From contig JBDKSB010000012.1 of NCBI GenBank assembly GCA_039683095.1, forward strand, positions 92,293-156,292: a stretch of DNA of 64,000 nucleotides, written 5' to 3'. Positions 1 through 64,000 of the stretch are shown piece after piece (within the stretch, counting starts at the first letter, position 1; each line of letters opens with the position of its first letter). The stretch is from Acidobacteriota bacterium. GTDB lineage: Bacteria; Acidobacteriota; Aminicenantia; Aminicenantales; Saccharicenantaceae. The notes beneath the pieces are model-generated. The model saw nothing but the letters and a program-made list of their open reading frames with translations, did not search any database and had not been told where the DNA came from. The position numbers and the translations under genes are program-made.

Positions 1-2976
1 GCCGCGCAAAAAGCAGACGGGCGGCGTCCCATAGGTGACGCAGCCGGTCTCCCCGACGCCCTCTAGCAGGCCCGTCTCGTCCTCGAACATGTAAAAATAC
101 TTTGCACCGCCCTGGCTCCCGTAGCCTCCCGGCCCCGGCTCCCCGTCGCCGCCGTGCCGGCCGGTCCCCCATCCATTTCCGCCGGACGCGCCGCAGCCGC
201 TGCCGCCGTTGCCCCCGGGCTGGGGGTGGTAGGTCAGCCGCTGGCGGGCGTCGACGACCCGGACGACAAGCTCGACCATGGCCCCGGCGCAGTCCTTGAG
301 GTCCTTGACCCGGAGGTCCGGCCGCTTGCCCTGATAGAGATCGAGGTCGTCCCCGTCCGGCAGGAAGCCGAGGGACTCGAAGAGCATGCGTCGCTTCTCG
401 TCCGAGGCGATGTCGGCCACCTCCTCCATGTGCTCGAGACCCCGGAAGTAGCGCAGGACCTGGCGCGTCCGCCGCGGCTCGAGCGAGTCGAAGACGCCGG
501 CCTTGATGAGCGTCAGGAGCTCGGCCTTGCCGGGCTTCGTCCGGGCCAGGACGTCCTCGATCGACAGGTACTCGCCGCCCGCCGCCCGCTCGTCGAGGAG
601 GCGCTCGATCGTCTTGAGGCCCAGTCCCTTGATCGAAGCCAGGCCGACGCGGATGGCGCCGTTCTCGACCTCGAAGCCGGCGGCGCTACGGTTGGCGTCG
701 GGCCCGAGGATGCGCAGGCCGTTCCGCTTGGCCTCGGCGACGTACTCCGCGAGCTCGTAGTAGCCGCCGCCGGCGTTGAGCACGGCCGCGAAATAGGCCG
801 CCGGCCGATGGACCTTGAGATAGACGGCCTGGTAGGCCATGGCGGCGTACGAGGCGCTGTGGGCCTTGTTGAAGGAGTAAGAGGAGAACTTCTCCATGGT
901 CTTCCACAGCCGCTCGACGTCAGGCGCGGCGTAGCCGCGCTCGCCGGCCTCGCGGGCGAACTTCGCCCGGAGCGCCGGGTCGCCGCCCCGCCGTTTCTTC
1001 AGGCTCCGCCGCAGCAGGTCGCCTTCCTCAGGGGGCAGGCCGGCCACCCGCTCGGCGATCTGCATGACCTGCTCCTCGTATAGAAGGATGCCGCCGGTCT
1101 CGGGCAGGATGCGGGCCAGGAAGGCGTCGTCGCCGGGCCAGGGCCCGTTCGGCGGGGACGCGGAGCCCTGGGGAGCACTCCCGGGTCTCGCGGCTCCCCG
1201 CCCGCCGCGCCGCCGCAGGAGAGCTTCCTTCATGCCGCTCTCGGTCGGCCCCGGCCGGACCAGGGCCAGGGCCTGGGTGATCTCGTGGATGTCCGCCGGC
1301 TTCATGCGCCGCAGCAGGTTCATCATGGCCGGGCTTTCGACCTGGAAACAGCCGACCGTCCGGGCCGCCCGCAGGGCCGCGTACGTCGCCGGGTCGTCCG
1401 GCGGCAGGCTCCCCAGCCGGAGCTTCTCCTTCGTCTCCGAGATGGCCGCCAGGCCCCGCACCGAGAGGAGATCGAGCTTGATAAGCCGCAGGTCCTCGAC
1501 CGCGTCCTTGTCGAAGTGGGTCATGCGCAGGCCCTTGGCCGAGGTTTCGAGGGGCAGGTAGCGCTCGACCGGCCCGGGGGTCAGGATGACGCCGCCGACG
1601 TGGAGCGAGATCTCGTGGTAGACGTCCTGGAGCTCCGCGGCCAGCTTCCAGGCCTCGAGCCGGCCCGGGGCCGGGGCGGCCAGCCGCAGGCTCGACGGCT
1701 CGGCGAAATACGGCACGCGCTTCGACTGGCTCCGGGCCTCCTCGGGCGGCGCGCCGAAGGCCCGGAGCGTCTCGTAGATGGCCGAGCGGCCCCCGAAATC
1801 CTTCAGCGAGCAGACGTAGGCCGCGCCGGTCCGGCCCGCGCCGTAGCGCTCGAGGACGTAGGCCAGGACCTCGTCGCGGCGCCGCGAGTCGAAGTCGATG
1901 TCGATATCGGGCGGATCGGGCCGGCCGCGGTTGAGGAAGCGCTCGAAATAGAGGTCGAACTCCAGGGGGTTGACGTGGGAGATGCCGAGGAGCCAGGCCA
2001 GGAAGGACGAGGCCCCCGAGCCCCGCAGGTTGTGGAGGATGCCGCGGCGGCGGGCGAACTCGACGATGTCGTGGACGACGAGGAAGTACGGCCCGAAGCC
2101 CGACTGCTCGACCGCCGCCAGCTCGCGCCGGGCCCGCTGGCGCTCCTTCCAGGTCAGGCTCGGCGCGGCGGCCAGCCGCTCCGTGACGGCCTGGCGCAGG
2201 GTCCGGGAAAAGAGATCGGCCGGCAGGCTGGGGACGACGTTCTCGAAGACGAACGAGCATTTCCCGGTGACCTCGAACGTCCGGGCCAGGGCCTCCTTGG
2301 CGGCCTCGCCGAAGCGGCGCGCGGCCAGGGCGTCCTGGTCCGGGCCGAAGAGACTGACCTGGCCCAGGAGCCGGTCGCGTTCCGGCGGGAACGGGACCTT
2401 GTCCTCGATGGCGTGGAGAAGGATGAGGCGCTCCGGGCTGGTCAGGTACTTGACCGGGTTGGCCCAGACGACGGGCAGATCGGCGAAAGGCGAAGGGAAA
2501 TGGGGGACGTGTCCCCCATTTTCCGGTCCCCCGTTCTCCAGGATCCGCTCGAAGTTCCCGAAGTCCGCCCCGATGTACAGATCGCCCGGGGCGAGTTTCT
2601 CGCGCAGGTCGGCCAGCATGGCGGCCTCGGCGTCCCCGTTCCCCGCGTCCCCCTCCGGGACGTAGATCGCGATGAGCCCCGACGCGTCGCGGACCTCCCG
2701 GCGGTTGAAGATCTCCATGAGGTTCGAGTAGCCCTCGCGCTCCTTGACCATGAAGACGAACCGCCGCCCCCCGATCTCGAGCTCGCAGCCGAAGACGGGC
2801 CTGAACCCGGCCGCCGGGGCGATGCGCTTCCACTTGCCCCAGCCGTAGATGTTGCCGATATCGGCAAGGGCCGCGGCCGCGAGCCGCTTGCCGCGGGCCC
2901 AGGCGGCCGCCTCCTCGAGCGTGACGCTGCCCTTCCCCCGGCTGTAGACCGAATGAAGGCGGAGCGGCGTGAACAT
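1..2976 (-). CDS. dnaE2: Error-prone DNA polymerase III alpha subunit DnaE2, partial; C-terminus lies beyond the window start
   Basis: Hand translation of minus strand from ATG at 2976 gives ~990 aa with no stop. PHP-like N-terminus (LRLHSVYS...GKGSV). Pol III alpha hallmark FNKAHSASYAAMAYQAVYLKVHRPAAYFAAVLN. RBS GAGAGGAG upstream. Missing from ORF track because it has no in-window stop. Confidence 0.85.
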   Translation of the reverse strand, partial: MFTPLRLHSVYSRGKGSVTLEEAAAWARGKRLAAAALADIGNIYGWGKWKRIAPAAGFRPVFGCELEIGGRRFVFMVKEREGYSNLMEIFNRREVRDASGLIAIYVPEGDAGNGDAEAAMLADLREKLAPGDLYIGADFGNFERILENGGPENGGHVPHFPSPFADLPVVWANPVKYLTSPERLILLHAIEDKVPFPPERDRLLGQVSLFGPDQDALAARRFGEAAKEALARTFEVTGKCSFVFENVVPSLPADLFSRTLRQAVTERLAAAPSLTWKERQRARRELAAVEQSGFGPYFLVVHDIVEFARRRGILHNLRGSGASSFLAWLLGISHVNPLEFDLYFERFLNRGRPDPPDIDIDFDSRRRDEVLAYVLERYGAGRTGAAYVCSLKDFGGRSAIYETLRAFGAPPEEARSQSKRVPYFAEPSSLRLAAPAPGRLEAWKLAAELQDVYHEISLHVGGVILTPGPVERYLPLETSAKGLRMTHFDKDAVEDLRLIKLDLLSVRGLAAISETKEKLRLGSLPPDDPATYAALRAARTVGCFQVESPAMMNLLRRMKPADIHEITQALALVRPGPTESGMKEALLRRRGGRGAARPGSAPQGSASPPNGPWPGDDAFLARILPETGGILLYEEQVMQIAERVAGLPPEEGDLLRRSLKKRRGGDPALRAKFAREAGERGYAAPDVERLWKTMEKFSSYSFNKAHSASYAAMAYQAVYLKVHRPAAYFAAVLNAGGGYYELAEYVAEAKRNGLRILGPDANRSAAGFEVENGAIRVGLASIKGLGLKTIERLLDERAAGGEYLSIEDVLARTKPGKAELLTLIKAGVFDSLEPRRTRQVLRYFRGLEHMEEVADIASDEKRRMLFESLGFLPDGDDLDLYQGKRPDLRVKDLKDCAGAMVELVVRVVDARQRLTYHPQPGGNGGSGCGASGGNGWGTGRHGGDGEPGPGGYGSQGGAKYFYMFEDETGLLEGVGETGCVTYGTPPVCFLRG

Positions 2977-2995
2977 GGCGCGTCCCCCGCTCCTC

Positions 2996-4258
2996 TCATT
3001 TCGTCAGCGACGCCGTCTTGAGGACGTAGCCCCGCCGCGGGTCGAAGGCGTAGACGCCGTCGAGCATCTTCTCCCGGGCCGTCAGCACCGCGCCGAAGCC
3101 GTACTTGTCGCGGACCTTGTCGATGGCCCCGCCCAGCCGCTCCGGCCGTTCCGAGTAGGGCTCGAAAAGGGCCAGGGGCCGGACGCGCACCAGGTCCGCG
3201 GCCTTGACCCCGACCAGGCGCAGGGCCAGCCGCGAGCCCTCGACGAGCTCGAGGAACAGCTCCTCGGCGACCTTGTAGATCTTGCCCATCTCCTGGAGCG
3301 GCGAGAGCATCAGGCGGCGCTTGATCTCGGTCTTGAAGTCGGCGTAGCGGGCCTTGACCTCGATGACGTGGGCGTAGAGCCGGTCCTCGCGCAGGGCCAG
3401 TGTCAGCCGGTCGCAAAGGTAGGCCAGGTGGGCCAGGAGCAGGCGGCGGTCCCAGAGGTCCTCGAGGAAGGTCGTCTCGCGCGAGACCGACTTGGGCAGG
3501 GTCGGCGCGACCAGGGGCCGGCTGTCGATGCCGCGCGACTGGAGGTAGATGTCGTCGCCGGCCTCGCCGAAGAGCGTGTGCAGGGTCCCCCGCGGCAGCT
3601 CCCAGAGCTGGCCGATCGTGTGGACGCTCATCAGCCGCAGGACGACCTGGGCCTTGGGGCCGATGCCGGGCAGGGCCTCGATGCCGAGGTCGCGGAGGTA
3701 GTCCCGCTCCTCGCCTTCGCGGATCTCGAAGAAGCCGGCCGGCTTGGCCCGGCGGGTGGCCAGCTTGGCCAGGATCTTGTTCGGCGCCGCCCCGGCCGAG
3801 ACCGTGACCCCGATCTCGCCCTCGACCCGCCGCTTGAGCTCGCGGGCCGCGTCCACGAACGAGGGGTAGATGTGGCCGCAGCGGGCGAGGTCCAGGTAGG
3901 CCTCGTCGAGCGAGGCCTCCTCGACGTCCGGGGTGGCGGCGTGGAGGACGCGGAAGAAGCGCTCGGAGAAGGCTTGGTAGACCTGGTAGTTGCCGCGGAG
4001 GAAGACGCCCTCGGGGCAGAGCTTATAGCATTCGCGGAGGGGCATGCCGGAGTGGACGCCGAACTTGCGGGCCTCGTAGGAGCAGGTCGAGGCCACGCCC
4101 CGTTCGTGGGCCAGGCCGCCGACGATGACCGGCTTGCCCGCGAGCGAGGGGTCGAGCAGGACCTCGACGGAGGCGAAAAAGGCGTCGATGTCGACGTGGA
4201 CGATGTAGCGCCGCGGCCGTTCTTTCGACAAAGACACCTCTGCTTCCCTTTCTCGCAC
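2996..4258 (-). CDS. dinB: Y-family DNA polymerase (DinB/Pol IV-like) with catalytic acidic residues intact
   Basis: N-terminal VDIDAFFASVE and SLDEAYLD motifs, identical to the catalytic D, D and E motifs of Pol IV. 420 aa. Lies immediately between lexA and dnaE2. Confidence 0.85.
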   Translation of the reverse strand: MREREAEVSLSKERPRRYIVHVDIDAFFASVEVLLDPSLAGKPVIVGGLAHERGVASTCSYEARKFGVHSGMPLRECYKLCPEGVFLRGNYQVYQAFSERFFRVLHAATPDVEEASLDEAYLDLARCGHIYPSFVDAARELKRRVEGEIGVTVSAGAAPNKILAKLATRRAKPAGFFEIREGEERDYLRDLGIEALPGIGPKAQVVLRLMSVHTIGQLWELPRGTLHTLFGEAGDDIYLQSRGIDSRPLVAPTLPKSVSRETTFLEDLWDRRLLLAHLAYLCDRLTLALREDRLYAHVIEVKARYADFKTEIKRRLMLSPLQEMGKIYKVAEELFLELVEGSRLALRLVGVKAADLVRVRPLALFEPYSERPERLGGAIDKVRDKYGFGAVLTAREKMLDGVYAFDPRRGYVLKTASLTK

Positions 4259-4275
4259 GGTCCGATTCCCTTTTT

Positions 4276-4319
4276 CTCCCCTTCCGCGAAGGGGAGCGTG
4301 ATCTCGGGGGTCTCCCCCG
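4276..4319. other. Two adjacent GC-rich palindromes between lexA and dinB (CTCCCCTTCCGCGAAGGGGAG and CGGGGGTCTCCCCCG)
   Basis: Perfect inverted repeats read directly in the lexA-dinB intergenic region. Could be an attenuator/terminator or a protein-binding site. Confidence 0.3.
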
Positions 4320-4320
4320 T

Positions 4321-4947
4321 TCAGTACTTTCTCATGACGCCGATGACCCGGCCCAGGATCCTGGCCGAGGGCGCCTCGATCGGCTGGAAGGCCGGGTTCT
4401 CCGGGACGAGGAAGACCCGGCCGTCGGCCCGGCGCAGGCGTTTGAGCGTGACCGAGCCGTCGTCGAGCATGGCCACGACCATCTCGCCCGAGTTGGCCAT
4501 GTTGGTCCGCTCGAGCAGGACGTGGTCGCCGTCGTCGATGTAGGCGTCGATCATGCTCTTGCCGTCGACCCGGATGCAGAAGACGTTGCCCCGGCGGCGG
4601 CCGACCATCCAGCCCGGCACGTCCATGGCCTCGCCGGTCGTGTCGAACGACTCGCGCGGCCCGCCGGCGGGGACGAGCCCGGCCACCGGCACCCGGACCT
4701 GGCTCTCGACCAGGGCCGGGAGGCCCTTCACCCGGATCTCGCCGTCCTCGCGGCTGATGTAGCCCTTGCGCTCCAGGCTCTGGAGGTGCTTGAGGACGGC
4801 CGAGGGGCTGGGGATCTTCAGGGCCGCCCCCAGCTGGCGGATGGTCGGGGCGTAGCCGTGCCCGAGGACGAACTCCTCGACGGCCTCGAGGACCTTGGCC
4901 TGCCGGACGGTCAGCTCGCGTCTCAGCGTGTTTACCATTTTGTTCAC
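4321..4947 (-). CDS. lexA: LexA repressor (S24 peptidase family)
   Basis: Winged-helix N-terminus, cleavage-site region VAGLVPAGGP, and Ser/Lys dyad region GDHVLLER...KRL. 208 aa. Confidence 0.9.
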   Translation of the reverse strand: MNKMVNTLRRELTVRQAKVLEAVEEFVLGHGYAPTIRQLGAALKIPSPSAVLKHLQSLERKGYISREDGEIRVKGLPALVESQVRVPVAGLVPAGGPRESFDTTGEAMDVPGWMVGRRRGNVFCIRVDGKSMIDAYIDDGDHVLLERTNMANSGEMVVAMLDDGSVTLKRLRRADGRVFLVPENPAFQPIEAPSARILGRVIGVMRKY

Positions 4948-5020
4948 CTTTTAAAAAATAAGCCTGCCGCGGGCGTTTGTCAAGAGGAAATCGAACGAAA
5001 GGGAAAGAATGCCCCGGGAT

Positions 5021-5948
5021 CAGTCAAGCGTCCATTGTAGCGAAAAGGCCAGGACCTCAGGGAAGCCGCTGGGCTTCTCCCGGACGCAATAGAGGCGGTC
5101 GTTCTTGATAATGACGTCCCGCAGGGGTGGCCCGAGCTGGAGCCTCTGATAGCCCAGGGCTGTTCTGAGGACGCGAACGCCGCCCGGCGAGAACATGTCG
5201 CAGACGCCGGCGCCTGTCGCCTGGTTTTGCCCGTATCCGACGGCACAGAGCCGGTCATGATCGTCTGCCAGGAGGGCCAGGAACGGCGGGAATGTTCTTG
5301 GGAAGGCGAGGTTCCTCCAGAACGGGTGGTCCGGGGGGAGCGAATGGAGGCCTCACGGAATCCGTGAGGGACGTCGATCGCCGGATAGTCCGCCAGGATC
5401 TTGCGGATCAGGCGGCCGCTCAAGTCATAGACTTCGATCTCGCGACTCGAGGCCATGGACGTCAAGAAAAAGGAGGTTCGCGAAACCGCGACCAGGGGAA
5501 AATCGATGAAGGGGGTCTTGAGCTCGTCCTCGGCCGGAACGGGATACGCCTTCAGCTCTCGCCGCCTGGAAAAATCCGGACCGAACAGGCCGACGCCGTA
5601 TGAGGAAAATTCGAGAGTCTCCGGTTTCACCCGCACATAGGCAATGACATAATCCCCGTTGGCGAGCGGCAGGAAGCCGTGCGGAAAGGGAAAAAGGAGG
5701 TCCGGCAGGGCGACCGCGCGAACCACCGTCCCCTCCGCATTGAAGAACAGGACCTTCCGGCCGCCCAGGCTGACCACAGGGATCTCTCCCCCGGCATTCA
5801 GCCGCATGAACCGGGGATTCTGCACCTCTCCGGGCCCCTGGCCGATAGGGCAAAATGAGCGCACGGACCGGCCGCGGTCGTCGAACACGAAAACGGTATT
5901 CCCCGGCGTCGCGCCGCGCCGGGTGGTGTTCGCCGGCCCGCTGGGCAT
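5021..5948 (-). pseudogene. Six-bladed beta-propeller (NHL/TolB-like) gene with frameshift in a G6 homopolymer tract; N-terminus and signal peptide absent
   Basis: ORF 4980..5948 reads as credible propeller sequence for ~215 aa then turns to junk. Shifting +1 at the GGGGGG run (5333-5338) restores a credible C-terminus: ...NLAFPRTFPPFLALLADDHDRLCAVGYGQNQATGAGVCDMFSPGGVRVLRTALGYQRLQLGPPLRDVIIKNDRLYCVREKPSGFPEVLAFSLQWTLD, stopping at 5021. Confidence 0.6.
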
Positions 5949-6198
5949 CCACGGCCTGACGGTCGTCGTGGATCATGGCCTGGGGTTGTTCAGTATGTAT
6001 TGTCATTTGAGCCGGATCGATGTCGCGTTGTCCCAGGGCGTGACGCGGGGCGAAACGCTCGGGCTTTCGGGGTCCACGGGCCTGGCCGGCGGCGACCATC
6101 TCCATTTCGCCATGCTCGTCCACGGGACGTTCGTCAATCCCGTGGAATGGTGGGATGCCCACTGGATCCGCGACAACGTCGAGCTCAAGACGAGATGA
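5917..6198 (+). pseudogene. 3' remnant of an M23 (LytM-type) peptidase gene, only the C-terminal ~95 aa
   Basis: VVFAGPLGIHGLTVVVDHGLGLFSMYCHLSRIDVALSQGVTRGETLGLSGSTGLAGGDHLHFAMLVHGTFVNPVEWW matches the M23 C-terminal core including the HxH zinc motif. Upstream in-frame sequence is junk. Overlaps the propeller fragment on the opposite strand. Confidence 0.6.
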
Positions 6199-6279
6199 TG
6201 CGGCCATGACCGAACCGGGACCCGTCGGCGTCTTTGATTCGTGATCTGGCGGCCTGAACGTTTTCCGGGAAATCACGGC

Positions 6280-6394
6280 CTTGACTTCTCCGCCGGCTAT
6301 CGGCTACATTCCGGCCATCGCTAATCCCCGCCACAGGAGAGCAGAGAGCCCTGGACATCAAGGATGTCATCGACATCCGCTTATCCATCCGGGC
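6280..6394 (+). repeat. Direct repeat copy 1 (~115 bp): degenerate copy of the nitroreductase promoter plus 5' coding region, start codon mutated to CTG
   Basis: cttgacttctccgccggctatcggctacattcc...aatccccgccacaggag...ggacatcaagga(t/c)gtcatc...atccatccgggc is shared with 7923-8038 at roughly 85% identity. Confidence 0.8.
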
Positions 6395-6592
6395 TGAGCG
6401 GAGAAAGGAAGACGATCTCGTCGAAACGCCGCGTGATCTGGTTCACGAGGCGATGCTGTTCGGCCACGTCAACGACGGCGTCGCCGGCGTCGATGCCGGC
6501 TCTCAGATCACCTGCCTGGGCCAGGGCGCCGAGAGGATGAGGCCGCAGGTTGCATGAAGGCTAGCCAAAGAAACGGAGTGAGGGTTACTAAA

Positions 6593-7627
6593 ATGAATAA
6601 GAACCTCTGCTTGGCTATTTTCGGGATCCTGATAAGTGCTTCCATTTATGATGCCGCCATAGCACAAGAGATCAGCAGCCAGGAAATAAACTTTGAATAT
6701 TTATGGAACACATTCGATAAAAAGTATGCTCTATTTGTCCCCAAGAGAGTTGACTGGGATGCGTTGTACAGGATTTATCGGCCAAAGATATCCTCTCAGA
6801 CTTCAGAAACTGAACTCTTTGACATTATGGCCGCCTTGCTTAGCCACTTGAATGACAATCACGTCCGGTTAGAGTCTCCAAATCGTTCTTTCCGGTCGGG
6901 CGTTTTGGGTGCGATGCCACCGATGGATGATTTCTTTCCTCTCATCAAAACCAAATATCTTCATGGGTACAAAGATCGTGCTGCTGGCATGTTTTCCGGT
7001 TGGTTAACAGATTCCATCGGTTATTTTCATATCCAGTATTTTGAGAACGTGGAACAGAGCTCCGATGTCATCGACCAAATTCTTTATGAGTTTAAGGATG
7101 CAAAAGGAATTGTTATCGATGTTCGCGAAAACTACGGAGGCGACGACGAGGTCGGCAAGACAATCGCCGATCGTTTCGCCGACAAAAAGCGTTTGTATAT
7201 GCTGAAGCGTTGCAAGAATGGCAATGGGCATAATGACTTTGGCCCGCCTCAAAAATGGTATGTGGAACCGGAAGGACCTATTCAATACACCAAGCCTGTG
7301 ATCCTTCTCATCAATCGTTTCTCTGTCAGTGAAGCCGAGGTTTTCACTTTGGCCATGCGCGCATTGCCTCAGGTTACGGTTATTGGGGATGCGACTTCAG
7401 GTGTTTTTGCTGATGTTGATAAGGATATTCTTCCTAACGGCTGGACATTTAGGTGTCCATATAACCTTATTGAAGACGCCGCGGGCTTTTGTTGGGAAGG
7501 AATAGGGATTCCGGCAGATCTTCATCAAACGATTTCACAAGAAGATATTGCCGGCGGACATGAGAGGGTTCTTGACCTGGCAATAGCATTTTTAAACGCA
7601 AATAAACGCGCCGCGATTCGAAAATAA
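6593..7627 (+). CDS. S41-family C-terminal processing peptidase with signal peptide; low-GC, horizontally acquired
   Basis: Signal peptide [25 protein letters not shown]. Motifs [13 protein letters not shown] and [17 protein letters not shown]...VIGDATSG match the S41 catalytic region. GC about 40% against ~70% flanks. Alternative start at 6554. Confidence 0.8.
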
Positions 7628-7896
7628 TGACATTGCAGCCGATGCTGCGGGAACATCACGGATATGTCCGATCCTACGACGCGGTACGGCGGCATGTCCG
7701 GACGCGCTTTCCGGAGTTTTGCCGGAAGGGGGCTCAGCAGATGACCCCGGTGGCCGGCGCGATCGCGCGTCGGGCCCAGCCGTTGCCGATCGCTCCGAAG
7801 CTCAAGTTCCTCTTCGTGGCGCCGCCCGCGGTGGCCGGCTCGTTCGGGCTCGCTTGGCTGCTCACCCATGTCCCCGGGATCAAACGCGTCCTCTGA
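7627..7896 (+). CDS. Hypothetical small protein (89 aa), high-GC, inside the inserted segment
   Basis: ORF with native-like codon usage between the S41 gene and repeat copy 2. No recognisable family. Could be a gene remnant. Confidence 0.2.
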
Positions 7897-7922
7897 TCCT
7901 CGGGCCGCAACGAAACCGACAT

Positions 7923-8038
7923 CTTGACTTCTCCGCCGGCTATCGGCTACATTCCGACTGTTCGCCAATCCCCGCCACAGGAGACGAGAAGACCATGGAC
8001 ATCAAGGACGTCATCTACACCCGCCGATCCATCCGGGC
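7923..8038 (+). repeat. Direct repeat copy 2: functional promoter and first ~15 codons of the nitroreductase gene
   Basis: See copy 1. Contains TTGACT, an 18-bp spacer and TACATT, followed by ATG at 7995. Confidence 0.8.
7924..7953 (+). promoter_or_regulatory. Sigma70-like promoter (TTGACT, 18-bp spacer, TACATT) for the nitroreductase gene
   Basis: Read directly from sequence. About 40 bp upstream of ATG at 7995. Duplicated in degenerate form at 6281. Confidence 0.5.
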
Positions 8039-8561
8039 CTATGAGAGCAAGCCCGTCGACCGCGGCCTGATCCAGCAGGTGATCGAGGCCGCCGTGCAGG
8101 CGCCGTGCGGCATGGGCATCGAGCCCTGGAAGTTCGCCGTCATCCAGGACCGCGGGATCCTGGCCGACCTGTCCGGCCGGACGAAAGCCCACATGCTCGG
8201 CCTGATCGACCAGGTGCCGCCGCTCGCGAGGTACCGGGAGACGTTCGAGAGCCCTGAGTTCAACGTCCTCTACGGCGCGCCCGTGCTGGTCCTCATCTGC
8301 CGTTCGACGCAGAATCCAAGCCCGACGGCCGACATCGACTGCGCCCTGGCCGCCGAGAACCTGATGCTCGCGGCCCGCAGCCTCGGTCTCGGCACGTGCT
8401 GGATGGGCTTCGTGGGAACATACCTCAAGACCGACGAGGCCAAGAAGCGTTTCGGCATCCCGGAGGACCACCAGGTCGTGGCGGCGATCGCCGCCGGCTA
8501 TCCGGCCGTCGAGTTCACGACCAAGGCCAGGAATCCCCCGGCGATGATCTTCTGGAAATAG
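7995..8561 (+). CDS. Nitroreductase family protein
   Basis: [21 protein letters not shown]...WKFAVIQD matches the nitroreductase N-terminal signature. 188 aa. Confidence 0.8.
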
Positions 8562-8816
8562 CCGCCGATGGCACGGACCGGTGCCAAGACCGGTGTTGAC
8601 ATCTATCCGCGTCCGGACGGGAAACGCCGAATGCGGCCCGGAATTGTGCCCGGCCCTCGAAAAGGCGCAATCCGTCTGGGACGGCGTTCCGAAAATCGCC
8701 GAGACCCTGTCGCGCGCCGACTTCGAAGCCTACGCTCAGCCCTACTGCGGCCGCCGCCTCCGCCTCGCGGCGAAGCAAGCCGCCCGACCCTGACCGGAGA
8801 TTCCGGGGCCGGCCGC

Positions 8817-10004
8817 TTATTCGGTCAGGGCGCCGGAATATTTCAAGACCCTTCGATTCGGAGGGGCGTAGAAGGTTCCGGGATTGGACGTATAAACGGC
8901 GCCTTCAAAAACCCCTTCGTTGCCGCCGGCGAATTTATGGGGCTCGGCCGCGCCCTTGGGGACCAGGACAAGCTGTCGCTTGAAGTCGCGGCGGTAGGAA
9001 CGCTGGTCGTCGCCGATCTTGAAGTAAAAAGCGTTCCGCAGGATGAACGGCTTCCATTCGGCGCAGACGGCCGTTTCCGGAACGCATCGGACGGGCTTGT
9101 CGGCGGCGAAGGCCGCCTGCAGCTCGAGGCCGCTGAGAGGGACGCCGTCGAGCTCTCCGATCGTTCCGTATTGGGCGTCGGCCAGGACCCATTTATGGAA
9201 TTGCTCCAGCCAGACCTCGACGGCGGAATGGGCCTCGCTCCGTGTTTCCACGTCCCGGGGGAGCAGGTTGAGCACCCGCGCGGGCATCCCGTAGGCCTTG
9301 GCGACTCCGGCCAGGACGACGGCGTAGTCCCGGCAGATGAAACGGCCGCCTGCCTTGGCCTCCCGGAGGATCGTCAGCGGGTCGGTTTTCGAGGCTGTCT
9401 GGTCCGAGCTGTGTTCCCACCGCGTGCTGACCCATGCCGTCAGGCGGCGCAGTCTCTCGTAATCGTCCTTGGAACCGGCGATGACCGCGTCGATCGAGAA
9501 TTCCTTCCGCATCGCCGCGAATTCCGGGGTCTCCGGACCGTCGAACGTCAGATCGAACGGCGGTGGCGTCTGAGTTTCGTCCCAGGCCAGCGGACGGGGG
9601 CCGAATCGGGATTTCAGGTCGGCGAGGAAGGCCTTGAATTCCGGATCCGCGCGCAGGGAATCCAGATCGGAATCCGCGGCATACTTATCGTAATCCGTGT
9701 ATCCGGCTCCGACGGCCTCGCGGGCGGCCGCGATGGCGCGCGATTTCTCACCGGAGAGCGCAAGGACGCAGGCTTTATTGTAAAGGATGCCGGCCTTGAT
9801 CAGAGGGTCCCCGGCGCTCGCCGCGAGACCCATCTGACGTTCCAGGACGTTAAGGGCCCCGCTCCAGTTCCCCGCTTTGACGCATCGGGCCAGCTCTTCG
9901 TTCGTGGACCGGAACTGGTCCTCCAGGGACGCCTGCCCGGCGGCGGCCAGGCAGAGGCAGGCGGACATCAGGCCAACTGCGATCATTTTTTCGACGAGGC
10001 GCAT
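8817..10004 (-). CDS. Secreted transglutaminase-like cysteine protease superfamily protein
   Basis: Signal peptide. GRFICRDYAVVLAGVAKAYGMPARVL matches the transglutaminase-core Cys motif, with downstream His (EAHSAVEVW) and Asp. Confidence 0.65.
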   Translation of the reverse strand: MRLVEKMIAVGLMSACLCLAAAGQASLEDQFRSTNEELARCVKAGNWSGALNVLERQMGLAASAGDPLIKAGILYNKACVLALSGEKSRAIAAAREAVGAGYTDYDKYAADSDLDSLRADPEFKAFLADLKSRFGPRPLAWDETQTPPPFDLTFDGPETPEFAAMRKEFSIDAVIAGSKDDYERLRRLTAWVSTRWEHSSDQTASKTDPLTILREAKAGGRFICRDYAVVLAGVAKAYGMPARVLNLLPRDVETRSEAHSAVEVWLEQFHKWVLADAQYGTIGELDGVPLSGLELQAAFAADKPVRCVPETAVCAEWKPFILRNAFYFKIGDDQRSYRRDFKRQLVLVPKGAAEPHKFAGGNEGVFEGAVYTSNPGTFYAPPNRRVLKYSGALTE

Positions 10005-10159
10005 GGGACCTCCTCTAAGGGTACTCCTTTATGAACGAAGAACAGCCATAAAAGGTTGTCGAAGGAAAGCCGCGAGATATTATCAAATCTATTTATATCA
10101 TTGTAATCAGCAAGTTGCGGCTCCTGGCCCGGCCAAGCCGGGCTAAGCCCCCGAAACTG

Positions 10160-10168
10160 TGGTATAAT
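10160..10168 (+). promoter_or_regulatory. Extended -10 promoter element TGGTATAAT for the RRM protein gene
   Basis: TGnTATAAT consensus read directly. Implies a ~165-nt 5' UTR before ATG at 10337. Confidence 0.45.
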
Positions 10169-10336
10169 GGTGCTGTTCATTAGCAAAGGGAAACCTCAGC
10201 TATCAACACCTGAATGACTAAAGGAAGGGGCCAGAGGCCCTGATCGGTTTCGTACTCCTCTCCTTTACGGCGTTCAAACATCTTTAAGAACCGGGAAGGC
10301 TCGGGAGAGTCTTTCCATCGTCGAAAGGAGACGAGA

Positions 10337-10624
10337 ATGAACATCTATGTGGGTAACCTATCCACCACCGTCAACGAGAACGACCTGAGGGAAGTCTTCC
10401 AGGCGTTCGGCGCGGTCTCGACGGCCGCCGTCATCAAGGACAAGTTCAGCGGGGAATCCCGCGGCTTCGGCTTCGTCGAGATGCCGAACAAGGACGAGGC
10501 CGATAAGGCCATCTCCATGGTCAACGGCAAGGACCTGAAGGGCCGCGCGGCCAAGGTCAACGAGGCCAAGCCCCGGACGAGCTCGACGCGGTCCGGCGGC
10601 GGTTTCGGCGCCCGGCGGTACTAA
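10337..10624 (+). CDS. RRM-type RNA-binding protein (glycine-rich tail)
   Basis: RNP-2 motif IYVGNL, RNP-1 motif RGFGFVEM, C-terminal GGGFGARRY. Confidence 0.9.
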   Translation: MNIYVGNLSTTVNENDLREVFQAFGAVSTAAVIKDKFSGESRGFGFVEMPNKDEADKAISMVNGKDLKGRAAKVNEAKPRTSSTRSGGGFGARRY

Positions 10625-10667
10625 GACCCCCGGAGAGTCCGGGGTCGCAAACATACGACTCCACAAA

Positions 10668-10699
10668 GGGAGCGGCCATCCGGCCGCTCCCTTTTTTTA
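10668..10699 (+). terminator. Rho-independent terminator (GGGAGCGGCC...GGCCGCTCCC followed by T7)
   Basis: 10-bp perfect stem followed by TTTTTTT, immediately after the RRM gene. Confidence 0.8.
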
Positions 10700-10736
10700 T
10701 TCTTCTCCCGATTTAGGGATATTTTCGAGCCGGGAA

Positions 10737-10797
10737 AATGGGGACGTTTCCATTTTTTCCGGATCGGGGTTTTGGGAAAAACAGAAACGTCCCCATT
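10737..10797. other. Long hairpin (14-bp perfect stem AATGGGGACGTTTC / GAAACGTCCCCATT, ~33-nt loop with internal TTTTTCC/GGAAAAA pairing)
   Basis: Read directly. Located in the convergent gap between the RRM gene and icd. On the minus strand it sits just 3' of icd, so it is probably the icd terminator or a structured element. Confidence 0.4.
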
Positions 10798-10835
10798 ATC
10801 CCCCGACGGCAGACGTCCGGCGAAAACGCCGTGTC

Positions 10836-13067
10836 TTAGAGCGCGTCGATGATCGCGTTCAACGCCGCGCACGGCCGCATGGCCGCCGCGAGCTTTTCTT
10901 GGTCCGGGTGGTAGTAGCCGCCCATGTCGACAGGCTTGCCCTGGACCGCGATCAGGCCGGCGTCGATCTCGGCCGCCTTCTCTCCCAGGGCCCTGGCCAC
11001 CGGCGCGAACCGGGCCCTGAGCTCCTGGTCCTTGTCCTGGGCGGCCAGGGCCTCGGCCCAGTAGAGGGCCAGGTAGAAGTGGCTGCCCCGGTTGTCGATC
11101 TGGCCGACCTTGCGGGCCGGCGACTTGCCGTTGTCCAGGAACTTGCCGATGGCCGCGTCGAGGGCCTCGGCCAGGACCTTGGCCTTGTCGTTCTTGAACG
11201 CGCCGGCCAGGTACTCGAGCGAGGCGGCAAAGGCCGAGAACTCCCCGAGCGAGTCCCAGCGCAGGTAATTCTCCTTCTTGAACTGCTGGACGTGCTTCGG
11301 CGCCGAGCCGCCAGCGCCCGTCTCGAAAAGCCCGCCGCTGGCCAGCAGGGGCACGATCGACAGCATGTAGGCGCTGGCGCCGATCTCGAGGATCGGGAAG
11401 AGATCGGTCAGGTAGTCGCGCAGGACGTTCCCGGTGACCGAGATGGTGTCCTGGCCCTTGCGGATGCGCTCGAGGGAGTACTTCATGGCCTCGACAGGCG
11501 GCATGATCTTGATCGTCAGCCCCGTCGTATCGTGGCCCTTGAGATACTCCTCGACCTTGGCGATGACCTGGACGTCGTGGGCCCGGCCGCGGTCCAGCCA
11601 GAAGACCGCCGGGGCGCCGGTCGCCCTGGCCCTTTTGACCGCCAGCCCGACCCAGTCCCGGATCGGGATGTCCTTGGCCCGGGACAGGCGCCAGACGTCG
11701 CCGGCTTCGACCGCGTGCTCCATGAGGACCCGGCCGCCGGCGGCGACCACCCGGACCGTGCCGTCGAAGGGGATCTCGAAGGTCGTCGGGTGGGAGCCGT
11801 ATTCCTCGGCCTGTTGCGCCATCAGCCCGACGTTCGGGACGCTGCCCATGGAGGCCCGGTCGAAAGCGCCGTGCTGCCGGCAGTCCTCGATGATCGTCTT
11901 GTAGATCGTCGAGTAGCAGCGGTCCGGGATCATGGCCTTGGTCTCATGGAGCTTCCCGTCCGGGCCCCACATCCGCCCCGACTCGCGGACGACGACCGGC
12001 ATGGAGGCGTCGACGATGACGTCGCTCGGGACGTGCAGGTTGGTGATCCCGTGGTCGGAATCGACCATGGCCAGCGGGGGCCGCGCGGCATAGACGGCCT
12101 TGATGTCGGCCTCGATCTCGGCCTGCTTGGCCTCGGGCAGGGCCTTGATCTTGGCGTAGAGGTCGCCGAGGCCGTTGTTGGGATTGAAGCCGCACTCCCT
12201 GAGCGCAGCGGCGTGCTTGGTCAGGGCCGGCTCGAAGAAGACCGAAACGGCGTGGCCGAAGAGGATGGGATCGGAAACCTTCATCATGGTCGCCTTGAGG
12301 TGGAGCGACAGCAGCAGGCCCCCGGCCCTGGCGTCCTCGATCTGGGAGGCGTAGAAGGCCCGCAGGGCTTTCTTGCTCATGAAGGTCCCGGACAGGATCT
12401 CGCCGTCGAGCGCGGTCAGTTCGTCCTTGAGGACCTTGACCCCGCCGTCACGGCCCTGGATCTCGATCCGGAAACCGACGCCCTGGCCCACGGTCACGGA
12501 CTTCTCGTTGCCGTAGAAGTCGCCGCCGGTCATGTGGGCGACGTGGGCCTTGGACTCCTGGGTCCAGGGGCCGAGGGGGAGCATCTTCGCGGGGTTCTTC
12601 TGGGCATACTTTTTGACCGAAACGGGGGCCCTCCGGTCGGAGTTCCCCTGGCGCAGGACCGGGTTGACGGCGCTGCCCAGGACCTTGGCGTAGCGGGCCT
12701 GGATCTCCTTCTCAGCCTCGGTCTTGGGGATCTCGGGATAGTCGGGAACCTTGTAGCCCTGCGACTGGAGCTCGGCGACGGCCTCCAGCAACTGGGGCAG
12801 CGAAGCGCTGATGTTCGGCAGCTTGATGATGTTGGCCTCGGGCTTCAGGGCCAGCTCGCCCAGGAAGGCCAGGTTGTCGGGCAGGCGCTGGGCCTCGGTC
12901 AGGCAGTCGGGGAAGTTGGCGATGATGCGGCCGGCGAGCGAGATGTCGCTCTTTTCGACCTCGATCCCCGTCCCCTTGGTGAATCCCCGGATGATCGGAA
13001 AAAGCGAATAGGTGGCCAGGTACGGCGCTTCGTCGGTTTCCGTCCAGTAGATCTTGCGGGCGGTCAT
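10836..13067 (-). CDS. icd: Monomeric NADP-dependent isocitrate dehydrogenase
   Basis: 743 aa. Characteristic monomeric-IDH sequence throughout. Confidence 0.9.
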
Positions 13068-13348
13068 GGCTCCTCCTTGGATTCGGGCGAATCTCTGCTT
13101 TCCCAGCCGGGCGATACGGCCTGATGCGCGACGTCCGCAGGGACGGCGTCAAGGCCCGTCGCCTGGAGGGGAGGGTAAGGTAACCGAAATGGACCTGGGG
13201 TGTCAACGTGCGGCCATCCTCTTTTTCAGGACGCCTTCCTGTGGCGCTGAATGCATCCTGCCCTTGGACGGGCATGCGCCTGCCGGAGAGGCCTCGCATC
13301 GGGGGGAGAGCGGGAAGGCGGGGTTTGGCATGCTTCTTGAAATGAGTC

Positions 13349-14692
13349 TTGATGAAAGGGAGGTGCAAGATCCGATCCCCAAAGCGGAAATGGAGCTTGT
13401 CCGCGGGCGCGGCCGCCGGCTTGGCCGCGGCGCTCGTCCTCCTGTCGTTCCAGGCCGCAACTGCCCAGGACATCGTCCGTCACGGCGAGAAGCTAAGCCT
13501 GGACCGGTGCGTCCAGATCGCCCTGGAGCGCCTGCCCGCGATCCTGGCCGCCCGGGCCGCGGCCGAAGTGGATCGCAACGTCGTTCGCGAGGCCGAGTCG
13601 GCCTTTTATCCCCAGGTCGGCTGGTCCGCCTCGATCGGCCGGGCCTCGGTCGGGCCCAGGACCTCGCTCGGCATCCAGACGGACGCGGTGACCTATAATT
13701 CCTATTCGACGGGCCTCACGCTCAGCCAGAACATCTACGATTTCGGGAGGACCTCGGGCCAGGTGCGCATCGACAAGCTGAGCTACAGCGCCGCGCTCGC
13801 GGACGTCGAGACCGCTTCCCAGCAGGCCGTCTTCGACGTCAAGCAGAGCTTCTACGGGGTCCTCCAGGCCGAGCGGAACAGGGACGTCGCGGAGGAGGCG
13901 GTCAGGCAATACGAGCTCCGCCTCGAGCAGGCCCGGGGCCTCTTCGAGGTCGGGCTGCAGCCGAAATACGACGTCACCAAGGCCTCCGTGGATCTCGGGA
14001 ACGCCAGGGTCAGCCTGATCAATGCCCGGAACGCCGTCCGGCTGGCCCTGGCGGCGCTGAACGGCGCCATGGGCCTCACCGGCCATATCGATTACGGCGT
14101 CGAGGGCGATCTCGCCTTCGCGGCCTACGGCCTGACCCTCGAGGAGGCGCTGGCCCAGGCCTACAAGAACAGGCCCGACCTGGCCGCCCTGGCCACCCGG
14201 CGCGAGGCAGCCGAGAAGGCCGTCGCCCGGGTCCGGGCGGGGTTCTTCCCGGCCCTGAGCGGCGCGGCGTCCTACGATTACTCCGGCAACGCCTTTCCGC
14301 TCTCGCGCGGCTGGAGCCTGTCCCTGAACCTGGGGCTCTCGCTCTTCAGCGGCTTCCAGACGAAGGCCCAGGTCGACGAGGCCCGGGCGAACATCGAGGT
14401 CCTCCGGGCCGGCGAGGAGGCCGGGCGCCAAGCCGTCTATCTGGCGGTCCAGAAGGCCTATCTCGATCTCAAGCAGGCCGAGGAGGTGGTCCCCGTGGCC
14501 GAGCTCAACGTGACCGCCGCACAGGAGAACTACGATATCGCCAGCGGAAGCTACAAGGAGGGCGTCGGAGACCCGATCCAGGTCGCCGACGCGAGCGCCG
14601 CGCTGATCAGCGCGAAAACCGCCTATATCCAGGCCCTTGCCGACTGCAAGGTTTACCGCGCCAGCCTCGAGCTGGCCATGGGGCTGAGATGA
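13349..14692 (+). CDS. Outer membrane efflux protein (TolC-like OMF)
   Basis: Signal peptide. Two-repeat OEP architecture. First gene of the efflux operon. Confidence 0.8.
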   Translation: MMKGRCKIRSPKRKWSLSAGAAAGLAAALVLLSFQAATAQDIVRHGEKLSLDRCVQIALERLPAILAARAAAEVDRNVVREAESAFYPQVGWSASIGRASVGPRTSLGIQTDAVTYNSYSTGLTLSQNIYDFGRTSGQVRIDKLSYSAALADVETASQQAVFDVKQSFYGVLQAERNRDVAEEAVRQYELRLEQARGLFEVGLQPKYDVTKASVDLGNARVSLINARNAVRLALAALNGAMGLTGHIDYGVEGDLAFAAYGLTLEEALAQAYKNRPDLAALATRREAAEKAVARVRAGFFPALSGAASYDYSGNAFPLSRGWSLSLNLGLSLFSGFQTKAQVDEARANIEVLRAGEEAGRQAVYLAVQKAYLDLKQAEEVVPVAELNVTAAQENYDIASGSYKEGVGDPIQVADASAALISAKTAYIQALADCKVYRASLELAMGLR

Positions 14693-15843
14693 ACAAACAA
14701 GCTTCAAGGATGACGATCGCCGGGGCCCTGGTTCTGGCGGCCGCCTGGTCCGCCGCCTGCAAGGGCAACGGGGAGAAGCTGGTGACGGAGAACGTCACGC
14801 GCGGCGACATCACCACCGCCGTCACGGCGGCGGGGACGGTCAACGCCGTCACCAGCGTCAATGTCGGGACCCAGGTCTCGGGCCGGGTCACGACGCTCTT
14901 CGCGGACTTCAACTCCCCGGTCACGAAGGGGCAGGTCATCGCCCTGATCGACCCGTCCCTTTTCCAGGCCCAGGTCGACCAGGCCCGGGCGAACCTGGCC
15001 AACGCCAGGGCCAACCTCGAAAAAGCGCAGGCCACGGAAACCGACGCCAGGCGCACCTGGGACCGCTATAAGAACCTCTTCGGGCGCGACCTGGCGGCCA
15101 GGAGCCAGATGGACGCGGCGGAAACGGCCTACCTGACGGCCCATGCCTCGACCCTGGCCGCCCAGACCCAGGTCGACCAGACCTCGGCCGCCCTCCGGCT
15201 GGCCGGGACGAACCTCTACTACACGAAGATCCTCTCCCCGGTCGACGGCGTCGTCATCTCCCGGAGCGTCGATGTCGGCCAGACCGTAGCGGCGAGCTTC
15301 CAGACCCCGACCCTCTTCGTCATCGCCGCGGACCTGACCAAGATGCAGATCGACACGACGGTGGACGAGGCCGACATCAGCACGGTCAAGGTCGGCCAGG
15401 ACGTCGAGTTCGCCGTCGACGCCTATCCCGACGAAACGTTCAAGGGCTGGGTCTTCCAGGTCCGCAACGCCGCCGTCACGGTCCAGAACGTCGTCACCTA
15501 CGACGTCGTCGTGACGGTCGACAACCGGGACCTGAAGCTCAAGCCAGGCATGACCGCCGACGTCTCGATCATCACGTCGCGGGCCAAGAACGTCCTGCGG
15601 GTTCCCAACACCGCGCTGAGGTTCAAGCCCGCGGCCAAGGGCCAGGCGGCGGCCGCCGCCGCCCGGGGTTCGGCGGTCTGGGTCGAGGAGAACGGCCAGC
15701 CCAAGCGCGTGCCGGTCAGGATCGGGTCGAGCGACGGGACGTTCACCGAGCTCGTCGCCGGCGATCTCAAGGAGGGCCAGCCCGTGATCACCGGATCGGC
15801 GGCCAAGACGAGCCAGGCGACTCCGGGTTTCAGGATGTTCTGA
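14689..15843 (+). CDS. macA: Efflux periplasmic adaptor (HlyD/MacA family membrane fusion protein)
   Basis: Lipoyl, beta-barrel and coiled-coil features. 4-bp overlap with the upstream gene. Confidence 0.8.
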   Translation: MNKQASRMTIAGALVLAAAWSAACKGNGEKLVTENVTRGDITTAVTAAGTVNAVTSVNVGTQVSGRVTTLFADFNSPVTKGQVIALIDPSLFQAQVDQARANLANARANLEKAQATETDARRTWDRYKNLFGRDLAARSQMDAAETAYLTAHASTLAAQTQVDQTSAALRLAGTNLYYTKILSPVDGVVISRSVDVGQTVAASFQTPTLFVIAADLTKMQIDTTVDEADISTVKVGQDVEFAVDAYPDETFKGWVFQVRNAAVTVQNVVTYDVVVTVDNRDLKLKPGMTADVSIITSRAKNVLRVPNTALRFKPAAKGQAAAAAARGSAVWVEENGQPKRVPVRIGSSDGTFTELVAGDLKEGQPVITGSAAKTSQATPGFRMF

Positions 15844-15844
15844 G

Positions 15845-17808
<1,964 letters not shown>

Positions 17809-17854
17809 GCGGGCCTTCGGTCCCCGCCTTCCCCGGGGAACGCTGGTCCGGGGG

Positions 17855-18601
17855 TCACTTCTTGTAGCCGACCGGGTGGTTGAGCAGAGGATACTGCGTC
17901 TCGCCCAGCCTGAGGATCTCCTTGATCCTGGCCTTGTCGATCGAGGCCCGCGGCCGCGTGCCGAGGCCCGTCGCCGCGCAGAAAAGGGAGATGTTCTGCG
18001 AGACGAGGCCGGTGTCGATGGCCGCCCACTCGAGCTTCAGGGACGTCTCCCCCATCCGGAAGCGGGAGATGTCCGAGACGAGGATGAGTTGGACCGGCGC
18101 CGGCGTTTGGGGTCCGCCGGGGCCTCCCGGTCCGGGCTTGGCGCCGGGCGGCGGGGCCTGCTGCTTCTCGCCCGGCTTCGGGCCGGGCTTCGGGCCGGGG
18201 CCGCCGGGCCTCATCATCATGATCTCCTCCCGGTGGTCGCCGGCCAGGACCGGTTTCAAGGCCTGGGCGGCGGCGTCATATAGATAGGCCCCGTCCTTCA
18301 TGAAGACATAGATGTCTACGTCCTGAGCGTTCATGGCCGAAGAGGCCGTCCTCTTCCCGTCCGGCCGGTTGACGCCGTTGGCCGCCCAGAGCAGGTCGGA
18401 CAGGTCCTGCAAATTGAGGTCCTTGTCGGACCAATCCCGGACCGAGGCCCTGACGGACAGGGCTTCCATGACCGGCAGCCCGCGCGTCTTGTTGGGCTCG
18501 TTGAGCTTGATCGCCCGCGCCTCCTGGGCCTGTCCCCGGACCAGGACGGGGACAAGGAGCAGGACGGCCGCCAGGGAAGCCGTCAGAGACAGGTTTTTCA
18601 T
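17855..18601 (-). CDS. Secreted nitroreductase-fold protein with internal Pro/Gly-rich low-complexity insert
   Basis: Signal peptide. ...DLSDLLWAANGVNRP... nitroreductase-like core. Insert PGGPGPKPGPKPGEKQQAPPPGAKPGPGGPGGPQTPAP. Confidence 0.55.
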   Translation of the reverse strand: MKNLSLTASLAAVLLLVPVLVRGQAQEARAIKLNEPNKTRGLPVMEALSVRASVRDWSDKDLNLQDLSDLLWAANGVNRPDGKRTASSAMNAQDVDIYVFMKDGAYLYDAAAQALKPVLAGDHREEIMMMRPGGPGPKPGPKPGEKQQAPPPGAKPGPGGPGGPQTPAPVQLILVSDISRFRMGETSLKLEWAAIDTGLVSQNISLFCAATGLGTRPRASIDKARIKEILRLGETQYPLLNHPVGYKK

Positions 18602-18727
18602 GAGGTTCCCTCCATATCCATTATCGCTTCGTTATAACAACGTCCGCCTTCGCGAACCCGTTTCGATTTAAACACCTTCCGCGACGGCGGTCAAGGCGCC
18701 GAGGATCCCGGACCGCGGCCGCCGCGG

Positions 18728-18756
18728 ATTGACATTCCCTCGCGCCGACCATATGA
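18728..18756 (+). promoter_or_regulatory. Near-consensus sigma70 promoter TTGACA-17-TATGAT
   Basis: Read directly. About 37 bp upstream of the PHP-domain gene start at 18793. Confidence 0.5.
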
Positions 18757-18792
18757 TTTCCGCTTTATTCCCTAAGAAAGGTGCCCTCGATT

Positions 18793-21228
18793 ATGAAAAA
18801 GGCCATTGCGCTCACGCTCATCATTCTGGGCGCGGCCGTCGCGGCGCCCGCGGCGGCCCTGTCCATCAAGGCCATCAAGGACGCCGGCGAGGCGCCCGCG
18901 GCCATCTCCGGCGCGGCCCGGCCGGGGGACATCCTCGTTTCCGACGGCAAGTTCGTCGCGGCGATCGCCGTTTCCCCCCGCGTCGCCTTTTCCAAAATCA
19001 ACTGCGGCTACCCGGCCGTGTCCGGCTTCCTTCTTGCCTTCCTTCCCGAAGGGGCTTCGAAGCGGGCCGAGGTCCAGATCGGCGCGCCGTCGGTGCGGAT
19101 CGACGGCAAGGCCGTGTCCTTCGGTGCCGCGACGGCGCGGCCGGAAGGACAATCCGTGGTCGTCCGGTCGTCGTTCGAAAAGAACGGCGTCAAGCTCGAG
19201 GTCCGGACCCGTTACGCCTTCGCCTTCGGGGCGGGCCGGATAGACATCGTTTCCGAGATCAGGAACGCCGGCCCGTCGGAGATCACGGGGCTCAGCTTCG
19301 GGCTCGGCGCCAACGCCCAACAGAATCTCAGCTTCAGTCCCTACAGCGCCCAGGCCTTTCCCAGGCTCAACTTCATGGTCTGGCAGCGGCCCGATCACGC
19401 CCTGGGCTGGTACAATCCCAATCCCGTCGAAAAGGTAAAGCAGTTCCTGCCCGGCCGCCTGATGCCGGGCCAGGTCCATCGCGTCTCATACTCGCTGGTC
19501 GCCGGCCGGGACCCGGTCGAGGTCCTGAAAAAGCTCTACGCACTGGCCCAGGTCAGGCCGGAGACGGCGGCCTTCGAGTTCCCGGGCTTCGAAGGCCTGG
19601 CCGAGATCATCGTCAAGGAGCCCGTCTCGGGCGCCGTCTTCTACCGGGCCTTCATGGCCAGGCCCGCCCCGCTCGCGGCGCCCCTGCCGAAGGGGACCTA
19701 CAGCGTCCGGGCCAACCTCTTCCCCGCCGTCGTCGAAAAGACGATCGCCGTCGGCGGGGACCCCAAGGCCAGGCCGACGTCCCTCGAGGCGCCGAAGCCC
19801 GCCCTGGTCGAGGTCGCGGTCGCGGACAAGCGGGGCCGGCCGGGCATCGGCAAGGTCTCGTTCATCGGCCTGGCACCGACGCCCTCGCCCTGCTTCGCGC
19901 CCGACGACCCCGTCGCCTCCGGGCGGAACTGGGAGGCGGCCAAGAACTCGATCTTCGTTCTGAGGAAGCCGGTCCCGGTCGTCCTGCCGGCCGGGACCTA
20001 TCTGGTGACCGCGTCCCGCGGCCCCGAGTACGCGCGGGAGACCCGGGTCGTCGAAATCTTCAAGGGGGACAATCCGGCCCTGAATTTCGTCCTCGAGAAA
20101 GCCGTCGATACCGCGGGCCTGGTCTCGATCGACCCCCACATGCACACGCAGAACTCGGACGGCTCGGTCAGCGTCGCCGAGCGCCTGCGGGGCGTCGCCG
20201 GCGAGGGCCTCGACGTCGCCGTCGCGGCCGACCACAACTTCGTCTCCGATTACGGCCCCGACCTCGCCCGACTCGGCCTGGCCGGAGACCTGGCCGTGAT
20301 CCTCGGGACCGAGGTGACCGCCAAGACGGGGAGCATCCATTACAACGTCTATCCGGTCACGCGCCGTCCCGGCCAGCCGGGCGGCGGGGTGATAGATATC
20401 AAGGACGAGACGCCGGCGACGCTCTTCGTCCTCAGCCGGGCCAAGGACCCGGCGGCTCTCGTCCAGGCCAACCACCCCCGCTTAGGCAGCCTCGGCTACT
20501 TCGTCACCTATGATCTCGATCCCGCGGCGGCGGCCGCAGCCAAGGCCCCCTTCAGCCTGGAATTCGACGTCATGGAGATCATGAACGGCGGCCGGATCGA
20601 CGACGCCAACCGGGGATCGATCGAGGATTTCTTCCATCTTCTCGACCGCGGCTACCCGATCAGGGCCGTCGGCTCCTCCGACGCGCACGGCATCGACGGC
20701 GGCGAGACGGGCTATGCCCGGACCTACGTCCTCTATGACGGGCAGAAAGGCGCCTCGCTCGACCAGGCGGCGCTCGTGCGCGGCCTGAAGGAAGGACGGT
20801 CCTTCGTCAGCAACGGCCCGATCATCTCGGTCCGGGCCAACGGCCACGGCCGGCTCGGCGATAGGCTCAGGGCCAGGGGCGGACGGGTCGCGCTCGACAT
20901 CGAGGTCCAGGCCGCGCCATGGATCGACGTGGCGGAGGTCCGCCTGGTCGTCAACGGGGCACGCCGCGATCCCCTGCCGCTCGAAGGCGGGGACGGCCGG
21001 GCCGTCCGGTTCCGGGACCGGGTGAAGGTCAAGCTCGACCGGGACGCCTGGATCGCCGTCGAGGTCCGGGGACGGGGCTCGCTCTTCCCGGTCGTCCAGC
21101 AGCGTTCGGGCGACGGGTCGGCCGCGGAGGCGGCCTATCCCTATGCCCTGACCAACCCCATCCTGTTCGACGTGGACGGCGATGGCCGCGTCGATCCGGT
21201 CCGGCCCGAGAAAGTGATCGTCAAATAG
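18793..21228 (+). CDS. Secreted PHP-domain (CehA/McbA-like) metallohydrolase, large multidomain protein
   Basis: Signal peptide MKKAIALTLIILGAAVAAPAAA. PHP motifs DPHMHTQNSDGS and AADHNF. 811 aa. Confidence 0.7.
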   Translation: MKKAIALTLIILGAAVAAPAAALSIKAIKDAGEAPAAISGAARPGDILVSDGKFVAAIAVSPRVAFSKINCGYPAVSGFLLAFLPEGASKRAEVQIGAPSVRIDGKAVSFGAATARPEGQSVVVRSSFEKNGVKLEVRTRYAFAFGAGRIDIVSEIRNAGPSEITGLSFGLGANAQQNLSFSPYSAQAFPRLNFMVWQRPDHALGWYNPNPVEKVKQFLPGRLMPGQVHRVSYSLVAGRDPVEVLKKLYALAQVRPETAAFEFPGFEGLAEIIVKEPVSGAVFYRAFMARPAPLAAPLPKGTYSVRANLFPAVVEKTIAVGGDPKARPTSLEAPKPALVEVAVADKRGRPGIGKVSFIGLAPTPSPCFAPDDPVASGRNWEAAKNSIFVLRKPVPVVLPAGTYLVTASRGPEYARETRVVEIFKGDNPALNFVLEKAVDTAGLVSIDPHMHTQNSDGSVSVAERLRGVAGEGLDVAVAADHNFVSDYGPDLARLGLAGDLAVILGTEVTAKTGSIHYNVYPVTRRPGQPGGGVIDIKDETPATLFVLSRAKDPAALVQANHPRLGSLGYFVTYDLDPAAAAAAKAPFSLEFDVMEIMNGGRIDDANRGSIEDFFHLLDRGYPIRAVGSSDAHGIDGGETGYARTYVLYDGQKGASLDQAALVRGLKEGRSFVSNGPIISVRANGHGRLGDRLRARGGRVALDIEVQAAPWIDVAEVRLVVNGARRDPLPLEGGDGRAVRFRDRVKVKLDRDAWIAVEVRGRGSLFPVVQQRSGDGSAAEAAYPYALTNPILFDVDGDGRVDPVRPEKVIVK

Positions 21229-21234
21229 GGCGGG

Positions 21235-21768
21235 CTAGAGGGCCTTTTTCGGCTCGGCCGGATAGCAGAAGAACTCGAAGATCGGGCTGCGCTCGGCGCC
21301 GTAGATCACGAACGTCCGCTCGGGCACGGGCAGGCCGAGGTCCTCGGCGATCTTCCTGAGCTCCGCGGCCATGCCGTAGTCCGCCGTCACGGCCGGCGAC
21401 AGGCCGGCGTAGGCCCCGATCAGGTAGGCCTCGTAGGTCACCGGCGTCCCGTCGAAGCCGGCCAGATCGCGGAACTCCTTGACGAACCAGCCGGCGAAGC
21501 TGCTCCCGTCCTTCGGGACGTCCCTGGTGACCTTGAAGGTCAGGTCCTTGGTGGCGTCGCCGAGATGGACGGCCAAGCCGGTGACCTTGTCCCCGTCGAT
21601 GACGAAACGGACGGTCTGGGTCCTGTCGACGCTACAGGCCCCGTCCTCGTTGATGATGCGGAACCCTTCGTAGGCGGTCCCGGCGGCCCGGGCTGAAAGG
21701 ACAGATCCGGCCAGAGCCAGGCCGGCGGCGAGTACGATAGCCCCCTTAAGTGCGGTCGATATCTTCAT
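21235..21768 (-). CDS. Secreted protein of unknown function
   Basis: Signal peptide. Protein-like composition. 177 aa. Confidence 0.5.
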   Translation of the reverse strand: MKISTALKGAIVLAAGLALAGSVLSARAAGTAYEGFRIINEDGACSVDRTQTVRFVIDGDKVTGLAVHLGDATKDLTFKVTRDVPKDGSSFAGWFVKEFRDLAGFDGTPVTYEAYLIGAYAGLSPAVTADYGMAAELRKIAEDLGLPVPERTFVIYGAERSPIFEFFCYPAEPKKAL

Positions 21769-21813
21769 CGAGGGGAACTCCTTTTTTATGTCATCTCGGG
21801 ATCTAAGGGCGCT

Positions 21814-23364
21814 TTATTTCGCCCCGTGTTTTTTCAGGAGGTCGATCATCTTCTTGTCGGCGTCGCGTTTGACGGCCTGATAGGCGGACTTCGCCCTTTG
21901 GAGCGGCGTTTCTCCGTTGCCGTCCTTGGCGTTGATGTCGGCGCCCCGGGAGACCAGAAGCTCCACCACGTCGATTCGGCCGGTCCGAACCGCCATATGG
22001 AGCGGGGCTTGGCCGAATTTGTCCACGGCGTTGACGTCGGCGCCATTGGCTATTAGGACCAGGGCCAGATCCGGACGGTACTGGACGGCATTGAAAAGGG
22101 GCGTCCAACCCATGTTGTTTCTCGCATTGATATCCGCGCCCTTGGCGACCATCAGGGCGGCGACCTTCTCGCTCGCGAGATGCAGGGCCGTCCAGCCCGT
22201 GTCGTTCTTGGCGTTGATATCGGCCCCCTTGTCGACCAGGAGCTCGATGATCTCCGCATCGCCCAGGGCGGCGGGGCCGAAGAGCGGCGTTTGACCGGAC
22301 CCATCCCTGGCATTGATGTCCGCTCCGTGCGCGAGCAGCAGCTCGATGATCTGGGCCTGGGACGACTCGACCGCTTTGAACAGCGGCGGCTTGCCCGAAC
22401 GGTCCGGAGCGTTGACATCTCCGCCGGACGCGATCAGGCTCTCGATCTCCCGCTTCTGCTCGAGGTCAACGGGCTTGGGCATCGACGCGTCGGCGTCGGC
22501 ACGCGCGTCGATATCGCCGAGGGAGGGCTTCGGGTCCACGGCGATGAGCTCGTAGAGATATTCTCCGGCGCCTTCCCGATCATAATCGCCGAGCCACGGC
22601 TCCTTGTTCCCTTCGATGGGGGCCCCCCAGGTGAAGGACCAATAGACCGTCTCTTTGAGCCTGGGCGGCGCCAGGGAGACGACCTCGCCCGTCACGTCAT
22701 AATCGTACCGGACGACGTAGCTCGTCGACATGTCCATATAGTGCGAATACGTGTAGGAATAGAGCCTGCCGTCGACCTTGACGGGCTCCCACTGCCTCGG
22801 TATCGGAGGATGCTGCTTCGGATGGTAGGCGTCCGGGTAACGCACCCATCCATTCTCGGCCTGCAGCTCGCCCGCGACCATCCGGAACGACTCGAGCGGG
22901 CCCATACCGAGATCCGATGGGCCGCTCAGGACCGTCTGTCCGACCTGTTTTCTGCGGAAACGGCCCGAAGCCATCATTTCGAGGATCTTACGGACTTCCG
23001 CTTCCTGGCCCTGTTGGCCGCTCATCTCATCGAGGAGTCCCCTGATCTTGTCGGCGTCGGCGGCGTTCGGGGCCAATTCGAGGTAACGCCGGAAGCTCTT
23101 CTCCGCCTCGGCATACTTTTTGGCCGCCCGCTCGACCATCCCGAGGCCGCGGAAGGCGCCCGGCCAGTCCGGCCCGAGCCGCGCGGCCTGCTCGAACTCC
23201 CGGAGAGCCGACGGATAATCGGCCGGCGACGCGGCCGCCTCGACGGCGGCCACGCCGGCCTCGAAGTGCCGCCGGGCCTCGGCCGGCACCTCCTGTCCGA
23301 ACGAAACGGCGATCCCGAACACAAGAGCGAAGACGGCGCCGAGCGCCGGGGCGGTTCTTTTCAT
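21814..23364 (-). CDS. Secreted TPR and ankyrin-repeat protein
   Basis: Signal peptide MKRTAPALGAVFALVFGIAVSFG. N-terminal TPR region, central unknown domain, C-terminal six or more ankyrin repeats (TPLF.A......I.ELL...GADINA). Confidence 0.75.
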   Translation of the reverse strand: MKRTAPALGAVFALVFGIAVSFGQEVPAEARRHFEAGVAAVEAAASPADYPSALREFEQAARLGPDWPGAFRGLGMVERAAKKYAEAEKSFRRYLELAPNAADADKIRGLLDEMSGQQGQEAEVRKILEMMASGRFRRKQVGQTVLSGPSDLGMGPLESFRMVAGELQAENGWVRYPDAYHPKQHPPIPRQWEPVKVDGRLYSYTYSHYMDMSTSYVVRYDYDVTGEVVSLAPPRLKETVYWSFTWGAPIEGNKEPWLGDYDREGAGEYLYELIAVDPKPSLGDIDARADADASMPKPVDLEQKREIESLIASGGDVNAPDRSGKPPLFKAVESSQAQIIELLLAHGADINARDGSGQTPLFGPAALGDAEIIELLVDKGADINAKNDTGWTALHLASEKVAALMVAKGADINARNNMGWTPLFNAVQYRPDLALVLIANGADVNAVDKFGQAPLHMAVRTGRIDVVELLVSRGADINAKDGNGETPLQRAKSAYQAVKRDADKKMIDLLKKHGAK

Positions 23365-23428
23365 ATTGCGCATCCTTCGCCGGTATGATCCTGGGGCCCG
23401 ATCCCTGCCGGAAGACATCATCGCTGCC

Positions 23429-24652
23429 TCACTTGGCGTCCCGGCGCGGCAGCAGCTCGAGCGGCATGACCAGGAAATGATCCGTGTCGACGTAAAAGTC
23501 GCTCGGCCCATAATTGACATCGCCCACGAAATTCTTGAGGATCGATCTCGTTTCCGGGATGAACAGGCCGGCCTTCACCAGGGCCCAGCGCATGGTCTCG
23601 GAACAGACCTTTTCCCCATCGCCCCAGACCCCGTAGTCCGTGGTGTCGATCGGGTTGCCGGCCCTCGCGGCGAACTCCTTCTGGCTCTTGATCCCGTACT
23701 GCCGGGCTGCCGCCCAGAGCAGGTCGGCGTCGAAGCGCGAGAGCGGCCGGGCGACGTCCATGCCGACGTTGGCGTATTCGGCCGTGACCTGGGCCTCGGT
23801 CTTGATGCGCGTCCCCTGGCCGGGCATGTTGTCCAGGAAGAGCTTGACGCCCCTGACGTCGCGGACGAGCATGAACGTGTGGGAGGCCCGGGCGCGGGAG
23901 GACCCCGTTACGGCCTTGTCGGCGATGATGATCCACCCGGACGTGTAGAATCCGAGGGACCCCATATCGTCCGGCTGCCGGCAGAGCAGCACGTCGCCGA
24001 CCCTGAGGTTGTCGAACCTCTTGCCGAGCGGCGGCACCTTGCCGGCCTTGACCTTGAGGGTCCGGGCGATCGCGGCCGCGTCGGCGCCCTGCGCGTCGAT
24101 GCCCCCCTGGATGGCTTGCAGGATCCCGTTCTTGGTGGCCGGCGCTCCGGCGGCCAGCTCACCGGCGGCCGCCTCGACCTCGGCCCGGACGGCCGGCAGA
24201 CGGTCGCCGACGCTCGCCAGGAGCGCCGCCCTCCCGCTCTCGAAGCCGGGCTCGAGGAAGCCGGAGGCCTTGAGCTCGCGGATGAGCTCCTGTTTCTCGT
24301 TCTCGAAGTCCGACGGGGCGGAGGCGCGGGAGGGACGGGACGAGGGGGAAGCCGGGCGGGGCTGCGACGGGGAGGCCTTCCCCTTGTCTTTGGCGGCGGA
24401 GACGACGGGCTTGCAGACGGGCGGCCTGTTCTGGTCAGGGCAGGTGCATATGTATTCGACGCCGCCCCGGACCATGATGACCGCGGTGCGATCGCTGTTC
24501 CATCTCGCGTTCAGGCTCCTGTCCCGGACCCAGGCCTCGAGCGTCTCCCGGCACATGGCCTGGGGCTGCTGGGCGGATGCCGGGATCGGGAAGGACGCCA
24601 GGGATATCAGGCCGAGCAGGGCGGCGATGACTGTGGGCGAACCTCGCTTCAT
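23429..24652 (-). CDS. Lipoprotein with Cys-rich N-domain and putative permuted papain-like hydrolase C-domain
   Basis: Signal peptide and lipobox-like ASFPIPASAQ. S/P-rich linker. C-terminal ...YGVWGDGEKVCSETMRWALVKAG... with candidate nucleophile Cys. Confidence 0.45.
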   Translation of the reverse strand: MKRGSPTVIAALLGLISLASFPIPASAQQPQAMCRETLEAWVRDRSLNARWNSDRTAVIMVRGGVEYICTCPDQNRPPVCKPVVSAAKDKGKASPSQPRPASPSSRPSRASAPSDFENEKQELIRELKASGFLEPGFESGRAALLASVGDRLPAVRAEVEAAAGELAAGAPATKNGILQAIQGGIDAQGADAAAIARTLKVKAGKVPPLGKRFDNLRVGDVLLCRQPDDMGSLGFYTSGWIIIADKAVTGSSRARASHTFMLVRDVRGVKLFLDNMPGQGTRIKTEAQVTAEYANVGMDVARPLSRFDADLLWAAARQYGIKSQKEFAARAGNPIDTTDYGVWGDGEKVCSETMRWALVKAGLFIPETRSILKNFVGDVNYGPSDFYVDTDHFLVMPLELLPRRDAK

Positions 24653-24862
24653 GAGGCAGATCCTCCTCTCTGCTTCTGATCTGCCTGATATATTACACAT
24701 TGCCACGACTATCGGCAAGGCTCGCGGATTTCCAGGCGCCAGGGATCGTCGGCGGACCGCAGGGGCGACGGTTCTCCGGCTCCCCGGGCGGGCGGCCGCG
24801 GAACGGCCGTCAATGATGAGCCGAAGCGTTAGGAAGGACGGCGCGGGGAAAGAACAGCCGGT

Positions 24863-25303
24863 TCAGTTGTCGCGGCGGATCTCGACGCGGTCGAGGCCGT
24901 TCTCGTTGAATTCCTTCTCGTACTTCTCGATGAGCGGCCGCTCCCGCTCCATGCCCCTCTCGGTATAGATCTCGTCGAGCGACTGGTCGCCGAACTTGCG
25001 GACATAATCGCGGTCGGCCATGCGGTAGATGAGCTGGTCCCAGAAGGAATTGTCGTTGTAGAAATCGACGGTCTCGGCCATCTTCTCCTCCAGCTCCCCC
25101 GAGGGGATGGCCTTCTTGGTTTCCTCGTCGTATTCGACGTAGTCCCCCAGGCCGTGCTTCTGCGCGGCCTCGAGGACGAGGCTCTCGACCTCGTCGTATT
25201 CCTCGATGATGTCGTCGGTCCGCCAGTCGTTGGCCATGCGGTTGCCCAGGTAGAGGAGCTTGACCAGGGAGGCCAGCTGCTCTTTCGTCAGTTGGATGTT
25301 CAT
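24863..25303 (-). CDS. Acidic cytoplasmic protein of unknown function
   Basis: Start MNIQLTKEQL. Protein-like composition. 146 aa. Confidence 0.5.
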   Translation of the reverse strand: MNIQLTKEQLASLVKLLYLGNRMANDWRTDDIIEEYDEVESLVLEAAQKHGLGDYVEYDEETKKAIPSGELEEKMAETVDFYNDNSFWDQLIYRMADRDYVRKFGDQSLDEIYTERGMERERPLIEKYEKEFNENGLDRVEIRRDN

Positions 25304-25454
25304 ATCGCCGATCTCCAGAGGAAAATATACCACGTCCGGTTCGTTTCGCCAAACCCGCGAGGCCGGGGATGCGGGCCTTCTCGGCTCCCGTTGACAGGGT
25401 CCCCGGGCCGGGCTATAGTTCGGGAGCGACCACTCCACCGAGGAGGTCCTTCCC

Positions 25455-26381
25455 ATGAGAGAACACGCCCTCGCCCTGGCCGCGGCCCTGGCCGCCGCGA
25501 TCGCGCTGCCGGCCCTGGCCGCGCCGCAGGCGGCGCCGCCGGCCGCGGCCGCGCTGTCCGTCCGCTATGAAGAGCTGACCGCGCCGGACTTCGTCCGGGC
25601 CGTGGCCAGGTCGGGAGGGACATGCCTCGTGCCGCTCGGCATCCTGGAGAAGCATGGTCCCCACCTGCCGGTCGGGACCGACCTCATCGACGTCCGCGAG
25701 GTCGCCCTGCGCGCCGCCGCAGCCGAGTTCACGGTCGTCTTCCCGCCCTACTTCGTCGGCCAGATCTTCGAGGCCCGCCACCAGCCCGGCGCGATCGCCT
25801 ACGGCAGCCGGATGATGCTGGACGTCCTCCAGAAGACGTGCGACGAGCTGGCGCGGAACGGGTTCAAGAAGATCATCCTCGTCAACGGCCACGGCGGCAA
25901 CGACGCCTTCCTCCACTTCTTCTGCCAATCGCAGCTCGAGACGCAGCGCGACTATGTCGTCTACCTGTTCGAACCGGCCTACGACGAGGCGACCCAGGCC
26001 CGGCTGGACAAGATGCGCAAAACGACGGTCGACGGCCACGCCGGCGAGGAGGAGACCTCGGTCATCCTGTTCCACCATCCGGGACTGGTCAAGCTCGACC
26101 GGGCCGGGGACGAGACCGGCGAGGACCAGAAGCGCCAGGCCGGGCTCAAGCACGCCTACACGGGCATTTGGTGGTACGCCGGACAGCCCAACCACTACCG
26201 CGGCGACGGCCGCGCCGGCAACGCCGAGTTCGGGAAGGCCCTCTTCGACGCCGAGGCGGGCGCCCTCGTCGAGATGGTCCGGTCGGTCAAGAAGGACGCG
26301 GTCACGGCCGAGCTCCAGAAGCGCTTCTTCGAGGACGCCGCCAGGCCGCTCGAGACCAGGCCCTTCGTCAAGGTCAAGTGA
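25455..26381 (+). CDS. Creatininase (creatinine amidohydrolase) family protein with signal peptide
   Basis: GILEKHGPHLPVGTD, ILVNGHGGN and DGHAGEEETS motifs. Confidence 0.8.
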   Translation: MREHALALAAALAAAIALPALAAPQAAPPAAAALSVRYEELTAPDFVRAVARSGGTCLVPLGILEKHGPHLPVGTDLIDVREVALRAAAAEFTVVFPPYFVGQIFEARHQPGAIAYGSRMMLDVLQKTCDELARNGFKKIILVNGHGGNDAFLHFFCQSQLETQRDYVVYLFEPAYDEATQARLDKMRKTTVDGHAGEEETSVILFHHPGLVKLDRAGDETGEDQKRQAGLKHAYTGIWWYAGQPNHYRGDGRAGNAEFGKALFDAEAGALVEMVRSVKKDAVTAELQKRFFEDAARPLETRPFVKVK

Positions 26382-26398
26382 CAACTGGAGAGATCACC

Positions 26399-27619
26399 AT
26401 GACATCGCGGATTCCAAGAACGTTCTTCCTGGGCCTCGTCGCGCTGAGCCTGGCCCTTTTCGCCTGCGCCGATGCGGGCTCCCGCGAAGCCGGTCGTCCG
26501 GCCGCCGGGGCGACGACCGCCGGTCCGGAGACCGGCGGCGCGCCGCCAGCGTCGCCCGGGACGCCCGCCGCGGGCGCCGCCGCGGCCGTGCCCGCCGGCA
26601 GCCCGACCTGGGGCGAGCAGGCGAGCCAGGCCCCGGCGAACGCCCGGCTGACCGAGGACGAGCGGAACACGATCGACATCGTCCGCCGGACCAAGAACTC
26701 CGTCGTCTATATCACCAACCTCCAGTACGCCCGGGATTTCTTCTTCACGACCGACGAGCTGGTGCCTCAGGGCAGCGGCTCGGGCTTCGTCTGGGACGGC
26801 CAGGGGCACATCGTCACGAACTTCCACGTCATCAATGACGGCGTCAAGTACATGGTCAGCCTGCCCGACCAGAGGCAGGTCGAGGCCACGCTCGTCGGCC
26901 GCGACGAGATGAAGGACATCGCCGTGCTTAAGCTCGGCCAGCGGGTCACCGGCCTCGAGCCGCTGGCCATCGGGACGTCGCGGGACCTCCAGGTCGGCCA
27001 GAAGGTCATCGCCATCGGCAACCCCTTCGGCTTCGACCACACGGTCACGACGGGGATCGTCAGCGCCCTGGGCCGGGCCATGCCGGGCGCGGGCGGGGTC
27101 ACGATCCGCGACATGATCCAGACCGACGCCTCGATCAACCCCGGCAATTCGGGCGGCCCCCTGCTCGATTCGGCCGGCGAGATCATCGGGATGAACACGA
27201 TGATCGCCAGCCCCTCGGGGACGTCGAGCGGGGTCGGCTTCGCCGTTCCCGTGGACGCCATCCGCAAGATCGTGCCCCAGCTCATCGAGTCCGGCAGGGT
27301 CACCCGGCCGGACATCGGCGGCGTGTCCTTCGTCCGGGATGAGGTGGCCCAGCGGGCCGGGATCGAGGGGGCCGTCGTCCTCGAGGTGGCCCGGTCCAGC
27401 CGGGCCTACGATCTCGGGCTGCGCGGCGTCTATCGGGACAGCTTCGGCCGGCTGCTCATCCGGGACGTCATCACCGGCATCGACGGGACCAAGGTCAAGT
27501 CCTTCGACGACCTCTTCGCCGCCCTGGACATTCACAAGATCGGCGACTCGGTCGCGCTGACGGTCCTGCGGGAAGGCAAGACGCGGACCGTGACCATGCA
27601 GCTCGTCAGCAACGATTAG
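26399..27619 (+). CDS. HtrA/DegP-family serine protease with PDZ domain
   Basis: Signal peptide. Catalytic His in TNFHVI, Asp in DIAVLK, Ser in GNSGGPL. C-terminal PDZ. Confidence 0.9.
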   Translation: MTSRIPRTFFLGLVALSLALFACADAGSREAGRPAAGATTAGPETGGAPPASPGTPAAGAAAAVPAGSPTWGEQASQAPANARLTEDERNTIDIVRRTKNSVVYITNLQYARDFFFTTDELVPQGSGSGFVWDGQGHIVTNFHVINDGVKYMVSLPDQRQVEATLVGRDEMKDIAVLKLGQRVTGLEPLAIGTSRDLQVGQKVIAIGNPFGFDHTVTTGIVSALGRAMPGAGGVTIRDMIQTDASINPGNSGGPLLDSAGEIIGMNTMIASPSGTSSGVGFAVPVDAIRKIVPQLIESGRVTRPDIGGVSFVRDEVAQRAGIEGAVVLEVARSSRAYDLGLRGVYRDSFGRLLIRDVITGIDGTKVKSFDDLFAALDIHKIGDSVALTVLREGKTRTVTMQLVSND

Positions 27620-28740
27620 CGCAGGAAGGGCCCGAGCCCGTCCTCCAGGACCCTGGCCCGGTCGGGCAGGCCCTCGACCGCGACCGCCTTCGCCGGGTCG
27701 ATCTCGGCCTGGCTCTGGAGGATGGCCGATATGGCGGCCAGGTGACGGGCCACCCGCTCGTCGAGGGGAATGCCCTTCTCGTCATAGGGGACGAACAGCC
27801 GCCCCAGCCGCGAGGCCCTGAGGTAGGCCTTGTCCTTGCCCTCGACGACCAGGGCGGCGGTCGTCCGTCCCTTCAGCCGGCCCTGAACGGGATTCGGCGT
27901 CTCGATCAGGAGGGCCTTGATCCCCGCCGCGTCGCCCCACTCCCGGTGGCTCAAGCCCCGCAGTTTCTGCGGCGAAGCCTCGAGCCGGAACTCGAGCCCT
28001 TCTGCCTGGAGCGACATCTGGGCCAGGGCGGCCAGCTCGGCGCTGTCGTCGTGGAAGACGATGGCGTTGATGACCGGGTACTCGGGCGCCGACTCGTGAA
28101 GGTCGACGCCGAGATCGACCCGCTCCCGGCGGATGACCTCCATGATCCCGAAGGCTGTCCGCTCCGTCAGGTAGCCCCGCGGCCGTCCGGGATAGCAGCG
28201 GTTGAGGTTGCGCACCTCGGAGGCCGAGAGCATCTGCCCGGCCGGGTTCTCGTACAGCGTCGGGTCCGGCCATTGGTGGACGGGGTTGGACAGCCGCGAA
28301 CCAAGGCGGAACTGCCGCGGCCCGCTCCGCGACGGGACCGTGAATCTCTGCGGGTTGGCCTCCTGGGGATCGTTGCAGGTGAAGCCGCTGGCGTTGGCCC
28401 GGGGGATGACGATGACCTTGCCCCGGAGCGCGCGCAGGTTCTCGACCAGGACGACGGCGGCGACGAAGCCGGCCGGCTCGTTGGGATGGGCGCCGCCCGT
28501 GACAAGCACCGTCCCCCCGGCCTCCGGACCCTCGAAGATATAGACGTCGGTGTCGCCCGGCGTGCCGGCCAGGGCCGGAAAGTAGTCGCTGAGAAGCGCC
28601 TGCCGCGTCAGGCCAGGGCCGGGATGGATGGCCTCGGCCGCCCTCATGCTCAGGAACGAGCGGCCGGCCAGGAACGCCGCGGCGGCGCCCAGGGCCAGGA
28701 GCCCGGCGGCCGTCAGGAGAGAGGTCTGGCTCGTCTTCAT
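27616..28740 (-). CDS. Succinylglutamate desuccinylase/aspartoacylase (AstE/AspA) family zinc hydrolase, secreted
   Basis: Signal peptide. GGAHPNEPAG and DLHE motifs. Confidence 0.7.
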   Translation of the reverse strand: MKTSQTSLLTAAGLLALGAAAAFLAGRSFLSMRAAEAIHPGPGLTRQALLSDYFPALAGTPGDTDVYIFEGPEAGGTVLVTGGAHPNEPAGFVAAVVLVENLRALRGKVIVIPRANASGFTCNDPQEANPQRFTVPSRSGPRQFRLGSRLSNPVHQWPDPTLYENPAGQMLSASEVRNLNRCYPGRPRGYLTERTAFGIMEVIRRERVDLGVDLHESAPEYPVINAIVFHDDSAELAALAQMSLQAEGLEFRLEASPQKLRGLSHREWGDAAGIKALLIETPNPVQGRLKGRTTAALVVEGKDKAYLRASRLGRLFVPYDEKGIPLDERVARHLAAISAILQSQAEIDPAKAVAVEGLPDRARVLEDGLGPFLR

Positions 28741-28744
28741 CGCT

Positions 28745-28888
28745 TCACTTGATCAGGAACAGGCGGAGAGCAAAGAGCACCAGGACGACGACCGGGCCGA
28801 TCCGGTCCCGGAGCCTCGTCCGCCCGAAGACGCCGAGGACGATGAGCCCGGCGAAATAAAGGACGATGAGGCGGTAAACTATGTCCAT
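28745..28888 (-). CDS. Small hydrophobic membrane peptide (47 aa, two predicted TM helices)
   Basis: MDIVYRLIVLYFAGLIVLGVFGRTRLRDRIGPVVVLVLFALRLFLIK. Starts 8 bp downstream of the transporter gene. Confidence 0.3.
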   Translation of the reverse strand: MDIVYRLIVLYFAGLIVLGVFGRTRLRDRIGPVVVLVLFALRLFLIK

Positions 28889-28896
28889 GCTCTCCT

Positions 28897-30165
28897 CTAG
28901 ATGAACCGGTCCAGGAACGAGGCGTTAAGCAGGATGGTGATGGCCCAGGCCAGGATGGCCAGGGCCGGGACGAAGCAGTACCTGAGGATGCGGGTGAAGC
29001 TTCGCTCGCCGACGACCTGGCCGGCGAACCGGCCGGCCAGGGCCGCCGGCGGGATGAGATCGCCGAGGCCGACGACGGCCGACAGGGCGGTCGAGGTGAT
29101 CAGGGCGTTCTTGCTTATGAGGGCCAGGATGAACGGCACCCCGAGGATGGAGCTGGCCCCGAAGGCCGAGATGCCGCCGAAGACGGGCATGCCCAGGGCG
29201 ATGGCCACGTAGAGTAGGGCGCCGGGCAGGGCCAGGAAGGTCATGACGATCCAGCCCCGCGCCCCGGTCAGGGTCATGACCTGGATGAACATGCCCACGC
29301 CGGCCAGGATGGTCAGGATAGGCATGGCCTCCTCGACGGCCCGGCGGCTGACCTTCCAGAAGTTGAAGCGGCGGCCGCAGACCGTGCCGAGGAGGCTGCC
29401 GGCCAGGAAGATGCCGGGGATGCCGGGATTGGGCATGATCCGGACCAGGGCCCGCTCGCCGATCATCAGGCCGATGACGGCCAGGAGCGGCAGGTAGAGC
29501 TTCGGCCCGTAGCGCCCATAGGCCGAGGGAGGCAGGATGGCCTTCATCTCTTCCGCGTCGACGACCTTGACGTGCCGGAGGCCGATCCAGAGCGGGATGA
29601 CGACCGCCAGCGGCGCGACGATGATGAGGAGCGGCAGCGTCACGCCGACGTAGGGCATGTCGACGCCCCCGCCCATGATCATGACCAGAATGTTGATGGG
29701 CGGGGCGATCATCCCCAGCACCGCGGCCATGGCGATGAAGGCCCCCGTCCGGAGCGGCGTGAGCCCGAGCTTCATGAGGACCGGGGCGACGAGCGGTCCC
29801 GAGGTCAGGACGCTGGCCGTCGAGGAGCCGGTGATCATCCCCGGGAACATGACCAGGAGATTGGCCGTCAGGAGGAGGAGCGCCTTCCTCCGGTGGAACA
29901 GCCGGAGCAAGACGGCGGCCAGGCTGTCGAGCGCGCCCGAGGCCTGGAGGACCTTCATGAACAGGACGGCCGTCAGGATGATCAGCATGACGTCGAAGAA
30001 GCCAAAGCTGCCCTCGACGAGATGGCGCAGCGGAAGGCCCTCGCCCCCGGCCAGGGCGCCGGCCACGGCGGCGCCCATGAGGCAGAGGCCGATGGGCCAT
30101 TTCAGGACGGCGGCCGCCAGCACGAAGACGGCCACCATGATCAGGAAAACGGCGTATTCCGGCAA
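28897..30165 (-). CDS. Polytopic membrane transporter (DctM/TRAP large-permease-like or ArsB/NhaD-superfamily)
   Basis: 422 aa, about 12 predicted TM segments. Family assignment uncertain without a search. Confidence 0.5.
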   Translation of the reverse strand: MPEYAVFLIMVAVFVLAAAVLKWPIGLCLMGAAVAGALAGGEGLPLRHLVEGSFGFFDVMLIILTAVLFMKVLQASGALDSLAAVLLRLFHRRKALLLLTANLLVMFPGMITGSSTASVLTSGPLVAPVLMKLGLTPLRTGAFIAMAAVLGMIAPPINILVMIMGGGVDMPYVGVTLPLLIIVAPLAVVIPLWIGLRHVKVVDAEEMKAILPPSAYGRYGPKLYLPLLAVIGLMIGERALVRIMPNPGIPGIFLAGSLLGTVCGRRFNFWKVSRRAVEEAMPILTILAGVGMFIQVMTLTGARGWIVMTFLALPGALLYVAIALGMPVFGGISAFGASSILGVPFILALISKNALITSTALSAVVGLGDLIPPAALAGRFAGQVVGERSFTRILRYCFVPALAILAWAITILLNASFLDRFI

Positions 30166-30190
30166 GCCCTCCGCCTTTCCGTCCCGGCCG

Positions 30191-30772
30191 TCAGGCCTTG
30201 GGCTTGAACGCGCTCTTCAGGACCTCGGCGGCTTCGGCCGTTTTCTCGACAGCCACGAGCGGGATGCCGCGGGCCCGGCAGATCTTCGAGAACAGGCCGT
30301 CCGCGTCAGCCGACTTGACGATGACGGCCATCCGGGCGGCCGGCAGGTACTCGGCGACCATGGCGTCGGTCAGCTCGCCGCGGCGCTGCTCCCCGCCGAG
30401 ATGGAGGAAGAGAACGGGGATCTTTCTCCTGGCCGCCTCGGCCAGAAGGGCCTTGACCCGCGCCTTTTCCTTGGCGGTGTCGAGGCCCGCCGCGCCGAGG
30501 CCTTTCAAGCTGGCCCCGACGACGAGGCCGAGCGTCCCGGCCCCGCCAAGGTCCCTGGCGGTGGCCAGTTTAGCCAATGTAGTCTCGATGCCGGCCCGCT
30601 TGGCCAGGACGACGGCCAGCTGGACGTCCGGGCTCTGGCCGGCCGAGGTGATGAGCATCGGCGGGTCGAAGACGGGGCCCTGGCCGGCGCCGGTTTGCGC
30701 CGCGGCGACCGGGAGAAGAGCCAGGGCCGCCGCGGCGGCCGCGGCTCCGGCGATGAACCGTAAGAACTTCAT
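30191..30772 (-). CDS. Secreted Ala-rich protein of unknown function
   Basis: Start MKFLRFIAGAAAAAAALALLPVAAAQ. Co-directional with the transporter gene. Confidence 0.45.
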   Translation of the reverse strand: MKFLRFIAGAAAAAAALALLPVAAAQTGAGQGPVFDPPMLITSAGQSPDVQLAVVLAKRAGIETTLAKLATARDLGGAGTLGLVVGASLKGLGAAGLDTAKEKARVKALLAEAARRKIPVLFLHLGGEQRRGELTDAMVAEYLPAARMAVIVKSADADGLFSKICRARGIPLVAVEKTAEAAEVLKSAFKPKA

Positions 30773-30853
30773 GGCCTCACACCTCCGAAGCCCTATCTTG
30801 CCAAATCGGACGGAGCAATGCAAAGGATTCCTTCCCGGCCGCCGGCGCGCCGC

Positions 30854-31876
30854 TCACTCGAAAGCGATCTGGACCTTCATGAGATCGAGCCGGCTCATCT
30901 TCCGGCTCAGGAGCTCCGGGAACTTCTCCAGAGGGTACTGTAAGGACAGGAGCGGATCCGTCCGGACCTTGCCGCTGGACAGCATCTGGATGGACTGATG
31001 GAAGTTCTTGCGGATCGCGAACGAGCCGACGATCTTCCAATCGTTGAGGAAGATCTCATAGGGATTAACACTGATCTTCGAATCCTTCGGGCAAACGCCG
31101 AAAACCAGGAAGGTCCCCGCCTTCTTCAGATAGGCGAAGGACCTCTCGATGATAGCGGGGATCCCCGTCGCGTCGACGACGTAGTCGAAGCCGCGGGGTG
31201 CGACGGCCTTGATGGCTTCCGGCTCGCGGCCGTCGGCCGCGAAGGTGAGGTCGGCGCCCAGCTCGCGGGCCATCCTCAGCTTTTCGGCGTCCAGGTCCAG
31301 GACGGCGACGCGGGCCGCGCCGCCGGCCTTGAGGCTCTGAAGAAGCAGCAGGCCGATCGGACCGGCGCCGACGACGAGCACATCGCTCCCGAACCGGATC
31401 TCGGCCAGATCCAGGCCATGGGCCACGCAGGCGAGCGGCTCGACGAAGGCGCCTTGGGTGAAGCTGATCGCGTCGTCGAGCGGGAAAACGTTCTTGAACG
31501 GCACCGCCACGTATTCCGCAAAGGCCCCGTTGGCATGACGGCCGGAGACCCCGATGACCCGCAGGTCCTCGCAATGGTTCTGGAGGTTCCGTTTGCAGAA
31601 ATAACAGGCTTCGCAAAAGACGTTGGGGTCAGCCGTCACCCGGTCCCCTTCCTTGAAATAGCGGACGCCCCGGCCGACCCGGTCGACGACGCCGGAAAAC
31701 TCATGGCCAGGGATGACCGGGAATTCGGTGAAGTATTCCCCCTTGAAGATATGGATATCCGTGCCGCAGAGGCCGACCGCCTTGACCTTGATCAGCACCT
31801 CGTCATCCTTGATCTCGGGGACTGGCACGTCCCGCACCTCAACCTGCTTTGGACCCGTGAAAACCGCCGCCTTCAT
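30854..31876 (-). CDS. Zinc-dependent medium-chain alcohol/polyol dehydrogenase
   Basis: GLCGTDIH, GHEFSG and VVGAGPIG motifs. Confidence 0.9.
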   Translation of the reverse strand: MKAAVFTGPKQVEVRDVPVPEIKDDEVLIKVKAVGLCGTDIHIFKGEYFTEFPVIPGHEFSGVVDRVGRGVRYFKEGDRVTADPNVFCEACYFCKRNLQNHCEDLRVIGVSGRHANGAFAEYVAVPFKNVFPLDDAISFTQGAFVEPLACVAHGLDLAEIRFGSDVLVVGAGPIGLLLLQSLKAGGAARVAVLDLDAEKLRMARELGADLTFAADGREPEAIKAVAPRGFDYVVDATGIPAIIERSFAYLKKAGTFLVFGVCPKDSKISVNPYEIFLNDWKIVGSFAIRKNFHQSIQMLSSGKVRTDPLLSLQYPLEKFPELLSRKMSRLDLMKVQIAFE

Positions 31877-31927
31877 AATTCCTCCTTGTCTCGCGGGGCC
31901 GGGCTGACAGCGCGCCGCCCGGCCGGA

Positions 31928-33034
31928 TTATAAGCGTTCCCCCGTTCGGGGGTCGAACAGTATGATCTTTTCGACGTCGGGGCCTATCTGCACCGGCTGG
32001 CCGCGCTTCAAGGACAGGCCGGGTTTGGTCAGGAGGGTGAGGGCGTTCCGGCCGCGGCGGACCTCGAGGACGCCTTCCTCGCCGAGCGATTCATAGACCT
32101 CGACGGAAGCCTCCAGAACGTCCCCGAGCGGACCGCCGGCCAGGCGGATATGCTCGGGCCTGATGCCGAGCGTGACCGGCTGGCCTGGAAGGATCGTCCG
32201 GGGCCTGGAGAACGGGGACGGTCCGACCGGGAGGCGGAGGCTCCCGTCCTCAGACAGGAACGACGGGGCGGCCCCGTCGCCCTCCAGCCGGCCGGCCATG
32301 AAATTCATGGGCGGCTCGCCGACGAAGCCGGCGACGAACGTGTTCGCCGGCCGGGCATAGACGCCGTCGGGAGTGTCGATCTGCTGCACCTGGCCCGCGT
32401 TCATGACCGCGATCCGGTCGGCCAGGGCCATGCCCTCCAGCTGATCGTGCGTCACATAGATCATCGTCCGACGCGTCCTGTCATGCAGGGCCTTGAGACG
32501 GGCCCGGACCTTGACGCGCTGGTCGGAGTCCAGGTGGGACAGGGGCTCGTCCATCAAATAGACGTCCGCGTCCCGGATGAGGCAGCGGGCCAGCGACACC
32601 ATCTGCTGCTGCCCGCCGCCGAGCTGCCCCGGCTTGCGTTCCAGGACCTGGTCGATCTCGAGCAGCGAGGCGATCTCGCTCAGGCGAGATTCGATCTCGG
32701 CCGGGCTGCACATCGAGGCCCGCAGGGGAAAGACGATATTCTCCTTGACGGTCAGCGGCGGGTACAGCGCGTAGTTCTCGAAGGCCAGGGCCACCCGCCG
32801 CTTGCCCGGCTCGAGACCGTCGACCCGCCTCGCGCCGATATGGATCTCCCCCGCCGTGGCGGACTCGAGCCCGGCGATCAGGCGCATGGTCGTGGTTTTG
32901 CCGCACCCCGAAGGGCCCAGGAAGACCATGATCTCGCCGTCGCGGCAGCGGAGGTCGACGCCCTGGACGGCGGCGACCTTCTTCCCTCCGGAGAAGAACT
33001 CCTTGCGAACCCCTTCGAGCCTGACCTCGGCCAT
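31928..33034 (-). CDS. Sugar ABC transporter ATP-binding protein (MalK/UgpC-like), second of two
   Basis: Walker A GPSGCGKTT, signature LGGGQQQMVSLARCL, C-terminal TOBE-like domain. Confidence 0.85.
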   Translation of the reverse strand: MAEVRLEGVRKEFFSGGKKVAAVQGVDLRCRDGEIMVFLGPSGCGKTTTMRLIAGLESATAGEIHIGARRVDGLEPGKRRVALAFENYALYPPLTVKENIVFPLRASMCSPAEIESRLSEIASLLEIDQVLERKPGQLGGGQQQMVSLARCLIRDADVYLMDEPLSHLDSDQRVKVRARLKALHDRTRRTMIYVTHDQLEGMALADRIAVMNAGQVQQIDTPDGVYARPANTFVAGFVGEPPMNFMAGRLEGDGAAPSFLSEDGSLRLPVGPSPFSRPRTILPGQPVTLGIRPEHIRLAGGPLGDVLEASVEVYESLGEEGVLEVRRGRNALTLLTKPGLSLKRGQPVQIGPDVEKIILFDPRTGERL

Positions 33035-33035
33035 G

Positions 33036-34139
33036 TTAACCTTCTTTGATCCTCTGTCCCGAGGGGCCGAAATAGAGGACGTCTTCGGGCTGGACGGAAA
33101 GGAACAGCCCCTCGTCCGCCTCAGGCAGGCCGGCCCGGTCCGCGGTGACGGCCAGCGACGTCCCGCCGACCGCAACGAACTGAATGTGCCTGTTCCCCAG
33201 CCGCTCGGTCATCAGGCGGACGGCTGGGACCGCGCCGGGCGCCTCTGCCGCCACGATCCCGATCGCGGCCGGCCGGATCCCCGCGGTGATCCGTCCCGGG
33301 CTCAGCTCCTCCAGGCGCCCCCGCTGCTTCGCGGGGACGGGAAAAGCCAGGGCTCCGTCCAGGGAGGCGAAGATGAGGCCGTCTCCCTGAACGAGGACCC
33401 GCCCTTCGACCAGGTTGATCCGCGGATAGCCGAGCTGGGAAGCCACGAAGATGTCCTCCGGCGCCGCGTAAACCTCCTCGGGGGTGCCCACCTGATGGAT
33501 CCGGCCTTTGTCGAGGACGGCGATCCGGTCGGCCAGGGAGAGCGCTTCCATATAATCATGGGTGACGAAAACAACCGCCGATTCGAGCCGGCCCTTGAGC
33601 TTCTTGAGCTCCCGGCGCATCTGGTGCCTCAGCTTGGCGTCGAGATGGGACAGAGGCTCGTCCATCAGGAAGACCTTGGGCTTCCGGACGAGAGCCCGTC
33701 CGAGCGAGACCCTCTGCCGCTGACCGCCGCTGAGCTCGGCCGGGCGTCTCTCGAGCAGGCCCTCGATCTCCAGCATGCGGGCGACTTCTTCTACCCGGGC
33801 CGAGATCTCGGCGGGGCTCGCCTTGCGGCGCTTGGACCTCAAGGGGAAAGCGATATTGTCGAAGACCGTCAGGTGGGGATAAAGGGCGTAGTTCTCGAAG
33901 ATCATGGCCGCATCTGGCTCCGGCGAGCCCGGGCCCGTGATCCGCTCCCCGTCGATCCGGATCTCCCCTTCCGAAACGTCCTCGATCCGGGCGATCATCT
34001 TGAGCGTCGTGGTCTTGCCCGCCCCCGCCGGACCGAGGATGACGAAGAACTCGGCCGGCCCGATCTCCAGGTCCATCCGGTCAACGGCGACCAGCTTGCC
34101 GTATCTCTTGGTCACGCCAGCGAACGTAACGGCGGCCAT
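33036..34139 (-). CDS. Sugar ABC transporter ATP-binding protein (MalK/UgpC-like), first of two
   Basis: Walker A GPAGAGKTT, signature LSGGQRQRVSLGRAL, C-terminal TOBE-like domain. Confidence 0.85.
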   Translation of the reverse strand: MAAVTFAGVTKRYGKLVAVDRMDLEIGPAEFFVILGPAGAGKTTTLKMIARIEDVSEGEIRIDGERITGPGSPEPDAAMIFENYALYPHLTVFDNIAFPLRSKRRKASPAEISARVEEVARMLEIEGLLERRPAELSGGQRQRVSLGRALVRKPKVFLMDEPLSHLDAKLRHQMRRELKKLKGRLESAVVFVTHDYMEALSLADRIAVLDKGRIHQVGTPEEVYAAPEDIFVASQLGYPRINLVEGRVLVQGDGLIFASLDGALAFPVPAKQRGRLEELSPGRITAGIRPAAIGIVAAEAPGAVPAVRLMTERLGNRHIQFVAVGGTSLAVTADRAGLPEADEGLFLSVQPEDVLYFGPSGQRIKEG

Positions 34140-34142
34140 GGC

Positions 34143-35015
34143 CTAACCCCTCACCGCCCCGAAACTGAGGCCCCGGACCAGGTATTTTTGGATGAACAGC
34201 GCGATGACGATCTCGGGCAGGATGGTCACCATCGAGGCCGCCGCCATCTGCCCCCAGAGGACCGACTCGTACGAAATGAAGCCGAGCATGCCCACGGTGA
34301 CCGGGAAAGTCTCTTTCGCGCCCAGGACGAGCCCGAAGATGAAATTGTTCCAGGCGAAGATGAAGGCCAGGATGGCGGTCGAGGCCAGGCCCGGCTTGAC
34401 CAGCGGCAGGCAGATCTTGCGGAATATGGCGAACCGTGAATAGCCGTCCAGGCGGGCCGCCTGTTCGATCGACTCGGGAATGTCCTCGAAATAGCCGCGC
34501 ATGAGCCAGATGATCAGCGGCAGGGTGACGAGCTGGTAGACGAGGATCATGCCGACATAGGTGTTGTACAGCCCCAGGCTCCGGTAGATCACGAAGATGG
34601 GGATGATGACGGCGATCTCGGGCGCGAACCTGAAGCTCAGGAACGTGAAAGCGATGTTCTCCTTGAGCTTGATCTTGAACCGGGCCAGGGCGTAGGCCGC
34701 CGGAACGCCGGCCAGGAGGGACACCAGCACGGCCCCGCTCGTGATGATCAGGCTGTTCAGGAAGTAGTGGACGAACTCGGGCCGGGCCGTTTCCGCTCCG
34801 GCGGCCTTGACCCCGATCAATATGGCCTTGTAGTTCTCCAGGGTCGGGGTAAAGACGATCCGGGGAACGCTGGCGATGATCTCCTTGTCCGTTTTGAGGG
34901 AGATCAGGAAGATCCAGAGGATCGGGGCCAGGGCCAGCGCCAGCATGACGGCCAAGCCGGCATAGATCAGGGCCTTCCTGATCACCAAACCCAGACGCTC
35001 GTGTCGGCTGTTCAT
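34143..35015 (-). CDS. Sugar ABC transporter permease (MalG/UgpE-like)
   Basis: Start MNSRHERLG. EAA motif region IEQAARLDGYSRFAIFRKICLPL. Confidence 0.85.
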   Translation of the reverse strand: MNSRHERLGLVIRKALIYAGLAVMLALALAPILWIFLISLKTDKEIIASVPRIVFTPTLENYKAILIGVKAAGAETARPEFVHYFLNSLIITSGAVLVSLLAGVPAAYALARFKIKLKENIAFTFLSFRFAPEIAVIIPIFVIYRSLGLYNTYVGMILVYQLVTLPLIIWLMRGYFEDIPESIEQAARLDGYSRFAIFRKICLPLVKPGLASTAILAFIFAWNNFIFGLVLGAKETFPVTVGMLGFISYESVLWGQMAAASMVTILPEIVIALFIQKYLVRGLSFGAVRG

Positions 35016-35017
35016 GG

Positions 35018-35896
35018 CTATCGTCCCATCGCGCTCTTGGAGGACTTCATCCAGAGTTTGACGAAGATCTGGCTCATCGCGTAGACGACGGCCCAGAGGA
35101 CAAGCATCATGGCCAGGGCCGATCCCATGTTGTAGTGGCGGAAGGAGGCGAAATAGGCCTTGACTTGGAGCAGCATGGTCGAGCTTCCCGGACCGCCCTT
35201 GGTCGTCGCATAAATGATATCGAAGGTCTTCAGAGAATCGATTGTTCGGAACAGCGCGGCCACGAAAATGAACGGCTTCAGCATGGGCAGGGTCAGCTTC
35301 CGGAAGATGAACCAGGCGGACCCGCCGTCGAGCCGGGCTGCCTCGTAGGGCTCTTGAGGCAGGGATCGCAGACCAGCCAGCAGGATGACGATGACAAAGG
35401 GCGTATAGATCCAACTGTCAATGATGAGGATGGAAGGCAGGGCGGAGCCGTTCGTGCCCAGCCAGCTGAAGGCTTTCAGGCCGGCGAGCGCGTTCAGGAT
35501 GCCGTTGGGGGCCATAATGATCTTCCACATCAGCGCCGCGATGACCGGCGGCATCATCAACGGCAGGATGATCAACGAGCGGGCCACCTGGACGCCTTTG
35601 ACGTCATTGTTGAGAAGGAGGGCCCCGCTGAGCCCCAGCCCGATCTGAACGACCAGGGCCGCGGCCGTATAGCCGATGGTCAACTCGAGAGCCTTCCAGA
35701 ACGAGGCGTCGCGGCACAGGTCGAGATAATTCTTGATCCCGACAAAGCCGACGCTCGCGCCGCCCAACCGGTAATCGGTCAGGCTGTAATAGACCGACAG
35801 GAAAAAAGGATACAGGATCCCGACGGTCAGAAGCGCCGCCGGAAGGATGAAGAGATAAACCTCCGATCTCGCCAGGAACCTATTTTTTGTAGGCAT
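35018..35896 (-). CDS. Sugar ABC transporter permease (MalF/UgpA-like)
   Basis: Start MPTKNRFLARSEVYLFILPA. EAA motif YEAARLDGGSAWFIFRKLTLP. Confidence 0.85.
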   Translation of the reverse strand: MPTKNRFLARSEVYLFILPAALLTVGILYPFFLSVYYSLTDYRLGGASVGFVGIKNYLDLCRDASFWKALELTIGYTAAALVVQIGLGLSGALLLNNDVKGVQVARSLIILPLMMPPVIAALMWKIIMAPNGILNALAGLKAFSWLGTNGSALPSILIIDSWIYTPFVIVILLAGLRSLPQEPYEAARLDGGSAWFIFRKLTLPMLKPFIFVAALFRTIDSLKTFDIIYATTKGGPGSSTMLLQVKAYFASFRHYNMGSALAMMLVLWAVVYAMSQIFVKLWMKSSKSAMGR

Positions 35897-37259
35897 CTGC
35901 CACCAGCCGGTCGATATCGGAAGCGGCTTCGTCGAGGGCCTTCTGGGCGTCCTTGCCGCCCCAGATCTCCTGAAGGGCCAGGGCCCACCGGTCGCCCGTG
36001 GCGATGAAGGCCCTCTGGGGCGTCCATTGGATGGCCGCGTTCTCCGTGATGTTCTCGTCAACGACCTCCCGGTATCCGGCCCAGCGGTCGGTGATCCGCC
36101 GCACCTCGGGATGCTCCCAGACCGACCGGCGCGTCGGGTTCATGTTGCCATGAAGGGCCGTGGACAGCAGCTGTTCCCGGCTCGTCGCCCAGAGCATGAA
36201 AAGCCAGGAGGCCAGCTTCCTCGGGCTGGCCGCGTTGACGGCCAGGCCCCAGGACCAGAGGTTGGACTTGACGATCCCGTCGGGTCCGGCGGGAGGCGGC
36301 GCGTATCCGACCTTGCCGACGACGCTCGAGCCGGCAGGGTTCTCGTAGCTGGCCGCGAAAAAGTCGCAGTCGGGGTACATGCCGAACGTCCCGGCGCAGA
36401 ACTTCTGCTTGCCGTCGTACCAGGTGGTGTTCGGCCAGTCCGGCGGGCCGGATTCCTTGATGGCCTTGATCCAGAGCCGGCTGAATTCCACCGCCCGCGG
36501 GGCATTGATGCGGCACTTGCCGCTCTCGTCGAAATCGACGCAGCCATAGGAGGCATATCCGGTGAGGAACCCGGTGTTGATCGTCGGCCAGGTGCCGAGC
36601 CCGCGGGAGATGATGCCGTAGGCCCCCCCCGCTTGGCCCAGCTTCCGGGCGAAGCCCGGGAACTCGTCATAGGTCCGGGGCGGCCTGGCGCCGGCCTTCT
36701 CGGCCCAGTCCTTCCGGTAGGCGAGTATGTACGTCTCGACCTGGATCGGAATGGCCCAGAGGCTGCCCTGGCCGAGGTTGGCCTTGCCGAACTTCCTGTT
36801 CCATCGGTTGGCCGCCAGGAGCGAGGGATAGAAATCGTCGACGGCATAGTCGTCCGGCACGCAGGCCGGGTCGTCCAGGAACGTATTCAAAGGCTCCACC
36901 CAGCCCGAATCGACGTACCCCCAATTGAGCTGGGGACCGGTCATGAAGACGTCGAGCGTCTTGCTCTTCGTGGACAAGCTGACGATCAGTTTCTCGAAGT
37001 ATTCTTCCTCTCCCAGGATGCCGTAATCGACCTTGATGCCGGTCAATCTCTCGAAGGCCGCGAGCTCGGGGAGCAGGGATTCGGTAAAGGGATGCTTGTT
37101 GAGGCTGATATAGAGGACCTGGCCTTTGCAGGCCTGCCAGTTGAGCTCGCCCCGGGCCGTCCGGATCTGAACCGGTCCGGAAGCGGCCGGCTCTTCCTTC
37201 CGGCAGGACGCGACGAAGCCGATGAGGAGGCATATAAGGATGGCCAGCGGTTTCTTCAT
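35880..37259 (-). CDS. Extracellular solute-binding lipoprotein (family 1 sugar SBP)
   Basis: Start MKKPLAILICLLIGFVASC lipobox. 460 aa. Confidence 0.8.
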   Translation of the reverse strand: MKKPLAILICLLIGFVASCRKEEPAASGPVQIRTARGELNWQACKGQVLYISLNKHPFTESLLPELAAFERLTGIKVDYGILGEEEYFEKLIVSLSTKSKTLDVFMTGPQLNWGYVDSGWVEPLNTFLDDPACVPDDYAVDDFYPSLLAANRWNRKFGKANLGQGSLWAIPIQVETYILAYRKDWAEKAGARPPRTYDEFPGFARKLGQAGGAYGIISRGLGTWPTINTGFLTGYASYGCVDFDESGKCRINAPRAVEFSRLWIKAIKESGPPDWPNTTWYDGKQKFCAGTFGMYPDCDFFAASYENPAGSSVVGKVGYAPPPAGPDGIVKSNLWSWGLAVNAASPRKLASWLFMLWATSREQLLSTALHGNMNPTRRSVWEHPEVRRITDRWAGYREVVDENITENAAIQWTPQRAFIATGDRWALALQEIWGGKDAQKALDEAASDIDRLVADAYKK

Positions 37260-37576
37260 CTCTGTTCGCTCCAAATCAGTTGCTTTGTACCCCAGCTAAA
37301 ATTCTGTGTCAACAAAAAACTTGACAATTATATAAATATAAATATAAAGAACCTGACACAGAAACAGCACCAACCATGTTTGTGCAATTTAGGTTGAACA
37401 AACGTTTTCCTAGACCTGAAACTTCAAAAATCCTGCGTTATATAAGATTACCTCATCCTTATTATTCGAAAGGAGGTGAGACCGTACCGAAGTCTGGTGA
37501 TTGGGGAAAAAGTGCGATCTTAAGGGAGATAGGTTAGGACATCCAAAAGGACAAAAAAGGAAGTGGGAGAAGAACG
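37260..37576. promoter_or_regulatory. 317-bp AT-rich divergent control region between the sugar ABC operon and the TonB-dependent receptor
   Basis: GC drops sharply. Contains TTGACAATTATATAAATATAAATATAAAG (TTGACA plus TATAAAT-like -10s), the repeat TGTGTCAACAAAAAACTTGACAA, and a GGAGGTGAG RBS-like element. Confidence 0.5.
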
Positions 37577-40390
37577 ATGCAAAAGAAGTTCAGCACATTG
37601 CTTCTCGTAGGTTTGTTGATTCTTCTCACTCAGGCTCTTGTAGCCCAGGAGACCGGCGAGATCTTAGGCAAGGTCACGGATGACGAAAGCGTGGGCCTGC
37701 CGGGGGTCTCGATCACCGCGACCAGCCCGAATCTCCAGGGCAAGAGGGCCGCCGTCAGCGACGCGAACGGAACCTTCAGGTTCCCCTTGCTTCCCATGGG
37801 GACCTACACGCTGACGCTCGAGTTGAAGGGGTTCTCGTCCCTGATGCTGGAGAATGTCGGCGTGAAGCTCGGCCTGGTGACGAGCCCGATAGCGGTCATG
37901 AAGCCGGCGACCGTCGACGCCCAGCTCACCGTCATCGCCGAGGCCCCTTTAATCGACAAGACGAAATCGGACACGTCGTTCAACGTCGATTCCAGGGAGC
38001 TGGCCCAGATGCCCATCCAGGGCCGGACCATCAATGAGGTCCTCAGCTACACGCCCGGCGTGACGGGCGTGCGCCACGACACCATCAAGGGAACGGGCAG
38101 CGGCGGAACCGACTACGGCGGCGGCAGCATCCGCGGCGAGGGGCCGAACGGGAACAACTGGCTCGTGGACGGGCTGTCCAAGAGGGCCTCGGCCAACAAT
38201 GGTTTCGGCACCAAGATCAACTTCGACGCCTGGGAAGAGGTCCAGATCATCTCCGACGGGTTCTCCCCCGAGCTGGGAGCCACGTACGGCGGGATCATCA
38301 ATATCGTGACCAAATCCGGCAGCAACCAGTTCCACGGCGAGATCGGCTCCCTGATCTGGGACCATAACCTCCGGGCTTCGCGGAAGCCCCAGATCGCGAT
38401 CGCCGTCGAGCCGGTCACGTCCCAGTACGATTTCTTCGGCAACATCGGCGGCCCCATCATCAAGGACAAGCTCTGGTTCTTCCTGTCCGACAACCTCTGG
38501 CGCAAGGCCGACGACAACGAAGCCAGCTCGGTCGGCTGGCTGGAGATCCCGGCGGGCCAGCGGCGGGTCAACAGCAACAACGTGCTCGGCAAGCTGACCT
38601 ATGCCCTGGCGGACAACCACACCCTGTCCTTCAGCGGATCCTATGATTCGTTCCTCAGCCAATCCGGCGGCTTCGGGCTGCCGGACCTCTATACCAAGGT
38701 GGACTACGAGGATTATGCCCTGCGCCTGAACTACAAGGGCATCCTCGGCGCCAACACCCTGATCGAGGCGGCCGTCGGGAGGAGCAGTCAAGACAGCGCG
38801 GACGCCCCCCTCGACGACGATTACGACAGCATCCGGTTCTCCTACTCCGACATCAACCAGGCCATGGGCAACGTCTCTTCGGCGTCCGGGGTCATCGACC
38901 AGAGGACGGATTTCACGACGAGATTCACCCAATACCTGAACACGGAAAAACTCGGGAACCACGAGATCGGCCTGGGCGCGGCCTATTCGTACATCTTCCG
39001 GAAGGCCTACAACCACTATACCGGAAGGGACTGGCTCATCGTGCCCAGCGACTACTGGACCGGCGGCTCGACCATCACCTTCACGGAGCAGGGCGTTCCT
39101 TACATGCTGACCCAGTACCGGGACCAGGCCTATTTCAACAAAGGCCGCATGTACTCGGCGTATGTGAAGGATAAGGTCACGTTCGGACGGTTGACCCTGA
39201 TGCTGGGCCTCCGCTCGGAGTCCCAGAGGATCTACGACGACCAGGGCGCCGTCGTTCATGAGATCAGCTGGGGGCTGGACAAGTTCCTGTCCCCGCGGGC
39301 CTCGCTGAGCTGGGATGTGACCGGCGACGGGGCCAACGTCATCAAGTTCGGTTTCGGCCGCTTCTCCGACACCATGATCTGGGACATCATGGGCTACTTC
39401 ACCCAGGGCGGACAGACGACCTTCGTCAAGTATGTTTGGAACGGCCCGACGCCGACCTATGATACGGATACGGAAGCCCTGAAGAACTTCGCCAACTGGA
39501 CCTACAGGTCCCAGCAGGGAGGAACGGATACGGTCCGGGCCTACAAGCGCGTCCGTGAGGGCACGGGCCCGGATTTCATGAACAAGTTCATCCTGGAATA
39601 CGACCGCCGCATCGGGGCAAATTGGGCGGCCAAGATCAGGGGCGTCCTTTCGACCCACCGCGACATGCTCGAGGACGTGGCTCTGTTCGACTACACGACC
39701 GCCTGGTACGAGCTTATCAATTGGGATCAGAAGAAACGGGATTACTTGGGCCTCGAGCTGGAGATCAACGGCCGGATCGGCGACAAGTTCATCCTGAACA
39801 GCTCCTACGTCTGGTCGTCGGCCAAGGGCTCGACCCCCGGCAACTCGGAATATGTCGGGAATTACGGCTGGTCGATGTACCAGACCAACGGCTGCTTCGG
39901 GGACCATTACTCCGGACCCGACGATTCCCCCCTGGCCGGACGCTACAACTGGTCCTACGGGTTCGGCGGCCTGGATTACGGCGACGAGGGCTGGTACGGC
40001 TACCTGCCCTACAGCTGCGACCATGTGGTCAAGGTCTTCGGCACCTACCTCGCGCCCTACGGCATCATGGTCAGCGCCAGCGCCCAGCTCTATGCCGGCT
40101 ATCACTGGTCGATCTGGGGCTTCCAGACGGGATACGGATCCTATTGCTACTTCCCGTACGGACGGGGGACGGAGACTGTCCCGGCCCATACTTACGTCGA
40201 TCTGACGCTCGAAAAGAGCTTCAAGATCGCGTCGAGGATGGTCGCCGGACTGCGCCTCAACGTCTCCAACCTCTTCAACTCGCAGCGTGCCGTTTCCTAC
40301 GGCAGCGGCGAGGGAAGCACGTTCTTCCGTCAAGTCTGGGGCCGGCAGTTCCCTCGCTGGGTTCAGCTCCAGGCAAGCCTCTCATTCTGA
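37577..40390 (+). CDS. TonB-dependent receptor with N-terminal carboxypeptidase-regulatory-like domain
   Basis: Signal peptide. CarbopepD_reg-like GKVTDDESVGLPGVSITATSPN...TDANGTFRF, then plug and beta-barrel. 937 aa. Confidence 0.85.
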   Translation: MQKKFSTLLLVGLLILLTQALVAQETGEILGKVTDDESVGLPGVSITATSPNLQGKRAAVSDANGTFRFPLLPMGTYTLTLELKGFSSLMLENVGVKLGLVTSPIAVMKPATVDAQLTVIAEAPLIDKTKSDTSFNVDSRELAQMPIQGRTINEVLSYTPGVTGVRHDTIKGTGSGGTDYGGGSIRGEGPNGNNWLVDGLSKRASANNGFGTKINFDAWEEVQIISDGFSPELGATYGGIINIVTKSGSNQFHGEIGSLIWDHNLRASRKPQIAIAVEPVTSQYDFFGNIGGPIIKDKLWFFLSDNLWRKADDNEASSVGWLEIPAGQRRVNSNNVLGKLTYALADNHTLSFSGSYDSFLSQSGGFGLPDLYTKVDYEDYALRLNYKGILGANTLIEAAVGRSSQDSADAPLDDDYDSIRFSYSDINQAMGNVSSASGVIDQRTDFTTRFTQYLNTEKLGNHEIGLGAAYSYIFRKAYNHYTGRDWLIVPSDYWTGGSTITFTEQGVPYMLTQYRDQAYFNKGRMYSAYVKDKVTFGRLTLMLGLRSESQRIYDDQGAVVHEISWGLDKFLSPRASLSWDVTGDGANVIKFGFGRFSDTMIWDIMGYFTQGGQTTFVKYVWNGPTPTYDTDTEALKNFANWTYRSQQGGTDTVRAYKRVREGTGPDFMNKFILEYDRRIGANWAAKIRGVLSTHRDMLEDVALFDYTTAWYELINWDQKKRDYLGLELEINGRIGDKFILNSSYVWSSAKGSTPGNSEYVGNYGWSMYQTNGCFGDHYSGPDDSPLAGRYNWSYGFGGLDYGDEGWYGYLPYSCDHVVKVFGTYLAPYGIMVSASAQLYAGYHWSIWGFQTGYGSYCYFPYGRGTETVPAHTYVDLTLEKSFKIASRMVAGLRLNVSNLFNSQRAVSYGSGEGSTFFRQVWGRQFPRWVQLQASLSF

Positions 40391-40408
40391 TTTCTGCAAC
40401 ATTCCTCC

Positions 40409-40448
40409 AGAAGAGGGCTCCGTCCTTCCGGGGACGGAGCCCTCTTCT
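40409..40448 (+). terminator. Strong hairpin (17-bp perfect stem AGAAGAGGGCTCCGTCC / GGACGGAGCCCTCTTCT, loop TTCC)
   Basis: Read directly, 19 bp after the receptor stop. No T-run, typical for a high-GC genome. Confidence 0.65.
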
Positions 40449-40789
40449 CTTTCCGGCCCTCCCCTCTTTCCGGGTCTTCCTCCCGCGCCGCGGCTGCGGG
40501 GGCCGGCTCGAGGGCGGTCGTGACATTCGCCCCCGGCCCGGAATCCGCCCCTCGATAGCTGCTGTTGCGGCGGCAGTCGCCGCTTCCCCCGGCGCTTCCC
40601 GGGACCCGGAAACGGTCCCGGCGGCGACGGCAGGTGGACATCAAGATCGAAAGCGGCCGGCGGGCCTGTCTCGGAGGAACGAGCCCGAAGCCATCTAGGA
40701 GGCGACCTCCGCAGAGGCCTTGGAAGAGCCCCGCTGAGGCGCGGAGGAGAGCCGGGGCCGCTCCTCCGGACTATCTTCGCTTAAAACGG

Positions 40790-41767
40790 CTATGGGTTCT
40801 CGCGGTAGATGAGGGGCTGGGTCAGCGCGACCCGGCCCTGGCCGTCCGTGACCTTGGCCCGGACGTAACGTTCGCCCTGCGGAAGCTTGAAGGCGGGCGA
40901 CGGGCCCGTAACGCGGCCCAGGATGCGCCCGCCCGAACCGATGAACAGGGTGGTCAGCGTCGCCCCCTTCTCGGCCCGGATCCGGAGGCGGACCTTTGCC
41001 CGGCGGACCCGGATGGACTCGAGAACGACGCCTGTGCTGACATAGAAATCGCCCTTTTCGAAAGCGGCCAAGATGGCCTTTTCGCTCAACTCCGGAGCCC
41101 GTACCATGACCCAGGATTTCCCCGGATAGGTGGCGATGGCGTGCATGTCATCGGTGCCGAACCCATACAGCTTCTTTCCCCGGCTCAGGACGTCGTCCCA
41201 GATCTGCTCCGTGCCGGGTCTCCCGTTCCCGCCGGCGTTGTTGACCCCGGGGTGGGCGTTCAGGACCTCGAAAAAGACGCAGTCCCGGACGCGGAGGAGT
41301 TCCTCGGAGCCGTAGGCCCAGCCCCAGTTGGGATGGCACATGATCGGCACGGCGCCGGCCGCACGGACGGCCGTCACGTTGTTCTGGAGGCAGCCGAGGG
41401 CGTCGGAGCCTCCGGCCGGCTTCAAGGTCCCATCGCGCAGGCCCAGGGCCAGCACATGGATGGGGATATCATTAGCCCTGTCGGTGACCTCCATGCCGGG
41501 GATGAGAAGGAAGGTCCCGTCCGACAGGCCCCGCAAGTCCTCCACAGCCGTCAGGACGTTATGATCGGTGATGGCCAGGAACTGGTAGCCATGCGACCGG
41601 TACCAGTTGACGGCCGTCTCGGGGGACGCGTCGCCGTCATCGGAGTTCGTCGTGTGGGTATGAAGGTTCCCCCTGAACCAATGATCGGATCCGGCCCGCT
41701 GGCAGGCCGGGCCGGCGAGCATGACGGCCAGGGCGAGGAGCGAAATGAACGGTATTCGTTCGGTCAC
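40790..41767 (-). CDS. Secreted PHP-domain (CehA/McbA-like) metallohydrolase
   Basis: Signal peptide. NLHTHTTNSDDGD and AITDHN motifs. Confidence 0.7.
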   Translation of the reverse strand: MTERIPFISLLALAVMLAGPACQRAGSDHWFRGNLHTHTTNSDDGDASPETAVNWYRSHGYQFLAITDHNVLTAVEDLRGLSDGTFLLIPGMEVTDRANDIPIHVLALGLRDGTLKPAGGSDALGCLQNNVTAVRAAGAVPIMCHPNWGWAYGSEELLRVRDCVFFEVLNAHPGVNNAGGNGRPGTEQIWDDVLSRGKKLYGFGTDDMHAIATYPGKSWVMVRAPELSEKAILAAFEKGDFYVSTGVVLESIRVRRAKVRLRIRAEKGATLTTLFIGSGGRILGRVTGPSPAFKLPQGERYVRAKVTDGQGRVALTQPLIYRENP

Positions 41768-41817
41768 GGCATATCCTCCTTGGCGTTGCGGGGCTCTCGA
41801 TCGGCGGCCTGATCACC

Positions 41818-42819
41818 CTAGCGTCGCGCGGCCCCGACTTTCTGGCTGATATATGTCTGGACGATCATGAGGGACACCGGGTCGATACAGTCGAAGACAT
41901 TGAAGACGGGAAGACTCTTGGGTGTCCGTTGCCGGATATCCTCGTACACCGTCGGCGTGAGCAGGAGCACATCGACCGTGCCCAGGATCCTGTCCACCTC
42001 GGCGTCGTCGGTGACGAGACAGGACAAGAGCCGGATGCCCTTTCCCAGCTCCGTTTTAAGCACGTCCACAAAGACCGAATTGGAATCGACGTCCCGGCAG
42101 ATGAATCCGAACTTCGTGCCGCGGTTGAACGAGCTCAGGCGATTCCGGGTTTCGGGAGACATGTTGGTGATCAGGATCTGGATATCGATGGGACGGGACC
42201 CGACGATCTCGCGCACTTCGTTGAGATGGAAGCCGGTCGTGACGATCGCCAGCAGATCCCCCTCCCGGCCCTGAAGACCCGCGATCTCCGCCTGCAGATC
42301 GCCGACGACGACCGGCCTGACCTCGACCTTCAGCTCCTTTTGGAGGGTCTTCGAGATCTCGCGGACCTGGTAGCCGCTGCACTCGGTGAAGATGACGAAC
42401 GGGCTGGAGCCGGCGGCCGGGATGTCCTGGAGGGCCGCGTCGATCAGGGCCCGGACCTCCGCCTTGGTCCGGCCGCCCTGCATCATTCTCGTGACGGCCT
42501 GCCTCAATTCGGCTTCCGGATCGACACCGTGCGCCGCGGCGCTCTCGGGCGGCGCCCCGGCGTTCGGCGGCACGGTCCCGGGGAGCAGGGCGTAAGTCCC
42601 CTTGCCGCGCTTCATGGAGACGAGCCCTTCTTTTTCGAGCTCTTTATAGGCGTTGCGGACCGTCTCGAAATTGATCCCCAGCTCCTTGGCCAGGCGTACG
42701 ACGCCCGGGAGCAGCTCGTTGTGCTTGATGACGCCCGTCGAAATGTAATACTTGATCAGGTCCTTGAGCTGAAGATACATGGGGATCTTGTTGGTCTTGT
42801 CGAGATACAATTTGACCAT
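41818..42819 (-). CDS. GntR-family transcriptional regulator with C-terminal ligand-binding domain
   Basis: N-terminal winged HTH: PGVVRLAKELGINFETVRNAYKELEKEGLV. Confidence 0.75.
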   Translation of the reverse strand: MVKLYLDKTNKIPMYLQLKDLIKYYISTGVIKHNELLPGVVRLAKELGINFETVRNAYKELEKEGLVSMKRGKGTYALLPGTVPPNAGAPPESAAAHGVDPEAELRQAVTRMMQGGRTKAEVRALIDAALQDIPAAGSSPFVIFTECSGYQVREISKTLQKELKVEVRPVVVGDLQAEIAGLQGREGDLLAIVTTGFHLNEVREIVGSRPIDIQILITNMSPETRNRLSSFNRGTKFGFICRDVDSNSVFVDVLKTELGKGIRLLSCLVTDDAEVDRILGTVDVLLLTPTVYEDIRQRTPKSLPVFNVFDCIDPVSLMIVQTYISQKVGAARR

Positions 42820-42921
42820 CTCTCTCTCCCAAGGACGGGTTCTGCCCGCCTCATCTCCCGGCCAGCCTCGCGGGGCCGGCGGTTTTCCGGTCTCGGCGGC
42901 CGCCGCGGCAAGCCATCCTTC

Positions 42922-44472
42922 TCAACGGACCGCCAGCGGCGGCTTGGGCCGGTGGCCGGCGGGGTCATGGTCGTATCCCGGCGCGAGCGGCTCGAGCCGC
43001 CGCGCCGCCAGCTCGATCTCCCATTCGAGCGGCCAGGGATTCGGCCGGCACTCCCCGAGCTCTGTGCTCTGCTGAGCCATGATCGGAGCCGGCAGGCCGG
43101 GCCCGGGGCACTGGGGTAAGGGATGGTGCATATGCAGGAGGTGCCCCACCTCGTGATTGATGACCATGATGCGATAGGCCGGGAGATCGCCCGTCCACTC
43201 CGGCGTGGCCCGGCGCCAGCGGTCGGCGTTGATGACCACGAGCGGACCGTTCTGGCAGGAATACAGGCTCCGGGTGTTATAGGGAGCGCAGAGGCGATCG
43301 GCTTCGCCGCCTTCGGCGATGATGACGCGGTACGTCGCCTCAGGGTCCCGCTCGAACGCGAACCCGGCCCGGGCCCAGCCGCGCGGGTCGGTCAGGATGT
43401 CGTGCACGGCGCCCGGAAAGTCGGCCAGGGCCGGATCGGCCGAGCGGACCTCCGCCCAGTAGGCCACCCTGACTTCCGCCGGGGGGGCCGTGGCCCGGCC
43501 GGGCAGATCATCGAGAACGCTCGCGCTCAGGAATCTGGCGAAGCCGTCCGTCTCATAAACTACCTCGTCATGTCCCGACCGGGAGAAGAGGAAAATGAGG
43601 CGGTGATCCCGGAGGTCCTGGTGAGTGACCTCGGCATCCATCGCGGCCAGGTACGGAACCCGGCCACGGTCGAATTCCTCCATTAGGCCCCGGCTTTCCT
43701 CCCGGGTGCCGCCGTCCTCGGTATAGATATCGATGATCTTCCCCTGTTGACGGGCCTGCCAATCGGTGAAGGCGGGGATCTCCCCGTAGAGCGCATCGAA
43801 CAGGAAGACCTCTTTGACGTTCTCGGAGAGGCCGCCGCGTGCCAGGATCGAGGCGATGGCATGGTAGCCGCCGCTGTGCCCGGCCAGGATGAGATCGCCG
43901 GGGGTTTCGGTCATGATCGCTCCGGTCCGTCTCAACTCGGCCAGGACGTCGCCGACCAGGTTCCTGAACCCGTCCGCGTCCTCCAGCTTCCCGCCGAACG
44001 AGTCCCGGGCGCGCTTGGGCCCCTGCGGCAGAACGAGGATCGCGTTCTTGCCGCTGCGCGCGAACTGTTCGATGACCTGATAGGATCGGAGGACCCCGGC
44101 CAGGTCCCGATCCCAGCCGTGGAAATAGAAGACCAGGTCGACCCGCTCGCCCGGCCGATAGCCATTCGGCACGAACACGGCCACGGAGTCGTCGTCGTAA
44201 TGGCCGCGCCGGGGATAATGATCCCCCTCGTGGGAATAGCCGTTTTGCCGTTGCGGGTGGGGAAAGGGCGCGGAGACCAGATTCATCCTCAGCAGACGGC
44301 CGGACCCGGAGTATCTCCTCACCAGTTTCGGGAACCCGCGGCCGCCGCACGCGGCGGAAAGTCCGATGAGGACGGCCAGGGCCAGGATGGCCGACGGCTG
44401 GGCGAAGGCCCGGGCGCGCCGTGCGGCTTCGCCGGGGCCGCTGGTTCGCTTCGCGAGCCGCGTTCGGACCAT
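42922..44472 (-). CDS. Lipoprotein fusing an alpha/beta-hydrolase (esterase) domain to a C-terminal HExxH zinc-peptidase-like domain
   Basis: Signal and lipobox LSAAC. HGWD oxyanion region and nucleophile elbow AGHSGG. C-terminal INHEVGHLLHMHH with nearby Cys pairs. Confidence 0.6.
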   Translation of the reverse strand: MVRTRLAKRTSGPGEAARRARAFAQPSAILALAVLIGLSAACGGRGFPKLVRRYSGSGRLLRMNLVSAPFPHPQRQNGYSHEGDHYPRRGHYDDDSVAVFVPNGYRPGERVDLVFYFHGWDRDLAGVLRSYQVIEQFARSGKNAILVLPQGPKRARDSFGGKLEDADGFRNLVGDVLAELRRTGAIMTETPGDLILAGHSGGYHAIASILARGGLSENVKEVFLFDALYGEIPAFTDWQARQQGKIIDIYTEDGGTREESRGLMEEFDRGRVPYLAAMDAEVTHQDLRDHRLIFLFSRSGHDEVVYETDGFARFLSASVLDDLPGRATAPPAEVRVAYWAEVRSADPALADFPGAVHDILTDPRGWARAGFAFERDPEATYRVIIAEGGEADRLCAPYNTRSLYSCQNGPLVVINADRWRRATPEWTGDLPAYRIMVINHEVGHLLHMHHPLPQCPGPGLPAPIMAQQSTELGECRPNPWPLEWEIELAARRLEPLAPGYDHDPAGHRPKPPLAVR

Positions 44473-44509
44473 GCTTCGAACCTCCCTCTCCCCGTAAACC
44501 CGGGGCTCC

Positions 44510-45469
44510 TTACTTGATGCCGGCCAGGATGGTCTTGGCCGTTTCGCAGCCCTCCCCCTCCGGCGCCAGGGTTAAATAGGCCGTCAGCTCGGTCTTGGCG
44601 CCCTCGTTTTTCCCGAGCCGGAAATAGCACAGGCCCAGCTGATAATGGACCAGGGCGAACGAGGGCTTGGCGCGGGCCGATTTTTCGAAATAGCGGGCCG
44701 CTTCGGCGTCGTTCTTCTTGTTGGCTTCGACAACGCCCAGGTTATAAAGCTCTTCGGCCGAGAACTCCGAATCGGGAAAGTCCTTCAGCCGCTCCTGGTA
44801 TTCGAGCGCCTTGTCTTCCTGACCCAGATGTGAGTACGCGACCGCGAGCAGCTTGACCATCTGGGACGAGCCGGGGTTGAGCGCCAGGGCCTTCTGGGCC
44901 GCCTCGACGGCCTGGGCGTACGACCCGGCCCGATAATGAGCGGAGGCGAGGTTCTGATGGGCCTCGGGGATCTCCGGGTCTATCTTCACGGCCTCGGTGA
45001 ACTCGACGATGGCCGCCGCGAAGTTCCCCTGGTTGAAGAGCTCGATCCCCTGGTCGACGCGGGCCCAGGCTTTCTGGTTGTTCTGGTTCTTCGCCAGCTG
45101 CTGCCCCGGCGTCCGCTCGCCGGTCCGGTAAAGGGAGAACGCCGCCAGCCTGCCTTCGTCCCGTGTTTTCGCCAGCCCGGCGATCGCCAGCGATTCCTCG
45201 TGGGTTTGAAAGCCCTCCTTCTCGAGCCTGAACACGGCCGTCTTGATCTCCGAAGCGAGGAGGAAAGAGGATTGCCCCCGCTTGTTGGTGACATAATCCT
45301 TGCGTAAGGCGCCCTGGTCGGAGCTCGAGACGGTGACTTTGACGCCCCCGACCGGCTGCTGAGAGGAATCCTTCACTTCGACGAGAACGCGGCGGGCCAG
45401 GCCTTGCGGGAAGAGAAGTGCCGGGGCCAGCAGAACGAGCAGCGTGACCGGACGGATAAATTTCGCCAT
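44510..45469 (-). CDS. Secreted TPR-repeat protein
   Basis: Signal peptide MAKFIRPVTLLVLLAPALLFPQGLA. Five or more TPR units. Confidence 0.7.
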   Translation of the reverse strand: MAKFIRPVTLLVLLAPALLFPQGLARRVLVEVKDSSQQPVGGVKVTVSSSDQGALRKDYVTNKRGQSSFLLASEIKTAVFRLEKEGFQTHEESLAIAGLAKTRDEGRLAAFSLYRTGERTPGQQLAKNQNNQKAWARVDQGIELFNQGNFAAAIVEFTEAVKIDPEIPEAHQNLASAHYRAGSYAQAVEAAQKALALNPGSSQMVKLLAVAYSHLGQEDKALEYQERLKDFPDSEFSAEELYNLGVVEANKKNDAEAARYFEKSARAKPSFALVHYQLGLCYFRLGKNEGAKTELTAYLTLAPEGEGCETAKTILAGIK

Positions 45470-45504
45470 CGTCTTCCACTCCCTATCCGAGATGCGTCCG
45501 GGGA

Positions 45505-47544
45505 TCACCGGAGGCCGTCGAGCTTCTTGACGATCTCCGGCTGTCCCGGCTCGATCTCGATCGATTTCTTCCAGGCTGAGCGGGCCGATTCGAGCTCTCC
45601 CGCCCCGTAATAGCTTTCACCGAGCAGGTTGAGGATCTCGATCTTCGCCCCGAAACGGGAAAGGTATTTCTTGAAATAATAAACGGCCGAACCGAAGCCC
45701 TTCTGGAAATAGGCGGATTTCCCCAGCATCTCGTAGATCTCCGGCCGCTCCGCGGCTCTGGACAGGAACCGGACCAGGACGTCCTGGACCGCCGGATAGG
45801 CCTTCAACTCGAAAAGGGCCTGGCTCAGGCCCAGGCTGAACTCGAGGGAAGCCGGGTCCTTGCGGCAAGCCTCCTCCAGGAGGATTTTGGCCTCCTCGGG
45901 CCGGCCGCTGTTCAGCAGTTGCGTCCCCAGAATATGGGAATAGCCGGGATCATCGAGCGGCGGAAGCGCCTGGGCCAGGCGCCAGAGGGGCCGGGGCACG
46001 CGCCCGGCGTTGACGATGAAGTCCTCCCGGGCGGCGCCCAGCTCCTTCTGGTCCCCGTCCAGGAGCGTCGCGACGAGGCGATAGATCCCCGGCTCGAACT
46101 CCTTGGGCGCCAGCTCCTCGGAGAAACAGGCGGGATCCCCCAGATCCCGGAGCGAGCGGCTGACGAAGCGGACCTTCTGGTCCTCTCTAAAGAAGGATAG
46201 ATCGAGGGTCGCCGCGGCCCTCGACTCCGGGCTCATCGGCGGGATGCCGACGCTTATGACCAGCGGGGCGTCCTGGTCGAAGATCCGGCTGGCGACAGGC
46301 TGGATCTGGAGATGACCCAGGCGGAACGGCCGGAAGTCCCCGTCCGGGGAGTCCCCGGGCTCCAGGGCCCGGGACAGGAAGACGGGGCCGAGTCCGCGGG
46401 CTTCCGCGCGCGGCGGAACTACGATCTCGTCCTCGTAGGAGGTGAATTCCTTGGAGATGGGGTTCTTGATCAGGACGCTGAACTTGAAACGCCCCTCGAT
46501 CAGGGGGAAGGCGTCCTGGAACGACAACCTCTTGGTCTTCATGTCGGCGACTTCGTCCGCGCCGAAATCCAGCGAGACGTCCTTCTGGAATTGATAGACG
46601 GTCCTGTCGGCGGGATCGGAGACCCGGCCGAAGACCTCGAGATGAACAACATAGCGGTCCCCAACCCGACCGATGGAAAGCCGGTTGGGCTCCACGGCAT
46701 AATGAACGAACCGGCGGCCATCCTTCTCCGCGACGACCTTCAGGAGAGCGTCGTTCGGGACATAGTTCACGGACCGGTCGACCTCGACGATGGACTTGTA
46801 CTTGAAGAGCTTCTCGGCATAGATGTCATTGACCAGTTTCTGCGGGTAACTCTGGATCGAGGCCAGGAGCGTCTCGGACCGCATCTCGGGCATGCCCCCA
46901 TATGCATTCTGCTCTCCCGGGATGAGGGACAACGAGACGTTGGCCAGCTCCCGGTCGACGCGGAGCAGGACATTCACCGCCTGAGAGGGGTCGCCGTCGT
47001 AGGATTCGATGAGCTCCTTGGCGCCGTGCCTGATGGGGCTGTAGAGGATGTAGTCCCCGATGCCGTCCTCTTGAAAGAAGAGGACGTAAAAGGCCTGGGG
47101 AAGCCCGTGGCCATACTCCCCTTGATAGAACCAGAGGTCGATGGGGACCAGGTTCAGGCTCTCCCCGCCGTAAGAGTTCGAGCTCCTGGGTTTGCCCAGG
47201 ATGATGTGCACGCGTCCTCGATCCGTCTTCCAGCCCGGCTTCGAGGTCCCCTTGCCGAACTTCTCGTTGGCATAGCGGATCCGGTTGTAGTGCTCGATCT
47301 TGAATTCGTTCTGCGGGGTTTCCGGGATGGGGTCGCGCTGGTTCCAGAAGGCCTCGATGAAGATGTCCCTCTCCCTGTCGGAAGCCAGTTTCAGGAAGAC
47401 ATCCTTTTCTTTCGCGGTAATGATATAGACGACCTCTTCGTTCAGCCAGGCGCGGTACTTCGGAGGCAAGTCCTCGATCCGGGGAAGCGGCGAAGCGATA
47501 AGAAAGCCCGCCACAAGGAGGTGCGTCCAGAAGAATTTTTTCAT
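45505..47544 (-). CDS. GWxTD-domain protein with C-terminal TPR repeats
   Basis: Signal peptide. Motif KPGWKTDRGRVHIILGKP is the GWxTD signature (family recalled from memory, not verified). Confidence 0.7.
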   Translation of the reverse strand: MKKFFWTHLLVAGFLIASPLPRIEDLPPKYRAWLNEEVVYIITAKEKDVFLKLASDRERDIFIEAFWNQRDPIPETPQNEFKIEHYNRIRYANEKFGKGTSKPGWKTDRGRVHIILGKPRSSNSYGGESLNLVPIDLWFYQGEYGHGLPQAFYVLFFQEDGIGDYILYSPIRHGAKELIESYDGDPSQAVNVLLRVDRELANVSLSLIPGEQNAYGGMPEMRSETLLASIQSYPQKLVNDIYAEKLFKYKSIVEVDRSVNYVPNDALLKVVAEKDGRRFVHYAVEPNRLSIGRVGDRYVVHLEVFGRVSDPADRTVYQFQKDVSLDFGADEVADMKTKRLSFQDAFPLIEGRFKFSVLIKNPISKEFTSYEDEIVVPPRAEARGLGPVFLSRALEPGDSPDGDFRPFRLGHLQIQPVASRIFDQDAPLVISVGIPPMSPESRAAATLDLSFFREDQKVRFVSRSLRDLGDPACFSEELAPKEFEPGIYRLVATLLDGDQKELGAAREDFIVNAGRVPRPLWRLAQALPPLDDPGYSHILGTQLLNSGRPEEAKILLEEACRKDPASLEFSLGLSQALFELKAYPAVQDVLVRFLSRAAERPEIYEMLGKSAYFQKGFGSAVYYFKKYLSRFGAKIEILNLLGESYYGAGELESARSAWKKSIEIEPGQPEIVKKLDGLR

Positions 47545-47625
47545 AAAGTAATACTTATATACTATATTGATATTGATGCGTCAACTATTGTGATGATCGA
47601 TCCATCCTGCCTGTTCGCGCAGCGG

Positions 47626-47641
47626 GATCATGATAATGATG
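47626..47641. promoter_or_regulatory. Candidate Fur-box-like site GATCATGATAATGATG
   Basis: ATGATAATGAT core matches the Fur consensus GATAATGATAATCATTATC. Nearby TGAT-repeat tract TTGATATTGATG...TGTGATGATCGATC. Lies in the 475-bp divergent region upstream of a TonB-dependent receptor. Confidence 0.35.
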
Positions 47642-48020
47642 TTTTGATGGCGCCGGTCCTTCTTCCGCATCAGTCTGATCCCTCCGCCGAGCCTGGGCGG
47701 GAGCGGCAAGCTCATCTCTCTCCGAAGCGGATTGATCCGCCCGCAGACGTCGCGCCTTAAACGCCCGGCCTCCGGACCTTATCGAAACCGCCCGAAAACC
47801 CTGGGGGCGGATCGTCCGATCCAGGGCCCTTCGAATCCCGGGAGCGGCCTCCCGATCCGCCCGGCGCCTTGGATCCGCGGAAAGAACAGGCGAGGTCCAG
47901 ATTCAAAATTTCGCTTGCAATTCGTTTTTGTTGGCTGTTTATTATCGGATATATCAGACATAAACAATCGATTATGTGCGTTCTGCGCGATTTATTACCA
48001 AATTCTCAGGGAGGAGCTTC

Positions 48021-51000
48021 ATGAAGGTATCCTTGTCCCGTCCTCTGCTCGTTCTGCTAGCAGCACTCCTCGTCACGACCGCGGGCTACGCCCAGCGGCA
48101 GACCGGCTCGATCTCGGGCCGCGTCCTGGATGCGGAGAACAACCCGCTTCCCGGCGCGACCGTCAGCCTGTCGGGCCCGGCCATGATGGGGACGCAAGAC
48201 TTCGTTTCCTCCGAAACCGGCGCCTTCCGCTTCGCCGCCCTGTCGCCGGGCAGGGACTTCGAGCTCAAGGTCGCCCTGCCGGGCTTCAAGACGGTCATCC
48301 GGCCCGGACTCATCGTCGGCGTCGGGCGGACGACCGAGGTCGACATCGTCATGGAGATGTCCACGGTCTCCGAGGAGGTCACGGTGACGGCCCCCTCGCC
48401 CGTCGTCGACGTCCAGGCGACCAAGACCAACGTCAACTACAGCGCCCAGTTCCTGGCCAGCCTGCCCATGAACCGGGACCTCTATGACATCCAGAACTCG
48501 ATCCCCGGGGCCATCTCCGAGGGCGTCGAGTACCGCCGGACGTCGTCGATCCTCGGCGGCACGGTCCGCAGCCAGCTCTACGCCCTCGACGGCGTGCCCC
48601 TCAACGACCCGGCCACGAACTACTCGATGGCCAACATCAACGTCGACGTCTACGAGGAGATCGAGTTCGAGACCGGCGGCCACCCGGCCGAGGTCGGTCA
48701 GACCGACTCGACCTACGTCAACATCGTCACCAAGAGCGGCGGCAACAAGTTCAGCGGCGGCGTGACCTTCTACTACGCGAACAAGAACCTGGCCGAGAAC
48801 CTGATCTCCGACGAGCAGGTCCTGGCCCTGGGGGTCAATCCGCCCGAGAAGTTCACGGATTACAAGGACTTGTCCCTGAACCTCGGGGGACCGGTCATCA
48901 AGGACCGGCTCTGGTTCTTCGTCAACGGCCGCCGGCTGACGTACGAGCAGGCCAACCCGCTGACGCCCGAGAACCGCATGGCTAATCTCGGCATCGCCAG
49001 CACCCACTACGACATGAACCACCAGGAATGGCTTGGCTTCGGCAAGCTGACCTTCCAGATCACGCCCAAGCTCAAGTACTTCGGCATGCTCCACTACAAC
49101 CACCTCTACGAGCCGGTCTACAACAACAGCTTCGGCTCGGACGCCGACTTCTCCTACACGCGCATCTGGGACCACGAGAACACCTACACGACGACGCACC
49201 AGTTCAACTGGATCATCAACCAGGACACGTTCCTCGACATCCGCGGCACCTATGTCTGGCGCAACTTCCCCCTCCACTCGCGCAACGAAGGCGAGTACAC
49301 CTACTACGACAACACCCAGAAGGTCTATTGGGGGACGGCCGGCTACAACGACGATTACATCCGGAAAAAGACCCTGGCCTCGGTCTCGGCGACCCGCTTC
49401 CAGGACGACTTCCTCGGGGCCAGCCACGAGTTCAAGGCGGGCTTCGAGTTCGAGCAATCCGAGTATCACCGGGACTGGTACAGGGCCAACCCCTACTACT
49501 CCTACTGGGCCAACTACGCGACCGGCAACCCCTACTATTACAACACGAGCACACGCCAGGGGCGCCTGCGCATCCGGACCTGCCCGGACAGCGCCGGCCA
49601 GTGGGACGTCCAGGACCACATCCGCCGCTTCTCGGGCTATCTTCAGGACAGCGCCCGGACGGGCCGCTGGACCATCAACGTCGGGCTGCGGCTCGATTAT
49701 TCCTATCAGTACGAGCCGCCGCAGTCCCGGCCGGAGCTCCGCTATAACTACGGCCCCGAGCTGCTCAACCCGGTTTACGGCTCCGAGAATCCGAACATCC
49801 TGCTCGAGGCTCTCATCGATCAGATCCAGACCGACCCGGCGATGGGCATCTCGCCCTGGGACGCCCTGGCCCTGACCCAGACCAAGACGGTCGTCTCCTT
49901 CACCACCCTTTCGCCCCGGCTCGGCGTCGTCTACGACGTGTTCGGGAACGGCAAGACCGCGATCAAGGCCTCCTTCGGCCGCTACTACGAGCCGGTCTGG
50001 GCGTCCAAGTACAACGGCGGCCAGATCTTCGGCGCCACCACCTTCGATTTCCGTTGGAACGACCGCAACGCCAACGGTCTGATGGACCTGCCGGCCGACG
50101 GCGACACCTATGTCCTGAGCTCCTACCAGGAACAGGATCCGACATTCAACTACTACGCCGAGAACCTCAAGACCCCCTACACGATGGAGCTGTCGCTCGG
50201 CGTCGACCAGGAGCTGGCCAAGGACTTCCGGATCGGCGGGCAGTTCCTCTACAAGATCAGCAAGAACATCGTCGACGACGTCGACATGTACAACGGCTAC
50301 GACCCGACGCTGACCGACGAGAACGGGCTCGTCTGGCTGCCCTACGACGCGACCGATCCCGGCTGGGACGGCGTCTTCGGCACCGGCGACGACAAGACCA
50401 TCACGGTCTACGGCCTCCGCGATGACCGCCCCGTGCCGACCATGTACGGCGTCAATCCGGCCGGGGCCAAGCGGCAATACTGGGCCGGCATCTTGACCTT
50501 CGACAAGCGGATGAGCCACCGCTGGCAGTTCAAGGGCTCCATCCTCTACGGCCGGTTCAAGGGCAACTGCGACCCCGGCTACTCCGCCACCGAGGGCGAA
50601 TCGACGATGTTCGACGATCCCAACACGCTGACCTACGCCTACGGCTCGGTCTCCTTCGACCGGCCCTTCCAGCTCAAGCTAATGGGCACCTACGTCCTGC
50701 CCTACGACATCATCATCAGCGCCTACCTCCAGGCCCGGAGCGGCTCCGGCTGGGGACGGACCTTCGACCGCGTCTACTTCCCGAGCGGCTTCGGAGCCCA
50801 GTCGACGTACGCCAGCAGCATCCGGACCGAGCCCGACGGCTCGCGCTGGACGCCGTCCTACACCAACCTCGACCTCCGTCTGGAGAAGGAATTCGTCTTC
50901 GCCAAGAAGGTGAAGCTCAGCGTCTACGCCGACGTCTTCAACCTGGCCGGGCGCAGCGGCATCAACATCAACGAAAACCCTTACGCCCGCCTGTACTCGG

Positions 51001-51101
51001 CGGCGACCACGCCCTACCAGACATTGAGCACGACCTACAAGCAGATCACCAGCGTCTACGGCGTCCGTTCCGTCCGGCTGGGCGCCCGAGTCACGTTCTG
51101 A
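48021..51101 (+). CDS. TonB-dependent receptor with carboxypeptidase-regulatory-like N-domain
   Basis: RBS GGAGGAG. Signal peptide MKVSLSRPLLVLLAALLVTTAGYAQ. GRVLDAENNPLPGATVSL CarbopepD_reg motif. About 1026 aa. Confidence 0.85.
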   Translation: MKVSLSRPLLVLLAALLVTTAGYAQRQTGSISGRVLDAENNPLPGATVSLSGPAMMGTQDFVSSETGAFRFAALSPGRDFELKVALPGFKTVIRPGLIVGVGRTTEVDIVMEMSTVSEEVTVTAPSPVVDVQATKTNVNYSAQFLASLPMNRDLYDIQNSIPGAISEGVEYRRTSSILGGTVRSQLYALDGVPLNDPATNYSMANINVDVYEEIEFETGGHPAEVGQTDSTYVNIVTKSGGNKFSGGVTFYYANKNLAENLISDEQVLALGVNPPEKFTDYKDLSLNLGGPVIKDRLWFFVNGRRLTYEQANPLTPENRMANLGIASTHYDMNHQEWLGFGKLTFQITPKLKYFGMLHYNHLYEPVYNNSFGSDADFSYTRIWDHENTYTTTHQFNWIINQDTFLDIRGTYVWRNFPLHSRNEGEYTYYDNTQKVYWGTAGYNDDYIRKKTLASVSATRFQDDFLGASHEFKAGFEFEQSEYHRDWYRANPYYSYWANYATGNPYYYNTSTRQGRLRIRTCPDSAGQWDVQDHIRRFSGYLQDSARTGRWTINVGLRLDYSYQYEPPQSRPELRYNYGPELLNPVYGSENPNILLEALIDQIQTDPAMGISPWDALALTQTKTVVSFTTLSPRLGVVYDVFGNGKTAIKASFGRYYEPVWASKYNGGQIFGATTFDFRWNDRNANGLMDLPADGDTYVLSSYQEQDPTFNYYAENLKTPYTMELSLGVDQELAKDFRIGGQFLYKISKNIVDDVDMYNGYDPTLTDENGLVWLPYDATDPGWDGVFGTGDDKTITVYGLRDDRPVPTMYGVNPAGAKRQYWAGILTFDKRMSHRWQFKGSILYGRFKGNCDPGYSATEGESTMFDDPNTLTYAYGSVSFDRPFQLKLMGTYVLPYDIIISAYLQARSGSGWGRTFDRVYFPSGFGAQSTYASSIRTEPDGSRWTPSYTNLDLRLEKEFVFAKKVKLSVYADVFNLAGRSGININENPYARLYSAATTPYQTLSTTYKQITSVYGVRSVRLGARVTF

Positions 51102-51113
51102 CCGTTCATTCCG

Positions 51114-51139
51114 GAGGGGGGACCAGCGGGTCCCCCCTC
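51114..51139 (+). terminator. Hairpin GAGGGGGGACC-agcg-GGTCCCCCCTC
   Basis: 11-bp perfect stem 12 bp after the receptor stop. Confidence 0.6.
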
Positions 51140-51165
51140 CCATCTTTCCTGAGGATGAGTTCTCC

Positions 51166-52785
51166 ATGATCCAGCCGGCTGCCATCGTCAAGCGGACAGC
51201 GGCGCTCCTGGCCGCGCTCCTCCTCCTTCTCGCCCTTCCGGCCCCGGCGCGGGCCGAGGACTGCACGACGGCCGTCGTCTCCGGCGCCGCGACGCCGGAC
51301 GGCCGCCCCCTGCTCTGGAAGAACAGGGACGTCGACAACCAGGACGTCAAGCTGGCCTACATCTCCGACGGCCCCCTGGCGGCCGTCGCCCTGGTCGACG
51401 TGGGCGGCTCCGCCTCCGTCTGGATGGGGGTCAACGAGGCCGGATTCGCCGTCGAGAACTCGAATTCCGAGGATCTCGAGGGGACCTCGAACGGCGGGAA
51501 CGGATCGTTCATGAGGCAGGCCCTGCTCACCTGCGCGACCGTGGACGCCTTCGAGGCCCTGCTCGTCCAGACGAACGCGACCGGGCGCTCGACCCAGGCC
51601 AATTACGGCGTCATCGACGCCTCCGGGGCCGCGGCGATATTCGAGGTCGGCAATCACACCTACCGCAAGTACGACGCGGCCGATCCGGAGGATGCGCCCA
51701 TGGGGTTCATCGTCCGGACGAACTTCGCCTTCACCGGCGACGGCTCCGGAACGGGCCAGGTCCGCTATGACCGGGGCGTCGAGCTCCTCAACGGGGCGGC
51801 CCTGGCGGGCGGCCTGACGCACGACTTCCTGCTCCGGCGCGCGGCCCGCGACCTCAAGAACGACGCCGTCGATCCCTATCCCCTGCCCTACGAGTCCGGG
51901 CAGGATGGCCGCCCGGCGGGCTTCATCCGGACCGTCTATTCGATCAACCGGACCTCGACGGCCGCCGCCGCGGTCTTCCGCGGCGTCCGGAGCGGCGAAG
52001 AGCCCGGGCTGACGACCATGTGGACGATCCTCGGCGAACCCGTCTGCTCGGTCGCCCTTCCCGTCTGGCCGCTGGCCGGCGCCGTGCCGGCCGGCCTCGG
52101 CGGGACGTCGCGGGCCCCCCTCTGCGACGCGGCCATCGTCCGGAAGGGCCTCTGCTACACCCTGCCGACCAGCCCGGATTACATCGACACGAAGGCTCTC
52201 GACGACGGCCTCGGCGGCGGCATCTTCGCCTGGACGGCGGCGATCGAAGACTGGGCGCTGGCCCGGGCGGAAGCGGCCCTGTCCGGATGGCGCGAAGCCC
52301 CGCCAACGCCTCAGGCGGCCGCCGGATTCCAGGACGAGCTGGCCCGGCAGGCTTATTGGTGCTTCCTGGCCTCGTCCGTCCCCAACGACACTCTTCCGGC
52401 GCCGCGGGAGCTGGCCTGCCGCGTGCGCGAGAACCGCTCGCTCATCCTCCGCGAATACGTCCACGTCCTGACCTGGCTCGCCCCGGTCGCGGGATCGCCG
52501 GCCGCCTACAGGATCTACGACGTCACCGCAGGCGGCCGGACGCTCTTGGCCGAGGTCCCCGCCGGGACCCTTTCGTATCTCCGGCGGCGAGTGGACCGGA
52601 CTGCGGGAACGGCCTACGCCGTCCTGGCCGTGGACGCGACGGGAGCCGAGGGCAGCCCGGCCTGCCTCGGGCCCGGCGCCGCGGCCGCGACGGTCGCGGG
52701 ACCGGCCTCGCGCTCCGTCCGCCCGCGCAAAGCGCTGCAGGGGACGTCGACGGCCCTCCGCAAGCTCGGCCAGGCCGGCGCTTGA
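51166..52785 (+). CDS. Secreted Ntn-hydrolase (peptidase C69 dipeptidase / choloylglycine-hydrolase-like)
   Basis: Signal peptide ending AEDC, then CTTAVVSGAATPDGRPLLWKNRD, the N-terminal nucleophile Cys pattern of C69/Ntn enzymes. Confidence 0.6.
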   Translation: MIQPAAIVKRTAALLAALLLLLALPAPARAEDCTTAVVSGAATPDGRPLLWKNRDVDNQDVKLAYISDGPLAAVALVDVGGSASVWMGVNEAGFAVENSNSEDLEGTSNGGNGSFMRQALLTCATVDAFEALLVQTNATGRSTQANYGVIDASGAAAIFEVGNHTYRKYDAADPEDAPMGFIVRTNFAFTGDGSGTGQVRYDRGVELLNGAALAGGLTHDFLLRRAARDLKNDAVDPYPLPYESGQDGRPAGFIRTVYSINRTSTAAAAVFRGVRSGEEPGLTTMWTILGEPVCSVALPVWPLAGAVPAGLGGTSRAPLCDAAIVRKGLCYTLPTSPDYIDTKALDDGLGGGIFAWTAAIEDWALARAEAALSGWREAPPTPQAAAGFQDELARQAYWCFLASSVPNDTLPAPRELACRVRENRSLILREYVHVLTWLAPVAGSPAAYRIYDVTAGGRTLLAEVPAGTLSYLRRRVDRTAGTAYAVLAVDATGAEGSPACLGPGAAAATVAGPASRSVRPRKALQGTSTALRKLGQAGA

Positions 52786-52868
52786 CGACGCCGCTCCCCT
52801 CGCGTGATGAGACGCCGTTTGGCAAGGCCGCATCCTTGTCATACAATAAGGCCCTTCGGACCGGACGC

Positions 52869-54998
52869 ATGAAAGCGCACAGACCGCCGCGGACGTTGCT
52901 CATCGCCGCCGCGCTGGCCCTTCTCGCCGGGGCCGTCCGGCCGGGCCGGGCCGAGGGCCGGCGAGCGAACCTGCTGCTCATCACCGTGGACACACTGCGG
53001 GCCGACCGGCTGAGCTGCTACGATCCGGCCCATGTCGCCACGCCTGCCATGGACGGGCTCGCGGCCTCGGGCCTGATCTTCGACCGCGCCTTCTCGCACG
53101 TCCCGCTGACCCTGCCGGCGCACGCCAGCCTTCTCCTCGGCATGACGCCGCCGGCCCACGGCGTCCGCGACAACGGCCGCTTCGTCGCCGCCGAAGGGTC
53201 CTTGACGCTGGCCGAGCTGCTGAAGTCGCACGGCTACGCCACGGCGGCTTTCGTCGGCGGCTATCCCCTGCACTCCCGCTTCGGCCTGGCCCAGGGCTTC
53301 GAGGTCTACGACGACCGGTTCGCCGCGGCCCCGGGCCTGGGCCGGGAATTCGCCGAGGCCCCGGCCGGCGCCGTCGCCGACAAGGCCCTGGCCTGGCTCG
53401 AGGGCCGGCGCGAGCCCTGGTTCCTCTGGGCCCACTTCTACGATCCGCACGATCCCTACGACCCGCCGGAGCCGTACCGGTCGCGGTTCAAGGACGCCCC
53501 CTACGACGGCGAGGTGGCCTACGTCGACGCGACGATCGGCCGCCTCCTGGCCCGCCTCCGGGACCTCGGCCTGCAGGGAAGGACGGTGATCGTTCTGACC
53601 GGGGACCATGGCGAATCCCTCGGCGACCACGGCGAGCTGACGCACGGCTTCCTGGCCTGCAACTCGACGCTGTGGGTGCCGCTTGTCATCGCCGCGCCGG
53701 CCGTCCGGCCCGGCCGGACCGGCGAAGTCGTCTCCCACATCGACGTCTTCCCGACCGTCTGCGATCTCCTGGCCATCCCCAAGCCCGCCGGGCTCGAAGG
53801 ACGGTCGCTAGCTCCCGCCCTGGCCGGCCGGAAGCTGGCGCCCGCGCCGGTCTACTTCGAGTGCCTCTCGCCCTACTACGGCCGGGGCTGGGCGCCCCTG
53901 CGCGGTTTTCTCGACGGGCGCATGAAGTTCGTCGATTCGCCCGTGCCCGAGCTCTACGATCTCCGCGGCGACTTCGGCGAGGCCCGCAACCTGGCCGCCG
54001 GCCGGGACCTGTCGGCCTACCGCAAGGCCCTGGCGCGGCTGGCCCGGGAGGATATGCCGGTCGGCGGTTCCGGGACGGGGGCCAAGCTCGACGCGGCGGC
54101 CGTCGAGCGGCTGCGCAGCCTGGGCTACGCGGCCGGGCCGGCCGCGCCGAAGAAGGCCGCCTTCGGACCGGCCGATGACGTCAAGGCGCTCCTCCCCCAT
54201 CACACCAAGGCCATGCGGGCCCTCGTCCTGAGCCGCGATGGCCGGGCCGGTGAGGCCGTCAGGATGCTCCAGGAGGTCATCGCGGCCCGGCCGGATCTCG
54301 ATGTCGCCCGGGTCAACCTGGCCCTCGTCTACGAAGCCGCGGGCCGGACCGGCGAGGCCCGGCAGGTGCTCATGGAAAGCCTCCGCGCCCTGCCTGAAAG
54401 CTACGACGTTTTCGCCCACGCCGCGAGCTTTCTCATCGCGGCCGGCGAGTTCCGTGAGGCCGCCTCGCTCATCGAATCCCGTTCCCTGCCGCAGATGGAG
54501 AGCGACCCGAAGATCTGGGTCGACCTCGGGCTCTGCTGCAGGAACCTGAAGGATTATGCCAAGGCCAGGACCGCCTATGAAGCGGCCCTGGCCGTCGACC
54601 CGACGTATCCCGTCGTCTATAACAACCTGGGGACGCTCGAGCTCGCCCTCCTCGAGGAAGGCCGCGATCCCGGCGCGGCCGGGAAGGCCGCGGCCCACTT
54701 CGAGAAGGCCATCGCCCTCGATCCCGGCTACGCCGCCGCCTATTACGGGCTGGGCCAGGCGCGCTACCGGGCCGGACGCCTCGACGAGGCCATCGCCGCC
54801 ATGACGGCGGCCGCCGCCCTCGATCCCGGGCTTCTGGACGCCAAGTTCTATCTGGGCCTGGCCCTTTACCGGCAGAAGCGCTTCGCCGAGGCCCTCGGCC
54901 CGCTCGTAGCCTACCGGGAGAAGGCCGGGAGCGATCTCGACGCCGCCGACCTGAGGAAGCTCGACGGGATAATCGCGGAATGCCGAGCCCGGAAATGA
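52869..54998 (+). CDS. Sulfatase-family (alkaline-phosphatase superfamily) enzyme fused to C-terminal TPR repeats
   Basis: Signal peptide. LLITVDTLRADRLSCYDP (CxxxR-like formylglycine context), GDHGE, C-terminal TPR units. Confidence 0.75.
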   Translation: MKAHRPPRTLLIAAALALLAGAVRPGRAEGRRANLLLITVDTLRADRLSCYDPAHVATPAMDGLAASGLIFDRAFSHVPLTLPAHASLLLGMTPPAHGVRDNGRFVAAEGSLTLAELLKSHGYATAAFVGGYPLHSRFGLAQGFEVYDDRFAAAPGLGREFAEAPAGAVADKALAWLEGRREPWFLWAHFYDPHDPYDPPEPYRSRFKDAPYDGEVAYVDATIGRLLARLRDLGLQGRTVIVLTGDHGESLGDHGELTHGFLACNSTLWVPLVIAAPAVRPGRTGEVVSHIDVFPTVCDLLAIPKPAGLEGRSLAPALAGRKLAPAPVYFECLSPYYGRGWAPLRGFLDGRMKFVDSPVPELYDLRGDFGEARNLAAGRDLSAYRKALARLAREDMPVGGSGTGAKLDAAAVERLRSLGYAAGPAAPKKAAFGPADDVKALLPHHTKAMRALVLSRDGRAGEAVRMLQEVIAARPDLDVARVNLALVYEAAGRTGEARQVLMESLRALPESYDVFAHAASFLIAAGEFREAASLIESRSLPQMESDPKIWVDLGLCCRNLKDYAKARTAYEAALAVDPTYPVVYNNLGTLELALLEEGRDPGAAGKAAAHFEKAIALDPGYAAAYYGLGQARYRAGRLDEAIAAMTAAAALDPGLLDAKFYLGLALYRQKRFAEALGPLVAYREKAGSDLDAADLRKLDGIIAECRARK

Positions 54999-55001
54999 AA
55001 C

Positions 55002-56024
55002 ATGGAGGTTGACATGCGTTGCTGCTCACGCCGCGCGGCCGTCCTCGCGGCGGCTGTCGCTCTGGCCTTCGCCTGCGCCCTGACGGCCGCCCCGCCGCTC
55101 GCGGCCCAGGAGAACATCGGCCGCGGCCGGATCACCGGCCAGGTCGTCGACGAGACGGGCCAGCCACTGGCCGGGGCGAAGATCGTGGTCCAGATCGTCG
55201 ACGGGACGACCCGGCTCGAAGGGATGTCGGACAAGAAGGGCCGCTTCGCCGTGGCCGGCATGGGCACGGGACGGTGGCGCGTCACGGCGACCCTCGAAGG
55301 CCATGCCGACTCGTTCGTCGAGATGTCCATCAGCCAGGTCCGGCCCAATCCGGCCGTCACGCTGACGCTGAAGAGCGCCGGCGGCCGGGGGTTCCAGGCC
55401 GACCCCGAGAGCCTGGCCGCCCTCGACCGGGCCACCGCCCTCGAAAAGGAGGGCCGGCTCGACGAGGCCCTGGCCGAGCTCGAGGGCTTCCTTCGGAAGT
55501 ACCCGGACATCTTCCAGGTCCGGACCAACCTCGGCGCCATCCGCCTCGAGAAGGGCGACCTGGCCGGCGCCGAAGCCGAGTTCCGGGCCGTCCTGGACGC
55601 GACCGCCGGGGCGGCGGGCCAGCTGCCCAAGGACAAGGCCTCGGCCGCCCGCGCCTTGACCGGCCTGGGCGAGGTCGCGCTCAAGAAGGACGACCTCGGG
55701 ACCGCGGTCCGGTCCTTCAGCGACGCCCTGGCCCTCTCGCCCGACGACGAGGCCGCGGCCTACAACGTCGGCGAGATCCTGTTCTCGAACCAGAGGATCG
55801 ACGAGGCCATCAGCTACTTTGAAATGGCCATCCGGATCAACAAGGATTGGCCCCGGCCCTATCACAAGCTCGGGTTCGTCCATCTCAACAAGGGCGAATA
55901 CGACCAGGCCCTCGAGTTCTTCCGTAAGTTCCTCGAGCTCGACCCCGAGGGCCCGGAGGCGCCCGCCGTCAAGAACGTCATGGAGGCCATTGCCAAGATG
56001 AAAAAGTCCGGAGAGCCCCGATGA
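55002..56024 (+). CDS. Secreted CarbopepD_reg-like domain plus TPR protein
   Basis: GRITGQVVDETGQPLAGAKIVV...DKKGRF, then TPR units. Start may be 55014. Confidence 0.6.
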   Translation: MEVDMRCCSRRAAVLAAAVALAFACALTAAPPLAAQENIGRGRITGQVVDETGQPLAGAKIVVQIVDGTTRLEGMSDKKGRFAVAGMGTGRWRVTATLEGHADSFVEMSISQVRPNPAVTLTLKSAGGRGFQADPESLAALDRATALEKEGRLDEALAELEGFLRKYPDIFQVRTNLGAIRLEKGDLAGAEAEFRAVLDATAGAAGQLPKDKASAARALTGLGEVALKKDDLGTAVRSFSDALALSPDDEAAAYNVGEILFSNQRIDEAISYFEMAIRINKDWPRPYHKLGFVHLNKGEYDQALEFFRKFLELDPEGPEAPAVKNVMEAIAKMKKSGEPR

Positions 56025-57709
56025 TCGCCGGGGGATCCTTTGTCCGCCGGGCGGCCGGTCCGGCCGCCGTCCTCCTCCTCGGCCTGTCGGCCGCCTGCGC
56101 CGGGAGCCGGCCGGTCGGTCCGGGCGACGTCGTGGCCGGCCGGGCCATGGTCGCCTCGGCCCACCCCGCCGCCACGGCCGTCGGCCTCGAGATCCTCAAG
56201 AAGGGCGGCAACGCCGTCGATGCCGCCGTGGCCACGGCTTTCGCCCTGAGCATGGCCGAGCCGAACGCCTCGGGCGTCGGGGGCGGCGGCTTCATGATCA
56301 TCAAGATGGCCGGCCAGCCCGGGGCGGTCATGATCGATTACCGGGAGACGGCCCCCCGCAACGCGACGCCGGAATATTACTACGGGGCGGGCCCGTCCTT
56401 CGACGCCCGGACGGCCGAGGGGCCGGACGCGGTCGGCGTGCCCGGGCTGGTCGCCGGCGCCGCCCTGGCCCTGGACAAGTACGGCACGATGAGCCTGGCC
56501 CGGGTCCTCGAACCGGCCATCCGGCTCTGCCGGGAGGGCGTCACGGTCAGCCCGAAGCTCAACGGGATGATCGTCGAGAACATGGAAAAGATCCAGAAAT
56601 ACCCGGCCGCGGCGGCCATCTACCTGCCGGACGGCCTGCCGGCCGAGCCAGGGGCCGTGCTTCGCAACGAGGACCTGGCCGTGACGCTGGAGAGGATCGC
56701 GGCCGGCGGGCCGCGCGTCTTCTACGAAGGCCCGACGGCCGAGGCTGTCGCCGCCGAGCTCCGGCGGCTGGGCGGGGTCATGGAGGCCGCGGACCTAGCC
56801 GGCTACCGGGCCAAGCTCCGGACACCCGTCACCGGGACCTACCGCGGCTACGAGATCCTGTCGGCGGCGCCGCCGACGGGCGGCGGCACCCACCTCGTCG
56901 AGCTCCTGAACATCATCGAGGGCTTCGACGTGAAAAGCATGGGTCCGGGGAGCGCCCGGCTCATCCACGTCCTGGCCGAGGCCATGAAGATGATCTACGC
57001 CGACAAGGCCGTCAATTCCGGCGACCCCGACGTTTTCGACATCCCCGTGGCCGCACTGACCGACAAGGCCTACGCCGCCAGGCTGCGGGACCGGATCGTC
57101 GAGGCGAAGGCCCGCTTCGATTACGCCCCGCCTTCGCTCGTCGGCAGGGAGAGCGAGAGCACCTCCCACCTGTCCGTCGCCGACGAGAAGGGCAACGTCG
57201 TCGCCCTGACCCAGAGCATCAACAGCTTCTTCGGCTCGGGCGTCGTCGTCCCCGGCACGGGCATCATCCTCAACAATCACCTGGCTGATTTCGACAGCCA
57301 GGCCGGCGGCCCGAACGCCATCGGCCCGGGCCGGCGCCCGGCCAGCAGCATCGCCCCGACGGTGGTCTGCCGGTCCGGGAAGCCGGTCCTGGTCCTGGGC
57401 TCGCCCGGCGCGGCCCGGATCGTTTCGGCCCTGGCCCAGATCGTCATCAACTTCGTCGATTTCGGCATGGGCCTGGACGAAGCCATCGAGGCGCCGCGGG
57501 TGCACTGCCTGACAAAAACCCTGGCCGTCGAGGGGCGCATCCCCGGCGAGGTCGTCAAGACGCTCGAGTCCTGGGGGCACAAGGTCAAGGTCTATCCGGA
57601 CTGGGACAACTATTTCGGGGGAGCCCAGGGGATCTTTCTCGACGCCCGGGCCGGGAGGATCTGCGGCGCGGCCGACTCCCGCCGGGACGGCGCGGCCGCG
57701 GGCTATTGA
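56021..57709 (+). CDS. ggt: Gamma-glutamyltranspeptidase
   Basis: Signal peptide. Autocleavage and nucleophile site TSHLSVADEKGNVVALTQSIN. GGT-family small-subunit motifs. Confidence 0.9.
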   Translation: MIAGGSFVRRAAGPAAVLLLGLSAACAGSRPVGPGDVVAGRAMVASAHPAATAVGLEILKKGGNAVDAAVATAFALSMAEPNASGVGGGGFMIIKMAGQPGAVMIDYRETAPRNATPEYYYGAGPSFDARTAEGPDAVGVPGLVAGAALALDKYGTMSLARVLEPAIRLCREGVTVSPKLNGMIVENMEKIQKYPAAAAIYLPDGLPAEPGAVLRNEDLAVTLERIAAGGPRVFYEGPTAEAVAAELRRLGGVMEAADLAGYRAKLRTPVTGTYRGYEILSAAPPTGGGTHLVELLNIIEGFDVKSMGPGSARLIHVLAEAMKMIYADKAVNSGDPDVFDIPVAALTDKAYAARLRDRIVEAKARFDYAPPSLVGRESESTSHLSVADEKGNVVALTQSINSFFGSGVVVPGTGIILNNHLADFDSQAGGPNAIGPGRRPASSIAPTVVCRSGKPVLVLGSPGAARIVSALAQIVINFVDFGMGLDEAIEAPRVHCLTKTLAVEGRIPGEVVKTLESWGHKVKVYPDWDNYFGGAQGIFLDARAGRICGAADSRRDGAAAGY

Positions 57710-57737
57710 GATCTCGAAACGAACGGAGGCTGATATC

Positions 57738-58763
57738 ATGAAAAGATCGACGGCTTCGATCCTGACGCTTTTCGCGGCCCTGGCCGCGTTCTCCTGCGCC
57801 AAACCGGCGAAAAGCCGCGAGGCCCTGATCGAGGAGGTCCTGTTAAAGAAGCAGGACGTCACCATCGTGGTCACGGACTCGGGACTGGGCGGGTTGTCGG
57901 TCGCGGCCGACATCGCCGCCCGGCTGCCGGGCAGCGGCGTCTTTCGCCGGGCCCGCATCGTTTTCTACAACGCCCTCTTCGACAACCTCGGCTACAACGG
58001 CTTGGCCTCCGAAGCCGAGAAGGACCGCATCTTCGACGTCGTTCTCCGGGCCATGAAAAAGCGCTACCGGCCCGACATCCTGCTCATCGCCTGCAACACC
58101 CTGTCGGTCGTCTACGACCGGACGGCCTTCTCCCGAAAAGCGCCCTTCCCGGTGGTCGGCATCGTCGATACGGGCGTCGACCTCATCGCCCGGCAATTCG
58201 AAAAGACCCCCGGGGCCACGGCCATCCTCTTCGGGACGAAGACCACGATCGAGAACGAAGCGCACAAGAAGGCCCTCGTGGCCCGGGGGTTCCCGGCCGA
58301 ACGGATCGTCGGCCAGGCCTGCCACAAGCTGGCCGGGGCGATCGAGCGGGGCATCGCGACGGAGGAGACGGTGGGTTACATCCGCCGGTTCGTGGACGAG
58401 GCCCTGGCCAAGACCGGCCCCGCCGCCGGGCCCCTGTTCGCCAGCTTCAACTGCACCCACTACGGCTACGCCCGGCAGCAGTTCGCCGAGGCCTTCGCCG
58501 CGGCCGGGCGCCCGGGGATCGAGCTCCTCGATCCCAACCCGCTCATGGGCGACGTCCTCTTCCGGCCGGCCTATCTCCACAGGCATCCGCGGACTGAGGT
58601 GGCCGTCGAGGTCGTCTCCAAGCTGGAGATCACCGAGCAGGAACGCGGGGCCATCGGGCCGCTCCTCGAAGCGGTCTCCCCGGCCGTGGCCGCGGCCTTC
58701 CGGAACTACACCCTCGACCCGAAGCTCTTCGAGGTCGCCTTCGAGCGGCCGAAGAAGAAATAG
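57738..58763 (+). CDS. Exported glutamate-racemase homologue (Asp/Glu racemase superfamily) with lipoprotein signal
   Basis: Signal and lipobox MKRSTASILTLFAALAAFSC. VTDSGLGGLSV (MurI DSGxGG), ILLIACNTLS (catalytic Cys1), FNCTHYGY (catalytic Cys2 CTHY). Confidence 0.65.
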   Translation: MKRSTASILTLFAALAAFSCAKPAKSREALIEEVLLKKQDVTIVVTDSGLGGLSVAADIAARLPGSGVFRRARIVFYNALFDNLGYNGLASEAEKDRIFDVVLRAMKKRYRPDILLIACNTLSVVYDRTAFSRKAPFPVVGIVDTGVDLIARQFEKTPGATAILFGTKTTIENEAHKKALVARGFPAERIVGQACHKLAGAIERGIATEETVGYIRRFVDEALAKTGPAAGPLFASFNCTHYGYARQQFAEAFAAAGRPGIELLDPNPLMGDVLFRPAYLHRHPRTEVAVEVVSKLEITEQERGAIGPLLEAVSPAVAAAFRNYTLDPKLFEVAFERPKKK

Positions 58764-58778
58764 GACTCCGGGCGCCGG

Positions 58779-60578
58779 TCAGCGGCCGAGGACCTTCCCG
58801 GCCAGCGTCCCGGTGAAATTCCCGCCGTCGAGGACCATCCGGCCGTTGATGAGGAGATGGCGGACCCCCCGGCTGAGCCGGTGCGGGGCCGAGATCGAGG
58901 ACGGCACGGCGATCCCCTTGAGGTCGAGGACGACGATGTCGGCCGCCGCGCCCTCGGCGATCCGCCCCCGGTCTGGCCAGTTCATGATATCGGCCGGGAG
59001 CGACGTCTGGGAGCGGATGGCCTGGGCCAGCGTCAGGACCTTGCGTTCCAGGGCGTATCTCTGGATCTTGTAGAGGAACGTCGAGTAGGAGCGGGGATGC
59101 GGCCGGTCGACCCCGTAGACGGGCAGGATGCCGTCGCTGCCCGTGGCCACGTAGTCCTTCTTCATGACGGCCTCGATGTCCGGCTCGCACATGTTGAAGG
59201 GGACGGCCAGCGTCCCGGCCAGCTCCAGCTCGATGGCCGTGTCGACGACCGTCTTGTTCCGCAGGGCGGCGACGGCCGCCAGGGACTTCCCTTCGATCGA
59301 CTCGTCGGCCGCGATGGCGATGATCATGTTCTCCGCGCCGACATCGTCGTAATAGGCCTGGATGGCGGCGCGGATGGCCCGGGCCTCCTCCGGCTGGCCC
59401 AGGCGCCGGACGAAGAGGGCCCGTTCCCTCTCGTTCGCGGCTCCCCGCGTCCGTCCCTCGAGTACGGCCGCCGCGACGAGGTCGACGAAGCGGTCCCGCG
59501 GCAGGCCGTTCAGGAAAGCGAGGTGTGGCGGCGACAGCGGGACCCAGGGCGTGCACTTGGCGTAAAGCTCGAGCAGCTCGGCGTCGCGGATATGGGCGAA
59601 GGCCCGGCTCAGATCGGCCGTCCCGAGGCCCGGCTCGCCGCCGCGCCAGGCCTCGGCCGGAACGAGCGGCGAGTACGGCTCGGTGTTGGAGAAGCGGTAG
59701 GGGTATTGGTCGGCCGTGATCTTGAGCCCGCGGGCCCGGGCCGCCTCGATCAGGCGCATGGCCTCCCCGACCAGGCCCCAGTTGGCCCGGCGCATGACCT
59801 TGAAGTGGGAGATGTTGGCCCGCACGCCGGCCCCTTCGGCTATGGCGATGCACTCCCCGACGGCCTCGAGCAAACGGCCACGCTCGTTGCGGACGTGGGA
59901 GTGGTAGATGCCGCCGTATGGGGCGATGACCTTGACCAGCTCGAGGATCTCGTCGGTCTTGGCGTAAAGGCCGGGCCGGTAGATGAGCCCGGTCGAGAGG
60001 CCGACGGCGCCCTGCTCCATGGCCTCTTTGACCAGGGCTTTCATCCGCCCGAGCTCGTCCGGCGTCGGCGCCCGGTCCTCCATGCCCATGACGAGCTGGC
60101 GGACCTGGCCATGGCCGACGAGCAGGGCGATGTTCAGGCCGACGCCCTCGTCCGTGAAGCGCCGGATCTGGTCGGAGGCCTTCTCGAAGATGGGCCAGGC
60201 GCTCGAGCCGCACTGCCCGGCGACGAGCGTCGTCACGCCCTGGGTCAGGTAGCCCAGCGGGGCCCGGTGCTCGGGAAAGACCAGGGCCCGGTCGACGTGG
60301 GTGTGGAGGTCGATGAAGCCCGGCGCGACGTAGAGGCCGCGGGCATCGATCGTCCGGGCGGCCGGGCCACGTAGGGACGGCGCGACCCGGACGATGCGGC
60401 CGTCCTTGACCGCGATGTCGGCCCGGAAGGCCGGCTTCAGCGACCCGTCGAGGACGAGGCCGTTCTTGATGAGGATGTCGAAGTCCGGGCCGGCGGCGGC
60501 CAGCCGGTTCGGGGCGCCGGCGGCCAGGCCGAGCGCCAGGGCCAGGAGGACGGAGAGGCGAACGGGGCGGCGTTCCAT
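58779..60578 (-). CDS. N-acyl-D-amino-acid deacylase (D-aminoacylase) family amidohydrolase, secreted
   Basis: Start MERRPVRLSVLLALALGLAAG (signal peptide). GFIDLHTHVD metal-binding motif. 599 aa. The upstream part of the track ORF is artefact. Confidence 0.8.
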   Translation of the reverse strand: MERRPVRLSVLLALALGLAAGAPNRLAAAGPDFDILIKNGLVLDGSLKPAFRADIAVKDGRIVRVAPSLRGPAARTIDARGLYVAPGFIDLHTHVDRALVFPEHRAPLGYLTQGVTTLVAGQCGSSAWPIFEKASDQIRRFTDEGVGLNIALLVGHGQVRQLVMGMEDRAPTPDELGRMKALVKEAMEQGAVGLSTGLIYRPGLYAKTDEILELVKVIAPYGGIYHSHVRNERGRLLEAVGECIAIAEGAGVRANISHFKVMRRANWGLVGEAMRLIEAARARGLKITADQYPYRFSNTEPYSPLVPAEAWRGGEPGLGTADLSRAFAHIRDAELLELYAKCTPWVPLSPPHLAFLNGLPRDRFVDLVAAAVLEGRTRGAANERERALFVRRLGQPEEARAIRAAIQAYYDDVGAENMIIAIAADESIEGKSLAAVAALRNKTVVDTAIELELAGTLAVPFNMCEPDIEAVMKKDYVATGSDGILPVYGVDRPHPRSYSTFLYKIQRYALERKVLTLAQAIRSQTSLPADIMNWPDRGRIAEGAAADIVVLDLKGIAVPSSISAPHRLSRGVRHLLINGRMVLDGGNFTGTLAGKVLGR

Positions 60579-60586
60579 CGAACCCC

Positions 60587-61447
60587 CTATTTCTTCAGCG
60601 GGACGATCCCGGCCATCTCGCCGATGACGTTGACCAGATCCTTGTCCGAAGGCACGATGATCTTGGCGTTGGCTTGAAGCGCGGTCTCCAGGGCCTGGAG
60701 GCGGCGCAGGATCTGGGCGTTTCCGACGAAGTACTTCTCGGCCGCCTCGTTGACCAGCCGGATGGCCTCGGCCTCGCCCTGAGCCTCGAGGATCTTGGCC
60801 TGGCGGACGCCCTCGGCCTTCTTGATCTCGGCCCGGCGGTCGCCGTCGGCCGACGTTTCCTTGGCCGTGGCGAAGTCGATGGCGGCGATCTTCTCGTTCT
60901 CGGCCTTGACGACCTTGTTCATCGTCTCCTGGACGTCCTTGGGCGGGTCGATCTCCTTGAGCTCGGTCCGGACGATGTCGATGCCCCAGCGCGCCGTCTC
61001 TGTGGACAGGGTCTTGAGCAGCTCCTCGTTGATCTTGCCCCGCTCGCTGTTGGCCGATTTCAGGGTCAGGGTGCCGATGATGTTGCGCAGGGTCGTCCGG
61101 GCCAGGTTGACGATCTGCCACTGGAAGTTGTTGACGTGGTACTGGGAGGCCTTGACGCTGGCCTCGTCCTCCTTGACCCGGAAGTAGACCTGGGCGTCGA
61201 CGCGGGCGTTGAGGTTGTCGTTGGTGATGATCTCCTGGGGCGCGGCGTCGACCATCATCTCGGTGATGTTGATCTGGCGCAGCTGTTCGACGACCGGGAT
61301 GACCCAGTTGAATCCGGGCGTCGCGAAACGTTGGTACTTGCCCAGCCGCTCGACCAGGCCGCGGTGGGTCGGCCGGACGATGCGGATGCCAAGAAGAAAG
61401 ATGAAGACGACCAGGCCGGCGATCCAAAGATAAACAGCCATTTGCAT
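60587..61447 (-). CDS. SPFH/Band-7 (stomatin/prohibitin-like) membrane protein
   Basis: N-terminal TM helix. SPFH core and C-terminal coiled-coil/Ala-rich region. Confidence 0.85.
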   Translation of the reverse strand: MQMAVYLWIAGLVVFIFLLGIRIVRPTHRGLVERLGKYQRFATPGFNWVIPVVEQLRQINITEMMVDAAPQEIITNDNLNARVDAQVYFRVKEDEASVKASQYHVNNFQWQIVNLARTTLRNIIGTLTLKSANSERGKINEELLKTLSTETARWGIDIVRTELKEIDPPKDVQETMNKVVKAENEKIAAIDFATAKETSADGDRRAEIKKAEGVRQAKILEAQGEAEAIRLVNEAAEKYFVGNAQILRRLQALETALQANAKIIVPSDKDLVNVIGEMAGIVPLKK

Positions 61448-61523
61448 TTGTCTCCTCCCTGCGATGACGCGCTTTTCAGACTTTATCGCCGCCCTTCCGG
61501 AAAGTCAACCAAGAGGGGGTCGG

Positions 61524-62240
61524 CTACATCTTCCAGGTGCCGGCGACGATGAGGTTCGCCCCGGTCATCGCCGCCGCCTTGTCCGAGGCGCAGTAGGCCA
61601 CAGCCCCGGCGACGTCCTCGAAGGTTCCGATCTGGGACTCCGAGACGTTCTTCAGGGAAGGCATGGCGCCGCCCCGGATGAGCCCGGGCGAGACCATGTT
61701 GATCGTGATCCCGTTCACGATCTCGGCCGCTGCGGCGGTCCGCGTCAGGGTGAGCAGGCCGGTCTTGGCCACGGCGTAGGCGGCGATGGTGGGGAAGGCG
61801 CCGAGATGCTCGGCCCGGCTGTAGCCGATGTTGACGATCCTCCCCCACTTCCGCCTGCGCATGCCGGGCAGGGCCGCCTTCAGGCAGAAGTAAGGCCCGA
61901 GCAGGTTGCCCCGGAGGGCCTTGTCCCAATCGGCGACCTCCAGCTGGTCCCAGGGCTTGACCAGGAAGGGCCCGACGTTGTTGACCAGGATGTCGACCCG
62001 GGCGAACCGCTCCTCGACCTTCTTGATCAGGCCGGCGGCCTGGGCCTTCTTGGTCAGGTCGGCCCGGAAGACGGCCGAGAGCTTGCCCTTCTCGCGGATG
62101 GCCGCGGCCAGCTCCTGGGCCTCCTCGCGCCTGCTGAAATAGTGGACGGCCACGCCGGAGACGTCCTCGGCCAGCCGCAGGGCGATGGCTCGGCCGATGC
62201 CGCGGCTGGCCCCGGTGACGAGGGCGATGCGCAGGCTCAT
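61524..62240 (-). CDS. Short-chain dehydrogenase/reductase (FabG-like)
   Basis: TGASRGIG cofactor motif, NNVG, catalytic YSRAEHLGAFPTIAAYAVAK (YxxxK). Confidence 0.85.
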   Translation of the reverse strand: MSLRIALVTGASRGIGRAIALRLAEDVSGVAVHYFSRREEAQELAAAIREKGKLSAVFRADLTKKAQAAGLIKKVEERFARVDILVNNVGPFLVKPWDQLEVADWDKALRGNLLGPYFCLKAALPGMRRRKWGRIVNIGYSRAEHLGAFPTIAAYAVAKTGLLTLTRTAAAAEIVNGITINMVSPGLIRGGAMPSLKNVSESQIGTFEDVAGAVAYCASDKAAAMTGANLIVAGTWKM

Positions 62241-62244
62241 GGCG

Positions 62245-63771
62245 TCACGCCAGGGTCCCGACGGCCTTCTCGACCGCGTCCAGGATCTCCCCGGACGCCA
62301 CGACCTCCTTGAGCGCGTTGATGTCGTTGTAAAGGGGCCGGTCCTCTTCGAGGCGCGCGACGTGCTTGCGGATGACGTCGTAGGCGGCCTGGGTGCCCTT
62401 CCCGGGCCGGACCGGCTTGCGGAAATCGAGGGCCTGGGCCCCGGCCATGAACTCGATGGCCAGGACGGCCTGGGCGTTGTCGAGGATCTGGCGGGTCTTG
62501 AGGGCCGTGGTCATGCCCATGCTGACGAAGTCCTCCTGGTCCGCGGCGGCCGGGATGGAGCCGGTGGCGGCCGGATGGGACAGGACGCGGTTCTCGCAGA
62601 CGAGGGCCCCGGCCGTGTACTGGCTCAGCATCAGGCCCGAGAACATGCCCGCGCCCTTGGTCAGGAAGGCCGGCAGGCCGGCGCTGAGATGCGGGTTCAT
62701 CAGCCGGTTGTGGCGGCGCTCGGACAGGACCGCGATCGTGGTCACGGCGGTGCCGAGGAGCTCGAGCGGGAAGGCCATGGGCACGCCCTGGAAATTGGCC
62801 CCGGTCAGGACGAGCTGCTCGTCGGGGAAGAAGACCGGGTTGTCGGCCGCGCCGTTGATCTCGATCTCGATCATGTAGCGGGCCCACTTGAGGGCGTCGC
62901 GGCCGGCGCCGACGACCTGGGGTGTGCTGCGAAGGCTGTAGGCGTCCTGGACCTTCTTGCCCGGCTGGGCCAGGAGCTCGCTTCCCTCGGTGATGCGGCG
63001 GACGTTGGCCGCCGATTCCAGCGCGCCGGGATAGCCGCGGGTCTTGTGGAGGCGCTCGTCGTAGGCCTTCATGTTGGCGTTGAGGGCCTCGAGGGTCATG
63101 GCCGCGGCGATCTCGGAAGCCTTGAGCCAGCGGTGGACGTCGTAAACGGTCAGCGCGGCCATGCCGGCGATGACGTTCGAGCCGTTGATCATGGCCAGGC
63201 CGTCCCGGGCGTGGAGGACGAGCGGCGTGATGCCGGCCCGCTTGAGGGCCTCGGCCCCGGGCAGGCGCTCGCCCTTGTAGAAAGCCTCGCCCTCGCCCAT
63301 CGGGACCAGGGCCATCTGGGCCATCGGCGAGAGGTCACCGCAGGCGCCGACCGAGCCCTTCTCGCACATGACCGGGGTGACGCCCTTGTTGAGGAGCTCA
63401 GCCAGGGTCTCGGTGACGACCGGCCGGAGCCCGGAGTGGCCGTGGCAGTGGCAGTTGATGCGGCCGAGGATGGCCGCCCGGACGATGTCTTCGGGCATGG
63501 GCTGGCCGTAGCCCGCGGCATGGCTGTAGATGAGGTAGCGCTGGAACTTCTCGACCTGCTCCTGGGTCAGGACGACGTTGGCCAGCTCGCCGATGCCCGT
63601 ATTGACGCCGTACATGATCTCTTTCTTCTGGATCTTGTCCTCGAGCAGGGCCCGGCATTTCTCGATGCGCTTCTTGGCCTCCGGGTCCAGGGCGACGGGG
63701 ACGCGGCCGCGCGCCACCTCGACGACCCTCTCGACGGTCAGACCCGTGCCGGTCAGGTTGATAGCCATGGG
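62245..63771 (-). CDS. Aromatic/histidine ammonia-lyase family (HAL/PAL/TAL) enzyme with Ala-Cys-Gly at the MIO position
   Basis: Start MAINLTGTGLTVERV. GSVGACGDLSPMAQ aligns to the HAL GSVGASGDLAPLAH. Codon TGC confirmed on the DNA at ~63335. Confidence 0.8.
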   Translation of the reverse strand, partial: PMAINLTGTGLTVERVVEVARGRVPVALDPEAKKRIEKCRALLEDKIQKKEIMYGVNTGIGELANVVLTQEQVEKFQRYLIYSHAAGYGQPMPEDIVRAAILGRINCHCHGHSGLRPVVTETLAELLNKGVTPVMCEKGSVGACGDLSPMAQMALVPMGEGEAFYKGERLPGAEALKRAGITPLVLHARDGLAMINGSNVIAGMAALTVYDVHRWLKASEIAAAMTLEALNANMKAYDERLHKTRGYPGALESAANVRRITEGSELLAQPGKKVQDAYSLRSTPQVVGAGRDALKWARYMIEIEINGAADNPVFFPDEQLVLTGANFQGVPMAFPLELLGTAVTTIAVLSERRHNRLMNPHLSAGLPAFLTKGAGMFSGLMLSQYTAGALVCENRVLSHPAATGSIPAAADQEDFVSMGMTTALKTRQILDNAQAVLAIEFMAGAQALDFRKPVRPGKGTQAAYDVIRKHVARLEEDRPLYNDINALKEVVASGEILDAVEKAVGTLA

Positions 63772-63904
63772 GAGAGCCTCCTCGGAGTGATGGTCAGGAT
63801 CGCGACTCATGGTGAGCCCTATCACTTTAACCGAAGTCCGGGAAGGGGTCAAACCCGGGGGCCGGCTGGCCCGGCCCGGCCGTGTTGCCGTCCGGCGGCC
63901 GCTG

Positions 63905-63918
63905 TGCTATTAATAGCA
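63905..63918. promoter_or_regulatory. Perfect 14-bp palindrome TGCTATTAATAGCA between divergent genes
   Basis: Read directly. Lies between the ammonia-lyase start (63771, minus) and the epimerase start (63955, plus). Confidence 0.4.
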
Positions 63919-63954
63919 TTCTGTATTCGATCGATCGCGAGCGGAGATACGCCG

Positions 63955-64000
63955 ATGACCAAAGAGACCAAGCGCATTCTTATCACGGGCGCGGCCGGAC
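63955..64000 (+). CDS. NAD-dependent epimerase/dehydratase family protein, N-terminal fragment only
   Basis: MTKETKRILITGAAG is the Rossmann start motif GxxGxxG. Truncated by the window end. Confidence 0.5.
   Translation, partial: MTKETKRILITGAAG

Follow-up and report, generated by a model that had tools for sequence, protein, structure and literature searches.

Comparison with described cassettes

The canonical cassette for damage-induced translesion synthesis has the gene order lexA-imuA-imuB-dnaE2 (ImuC) (Erill 2006; Warner 2010; reviewed in PMC6511836). The locus studied here, contained in a 64-kb stretch of DNA (the window) from an uncultured Acidobacteriota (Aminicenantes), shares with it the link to LexA, a Y-family gene that directly precedes a second Pol III alpha homologue and the role presumed for both. 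It differs in the lack of imuA, in a catalytically intact Y-family protein without ImuB-C domain and in a polymerase that is not DnaE2A.

ImuA-less cassettes that combine an active Y-family polymerase with DnaE2 were described by Timinskas and Venclovas (NAR 2019, PMC6511836), and the PolY-DnaE2B-RecA type was systematised in NAR 2026 (PMC12926913). Modules of active PolY, DnaE2B and RecA occur in genomes without imuA/imuB and have AlphaFold-Multimer support; Cellulophaga algicola ADV50500/ADV50501 is an example from Bacteroidetes (PMC6511836; PMC12926913). Publications of 2019 and 2026 already cover these Bacteroidetes modules, and the Aminicenantes cassette therefore belongs to a known kind. 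A first-pass annotation, made from the sequence alone, had called it non-canonical, which holds for the missing imuA and ImuB, but not in the sense of an unknown design. Like the Bacteroidetes modules, the cassette is devoid of ImuA, ImuB and ImuB-C, a putative clamp motif precedes a RecA-NT-like motif in its PolY, and the short N-terminal (PHP) region of its DnaE2 is colinear with DnaE2B references. The phylum and class are different (Acidobacteriota, Aminicenantia), the latter being absent from both papers and their supplements. In addition, the putative operon begins with a canonical lexA, whereas Bacteroidetes have no canonical LexA (PMC8565304), and PolY ends in RG(F/Y)VLKTASLT(K/R), a tail that the Bacteroidetes proteins do not have.

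The iPolY-DnaE2B-RecA cassettes (gbDinB2-like; Nitrospira japonica, Citrifermentans) share the layout of lexA, a Y-family gene and DnaE2B without imuA, but their Y-family partner has lost the catalytic residues, whereas PolY is intact here. A further cassette of this type was found on the Desulfosarcina ovata plasmid NZ_AP021877; its Y-family protein has HINVADF and DDGH in place of the two catalytic motifs, and a DUF72 gene is inserted. Geobacter sulfurreducens co-transcribes lexA with an active Pol IV-type gene in an autoregulated lexA-(imuB-C)-polY unit (Jara 2003, per PMC6511836), which the present locus would resemble in both respects. In Geobacter, however, ImuB-C is encoded by a standalone gene and the operon lacks dnaE2.

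Gene order, spacing and synteny

As first annotated, three co-directional ORFs are present on the minus strand of the window, to which all coordinates below refer: lexA, a Y-family polymerase gene and a DnaE-type gene. The lexA gene (4321–4938) encodes 205 aa from the ATG at 4938, which is also the start called in the Logan contig and is likelier than the GTG at 4947 of the ORF list (208 aa). The gene polY, coding for a Pol IV (DinB)-type Y-family DNA polymerase (2996–4258), yields 420 aa from a GTG; its relatives measure 407–413 aa, which suggests a true start about 7–10 codons further in. The gene of the dnaE2-type C-family polymerase (1–2976) has the first 992 of its 1013 codons in the window. 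The other 21 lie beyond the window start and were read from an identical Logan contig (L001), giving a full length of 1013 aa. The exact protein is deposited at NCBI as MEN6560760.1, 'PHP domain-containing protein [Acidobacteriota bacterium]'.

The tight spacing reported at first was correct for the 19 bp between polY and dnaE2, but the gap between lexA and polY measures 62 bp instead of 63 bp. This spacer (4259–4320) contains two G + C-rich hairpins (RNAfold − 27.5 kcal/mol, z = − 3.9), and 12 relatives from the high-GC clade keep both stems while showing hardly any covariation. The spacer gave no promoter or operator match, and no convincing internal terminator was found within the cassette.

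Among 80 Aminicenantes loci, compared down to a DnaE2 identity of 55%, PolY is located directly upstream of dnaE2 in all 75 that hold upstream DNA, and lexA upstream of PolY in all 67 that reach far enough. The triad is also found in the deep lineages L206 and L216 (44–45% identity) and in the sister lineage L213. Its repetition in every testable related locus confirms that the gene order is beyond chance. The PolY stop codon and the DnaE2 start are 2–26 nt apart in most loci, and this junction, universal over 55–100% identity, is typical for subunits produced in fixed proportion. It thereby speaks against two SOS polymerases that are bundled behind lexA as co-regulated but independent enzymes, each working on the clamp without a mutasome. 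We consider such an arrangement unlikely, also in view of published AlphaFold-Multimer models, which favour complexes for the analogous Bacteroidetes pair (PMC12926913). In its favour, Geobacter has lexA-polY operons without dnaE2 (Jara 2003, described in PMC6511836), and PolY itself looks like an active Pol IV, is complete and has a putative clamp motif of its own. The Aminicenantia lineage L215, moreover, keeps the dnaE2 gene alone behind the repeat box described below, so that the coupling of polY and dnaE2 is not obligatory.

Searches with an ImuA profile and with tblastn and phmmer agree with the initial observation that the cassette has no imuA; neither ImuA nor ImuB or ImuB-C genes were found in or near it. 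Queries with ImuA1, ImuA2 and RecA (tblastn, phmmer) matched nothing, neither across the 64 kb of the window nor across related loci totalling about 1 Mb. An imuA just beyond the window, considered in the first-pass annotation, was looked for in L001, where the 1.1 kb past the window edge holds only a 72-aa ORF and a gene on the opposite strand. Neither matched the NCBIfam ImuA model, which did match an ImuA used as positive control. These results bear on the alternative of a disguised canonical ImuA-ImuB-DnaE2 mutasome, in which the Y-family protein would be an ImuB-like scaffold and imuA or ImuB-C would be encoded elsewhere. Mycobacteria do have split imuA'-imuB/dnaE2 cassettes (PMC6511836), and the search extended over 64 kb from this genome and flanking DNA from relatives. 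The lack of any ImuA/RecA-like ORF in the window and in about 1 Mb of flanks nevertheless counts against this alternative, which, with the features of both polymerases given below, we judge to be highly improbable.

LexA, promoter and candidate operator

LexA reaches 167.9 bits with the TIGR00498 lexA equivalog, above the cut-off of 110.95, and has the Pfam domains LexA_DNA_bind and Peptidase_S24. The set of residues for self-cleavage is complete (VPAG|GP at residues 89–94, Ser of GKSMID and Lys of TLKRL). A promoter scan found the − 35 hexamer TTGACA (4978–4983) and the − 10 hexamer TATTTT (4955–4960) upstream of lexA. With a spacing of 17 and 10 of 12 matching positions, this match is the only one of sigma70 type in the surrounding 6 kb. 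Related loci keep TTGACAA upstream and have a TAT(T/C)(T/A)T-type hexamer at the − 10 position. The early claim that lexA heads the unit is thus supported, since this promoter, the only sigma70-like one, and a strongly conserved repeat precede the gene.

This 20-bp direct repeat, GGTGAACAAAATGGTRAACA (4929–4948), is situated just downstream of the promoter and overlaps the ribosome-binding site and ATG of lexA. Throughout the main clade, the site extends over the ribosome-binding site and lexA codons 1–3. We regard it as a candidate LexA operator (GGTGAACAAAATGGTAAACA, 4929–4948) of the form GGTGAACA-N4-GGTRAACA, equivalent to GAAC-N8-GAAC. Of the two regions initially proposed as places for an operator, 4898–4960 therefore holds a candidate, whereas 4259–4320 gave no match. 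The window contains a single match to the pattern, where 0.00 are expected, and each locus has one copy at the start of lexA (64 sites, of which 62 are exact and two have one mismatch). Further copies upstream of other genes were found neither in the window nor in about 1 Mb of related DNA, and when metagenomes were scanned for the repeat with another spacer, all matches were coding or due to chance. The operator assignment hence rests on one orthologous site per genome. Deeper lineages have different direct repeats at the equivalent position after the − 10 box. In L216 the repeat is about 25 nt upstream of the ATG, which rules out coding or ribosome-binding constraint as an explanation there. 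Two deep lineages have GGCGAAAA units with an 11-bp period, and the spacing in L215 is exactly GAAC-N7-GAAC.

The LexA box of Alphaproteobacteria is the direct repeat GTTC-N7-GTTC (PMC8565304), and the title of Mazon 2006 (cited in PMC3789691) ties the LexA box of Acidobacterium capsulatum to a laterally acquired alphaproteobacterial lexA. The candidate operator is likewise direct, not inverted, with GAAC-containing units (GTTC on the other strand). Compared to the N7 of these boxes, the window and the whole clade have N8, a 12-bp period and a longer conserved unit (GGTGAACA). The LexA box of Geobacter differs more in type, being the palindrome GGTT-N10-AACC (PMC8565304) and not a direct repeat.

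The Y-family polymerase

PolY exceeds the cut-off of the NCBIfam Pol IV equivalog NF002677 (298.7 bits, cut-off 256) and features the Pfam domains IMS, IMS_HHH_1 and IMS_C. Its best PDB matches are Pol IV chains, namely 7yll (3.7e-73) and 4ir1 of E. coli (4e-49). The identity is 33% to E. coli DinB (169 bits) and 35–37% to Bacteroidetes PolY2 (210–228 bits), the closest of the full-length PolY references compared by BLAST, although 7yll scored higher in the phmmer search of the PDB (249.9 bits). To ImuB, it is 23% with 40 bits at most. The initial assignment to the Pol IV/DinB type and not to ImuB is therefore well founded, and the bit scores argue against a disguised ImuB.

The motif VDIDAFF (residues 22–28; 4175–4195) contains the catalytic D23 and D25 and the steric-gate F28, corresponding to D8, D10 and F13 of E. 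coli DinB, and SLDEAYLD (residues 116–123; 3890–3913) contains the catalytic D118 and E119, corresponding to D103 and E104. Alignment with E. coli DinB thus verified that the three catalytic acidic residues are kept, as first noted. D8, D10, F13, Y79, D103, E104 and K157 (E. coli numbering) are retained in 69 of 69 orthologues, indicating purifying selection, whereas the same seven positions are lost in two ImuB references; this again contradicts an ImuB-like scaffold. PolY is accordingly predicted to be catalytically active.

Near the C-terminus, RPLALF (3164–3181) resembles the known clamp motif (QLxLF type) and is a putative beta-clamp-binding motif, with P, L, L and F unchanged among the aligned orthologues. 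Only about 55 residues follow, leaving no C-terminal domain of ImuB-C size, a further point against the disguised mutasome. They include a strongly conserved RecA-NT-like motif (residues 369–403, ERLGGAIDKVRDKYGFGAVLT...; 3050–3154). The profile-profile match of the PolY C-terminus to RecA residues 6–40 is statistically modest (E = 3.4e-4, 38% probability), with the alignment register expected from PMC6511836. The protein ends in the tail RG(Y/F)VLKTASLT(K/R) (2999–3034), which is invariant across orthologues; R409, G410, L413, K414, T415, A416, S417, L418 and T419 do not vary in 24 sequences of 72–93% identity. The tail is present in L206 and L216 and, as YGYILRTPSLTK, in L213, but absent from Bacteroidetes PolY2 and E. 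coli DinB. An invariant tail behind the RecA-NT motif, common to the DnaE2-linked sister lineage and missing from those two enzymes, is at odds with independently working polymerases. We hypothesise that it docks onto DnaE2. A single-chain AlphaFold model of PolY was unusable (mean pLDDT 43.8).

The DnaE2-type polymerase

The third gene product has the Pfam domains PHP, DNA_pol3_alpha, DNA_pol3_finger and HHH_6 and scores 455 bits with TIGR00594 (cut-off 434). Its 454 bits with the NCBI error-prone polymerase model are below the cut-off of 939, so that the original name DnaE2 is valid as a type but does not denote canonical DnaE2 (DnaE2A). The palm motif PDIDIDF (1891–1911) contains the catalytic D358 and D360, equivalent to D401 and D403 of E. 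coli DnaE and Asp in 67 of 67 orthologues. KLDLLSV (1459–1479) provides K500 and the third catalytic Asp, D502 (E. coli K553 and D555), both invariant in the same number (67/67). The PHP positions are degenerate and a tau-binding C-terminus is absent.

For the 150 nearest 50%-identity representatives, the N-terminus matched best to DnaE2B in 116 cases, to E. coli DnaE1 in 31 and to DnaE2A in none; the best N-terminal match of the window's own protein is DnaE2B of Nitrospira japonica (149 bits). The Aminicenantes proteins form their own clade in 100 of 100 bootstraps, with at most about 37–39% identity to anything outside. This clade was nested in a DnaE2B-rich clade in 22 of 100 NJ bootstraps and grouped with DnaE2A in 0 of 100. 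The enzyme hence looks DnaE2B-like rather than DnaE2A-like, while its placement within DnaE2B is not robust. As no group other than DnaE2A has been reported together with ImuA and ImuB (PMC12926913), the missing DnaE2A grouping also opposes a disguised canonical mutasome.

A replicative or back-up Pol III alpha without a translesion role, placed beside polY incidentally, would fit the score with the NCBIfam replicative DnaE model (487 bits), slightly above that with the error-prone model, and a PGAP name that is not error-prone. However, 487 bits is far under the DnaE cut-off of 1002, the protein has 1013 aa compared to 1160 aa in E. coli DnaE, and its PHP degeneracy, the lexA-headed operon in every relative and the mostly DnaE2B-like nearest neighbours all disagree with such a function. 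Enzymes of the DnaE2 group are, moreover, non-essential, and a separate DnaE1, DnaE3 or PolC is found in every bacterium (PMC3919608). We find this explanation scarcely credible.

The Gly-rich insert in the C-terminal region, initially placed at about 120–240 and described as unusual, does exist as a Gly/Asn-rich low-complexity stretch (residues 917–955; 112–228) in the OB-fold region, flanked by the conserved VELVVRVVDAR and KYFYxFEDETG. DnaE2 forms of 932–950 aa have a turn of 6–8 residues instead, and in the high-GC clade the insert is hypervariable (about 10–70 aa). It is an ordinary lineage-specific low-complexity loop of the OB-fold and not a functional hallmark.

Proposed mechanism and conclusion

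Based on the gene identities, intact active sites, synteny, tight PolY-DnaE2 spacing and conserved promoter and repeat observed here, we consider it probable that the cassette is an SOS operon for translesion synthesis that regulates itself and belongs to the 'PolY-DnaE2B-RecA' type, which does not depend on ImuA/ImuB. The single sigma70 promoter would give one transcript of lexA, polY and dnaE2. In the undamaged cell, LexA would occupy the direct repeat GGTGAACAAAAT-GGTRAACA and keep all three genes off, because the repeat follows immediately after the − 10 box and spans both the start codon of lexA and its ribosome-binding site. Upon DNA damage, RecA-ssDNA filaments would induce self-cleavage of LexA at the Ala-Gly bond, and derepression would supply two catalytically competent polymerases, the Pol IV-type PolY and the DnaE2-type C-family enzyme. 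With its putative beta-clamp motif, RecA-NT-like motif and invariant tail, PolY may act as a hub on clamp and RecA that recruits DnaE2, forming a physical complex by analogy with the modelled Bacteroidetes system; neither ImuA nor ImuB would therefore be needed. Insertion opposite lesions is probably the task of PolY, and extension that of DnaE2.

The Aminicenantes are a new lineage for this known ImuA-free design. Their cassette has features of its own, namely lexA inside the putative operon, a robustly separate DnaE2 clade and the invariant C-terminal tail of PolY.

Organisation and conservation of the cassette

The first 4.95 kb of the window hold three co-directional ORFs on the minus strand. 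These are lexA (4947..4321, with the ATG at 4938 as the likelier start, as in the Logan assembly), the Y-family polymerase gene polY (4258..2996, 420 aa) and the DnaE-type gene dnaE2, which starts at 2976 and runs past the window edge (1013 aa according to L001, a 7.5-kb contig identical to the cassette). The spacers are 62 bp (lexA-polY) and 19 bp (polY-dnaE2) long, and beyond dnaE2 contig L001 carries only an ORF of 72 aa and a single opposite-strand gene. Based on these ORF positions and spacers and on the comparison with L001, the coordinates, motifs and spacing recorded in the first-pass annotation are correct to within 1 bp.

The LexA protein scores well above the cut-off of the equivalog model TIGR00498 (167.9 vs. 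110.95 bits) and contains a winged-helix DNA-binding domain and an S24 peptidase domain, both recognised by Pfam. Its predicted self-cleavage elements are present, namely the Ala-Gly site (VPAG/GP), the serine (GKSMID) and the lysine (TLKRL).

A locus survey with the DnaE2 protein as query and one genome per species yielded 80 loci with identities of 55–86%. Those with a taxon in the title belong to Aminicenantes or other Acidobacteriota. As determined by tblastn, polY lies directly upstream of dnaE2 in 75/75 loci with any upstream DNA, and lexA precedes polY in all of the 67 loci that extend far enough. The gap between polY and dnaE2 is mostly 2–26 nt across related loci, and the adjacency was also observed in two deep Aminicenantia lineages (L206 and L216) and in an unclassified sister lineage (L213). 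The locus of the latter ('MAG: bacterium', GCA_052746355.1, positions 2760-4978) comprises lexA, an 83-aa ORF, a PolY with active site that shares the C-terminal tail (...ILRTPSLTK), and dnaE2.

Rfam and tRNA scans of the window gave no match. The lexA-polY spacer (4259-4320, minus strand) folds at -27.5 kcal/mol (z = -3.9) into a pair of G+C-rich hairpins, GGGGGAGACCCCC and CTCCCCTTCGCGGAAGGGGAG. In the high-GC clade, 12 relatives keep the sequence of both, nearly without covariation, and more distant relatives lack them; the hairpins might act as an intercistronic processing, stability or attenuation element. Enlarged lexA-polY spacers in three other loci (L035 4402-4744, L037 740-1154 and L062 1556-2118) contain a common repeated sequence translating to MSNATTVERAAAPAFGPACLDATPA..., which suggests that a small mobile or repeat element has entered the operon spacer.

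Directly upstream of the lexA promoter, a 322-aa ORF (4980-5948, minus strand) shows a weak partial beta-propeller (DUF5128) match and atypical codon-position GC, and no gene is called there in the Logan contig. Since a called peptidase M23 gene on the plus strand (5806-6198) overlaps with it, the ORF probably represents a gene remnant or non-coding sequence. A 1.64-kb segment at 6280-8064 is low in GC (about 46% vs. 65–70% around it) and carries a peptidase S41/tricorn-C1 gene (6554-7627, plus strand). Direct repeats some 140 bp long flank the segment (6280-6313 and 7923-7956 are identical, 6318-6420 and 7962-8064 match at 77%), which has the look of a foreign-gene insertion whose flanks are duplicated. 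The stretch 8817-21228 contains housekeeping and transport genes, among them genes for a transglutaminase-like protein, a monomeric isocitrate dehydrogenase, a TolC/HlyD/MacB-type efflux set and a nitroreductase, and no DNA-repair genes; a second nitroreductase gene lies just outside it (7719-8561). As the neighbouring genes lack DNA-repair functions, the cassette is not part of a larger repair island.

PolY is a Pol IV-type polymerase with an intact active site

PolY passes the NCBI Pol IV equivalog model NF002677 (298.7 bits vs. a cut-off of 256), and the best matches among solved structures are Pol IV chains (7yll, 3.7e-73; E. coli DinB, 4e-49). The catalytic and steric-gate residues D23, D25, F28, D118 and E119 are present, and comparison with PDB chains aligns the catalytic positions with D8/D10 and D103/E104 of E. 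coli DinB. Residues D8, D10, F13, Y79, D103, E104 and K157 (E. coli numbering) are kept in 69/69 PolY orthologues and are missing from both ImuB references compared. In BLASTP, PolY showed identities of 35–37% (210–228 bits) to Bacteroidetes PolY2 and 33% (169 bits) to E. coli DinB, compared to just 23% (40 bits) to an ImuB; its close homologues carry the name Candidatus Aminicenantes. Given the weak ImuB match and the complete retention of catalytic residues, the reading of PolY as an ImuB was rejected. The first-pass annotation had described the Y-family protein as catalytically intact and Pol IV-like, and the model score and residue conservation bear this out.

Three ordered elements follow the little-finger domain in every PolY orthologue: a clamp-type motif RPL(A/S)LFEP, a middle segment ERLGxAVDxVRxKYGFGSxLT and an invariant end RG(F/Y)VLKTASLT(K/R). 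The C-terminal extension comprises only about 55 aa and includes no domain of the size of the ImuB-C beta-barrel of ImuB. In a profile-profile comparison (hhalign), residues 369-403 align with residues 6-40 of RecA with E = 3.4e-4, at a probability of just 38%. Full-length BLAST also places these residues opposite the RecA-NT region of Bacteroid-PolY2. RecA-NT motifs were found in most C-terminal extensions of Y-family proteins (Timinskas & Venclovas, PMC6511836). Judged by its sequence, the middle segment is a RecA-NT-like motif.

The terminal peptide is absent from the E. coli DinB and Bacteroidetes PolY2 sequences compared. It is kept in the two deep Aminicenantia lineages and reads YGYILRTPSLTK in the unclassified sister lineage; in all three of these divergent, tail-bearing lineages dnaE2 adjoins polY. 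The tail is a possible DnaE2-docking element. A single-chain AlphaFold2 model of PolY built with 24 homologues of ≥72% identity was unusable (mean pLDDT 43.8).

Absence of ImuA, ImuB and ImuB-C from the cassette and related loci

No imuA gene was found between, upstream or downstream of the three cassette genes. Queries with ImuA1, ImuA2 and RecA (tblastn and phmmer) gave no match in the window and none in some 1 Mb of related loci. The NCBIfam ImuA model did not match the flanking ORFs, while it matched a control ImuA from a Dinoroseobacter plasmid. The absence of imuA from the cassette, as claimed previously, hence stands in profile, tblastn and phmmer searches of the window, its flanks and the related loci. 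It also extends past the window edge, where the flanking ORFs on contig L001 are not ImuA. Loci with long lexA-polY or polY-dnaE2 gaps were inspected for an ImuB-C-like gene and contain no conserved small ORF, only repeat-like fragments. The 83-aa ORF of L213 and a 62-aa ORF of L216 matched no NCBIfam family.

Type and phylogenetic placement of DnaE2

DnaE2 features the PHP, palm, fingers and HhH domains of Pol III alpha. Its scores are below the cut-offs of both the replicative DnaE model (487 vs. 1002 bits) and the NCBIfam model 'error-prone DNA polymerase' (454 vs. 939 bits). An identical protein is on record under accession MEN6560760.1 ('PHP domain-containing protein [Acidobacteriota bacterium]'), encoded by a 1.29-Mb contig. 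In 67/67 orthologues, the residues equivalent to E. coli D401, D403, D555, K553 and R390 are kept. Because active-site residues are retained throughout the orthologues of PolY and DnaE2 alike, both polymerases are under selection for catalytic competence.

When 1.8 billion cluster representatives were searched in full, the family proved to be isolated, with one representative at 64% identity and four at 44–45%, one of which is named 'Candidatus Aminicenantia bacterium'. The remaining full-length representatives have identities of at most about 46% and bit scores below two-thirds of those of the nearer ones. For the nearest 150 representatives, the best-matching reference was DnaE2B in 116 cases, E. 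coli DnaE1 in 31 and DnaE2A in none, the DnaE2B labels being based on the N-termini of published DnaE2B references. The top single reference is DnaE2B of Nitrospira japonica, which is colinear over residues 2-400, while the N-terminus of M. tuberculosis DnaE2A aligns in fragments only.

In a neighbour-joining (NJ) tree, the DnaE2 clade is nested among DnaE2B-labelled sequences. Monophyly of the clade was recovered in 100/100 bootstraps and a grouping with DnaE2A in 0/100; nesting in a DnaE2B-rich neighbourhood was found in only 22/100, too few to fix the deep position of the clade. Nearest-reference counts and NJ analysis together indicate that DnaE2 is DnaE2B-like at the sequence level and clearly not of the ImuC/DnaE2A type. 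DnaE2 is a candidate member of the DnaE2B group, which is defined by phylogeny (PMC12926913).

The C-terminal OB-fold region of DnaE2 contains a Gly-rich insert (residues 917-955, window 112-228, minus strand) flanked by the conserved motifs VELVVRVVDAR and KYFYxFEDETG. At this position, orthologues of 932–950 aa have a turn of 6–8 residues, and members of the high-GC clade carry Gly/Asn/Asp-rich inserts of about 10–70 residues, which vary even among close relatives. Low-complexity inserts at two other places (residues 150-162, window 2491-2529, and residues 597-615, window 1132-1188, both minus strand) behave likewise and are present in fewer than half of the orthologues, so loops of DnaE2 are expanded at three places in the high-GC clade. 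The Gly-rich insert had earlier been noted as unusual; it is indeed present, but it is a compositional loop expansion of the lineage and not a defining feature. A role as functional signature was rejected, since roughly half of the orthologues lack the insert and it is hypervariable in the others.

Promoter and candidate LexA operator

The sole sigma70-type promoter in 6 kb, TTGACA-17-TATTTT (4983-4978 and 4960-4955, minus strand), precedes lexA, and no convincing terminator was found between the cassette genes. Just downstream of the promoter, the direct repeat GGTGAACAAAATGGTAAACA (4948-4929, minus strand) covers the ribosome-binding site (RBS) and the start codon ATG. The window contains no other copy, 0.00 matches being expected by chance. 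Across the related loci the element reads GGTGAACAAAATGGTRAACA, a direct repeat of GTTC/GAAC tetramers, and occurs once per locus at 64 sites, of which 62 are exact and two have one mismatch; many loci carry the full 12-mer GGTGAACAAAAT in duplicate. Around it, the bases of the promoter spacer and the downstream codons vary freely.

Divergent lineages have other direct repeats at the equivalent position after the -10 box. The repeat of L206 is AGGCGAAAATT-AGGCGAAAAT and that of L216 is AGGCGAAAAAA-AGGCGAAAAT, located about 25 nt ahead of the start codon. Given the position of the repeat on RBS and ATG of lexA in the window, it could mirror a mere RBS or coding constraint; this explanation was rejected, as such a constraint cannot account for the L216 repeat so far upstream of the start codon. 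In L213, the place of the direct repeat is taken by a classical CGAACATTTGTTCG palindrome, which lies between the -35 box and the -10 box of lexA.

Direct-repeat LexA boxes of the form GTTC-N7-GTTC are known from Alphaproteobacteria (PMC8565304), and the title of Mazon et al. (2006, cited in PMC3789691) ties the LexA box of Acidobacterium capsulatum to a laterally acquired alphaproteobacterial lexA. By analogy with these boxes, we infer that the repeat at 4948-4929 is a candidate LexA operator. It shares the direct GTTC/GAAC repeat with the alphaproteobacterial and Acidobacterium boxes; however, the window and its clade have GAAC-N8-GAAC with a 12-bp period instead of the 7-nt spacer. A period of 11 bp was found only in the deep lineages L206, L215 and L216.

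In L215 (3873-4020; Candidatus Aminicenantia MAG, GCA_052744695.1), a low-GC (36%) lineage, a dnaE2-type gene stands without upstream lexA or polY. The sequence GAGAACATAAGGCGAACAT (GAAC-N7-GAAC) is still located between a -10-like box and the ATG of this solitary dnaE2, which suggests LexA control in trans.

When further copies were sought across the window plus some 1 Mb of related loci (≤2 mismatches, 3–5-nt spacers), only the lexA sites and one probable chance match came up. A metagenome scan with the pattern GGTGAACABNNNGGTRAACA, from which the lexA spacer was excluded, gave at least 120 stretches; among the matches listed, all lie within coding regions or tandem repeats of unrelated organisms and are uninformative. 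The 20-mer GGTGAACATCGAGGTGAACA (metagenome stretches L086-L205) recurs within a single, strongly conserved coding region in many high-GC bacteria. These occurrences have no relation to LexA, and the repeat pattern also arises in coding sequence. The candidate operator is sharply defined and has unusual spacing; for this branch of the phylum, no LexA box was found in the literature searched.

Relation to known mutasome modules

Compared to the canonical cassette (lexA)-imuA-imuB-dnaE2 (PMC6511836), the cassette of the window lacks imuA, its PolY is catalytically intact and lacks ImuB-C, and its polymerase is not DnaE2A. A Bacteroidetes system with two apparently active polymerases was already reported (PMC6511836), as was SOS-type control of Bacteroidetes dinB-dnaE operons (Sanchez-Osuna et al., PMC8565304). 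A 2026 survey split DnaE2 into groups A, B and X, observed DnaE2B only in genomes without imuA and imuB, and included PolY-DnaE2B-RecA (active PolY, Bacteroidetes) among 11 module types backed by AlphaFold-Multimer models; Aminicenantes are mentioned in neither its text nor its supplements (PMC12926913). The cassette shares the active PolY, a RecA-NT motif and conserved polY-dnaE2 adjacency with this module, and appears to fit the PolY-DnaE2B-RecA type on testable features. It differs from the Bacteroidetes version in the host lineage, the canonical lexA within the operon, the separate DnaE2 clade and the invariant PolY tail. The first-pass annotation called the cassette non-canonical; the observation was confirmed and the reading is supported, but the architecture was already in the literature.

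A related version with inactive PolY, in the order lexA-DUF72-iPolY-DnaE2B, is located on the mobilizable Desulfosarcina ovata plasmid NZ_AP021877.1 (L082 3339-9114), where the inactive Y-family gene is annotated as 'hypothetical protein'. A DUF72 gene is also present at another lexA-dnaE2 locus (L207), and DUF72 may be a recurrent companion of such cassettes.

We infer a PolY-DnaE2-RecA complex, a division of labour between the polymerases and LexA binding. Tentatively, and with considerable doubt, Aminicenantia and the unclassified sister lineage could possess a mutasome architecture of their own that is free of ImuA and ImuB. In such an architecture, the PolY peptide (G/Y)(F/Y)(V/I)L(K/R)T(A/P)SLT(K/R) would dock DnaE2 in place of the ImuB-C domain, and PolY and DnaE2 would both be used catalytically as an inserter-extender pair. 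LexA would switch the whole cassette by reading the direct repeat with 12-bp period, a new LexA-box variant.

Taken together, the finding does not overturn current understanding. It appears to extend the PolY-DnaE2B-RecA type with active PolY, documented until now only in Bacteroidetes, to uncultured Acidobacteriota. Two leads stand out as most useful, the direct repeat as candidate operator and the tail of PolY as possible DnaE2-docking element. The cassette, which includes neither imuA nor imuB, spans a whole class of Acidobacteriota and is essentially universal there. Since lexA is physically inside the operon, the module is coupled directly with the classical SOS switch. With an invariant tail on PolY and both active sites intact, the cassette provides a clean natural test case for the questions of how a Y-family polymerase recruits DnaE2 without ImuA or ImuB and whether both polymerases synthesise DNA in lesion bypass.

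Follow-up and report, generated by a model that had tools for sequence, protein, structure and literature searches.

Results

Layout of the locus

In the 64-kb window (the whole stretch of DNA analysed here), which belongs to an uncultured, Aminicenantes-like member of the Acidobacteriota, two truncated genes on opposite strands abut each other 5' of an SOS mutagenesis cluster. On the minus strand lies a pseudogene of a DUF5128/NHL-type six-bladed beta-propeller lipoprotein (5020–5922, stop codon at 5020–5022), which corresponds to codons 89–389 of an intact ortholog. On the plus strand lies the 3' remnant of an M23 metallopeptidase gene (5923–6198, stop codon at 6196–6198). Immediately downstream of the propeller pseudogene and on the same strand is lexA [4321–4947; Pfam LexA_DNA_bind and Peptidase_S24; TIGR00498, 167.9 bits (cutoff 110.95)], and then dinB, encoding DNA polymerase IV [2996–4258, minus strand; Pfam IMS, IMS_C and IMS_HHH_1; PRK02406, 298.7 bits (cutoff 256)]. 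The assignment of dnaE2, beyond dinB, is by synteny with locus L002, whose product has PHP, DNA_pol3_alpha and related domains; the one ORF of this stretch that was tested (1028–2833) gave no Pfam match. From their sequences lexA and dinB look intact, and so does dnaE2 to the extent that the window shows it. Because lexA keeps a promoter-like site of its own (4955–4983, TTGACA-17-TATTTT, 10/12 matches), the SOS cluster should be unaffected by the lesions beside it. The first-pass annotation had placed the decaying genes downstream of lexA-dinB-dnaE2; in the direction of transcription they are upstream (5') of lexA.

The propeller pseudogene

Intact orthologs of the propeller gene encode 389–397 residues and are up to 94% identical to the remnant. 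A tblastn search with one of them (P0001) aligns residues 89–283 and 281–387 in two different frames (94% identity, E 9e-152), and alignment with ortholog DNA reveals that the first 88 codons (the 5' 263 nt) are missing, including the lipoprotein signal, the start codon and the promoter. A conserved region of ~170 nt upstream of the intact genes (L008, L012, L013 and L016) is also deleted in the window, and the promoter-like scan found no site left upstream of the remnant. The two-frame alignment and the 88 missing codons bear out the earlier description of a gene that is frameshifted and has lost its 5' end and signal peptide; the window copy has neither an uninterrupted frame nor an N-terminal lipoprotein signal. 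The overlap claimed between its first codons and the M23 gene on the opposite strand holds for the ORFs, although it arises only through a chance ATG (5946–5948) that lengthens the propeller frame by nine codons into antisense M23 sequence. In the deposited annotation the frameshifted ORF is a 275-aa 'hypothetical protein' (MEN6560763.1).

With its frame repaired, the remnant scores 22.3 bits against Pfam DUF5128, for which the gathering cutoff is 22.9; intact orthologs pass (P0001, 33.1 bits; P0003, 28.0 bits). The six-bladed propeller fold was tested on the predicted structure of the ortholog P0001 rather than on the remnant: the AlphaFold model (pLDDT 82.4, pTM 0.83) has NHL domains as its top PDB matches, and the family profile matches the NHL domains of TRIM2/3/71 (E 1e-19; TRIM2 NHL, E 1.6e-19). 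Among the changes unique to the window lineage, seven are non-synonymous and five synonymous, too few for significance, and three alter alignment positions that are ≥ 90% conserved (Y315C, V270I and V381A). By sequence, this pattern fits relaxed constraint, with a dN/dS signal that is too small to reach significance.

What breaks the frame is the loss of 4 bp, AGAT when read along the gene, between plus-strand positions 5350 and 5351, as judged against six intact orthologs (L002, L008, L009, L012, L013 and L016). At the lesion the window reads GAGG----CCTCC where the orthologs all have GAGGAGATCCTCC; the six carry GAGGAGATC(C/T)TCC, and the window carries GAGGCCTCC, as does the Logan contig L001 discussed below. 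The first-pass annotation had instead attributed a +1 shift to the G6 run at 5333–5338 (C6 in gene orientation), 12 nt from the lesion. This run is of wild-type length, as the same six bases, CGCTCCCCCCG, are found in four of the intact orthologs (L002, L012, L013 and L016), and the two alternatives offered at the time, a phase-variable slipped-strand site and a homopolymer sequencing error, fall with it. Slippage, phase variation and homopolymer miscalling are ruled out because the lesion is a 4-bp deletion and the run is unchanged. A nearby homopolymer is thus not to be presumed the cause of a frameshift; here it was ortholog comparison that located the lesion. Restoring the frame would not rescue the gene, which has lost promoter, start codon and signal peptide alike.

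The M23 peptidase remnant

Of the M23 gene the last 92–93 of ~431 codons survive (including the stop), close to the ~95 codons (5917–6198) first proposed. The remnant matches positions 23–96 of the 96 in Pfam PF01551 [65.8 bits (cutoff 28.7), E 4e-18] and is 88–93% identical to the orthologous products P0046 and P0047. Full-length orthologs (L010, 97–1397; L016, 4683–5982) encode ~431–433 residues with the M23 domain at residues 319–413. Whilst the HxH motif (GGDHLHF) is retained, the HxxxD motif (HLGVD in L010) is encoded upstream of the breakpoint in the orthologs and is absent from the window, leaving an incomplete zinc site in an incomplete gene. The N-terminal membrane/signal segment, start codon and promoter are likewise missing. 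Homology to the orthologs stops at the stop codon (6198), beyond which the sequences diverge. The rest of the 64-kb window yielded neither a full-length M23 gene nor a further copy of the M23 or the propeller gene; the mis-assembled full-length M23 gene that the first-pass annotation had named as counter-evidence to its reading did not come to light there.

The junction

The window was aligned with both the M23 orthologs (L010 and L016) and the propeller orthologs (L008, L012 and L016). Propeller homology stops and M23 homology starts inside the pentanucleotide GCCGG at 5918–5922, a microhomology of 4–5 nt: GCCGG is common to the L016 M23 gene and, as the reverse complement, to the propeller genes of L008, L012 and L016, and the L010 M23 gene matches over 4 nt. 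The rearrangement breakpoint predicted at 5900–5950 thereby narrows to a single breakpoint. In L016 a full M23 gene (4683–5982, minus strand) is divergent from an intact propeller gene (beginning at 10001), with ~4 kb between them; one deletion in such a layout can therefore account for the join.

The interval between the IDH and propeller genes

Beyond the M23 stop codon the window contains further gene fragments. The stretch 6280–6396 (plus strand) was identified by repeat search, alignment, promoter-like scan and BLAST self-match as a duplicate of the promoter-like site and first ~14 codons of a nitroreductase gene, in which CTG has replaced the ATG start codon; its first 34 nt are identical to 7923–7956 and the rest is ~77–86% identical. 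The source or partner of this fragment is the intact nitroreductase gene at 7995–8561 (plus strand; PF00881, E 9e-32; promoter-like site at 7924–7953), the product of which has 82% amino-acid identity to that of L016 3876–3313. Between the two lies an intact S41 peptidase gene (6554–7627, plus strand; Pfam Peptidase_S41 and Tricorn_C1) with a signal-like N-terminus. Its GC content in the composition profile is 45%, against 66% for the window, and it has 89% nucleotide identity to L033 over 6567–7621 only, where the sequence is low in GC too; it is a gene-sized foreign insertion inside the scar region. The 3' remnant of an Acyl_transf_3 gene follows (7745–7896, plus strand; BLAST matches to L010 2391–2542 and L014 7332–7470); this gene stands after M23 in L010, according to the precomputed gene call there, and near the isocitrate dehydrogenase (IDH) gene in L014 (Pfam on L014 7319–8431).

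No homolog in the fetched loci and no Pfam match was found for a 55-aa minus-strand peptide (6400–6560) or for the segments 6199–6279, 6397–6553 and 7628–7744. A resemblance to murI at 6207–6280 (VGVFDS*SGGLNVFREI) is put down to chance, with no Pfam match at E ≤ 1 and no relative carrying murI at this place. The scans found no tRNA in 1–20 000, no Rfam match in 1–14 000, no recombinase domain among the ORFs tested and no terminal repeats, and the only long direct repeat found is the nitroreductase promoter duplicate. In what was scanned, the region thus showed no hallmark of an integrative mobile element, be it an integrase or transposase, a tRNA or att repeats, or terminal inverted repeats at the boundaries. 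The presence of two M23 3' copies in L016 had raised the idea of an element that targets the M23 3' end; it was rejected, as the fragment there lies 5' rather than 3' of the complete gene and is accompanied by no recombinase.

The content of the IDH-to-propeller interval differs among the window, L002, L010, L012, L013, L014 and L016. The first-pass view of the locus as recombination-active is borne out by this variation, and that of a zone of gene decay by the two truncated remnants.

Discussion

A probable deletion scar with two dead genes

The locus is probably a real deletion scar bearing two non-functional gene remnants. The direct ancestor would have had the layout still seen in the related Aminicenantes genome L016, with the M23 gene and the NHL-type propeller gene divergent and with the propeller gene followed by lexA, dinB and dnaE2 on the same strand. 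Two GCCGG sites, one ~280 nt before the end of the M23 gene and the other 263 nt into the propeller gene, would then have recombined illegitimately through their microhomology, with the loss of everything in between: ~1 kb of the M23 gene, both promoters and start codons, any intervening genes and the propeller signal peptide. The junction was presumably made by one such deletion and not by several events. A separate loss of AGAT, whether later or earlier, would have shifted the frame of the leftover propeller sequence. Neither remnant can yield a working protein, and neither is likely to be expressed, although gene callers still place ORFs on both.

None of the relatives examined has the layout expected just before the deletion; the M23 and propeller genes are divergent in L016, ~4 kb apart, but in the relatives closest by sequence, L012 and L008, the propeller gene is preceded by a different small gene and M23 is absent from that place, so the junction could stem from an insertion or replacement. 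On this account a patchwork of DNA, either foreign or relocated (~5923–7956), would have been joined to the propeller gene by illegitimate recombination and have overwritten its 5' end; the patchwork would comprise the S41 gene, the 3' ends of the M23 and acyltransferase genes and the 5' piece of the nitroreductase gene. The M23 gene would then never have been resident here at full length. It would explain why M23 homology ends on both sides (at 5922/5923 and just past the stop at 6198), why the adjoining pieces are likewise short and sharp-edged, and how the clearly foreign S41 gene belongs among them. However, the M23, nitroreductase, RRM and acyltransferase genes neighbour each other in the IDH-to-propeller interval of L016, L010 and L014, and for that reason the fragments look like resident genes eroded in place; nor was any integrase, transposase, tRNA or terminal repeat seen. 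We regard such a replacement as unlikely, if worth keeping in mind.

An artefact, that is a chimeric join combined with a 4-bp consensus error, has to be weighed because the window derives from a metagenome-assembled genome (a contig of 1.29 Mb) and because indel errors are probably present in related long-read assemblies, where the propeller gene of L016 is split between two frames and the M23 gene of L010 has a frameshift. The separate Logan contig L001 (SRR15035646) is identical to window positions 2130–6309 (4180 bases, 100% identity) and covers both lesions; an identical junction from an independent assembler argues against mis-assembly, with the qualification that this cross-sample support is one contig, which may share reads with the metagenome-assembled genome. 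Moreover, the 5 nt shared at the join are too short for a k-mer or overlap mis-join, the loss of four bases from non-repetitive sequence is atypical of homopolymer error, and the G6 run has its expected length. We therefore consider an artefact very improbable. The junction 24-mer CGCGCCGCGCCGGGTGGTGTTCGC was also sought in JGI metagenome contigs; its four matches, none on related contigs, are all due to chance, and the scan is population evidence neither way. A literature search found no paper in which DUF5128, the SRA run or the locus tag is named.

Some amidase activators are LytM-type factors without catalytic residues, and the M23 remnant might in principle be a working small protein of this degenerate kind, translated from a 130–179 aa ORF ending at 6198. 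It has no internal stop, it is 93% identical to one ortholog, one gene caller reports a product of 130 aa, and there is a weak promoter-like match at 5626–5653. On the other hand, the M23 domain has lost its first 22 positions, the HxxxD motif among them, and the whole N-terminal part of ~318 residues has gone together with the hydrophobic, membrane/signal-like segment of the orthologs. Towards its 5' end the ORF consists of propeller sequence read in antisense, and the four promoter-like matches in the region barely exceed the number in shuffled sequence (1.5 ± 1.4). Such a function is scarcely credible.

Least tenable is a phase-variable or programmed-frameshift gene in which slippage at the G6 run toggles the propeller protein: although a one-base shift in that run, so near the frame break, would rejoin the frames, its length is not what breaks them, the 4-bp deletion elsewhere is, and no choice of frame yields a working protein from a gene without start codon, promoter and signal peptide, so that this reading is in practice already refuted.

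The propeller gene as a neighbour of the SOS cluster

In all orthologous loci with a readable downstream flank, down to 60% identity, the propeller gene immediately precedes lexA-dinB-dnaE2 on the same strand. M23 3' fragments are joined upstream of it at different points in the window and in L016, and these joins may be independent. A rather speculative reading, to which we give little credence, is that the propeller gene is a lineage-specific companion of the SOS cluster in Aminicenantes, that the region upstream of it is a hotspot of illegitimate recombination and that the window copy is a natural knockout. If so, the dead copy would indicate that the propeller protein is dispensable to the SOS cluster. 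The comparison of loci shows the IDH-to-lexA interval to be variable in this Aminicenantes clade; that the lipoprotein gene travels with lexA-dinB-dnaE2 is a mild lead, not a finding.

Comparison with known systems

Returning to the probable deletion scar, the two genes are genuine pseudogenes of an ordinary, known kind that meet where a rearrangement joined them, and the value of the result is mainly for annotation: both ORFs deserve a pseudogene flag. They resemble other 5'-truncated and frameshifted bacterial pseudogenes in their clear homology to intact genes of relatives and in their lesions (promoter, start and signal lost, and an indel that shifts the frame), with few other changes, as in recent inactivation. 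There is no essential difference, except that here one junction truncated two divergent genes, which makes the scar easy to read. The 4–5 nt of GCCGG at the join, without mobile-element ends, tRNA or integrase, are as expected for RecA-independent, microhomology-mediated illegitimate recombination; in the present case the deleted interval is deduced from L016, whose M23 and propeller genes are ~93–94% identical to the window remnants. With phase-variable contingency genes, which carry homopolymer tracts, the window shares a G6 run within coding sequence and near the frame break, but it falls outside this class, as tract length does not differ between it and L002, L012, L013 and L016, the break is elsewhere and the gene, with its 5' end absent, is not otherwise intact.

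Compared with the M23/LytM metallopeptidases (MepM/NlpD-like), the remnant keeps the C-terminal two-thirds of the M23 domain and HxH but lacks HxxxD, the N-terminal domain and the export signal, and it is no member enzyme. The predicted fold of P0001 is like the NHL domains of Brat, TRIM2, TRIM3, TRIM71 and Thin (Foldseek probability 1.0, target-normalised TM ~0.6). The bacterial family differs from these solved domains in starting with a signal-like helix and in having an invariant Cys17, a combination that fits a lipoprotein, and the window copy differs from NHL propellers in being a dead remnant.

Two gene remnants on opposite strands

Remnants of two genes, one on each strand, lie in the region 4980-6400. 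The minus-strand ORF at 4980-5948 has about 190 credible codons and then becomes junk; another minus-strand frame gives a credible C-terminus with its stop codon at 5020-5022. When the frame is repaired, this propeller remnant (5020-5922) shows a weak match to DUF5128, '6-bladed beta-propeller' (22.3 bits, slightly below the cutoff of 22.9). The protein collection holds 45 relatives, most with PF17170; the intact ones are 389-397 residues long and the closest, P0001, has 94% identity. In all of them a hydrophobic stretch at the N-terminus precedes an invariant cysteine (Cys17 in P0001), a sequence feature that fits a lipoprotein signal. A 30-member family profile matches the NHL domains of TRIM2, TRIM3, TRIM71, Thin and Brat (E down to 1.6e-19), and the same domains are the best PDB matches of the AlphaFold model of P0001 (pLDDT 82.4, pTM 0.83), which has an N-terminal helix and is all-beta thereafter. 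The DUF5128 family is a genuine propeller; a literature search found no mention of it.

Similarity to P0001 is confined to its residues 89-387 and runs over two frames of the window; thus 88 codons are absent, and the start codon, signal peptide and everything upstream are gone. Because it is out of frame and lacks a promoter, start codon, signal and the N-terminal strands of the fold, the remnant is predicted to be incapable of yielding a working protein. Beyond a 4-bp deletion, no further stop or indel was found in it. The nearest orthologs are at a pairwise dS of 0.07-0.08. Seven non-synonymous and five synonymous changes are unique to the window lineage, three of them in columns at least 90% conserved; this fits a recent loss of constraint, the counts being too small for proof.

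On the plus strand, the final 92-93 codons before the stop at 6196-6198 read as the C-terminus of an M23 metallopeptidase (5923-6198; positions 23-96 of 96 in PF01551, 65.8 bits, E = 4e-18). Its closest proteins share 88-93% identity with it, and one is annotated to a Candidatus Aminicenantales MAG. In related loci the full gene has ~431-433 codons (97-1397 in L010, where the assembly is frameshifted; 4683-5982 in L016), which bears out the first-pass annotation that only the last ~95 codons survive. The M23 domain of full-length relatives spans residues 319-413. The HxH motif (DHLHF) is kept; the zinc motif HxxxD, which reads HLGVD in L010, maps 5' of the breakpoint and is absent. With the export signal and the complete zinc site both missing, this remnant too would be unable to give a working protein. 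Homology with all M23 orthologs also ends directly 3' of the stop codon, so the piece has breakpoints at both ends.

A 4-bp deletion and a microhomology junction

DNA alignment with three orthologous propeller genes reveals a 4-bp deletion (GAGGAGATCCTCC in the orthologs, GAGG----CCTCC in the window), confirmed against six orthologs and located between plus-strand positions 5350 and 5351. The first-pass annotation had put the frameshift at the G6 run 5333-5338 (C6 in gene orientation). Intact orthologs in L002, L012, L013 and L016 have the run at the same length, six bases, and it is therefore not the lesion; a frame correction anywhere nearby, the run included, seems to 'restore' the C-terminus, which accounts for that impression.

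To map the junction, the window was aligned to M23 orthologs and to the reverse complements of propeller orthologs. The propeller match reaches 5922 and the M23 match begins at ~5918-5923, with GCCGG (5918-5922) common to both parent sequences (four bases match in the comparison with L010 M23). The rearrangement breakpoint suspected near 5900-5950 can thus be placed at 5918-5922. The reported overlap of the two genes dissolves, being merely a chance ATG (5946-5948) that adds nine codons of antisense M23 to the propeller frame.

The frameshifted ORF occurs twice in the protein collection, once in the Logan assembly of SRR15035646 and once as MEN6560763.1 ('hypothetical protein ABFD52_08325') from the 1.29-Mb contig of an Acidobacteriota MAG, evidently the one that the window belongs to. 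The Logan contig (4180 bases) is 100% identical to window 2130-6309 and spans both the deletion and the junction, an agreement that may not be independent, since the two assemblies may share reads. A second assembler nevertheless gives both lesions again, a five-base shared sequence cannot make an assembler mis-join, and homopolymer error does not account for the loss of four bases from non-repetitive sequence; these points argue that both are real. No related JGI metagenome contig contained the 24-mer across the junction. In the databases, the frameshifted, truncated ORF (4980-5948) is not marked as a pseudogene but deposited as a hypothetical protein of 275 aa, and on the Logan contig the gene caller predicts a 130-aa 'M23' product over the M23 remnant.

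Origin of the scar

Orthologous loci were drawn from metagenome assemblies and one genome per species; every relative that has a name is a MAG of Aminicenantes or Acidobacteriota. L016 (Candidatus Aminicenantes MFD05942.bin.2.318) has a full-length M23 gene and an intact propeller gene on opposite strands, ~4 kb apart with four ORFs in between. Past M23 come a toxin-antitoxin pair and then nitroreductase and RRM genes matching window 7995-8561 and 10337-10624. In the window both remnants have lost their 5' ends and are directed away from the junction, exactly what a single deletion between divergent genes yields; in an L016-like genome, one deletion from inside M23 to propeller nucleotide 263 would produce the window structure. 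We infer this ancestral layout from L016, since the relatives nearest by sequence, L012 and L008, have a small divergent gene in place of M23. Their lack of M23 beside the propeller gene also speaks for a replacement, in which foreign or relocated DNA overwrote the propeller 5' end; we consider this unlikely.

L016 also carries a 122-nt M23 fragment (9780-9901), ~4 kb from its full M23 gene and ~100 nt upstream of its propeller start (10001). This copy of the 3' end plus downstream sequence abuts the conserved region upstream of the propeller gene and is joined at a different point from the window junction, with microhomology AGGCCCG. A breakpoint ~100-170 nt upstream of the propeller start may be recurrent. 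In L013, a different left flank begins at the spot where the L016 fragment is joined.

L010 M23 (97-1397) and L016 propeller (9989-11169) are each broken over two frames, which calls for caution in comparative use of these loci. Indel errors, not pseudogene formation, probably explain the splits, because both loci seem to come from long-read assemblies (the L016 MAG is from Microflora Danica, 'MFD'). The small divergent gene appears to begin at L012 9478-9624, just upstream of the propeller gene, and L008 has a 20-aa partial call (2-61) at the same position. A ~70-aa plus-strand ORF of the window (8581-8793), downstream of the nitroreductase gene and matching no family, is 76% identical in DNA to L012 9478-9624.

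A variable interval beside a conserved SOS cluster

The first-pass annotation called the locus recombination-active, and the interval between the propeller gene and the monomeric isocitrate dehydrogenase (IDH) gene (10836-13067) agrees: each genome examined has its own content there (L002 has unrelated genes over 9 kb, L012 an interval of 0.6 kb, L014 PRiA4_ORF3 with an acyltransferase, and L010 M23 and an acyltransferase among other genes), and the window holds extra gene fragments. A nitroreductase fragment at 6280-6396 comprises a promoter-like site and the first ~14 codons, the start changed from ATG to CTG. It forms a direct repeat with 7923-8040, on both sides of an S41 peptidase gene; 34 nt (7923-7956), including promoter-like TTGACT-18-TACATT, are identical, and the following ~80 nt are 77-86% identical. 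This sharp drop from 100% to ~80% suggests a recombination or conversion boundary. The last 152 nt (~50 codons) of an Acyl_transf_3 gene remain at 7745-7896; L010 has a full-length copy beside M23, and L014 one near IDH. A spurious 89-aa ORF (7627-7896) encloses this remnant.

The S41 gene is intact (6554-7627) and has 45% GC, against 66% for the genome. Homology to two other contigs, L033 and L035, covers the gene alone (6567-7621; 89% nucleotide identity to L033), and there too the gene is low in GC (43% vs 58%). From its sequence it looks like a single-gene transfer; no recognisable mobile-element ends were seen. A search around the scar for tRNA, Rfam families, terminal repeats and, among the ORFs tested, recombinases found none. 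Three short segments separating the recognisable pieces (6199-6279, 6397-6553 and 7628-7744) resemble nothing in the orthologous loci retrieved. Read on the minus strand, 6400-6560 could plausibly encode the C-terminal 55 aa of a protein (…AGIDAGDAVVDVAEQHRLVNQITRRFDEIVFLSPLSPDG*), for which Pfam gave no match. Between the RRM gene and the IDH end, an inverted repeat (10732-10802), with a 13-nt loop between 29-nt arms of 86% complementarity, is a possible bidirectional terminator.

To the left of the propeller remnant, Pfam identifies LexA and Y-family polymerase genes, with lexA (TIGR00498) and DNA polymerase IV (PRK02406) both over curated cutoffs. The 70-odd bases between remnant and lexA, conserved in L002, contain a strong promoter-like site (TTGACA-17-TATTTT, 4955-4983); since this is retained, lexA-dinB-dnaE2 would be expected to work normally. 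Propeller orthologs (60-95% identity) of Aminicenantes relatives lie directly upstream of and co-oriented with lexA-dinB-dnaE2 in all loci with a readable downstream flank (L002-L007 and L012-L015, propeller at ~10001-11190 with lexA just downstream; window 4321-5922). The adjacency is sometimes interrupted, by a second, 31% identical propeller paralog in L012 and by unrelated ORFs in L013, L014 and L009. Distant paralogs (at most 43% identity, L017-L028) are not beside the cluster. This synteny is the one mildly interesting side point of the locus.

Compared with known systems, the propeller remnant belongs neither to phase-variable loci nor to programmed frameshifts, and the scar is not a mobile-element insertion. 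Such decay of bacterial genes at a junction with microhomology is ordinary; here it affects a variable part of the genome of an uncultured, Aminicenantes-like member of the Acidobacteriota.

Follow-up and report, generated by a model that had tools for sequence, protein, structure and literature searches.

A foreign S41 peptidase gene among recombined gene fragments of an Aminicenantes genome: a likely integron-type cassette stranded outside any integron

An integron gene cassette consists of a promoterless open reading frame plus an attC site (PMC4889954), and secondary-site integration of cassettes is discussed in the same work (Cury et al. 2016). Cassettes inserted outside att sites are expressed when they lie near resident promoters (Loot et al., bioRxiv 10.1101/2022.09.11.507474). 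The S41 peptidase gene considered here lies in a stretch of 64,000 nucleotides ("the window") of an Aminicenantes MAG and resembles an integron cassette in several respects. It is a single ORF with a short 5'UTR and a ribosome binding site (RBS), without a promoter of its own; its clade occurs elsewhere in attC-separated arrays beside tyrosine recombinases (contigs L093, L094 and L086); and homology among all its contexts starts at a G|TTRRRY core, with the window copy apparently starting at the same point. Unlike an integron cassette, it has neither attC, integrase nor array in the window, its core is mutated to ATGAGGC, and it sits between fragments of ordinary chromosomal genes. The likeness to secondary-site (attG) insertions is that the cassette is located outside attI, in a host gene, fixed and downstream of a potential resident promoter, whereas the hybrid site of such insertions (attC retained, G|WT target) and the right-hand part of the target are missing, and the promoter appears to be a duplicated copy brought near by deletion rather than merely a resident one. 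To our knowledge no IntI has been reported from this lineage, an uncultured phylum without known integrons. We favour the reading, with a probability of about 0.55, that the S41 gene is a horizontally acquired integron-type cassette stranded outside any integron, that the direct repeats around it came about by recombination, and that the first promoter copy probably drives it.

The foreign low-GC module spans 1.1 kb of the forward strand (6540..7648), its limits being those of DNA homology to other S41 genes. It comprises a 53-nt 5'UTR with an RBS, conserved with the homologues, the coding sequence (6593-7627, forward strand; 344 aa) and about 21 nt of 3' sequence. The protein carries a signal peptide and the domains Tricorn_C1 (Pfam, 3.1e-10) and Peptidase_S41 (1.1e-23), so that the catalytic domain of family S41 is present; a PDZ domain is absent in the Pfam profile search. 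A role as a defence gene was considered and rejected, as there was no PADLOC match. The first-pass annotation had placed the start at 6554, but the ATG at 6593 is the likely one, as it yields the signal peptide and agrees with the start of the homologues.

The GC content of the ORF is 44.7% (island ~45%) compared with 66.1% in the window and ~66% in the host genome, and GC at third codon positions is 0.46 against 0.79-0.97 in the adjacent genes. The region forms the deepest GC dip of the whole 64 kb, and the drop covers the part that is homologous at the DNA level to other S41 genes, from 6540 to about 7648. The gene is missing from all ~50 related Aminicenantes loci compared. The earlier description of a gene-sized foreign insertion is thereby upheld, as is the GC contrast, although not the figures given for it (~40% against ~70%). 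Against its homologues the gene has a dN/dS of about 0.11, and substitutions specific to the window copy run from AT to GC in 37 cases and from GC to AT in 11. Judged from these comparisons the gene is foreign, evolves under purifying selection and is drifting toward the high GC content of its host.

Eight distinct genomic contexts of the S41 clade were retrieved. Comparison of six of them by DNA shows similarity only across the gene, from about -55 to +12..20, and in seven contexts the homology starts at GTTAGGC (L003, L006, L090 and L093) or a near variant (GTTAGGT in L094, GTTCGGC in L087). L086 has ATTAGAT at the homologous boundary position, and its own R' (GTTATAC) about 25 nt upstream. 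In the contigs where the gene stands in arrays beside tyrosine recombinases, attC-like hairpins follow it. In L093 at least 11 ORFs of one orientation, the S41 gene among them, come after an integrase fragment that lies on the opposite strand, and the repeats between the ORFs start with GCCTAAC-CAGGCGCT and end with AGCGCCGGTCC-GTTAGGC. In L094 the gene is located between the sites GCCTAAC...GTTAGGT and GCCTAAC...GTTATGC, with 7/7 L-box pairing. In L086 four cassettes follow a recombinase whose best NCBIfam match is the integron integrase; each cassette opens with six bases that match the R'' box of the site downstream of it, and the three sites fold as hairpins (z -2.6 to -5.9). This recombinase (301 aa) scores 247 bits with TIGR02249, below the cut-off of 265 and in two separate stretches, passes NF040815 (231 > 220), and is without the insertion specific to IntI that follows the GKGxKDR region.

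Sites of the attC type were sought with a crude home-made R/L-box scan, not with IntegronFinder. Its strict form missed most true sites because within an array each R' is part of the following cassette, whereas the relaxed form works on L086 and L094 with a high background and misses the long (170-400 nt) sites of L093. A search for flanking repeats of the "promoter plus gene start" kind around the S41 gene in the other contexts found none, and brought up attC-like repeats instead. On the strength of these contexts, the S41 clade is taken to be an integron-type gene cassette with attC-like sites, residing in low-GC genomes.

In the window, homology to a PAS-kinase gene stops at 6539 and homology to the S41 genes begins at 6540, inside the motif ATGAGGC (6537..6543, forward strand). 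This motif aligns with the G|TTRRRY boundary immediately after the PAS fragment, and we interpret it as a relic of the 5' boundary seen in the other S41 cassettes as G|TTAGGC (GTTCGGC in L087). The joint can be placed as GGA|TGAGGC or as GGATG|AGGC, which is one to two bases off G|TTAGGC, the preceding base being A, not G. The foreign DNA would accordingly begin at the canonical 5' boundary of a cassette, abutting a native PAS-kinase fragment.

The other side of the module is different. The 96 nt of high-GC sequence behind it (7649..7744, forward strand) are recognisable neither as an attC nor as part of an IS element, and a protein-database search, whose query also carried residues of another frame at its front, found no homologue sharing enough words with them. 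As a candidate for a decayed attC the segment was rejected: it forms no hairpin (z -0.29), the R/L-box scan does not rise beyond chance, and there is no significant similarity to the attCs of the S41 cassettes (alignment z 1.5 or less, local scores at the level of shuffles). The right joint of a secondary-site insertion, attC-G plus WT of the same target gene, is likewise absent, the 96 nt being followed by a fragment of an acyltransferase gene and not by the PAS kinase. Because no recognisable attC follows the S41 gene in the window, an integrase-mediated step is not demonstrable. The attC-like scan of the 64 kb gave 12 matches against 8.9 in shuffles, tblastn with the L086 recombinase found no match in the window or in 90 loci, and neither an integron integrase nor an attC cluster was found in the window or the related Aminicenantes loci. 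Transposase domains (Pfam/NCBIfam) and inverted repeats flanking the block are absent as well; profile, tblastn and attC-like scans thus agree with the earlier remark that no integrase, attC or IS element is visible in the window.

The repeats that bracket the module are two versions of the start of the nitroreductase gene, one belonging to an intact gene and one cut off after codon 15. Copy 2 (7923..8038, forward strand) holds the functional nitroreductase promoter, the 5'UTR and the first 15 codons of an intact gene (7995..8561, forward strand; 188 aa; Pfam Nitroreductase 8.7e-32), which is conserved in relatives with 61-88% amino acid identity among orthologues in Aminicenantes MAGs. Copy 1 (6281..6395, forward strand) has the same promoter, 5'UTR, RBS and 15 codons, with the start codon changed to CTG at 6351 (ATG at 7995 in copy 2) and 14 homologous codons after it. 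Both carry the promoter hexamers TTGACT-18 nt-TACATT (in copy 1 TTGACT at 6281-6286 and TACATT at 6305-6310), and no other promoter-like site lies on either strand between 5800 and 8700.

The copies differ at 17 of 117 aligned columns (about 86% identity). An exact core of 34 nt, CTTGACTTCTCCGCCGGCTATCGGCTACATTCCG, occurs twice in the window (6280-6313 and 7923-7956) and never in shuffles; it is identical at 34/34 positions, while the other 83 columns hold all 17 differences (P=0.0017), and zero changes in the core of copy 1 have a probability of 0.01-0.04 at that copy's own rate. Promoter cores of relatives differ from the window core at 3-6 positions. A derived deletion of 1 nt in the core is common to both copies, and neither has a closer relative than the other copy (86.4% compared with at most 84.9% to any relative), a combination that import from another lineage explains no better than does duplication within the genome or gene conversion. 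The first-pass annotation had recognised a diverged duplicate of the nitroreductase promoter and first codons whose first copy lacks its ATG, and the alignment bears this out. An extension of the repeat past 6395 into nitroreductase codons 16 onwards was rejected: there is no similarity, and the PAS-kinase fragment is found there instead.

Besides the S41 module, the space between the repeats contains two high-GC stretches (6396-6539 and 7649-7922), so that the insert is a mosaic of a PAS-kinase 5' fragment, the S41 cassette, the 96 nt of other high-GC sequence and an acyltransferase 3' end. The first fragment (6396..6539, forward strand) comes from the N-terminal PAS region of a sensor kinase gene and continues the reading frame of nitroreductase codon 15, to which it is fused; the fusion frame (6351-6557) is decayed and has no ATG at its head. 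The fragment matches L009 (13918-14012; blastn 82%, E 4e-21) and L008, where the ORF at 13638-16136 encodes a PAS protein; it was also aligned at the protein level, and a search of the protein database brought up no closer homologue sharing enough words with it. The last fragment (7745..7922, forward strand) consists of the final ~50 codons of an Acyl_transf_3 gene (stop 7894-7896) and its 3' flank. Homology to this gene begins at 7745 in four relatives. It is the native upstream neighbour of the nitroreductase gene in some relatives, being contiguous with it in L014, L045, L070 and L043, and the full-length copy in L014 (8716-9903) matches Pfam Acyl_transf_3.

Upstream of copy 1 the M23 peptidase gene, previously listed as a whole gene, is represented only by its last 287 nt or ~95 codons (5912..6198, forward strand; Pfam Peptidase_M23 profile positions 22-96 only, NCBIfam Pgp6 positions 354-442 of 452). 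The fragment is 91-93% identical to many relatives, and a full-length gene (432 aa) exists in L014 (7461-8759). The spacer from the M23 stop codon to promoter copy 1 (6199..6280, forward strand) is homologous at its start to the short M23-to-promoter spacer of L013. M23 tail, short spacer and copy 1 are colinear with the arrangement of L013 and L047, and in these and in L048 the M23 and nitroreductase genes stand adjacent without the insert, which answers the question of synteny raised earlier. The context of copy 2, with the acyltransferase tail upstream, is colinear with the other arrangement, e.g., that of L014. The in-frame fusion of copy 1 to the kinase and the two allelic contexts point to recombination scars rather than a target-site duplication; "target duplication" was one of the terms used in the first-pass annotation for what is a 115-nt gene piece.

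Other known modes of insertion resemble the locus in part. Homology-facilitated illegitimate recombination, or Campbell-type single-crossover integration, is said to have been described in 2002 by de Vries and Wackernagel and by Prudhomme and coworkers. Much as in that process, the foreign DNA seems to have a homologous stretch on one side and a non-homologous joint on the other, with the anchor partly duplicated; in the window, anchor and joint are deduced from comparison with relatives, and microhomology at 7744/7745 could amount to 3 nt at most. With four or more novel joints in the window, a single event would not suffice. Direct repeats flanking a foreign gene are a feature shared with genomic islands and IS elements with target-site duplication, but the repeats here are 115 nt of promoter and coding sequence, 14% diverged and with different upstream contexts, and terminal inverted repeats, transposase, integrase and a tRNA target are missing from the window.

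We infer the following order of events. The cassette would have entered the PAS-kinase gene of an Aminicenantes genome, either via an integrase at a non-att site or by illegitimate joining. A deletion would then have fused nitroreductase codon 15 to kinase codon ~13, so that the cassette, which lacks a promoter, came to lie about 280 nt downstream of that of the nitroreductase gene. Homology-anchored recombination may subsequently have set the block before a second, intact allele of the locus, with one end in the M23/promoter homology and an illegitimate joint in the acyltransferase gene (7744/7745) as the other; the same recombination would have created the direct repeat.

A history in which an integron integrase inserted the cassette at a non-att site (attC x attG or a secondary site) inside the PAS-kinase gene, attC and the remaining kinase being deleted later and the repeat being an unrelated scar, is conceivable, and we regard it as doubtful. 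The left junction lies within 0-2 nt of the canonical cassette boundary, chance placement within +/-3 nt is unlikely, and the phenomenon is established experimentally, with expression of inserted cassettes near promoters (bioRxiv 10.1101/2022.09.11.507474). Against it, the junction reads A|TGAGGC instead of G|TTAGGC, neither attC nor kinase sequence lies to the right of the cassette, and no integrase was seen in the window or related loci. Another history would begin with an in-genome duplication, tandem or segmental, of the nitroreductase 5' region; copy 1 would then have decayed, and the S41 gene would have come to lie between the copies through plain illegitimate recombination, without any integron machinery. 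It is essentially the old duplication or recombination scar of the first-pass annotation, and agrees with the mutual closeness of the copies, their common derived 1-nt deletion and further partial duplications at the locus in L012, L013 and L015. We consider it unlikely, since each copy has upstream of it the sequence of a different allelic arrangement, private changes are about equal (roughly 8 and 6) and amount to species-level divergence, and the apparent start of the foreign DNA exactly at a cassette boundary is left unaccounted for.

Delivery by an IS element or transposon, with 7649-7744 as the remnant of an IS21-family transposase gene, is very improbable. A frame at 7630 (15 residues) does resemble the motif HGYTGSYDAVKRMLR of IstA, which sits at the corresponding place in that protein (residues 93-116), but the motif spans only 24 residues, E-values are 9 against plasmids (tblastn) and 0.09 locally, Pfam/NCBIfam give 0 matches at E<=10 and no protein homologue was found, and inverted repeats and a short target-site duplication are absent; given a resemblance without significance, the segment was rejected as an IS21 remnant. 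Least probable of all, and by our estimate negligible, is an assembly artefact, i.e., sequences of different strains or organisms wrongly joined at the 34-nt repeat, in which case either the S41 block is a separate molecule or the true locus is M23-spacer-promoter-nitroreductase without insert. The Logan contig L085 (run SRR15035648, 3 samples) matches window 6284-7952 without a single mismatch, and the contigs L001 and L002 have their first base at window 7927, so that assemblies at k=31 break only within the 34-nt core. Since k=31 contigs end in this core, the graph at that k would also permit an empty site plus a 1.64-kb circle. However, the joints at 6395/6396, 6539/6540, ~7648 and 7744/7745 all lie inside one independent contig from 3 samples, ordinary reads span a 34-nt repeat, the S41 copy carries the host-directed AT>GC drift, and the high-GC fragments within the block are Aminicenantes sequences.

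Under the favoured reading of a stranded cassette, the intact promoter core of copy 1 suggests that this putative promoter now drives the S41 gene. No promoter-like site other than copy 1 lies upstream of the gene, and there is none between 6311 and 6593, which is in keeping with the earlier proposal that a degenerate duplicated promoter drives it. Transcription would probably run from copy 1 through the dead fusion frame into the S41 gene, which with its own RBS and signal peptide would yield a predicted secreted or periplasmic protease. The transcript may continue into the nitroreductase gene, as no plus-strand terminator lies within 5800-8700. That the locus is a natural case of the recently described cassette insertion at ordinary genomic sites, in which a deletion and partial duplication recruited a host-promoter copy as the cassette's own expression platform and selection has since preserved its core, is a tentative thought to which we give little weight.

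No new insertion mechanism is seen at this locus. The first-pass annotation had proposed an undescribed one, together with the capture of an orphan cassette; its intuition of a cassette was sound, but the S41 clade is an integron-type cassette elsewhere and hence a known kind of mobile unit, the foreign segment apparently starts at a cassette boundary, and cassette insertion outside att sites is already described. A gene-sized foreign island without visible mobility genes can thus be assigned to the pool of integron cassettes when its boundaries are compared across metagenomes, and the S41 locus is a candidate field example of cassettes that spread beyond integrons and reached a high-GC candidate phylum. 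Should the recruitment of a promoter copy considered above prove general, cassettes stranded behind duplicated host promoters would be a recognisable sign that cassettes have spread past the lineages that bear integrons.

The stretch from lexA to the nitroreductase gene is, to judge from the loci compared, a hypervariable recombination scrapyard throughout an entire clade of Aminicenantes. Its variable part starts at about 4990 beside lexA, and its left portion in the window is a six-bladed beta-propeller pseudogene on the reverse strand (4980..5911), frameshifted and 5'-truncated, with a weak partial Pfam DUF5128 match and the C-terminal half out of frame; it is 94% identical to L012 1-937. 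Partial duplications at this locus likewise occur in relatives: dinB-lexA is present twice in L013 and icd twice in L015, and L012 carries a 140-nt M23 tail twice, 5.1 kb apart.

The low GC content that the first-pass annotation reported for the S41 peptidase gene is borne out: its ORF has 44.7% GC against 66.1% for the window, its GC3 is 0.46 compared with 0.79-0.97 in neighbouring genes, and it forms the deepest GC dip of the window. Other, milder dips are found at 36500-38000 and 47000-48000 (0.53-0.56 per kb). Translation probably starts at the ATG at 6593, which we favour because this start yields a signal peptide (25 residues) and agrees with the start of the homologues. With an intact reading frame, an RBS, a signal peptide and a dN/dS of approximately 0.11, the gene looks functional. 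Its composition has started to shift towards that of the host, with 37 AT>GC versus 11 GC>AT private changes, although its GC3 is still far from the host value; it is a resident of some standing, but not an ancient one.

The closest S41 proteins (74-89% identity) derive from eight different genomic neighbourhoods. Where GC was measured for both gene and flanks (six loci), the S41 gene has 38.5-44.7% GC and lies below its surroundings. The metagenome contigs L093 (40%) and L094 (36%) have low-GC surroundings, and the S41 ORF of L093 has 37% GC. DNA similarity among six compared contexts is confined to the gene, from approximately 55 nt upstream of the start codon to 12-20 nt past the stop. It begins with GTTAGGC in L003, L006, L090 and L093, with GTTAGGT in L094 and with GTTCGGC in L087, a motif that corresponds to the GTTRRRY core of integron recombination sites. 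The exception is L086, where the homologous position reads ATTAGAT and the R' of the locus itself (GTTATAC) lies approximately 25 nt upstream. In L094 two sites flank the S41 gene; both have R'' GCCTAAC and L boxes that pair completely, and their R' boxes are GTTAGGT and GTTATGC, respectively. In L093 the gene is placed among at least 11 co-oriented ORFs beside an integrase fragment on the other strand, and the inter-ORF repeats start with GCCTAAC-CAGGCGCT and end with AGCGCCGGTCC-GTTAGGC. L086 carries a tyrosine recombinase followed by four cassettes, each of which opens with six bases complementary to the R'' box in its own downstream site (TTAGCC/GGCTAAC, TTAGGC/GCCTAAC, TTATAC/GTATAAC and TTAGCT/AGCTAAC), the signature of cassette circularisation. 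Its three full sites fold end to end into imperfect hairpins (z -2.6, -2.9 and -5.9). The recombinase (4974-5879, 301 aa, oriented in the cassette direction) has an integron integrase as its best NCBIfam match, with 247 bits just under the cut-off of 265. We conclude that the S41 clade is an integron-type gene cassette, with the two reservations that the attC sites were recognised by hand and that the IntI-specific insertion is missing from the recombinase of L086. The earlier intuition of an "orphan cassette" is apt.

The L093 array (1305-9166) has approximately 165-560 nt between called ORFs and sites of approximately 170-400 nt, longer than typical attC, and its inter-cassette repeats combine canonical GCCTAAC...GTTAGGC ends with conserved internal hairpins; its S41 copy is a pseudogene with an in-frame stop. 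On the L003 contig (59% GC), palindromic repeats of the form TCAAAAC-AAGTCAA...TTGACTT-GTTTTGA at 9733-9784, 11945-12079 and 13562-13649 lie between small genes around S41 and may represent another attC-like family.

In the window, S41 homology begins at 6540, within ATGAGGC (6537-6543), which aligns to GTTAGGC of the other cassettes, and homology to a sensor kinase stops at 6539. The left joint thus falls within 0-2 nt of the cassette boundary, which would rarely result from a random break. On the right side, S41 homology ends approximately 21 nt past the stop codon. No attC is demonstrable there: we observed neither a hairpin, nor an R- or L-box match above background, nor similarity to the attCs of the sister cassettes. 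An integrase is found neither in the window nor in the related loci.

The S41 module (6540 to approximately 7648) is part of a mosaic, which apart from its first member is on the plus strand. A truncated and frameshifted beta-propeller pseudogene (4980-5911, minus strand) is followed by the last third of an M23 gene (5912-6198), a spacer whose beginning matches that of the related locus L013 (6199-6280), repeat copy 1 (6281-6395) and, in the same reading frame as copy 1, a piece of the sensor kinase's N-terminal PAS region (6396-6539). To the right of the module, a segment at 7649-7744 precedes the end of an acyltransferase gene (7745-7922, comprising the last ~50 codons plus the 3' flank), joined to copy 2 exactly as in relatives of type I (see below). 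In the closest relatives, L008 and L009, the sensor kinase gene is located approximately 3.7 kb downstream of the nitroreductase gene, after an RNA-binding-protein gene. The window has no PAS sensor kinase at that place (10625-10836, compared with 13638-16136 in L008, and L009), and the displaced 5' fragment at 6396-6539 is the only part that survives. In an L008-like locus, a simple deletion running from codon 16 of the nitroreductase gene to codon ~12 of the kinase gene would yield this joint of copy 1 and kinase. L085, a Logan contig assembled independently at k=31 from the public run SRR15035648 and seen in three samples, matches window 6284-7952 with 0 mismatches, and the contigs L001 and L002 start at 7927. 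This shows the internal joints to be real and places the breaks in short-read graphs solely within the 34-nt core of the repeats.

Two repeats with a promoter in each and the low-GC gene between them are present as the first-pass annotation described. Copy 1 and copy 2 (7923-8038) have 17 differences across 117 aligned columns. TTGACT-18 nt-TACATT is present in both, and these are the only promoter-like sites in 5800-8700 on either strand; the same scan detected no plus-strand terminator-like site between them. Copy 2 runs on into an intact nitroreductase of 188 aa (Pfam 8.7e-32), while in copy 1 the ATG is indeed replaced by CTG (6351), with 14 more homologous codons retained. A palindrome, GCCGGCTATCGGC, inside the -35/-10 spacer of each promoter copy (6292-6304 and 7935-7947) is kept in most relatives and could be an operator.

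The nearest relative of each copy is the other copy (86.4% identity versus at most 84.9% to any orthologue), and both carry the same derived deletion of 1 nt in the core (CGGCT-ACATT), where every relative has CGGCTAGCATT or CGGCTAACATT. When the 17 differences are polarised with the relatives, approximately 8 are private to copy 1 (the ATG>CTG change, three altered codons and RBS-proximal bases) and approximately 6 to copy 2, the latter all within the 5'UTR; the split of the copies is therefore about as deep as that of this genome from its nearest sampled relatives. The core, CTTGACTTCTCCGCCGGCTATCGGCTACATTCCG, has no third site in the 64 kb with up to 3 mismatches allowed, and zero occurrences in shuffled sequence. 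It is identical at 34 of 34 positions, compared with 17 differences in the other 83 columns (hypergeometric P=0.0017). The rate of change of copy 1 itself predicts 3-4.5 changes in its core (probability of zero changes 0.01-0.04), and the cores of relatives differ from it at 3-6 positions. The intact core of copy 1 reflects either selection for a working promoter or homogenisation by conversion or crossover, of which we favour selection, because the cassette has no promoter of its own and copy 1 is the sole promoter-like site upstream of it.

Orthologues of the nitroreductase (61-88% aa identity) belong to Candidatus Aminicenantes MAGs, and the S41 gene is present in 0 of approximately 50 related loci. 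Everything from approximately 4990, upstream of lexA, to 7922 is variable among the relatives, and in all arrangements the divergence sets in just upstream of the -35 hexamer. In L016, L017, L049, L064 and L065 lexA directly adjoins the nitroreductase promoter; in L013, L047 and L048 (type II) an M23 peptidase gene and a short spacer precede it, the insert-free synteny that had been proposed as a check; in L014, L045, L070 and L043 (type I) an Acyl_transf_3 gene is directly upstream. Full-length M23 and acyltransferase genes are both present in L014, and L008 (7349-9900) and L016 (7800-9900) have other lower-GC genes at this position. Comparison of window 4990-7922 with L008-L017 and L042-L070 shows this stretch to be a hotspot of gene-content variation across an Aminicenantes clade. 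Copy 1 and the sequence to its left are arranged as in type II, copy 2 and the sequence to its left as in type I.

At the level of sequence, these comparisons establish a foreign cassette origin of the S41 gene, a cassette-boundary joint against a native kinase fragment, a nitroreductase start fused in frame to the kinase, an acyltransferase tail joined at 7745, two copies in two allelic contexts, and the absence of mobility genes. The cassette may have entered the kinase gene by an integrase acting at a non-att site or by illegitimate joining. The former action has been demonstrated experimentally for IntI1 (bioRxiv 10.1101/2022.09.11.507474), and non-att-site integration has been proposed for orphan attC sites (PMC4889954). 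A deletion would then have put the cassette under the nitroreductase promoter, and homology-anchored recombination would have set the block upstream of an intact allele, leaving the direct repeat. The main alternative for this last step is a duplication within the genome followed by decay, which is supported by comparable partial duplications in the relatives L012, L013 and L015; the locus is evidently prone to such events. In L012 the M23 3' end forms a 140-nt direct repeat (1300-1439 and 6397-6536, 96% identical) bracketing 5.1 kb. The long-read MAGs L013 (1-4325, at a contig end) and L015 (14556-18971) have diverged tandem duplications of dinB-lexA and of the isocitrate dehydrogenase gene, respectively, which may be real or strain-collapse artefacts.

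The arrangement would behave like a cassette that lacks its own promoter and draws its expression from a captured host promoter. The gene belongs to a cassette family of integrons, but the window locus itself did not test as an integron, nor as a CALIN, a canonical secondary-site insertion or a transposon. It is a stranded cassette in a field of recombination scars and does not represent a new way of inserting genes; the suggested "undescribed mechanism" is without support. The same applies to the "target duplication", as the repeat is the start of the nitroreductase gene and its copies stand in two allelic contexts.

Two further structures were observed downstream. The convergent genes for the RNA-binding protein and isocitrate dehydrogenase are separated by a 29-nt inverted repeat at 10732-10802 (13-nt loop, 86% complementarity), probably a terminator for both directions, and five tandem units at 21899-22344 (spacing 87-99 nt, 60-72% identical) probably belong to a gene for a repeat-domain protein.
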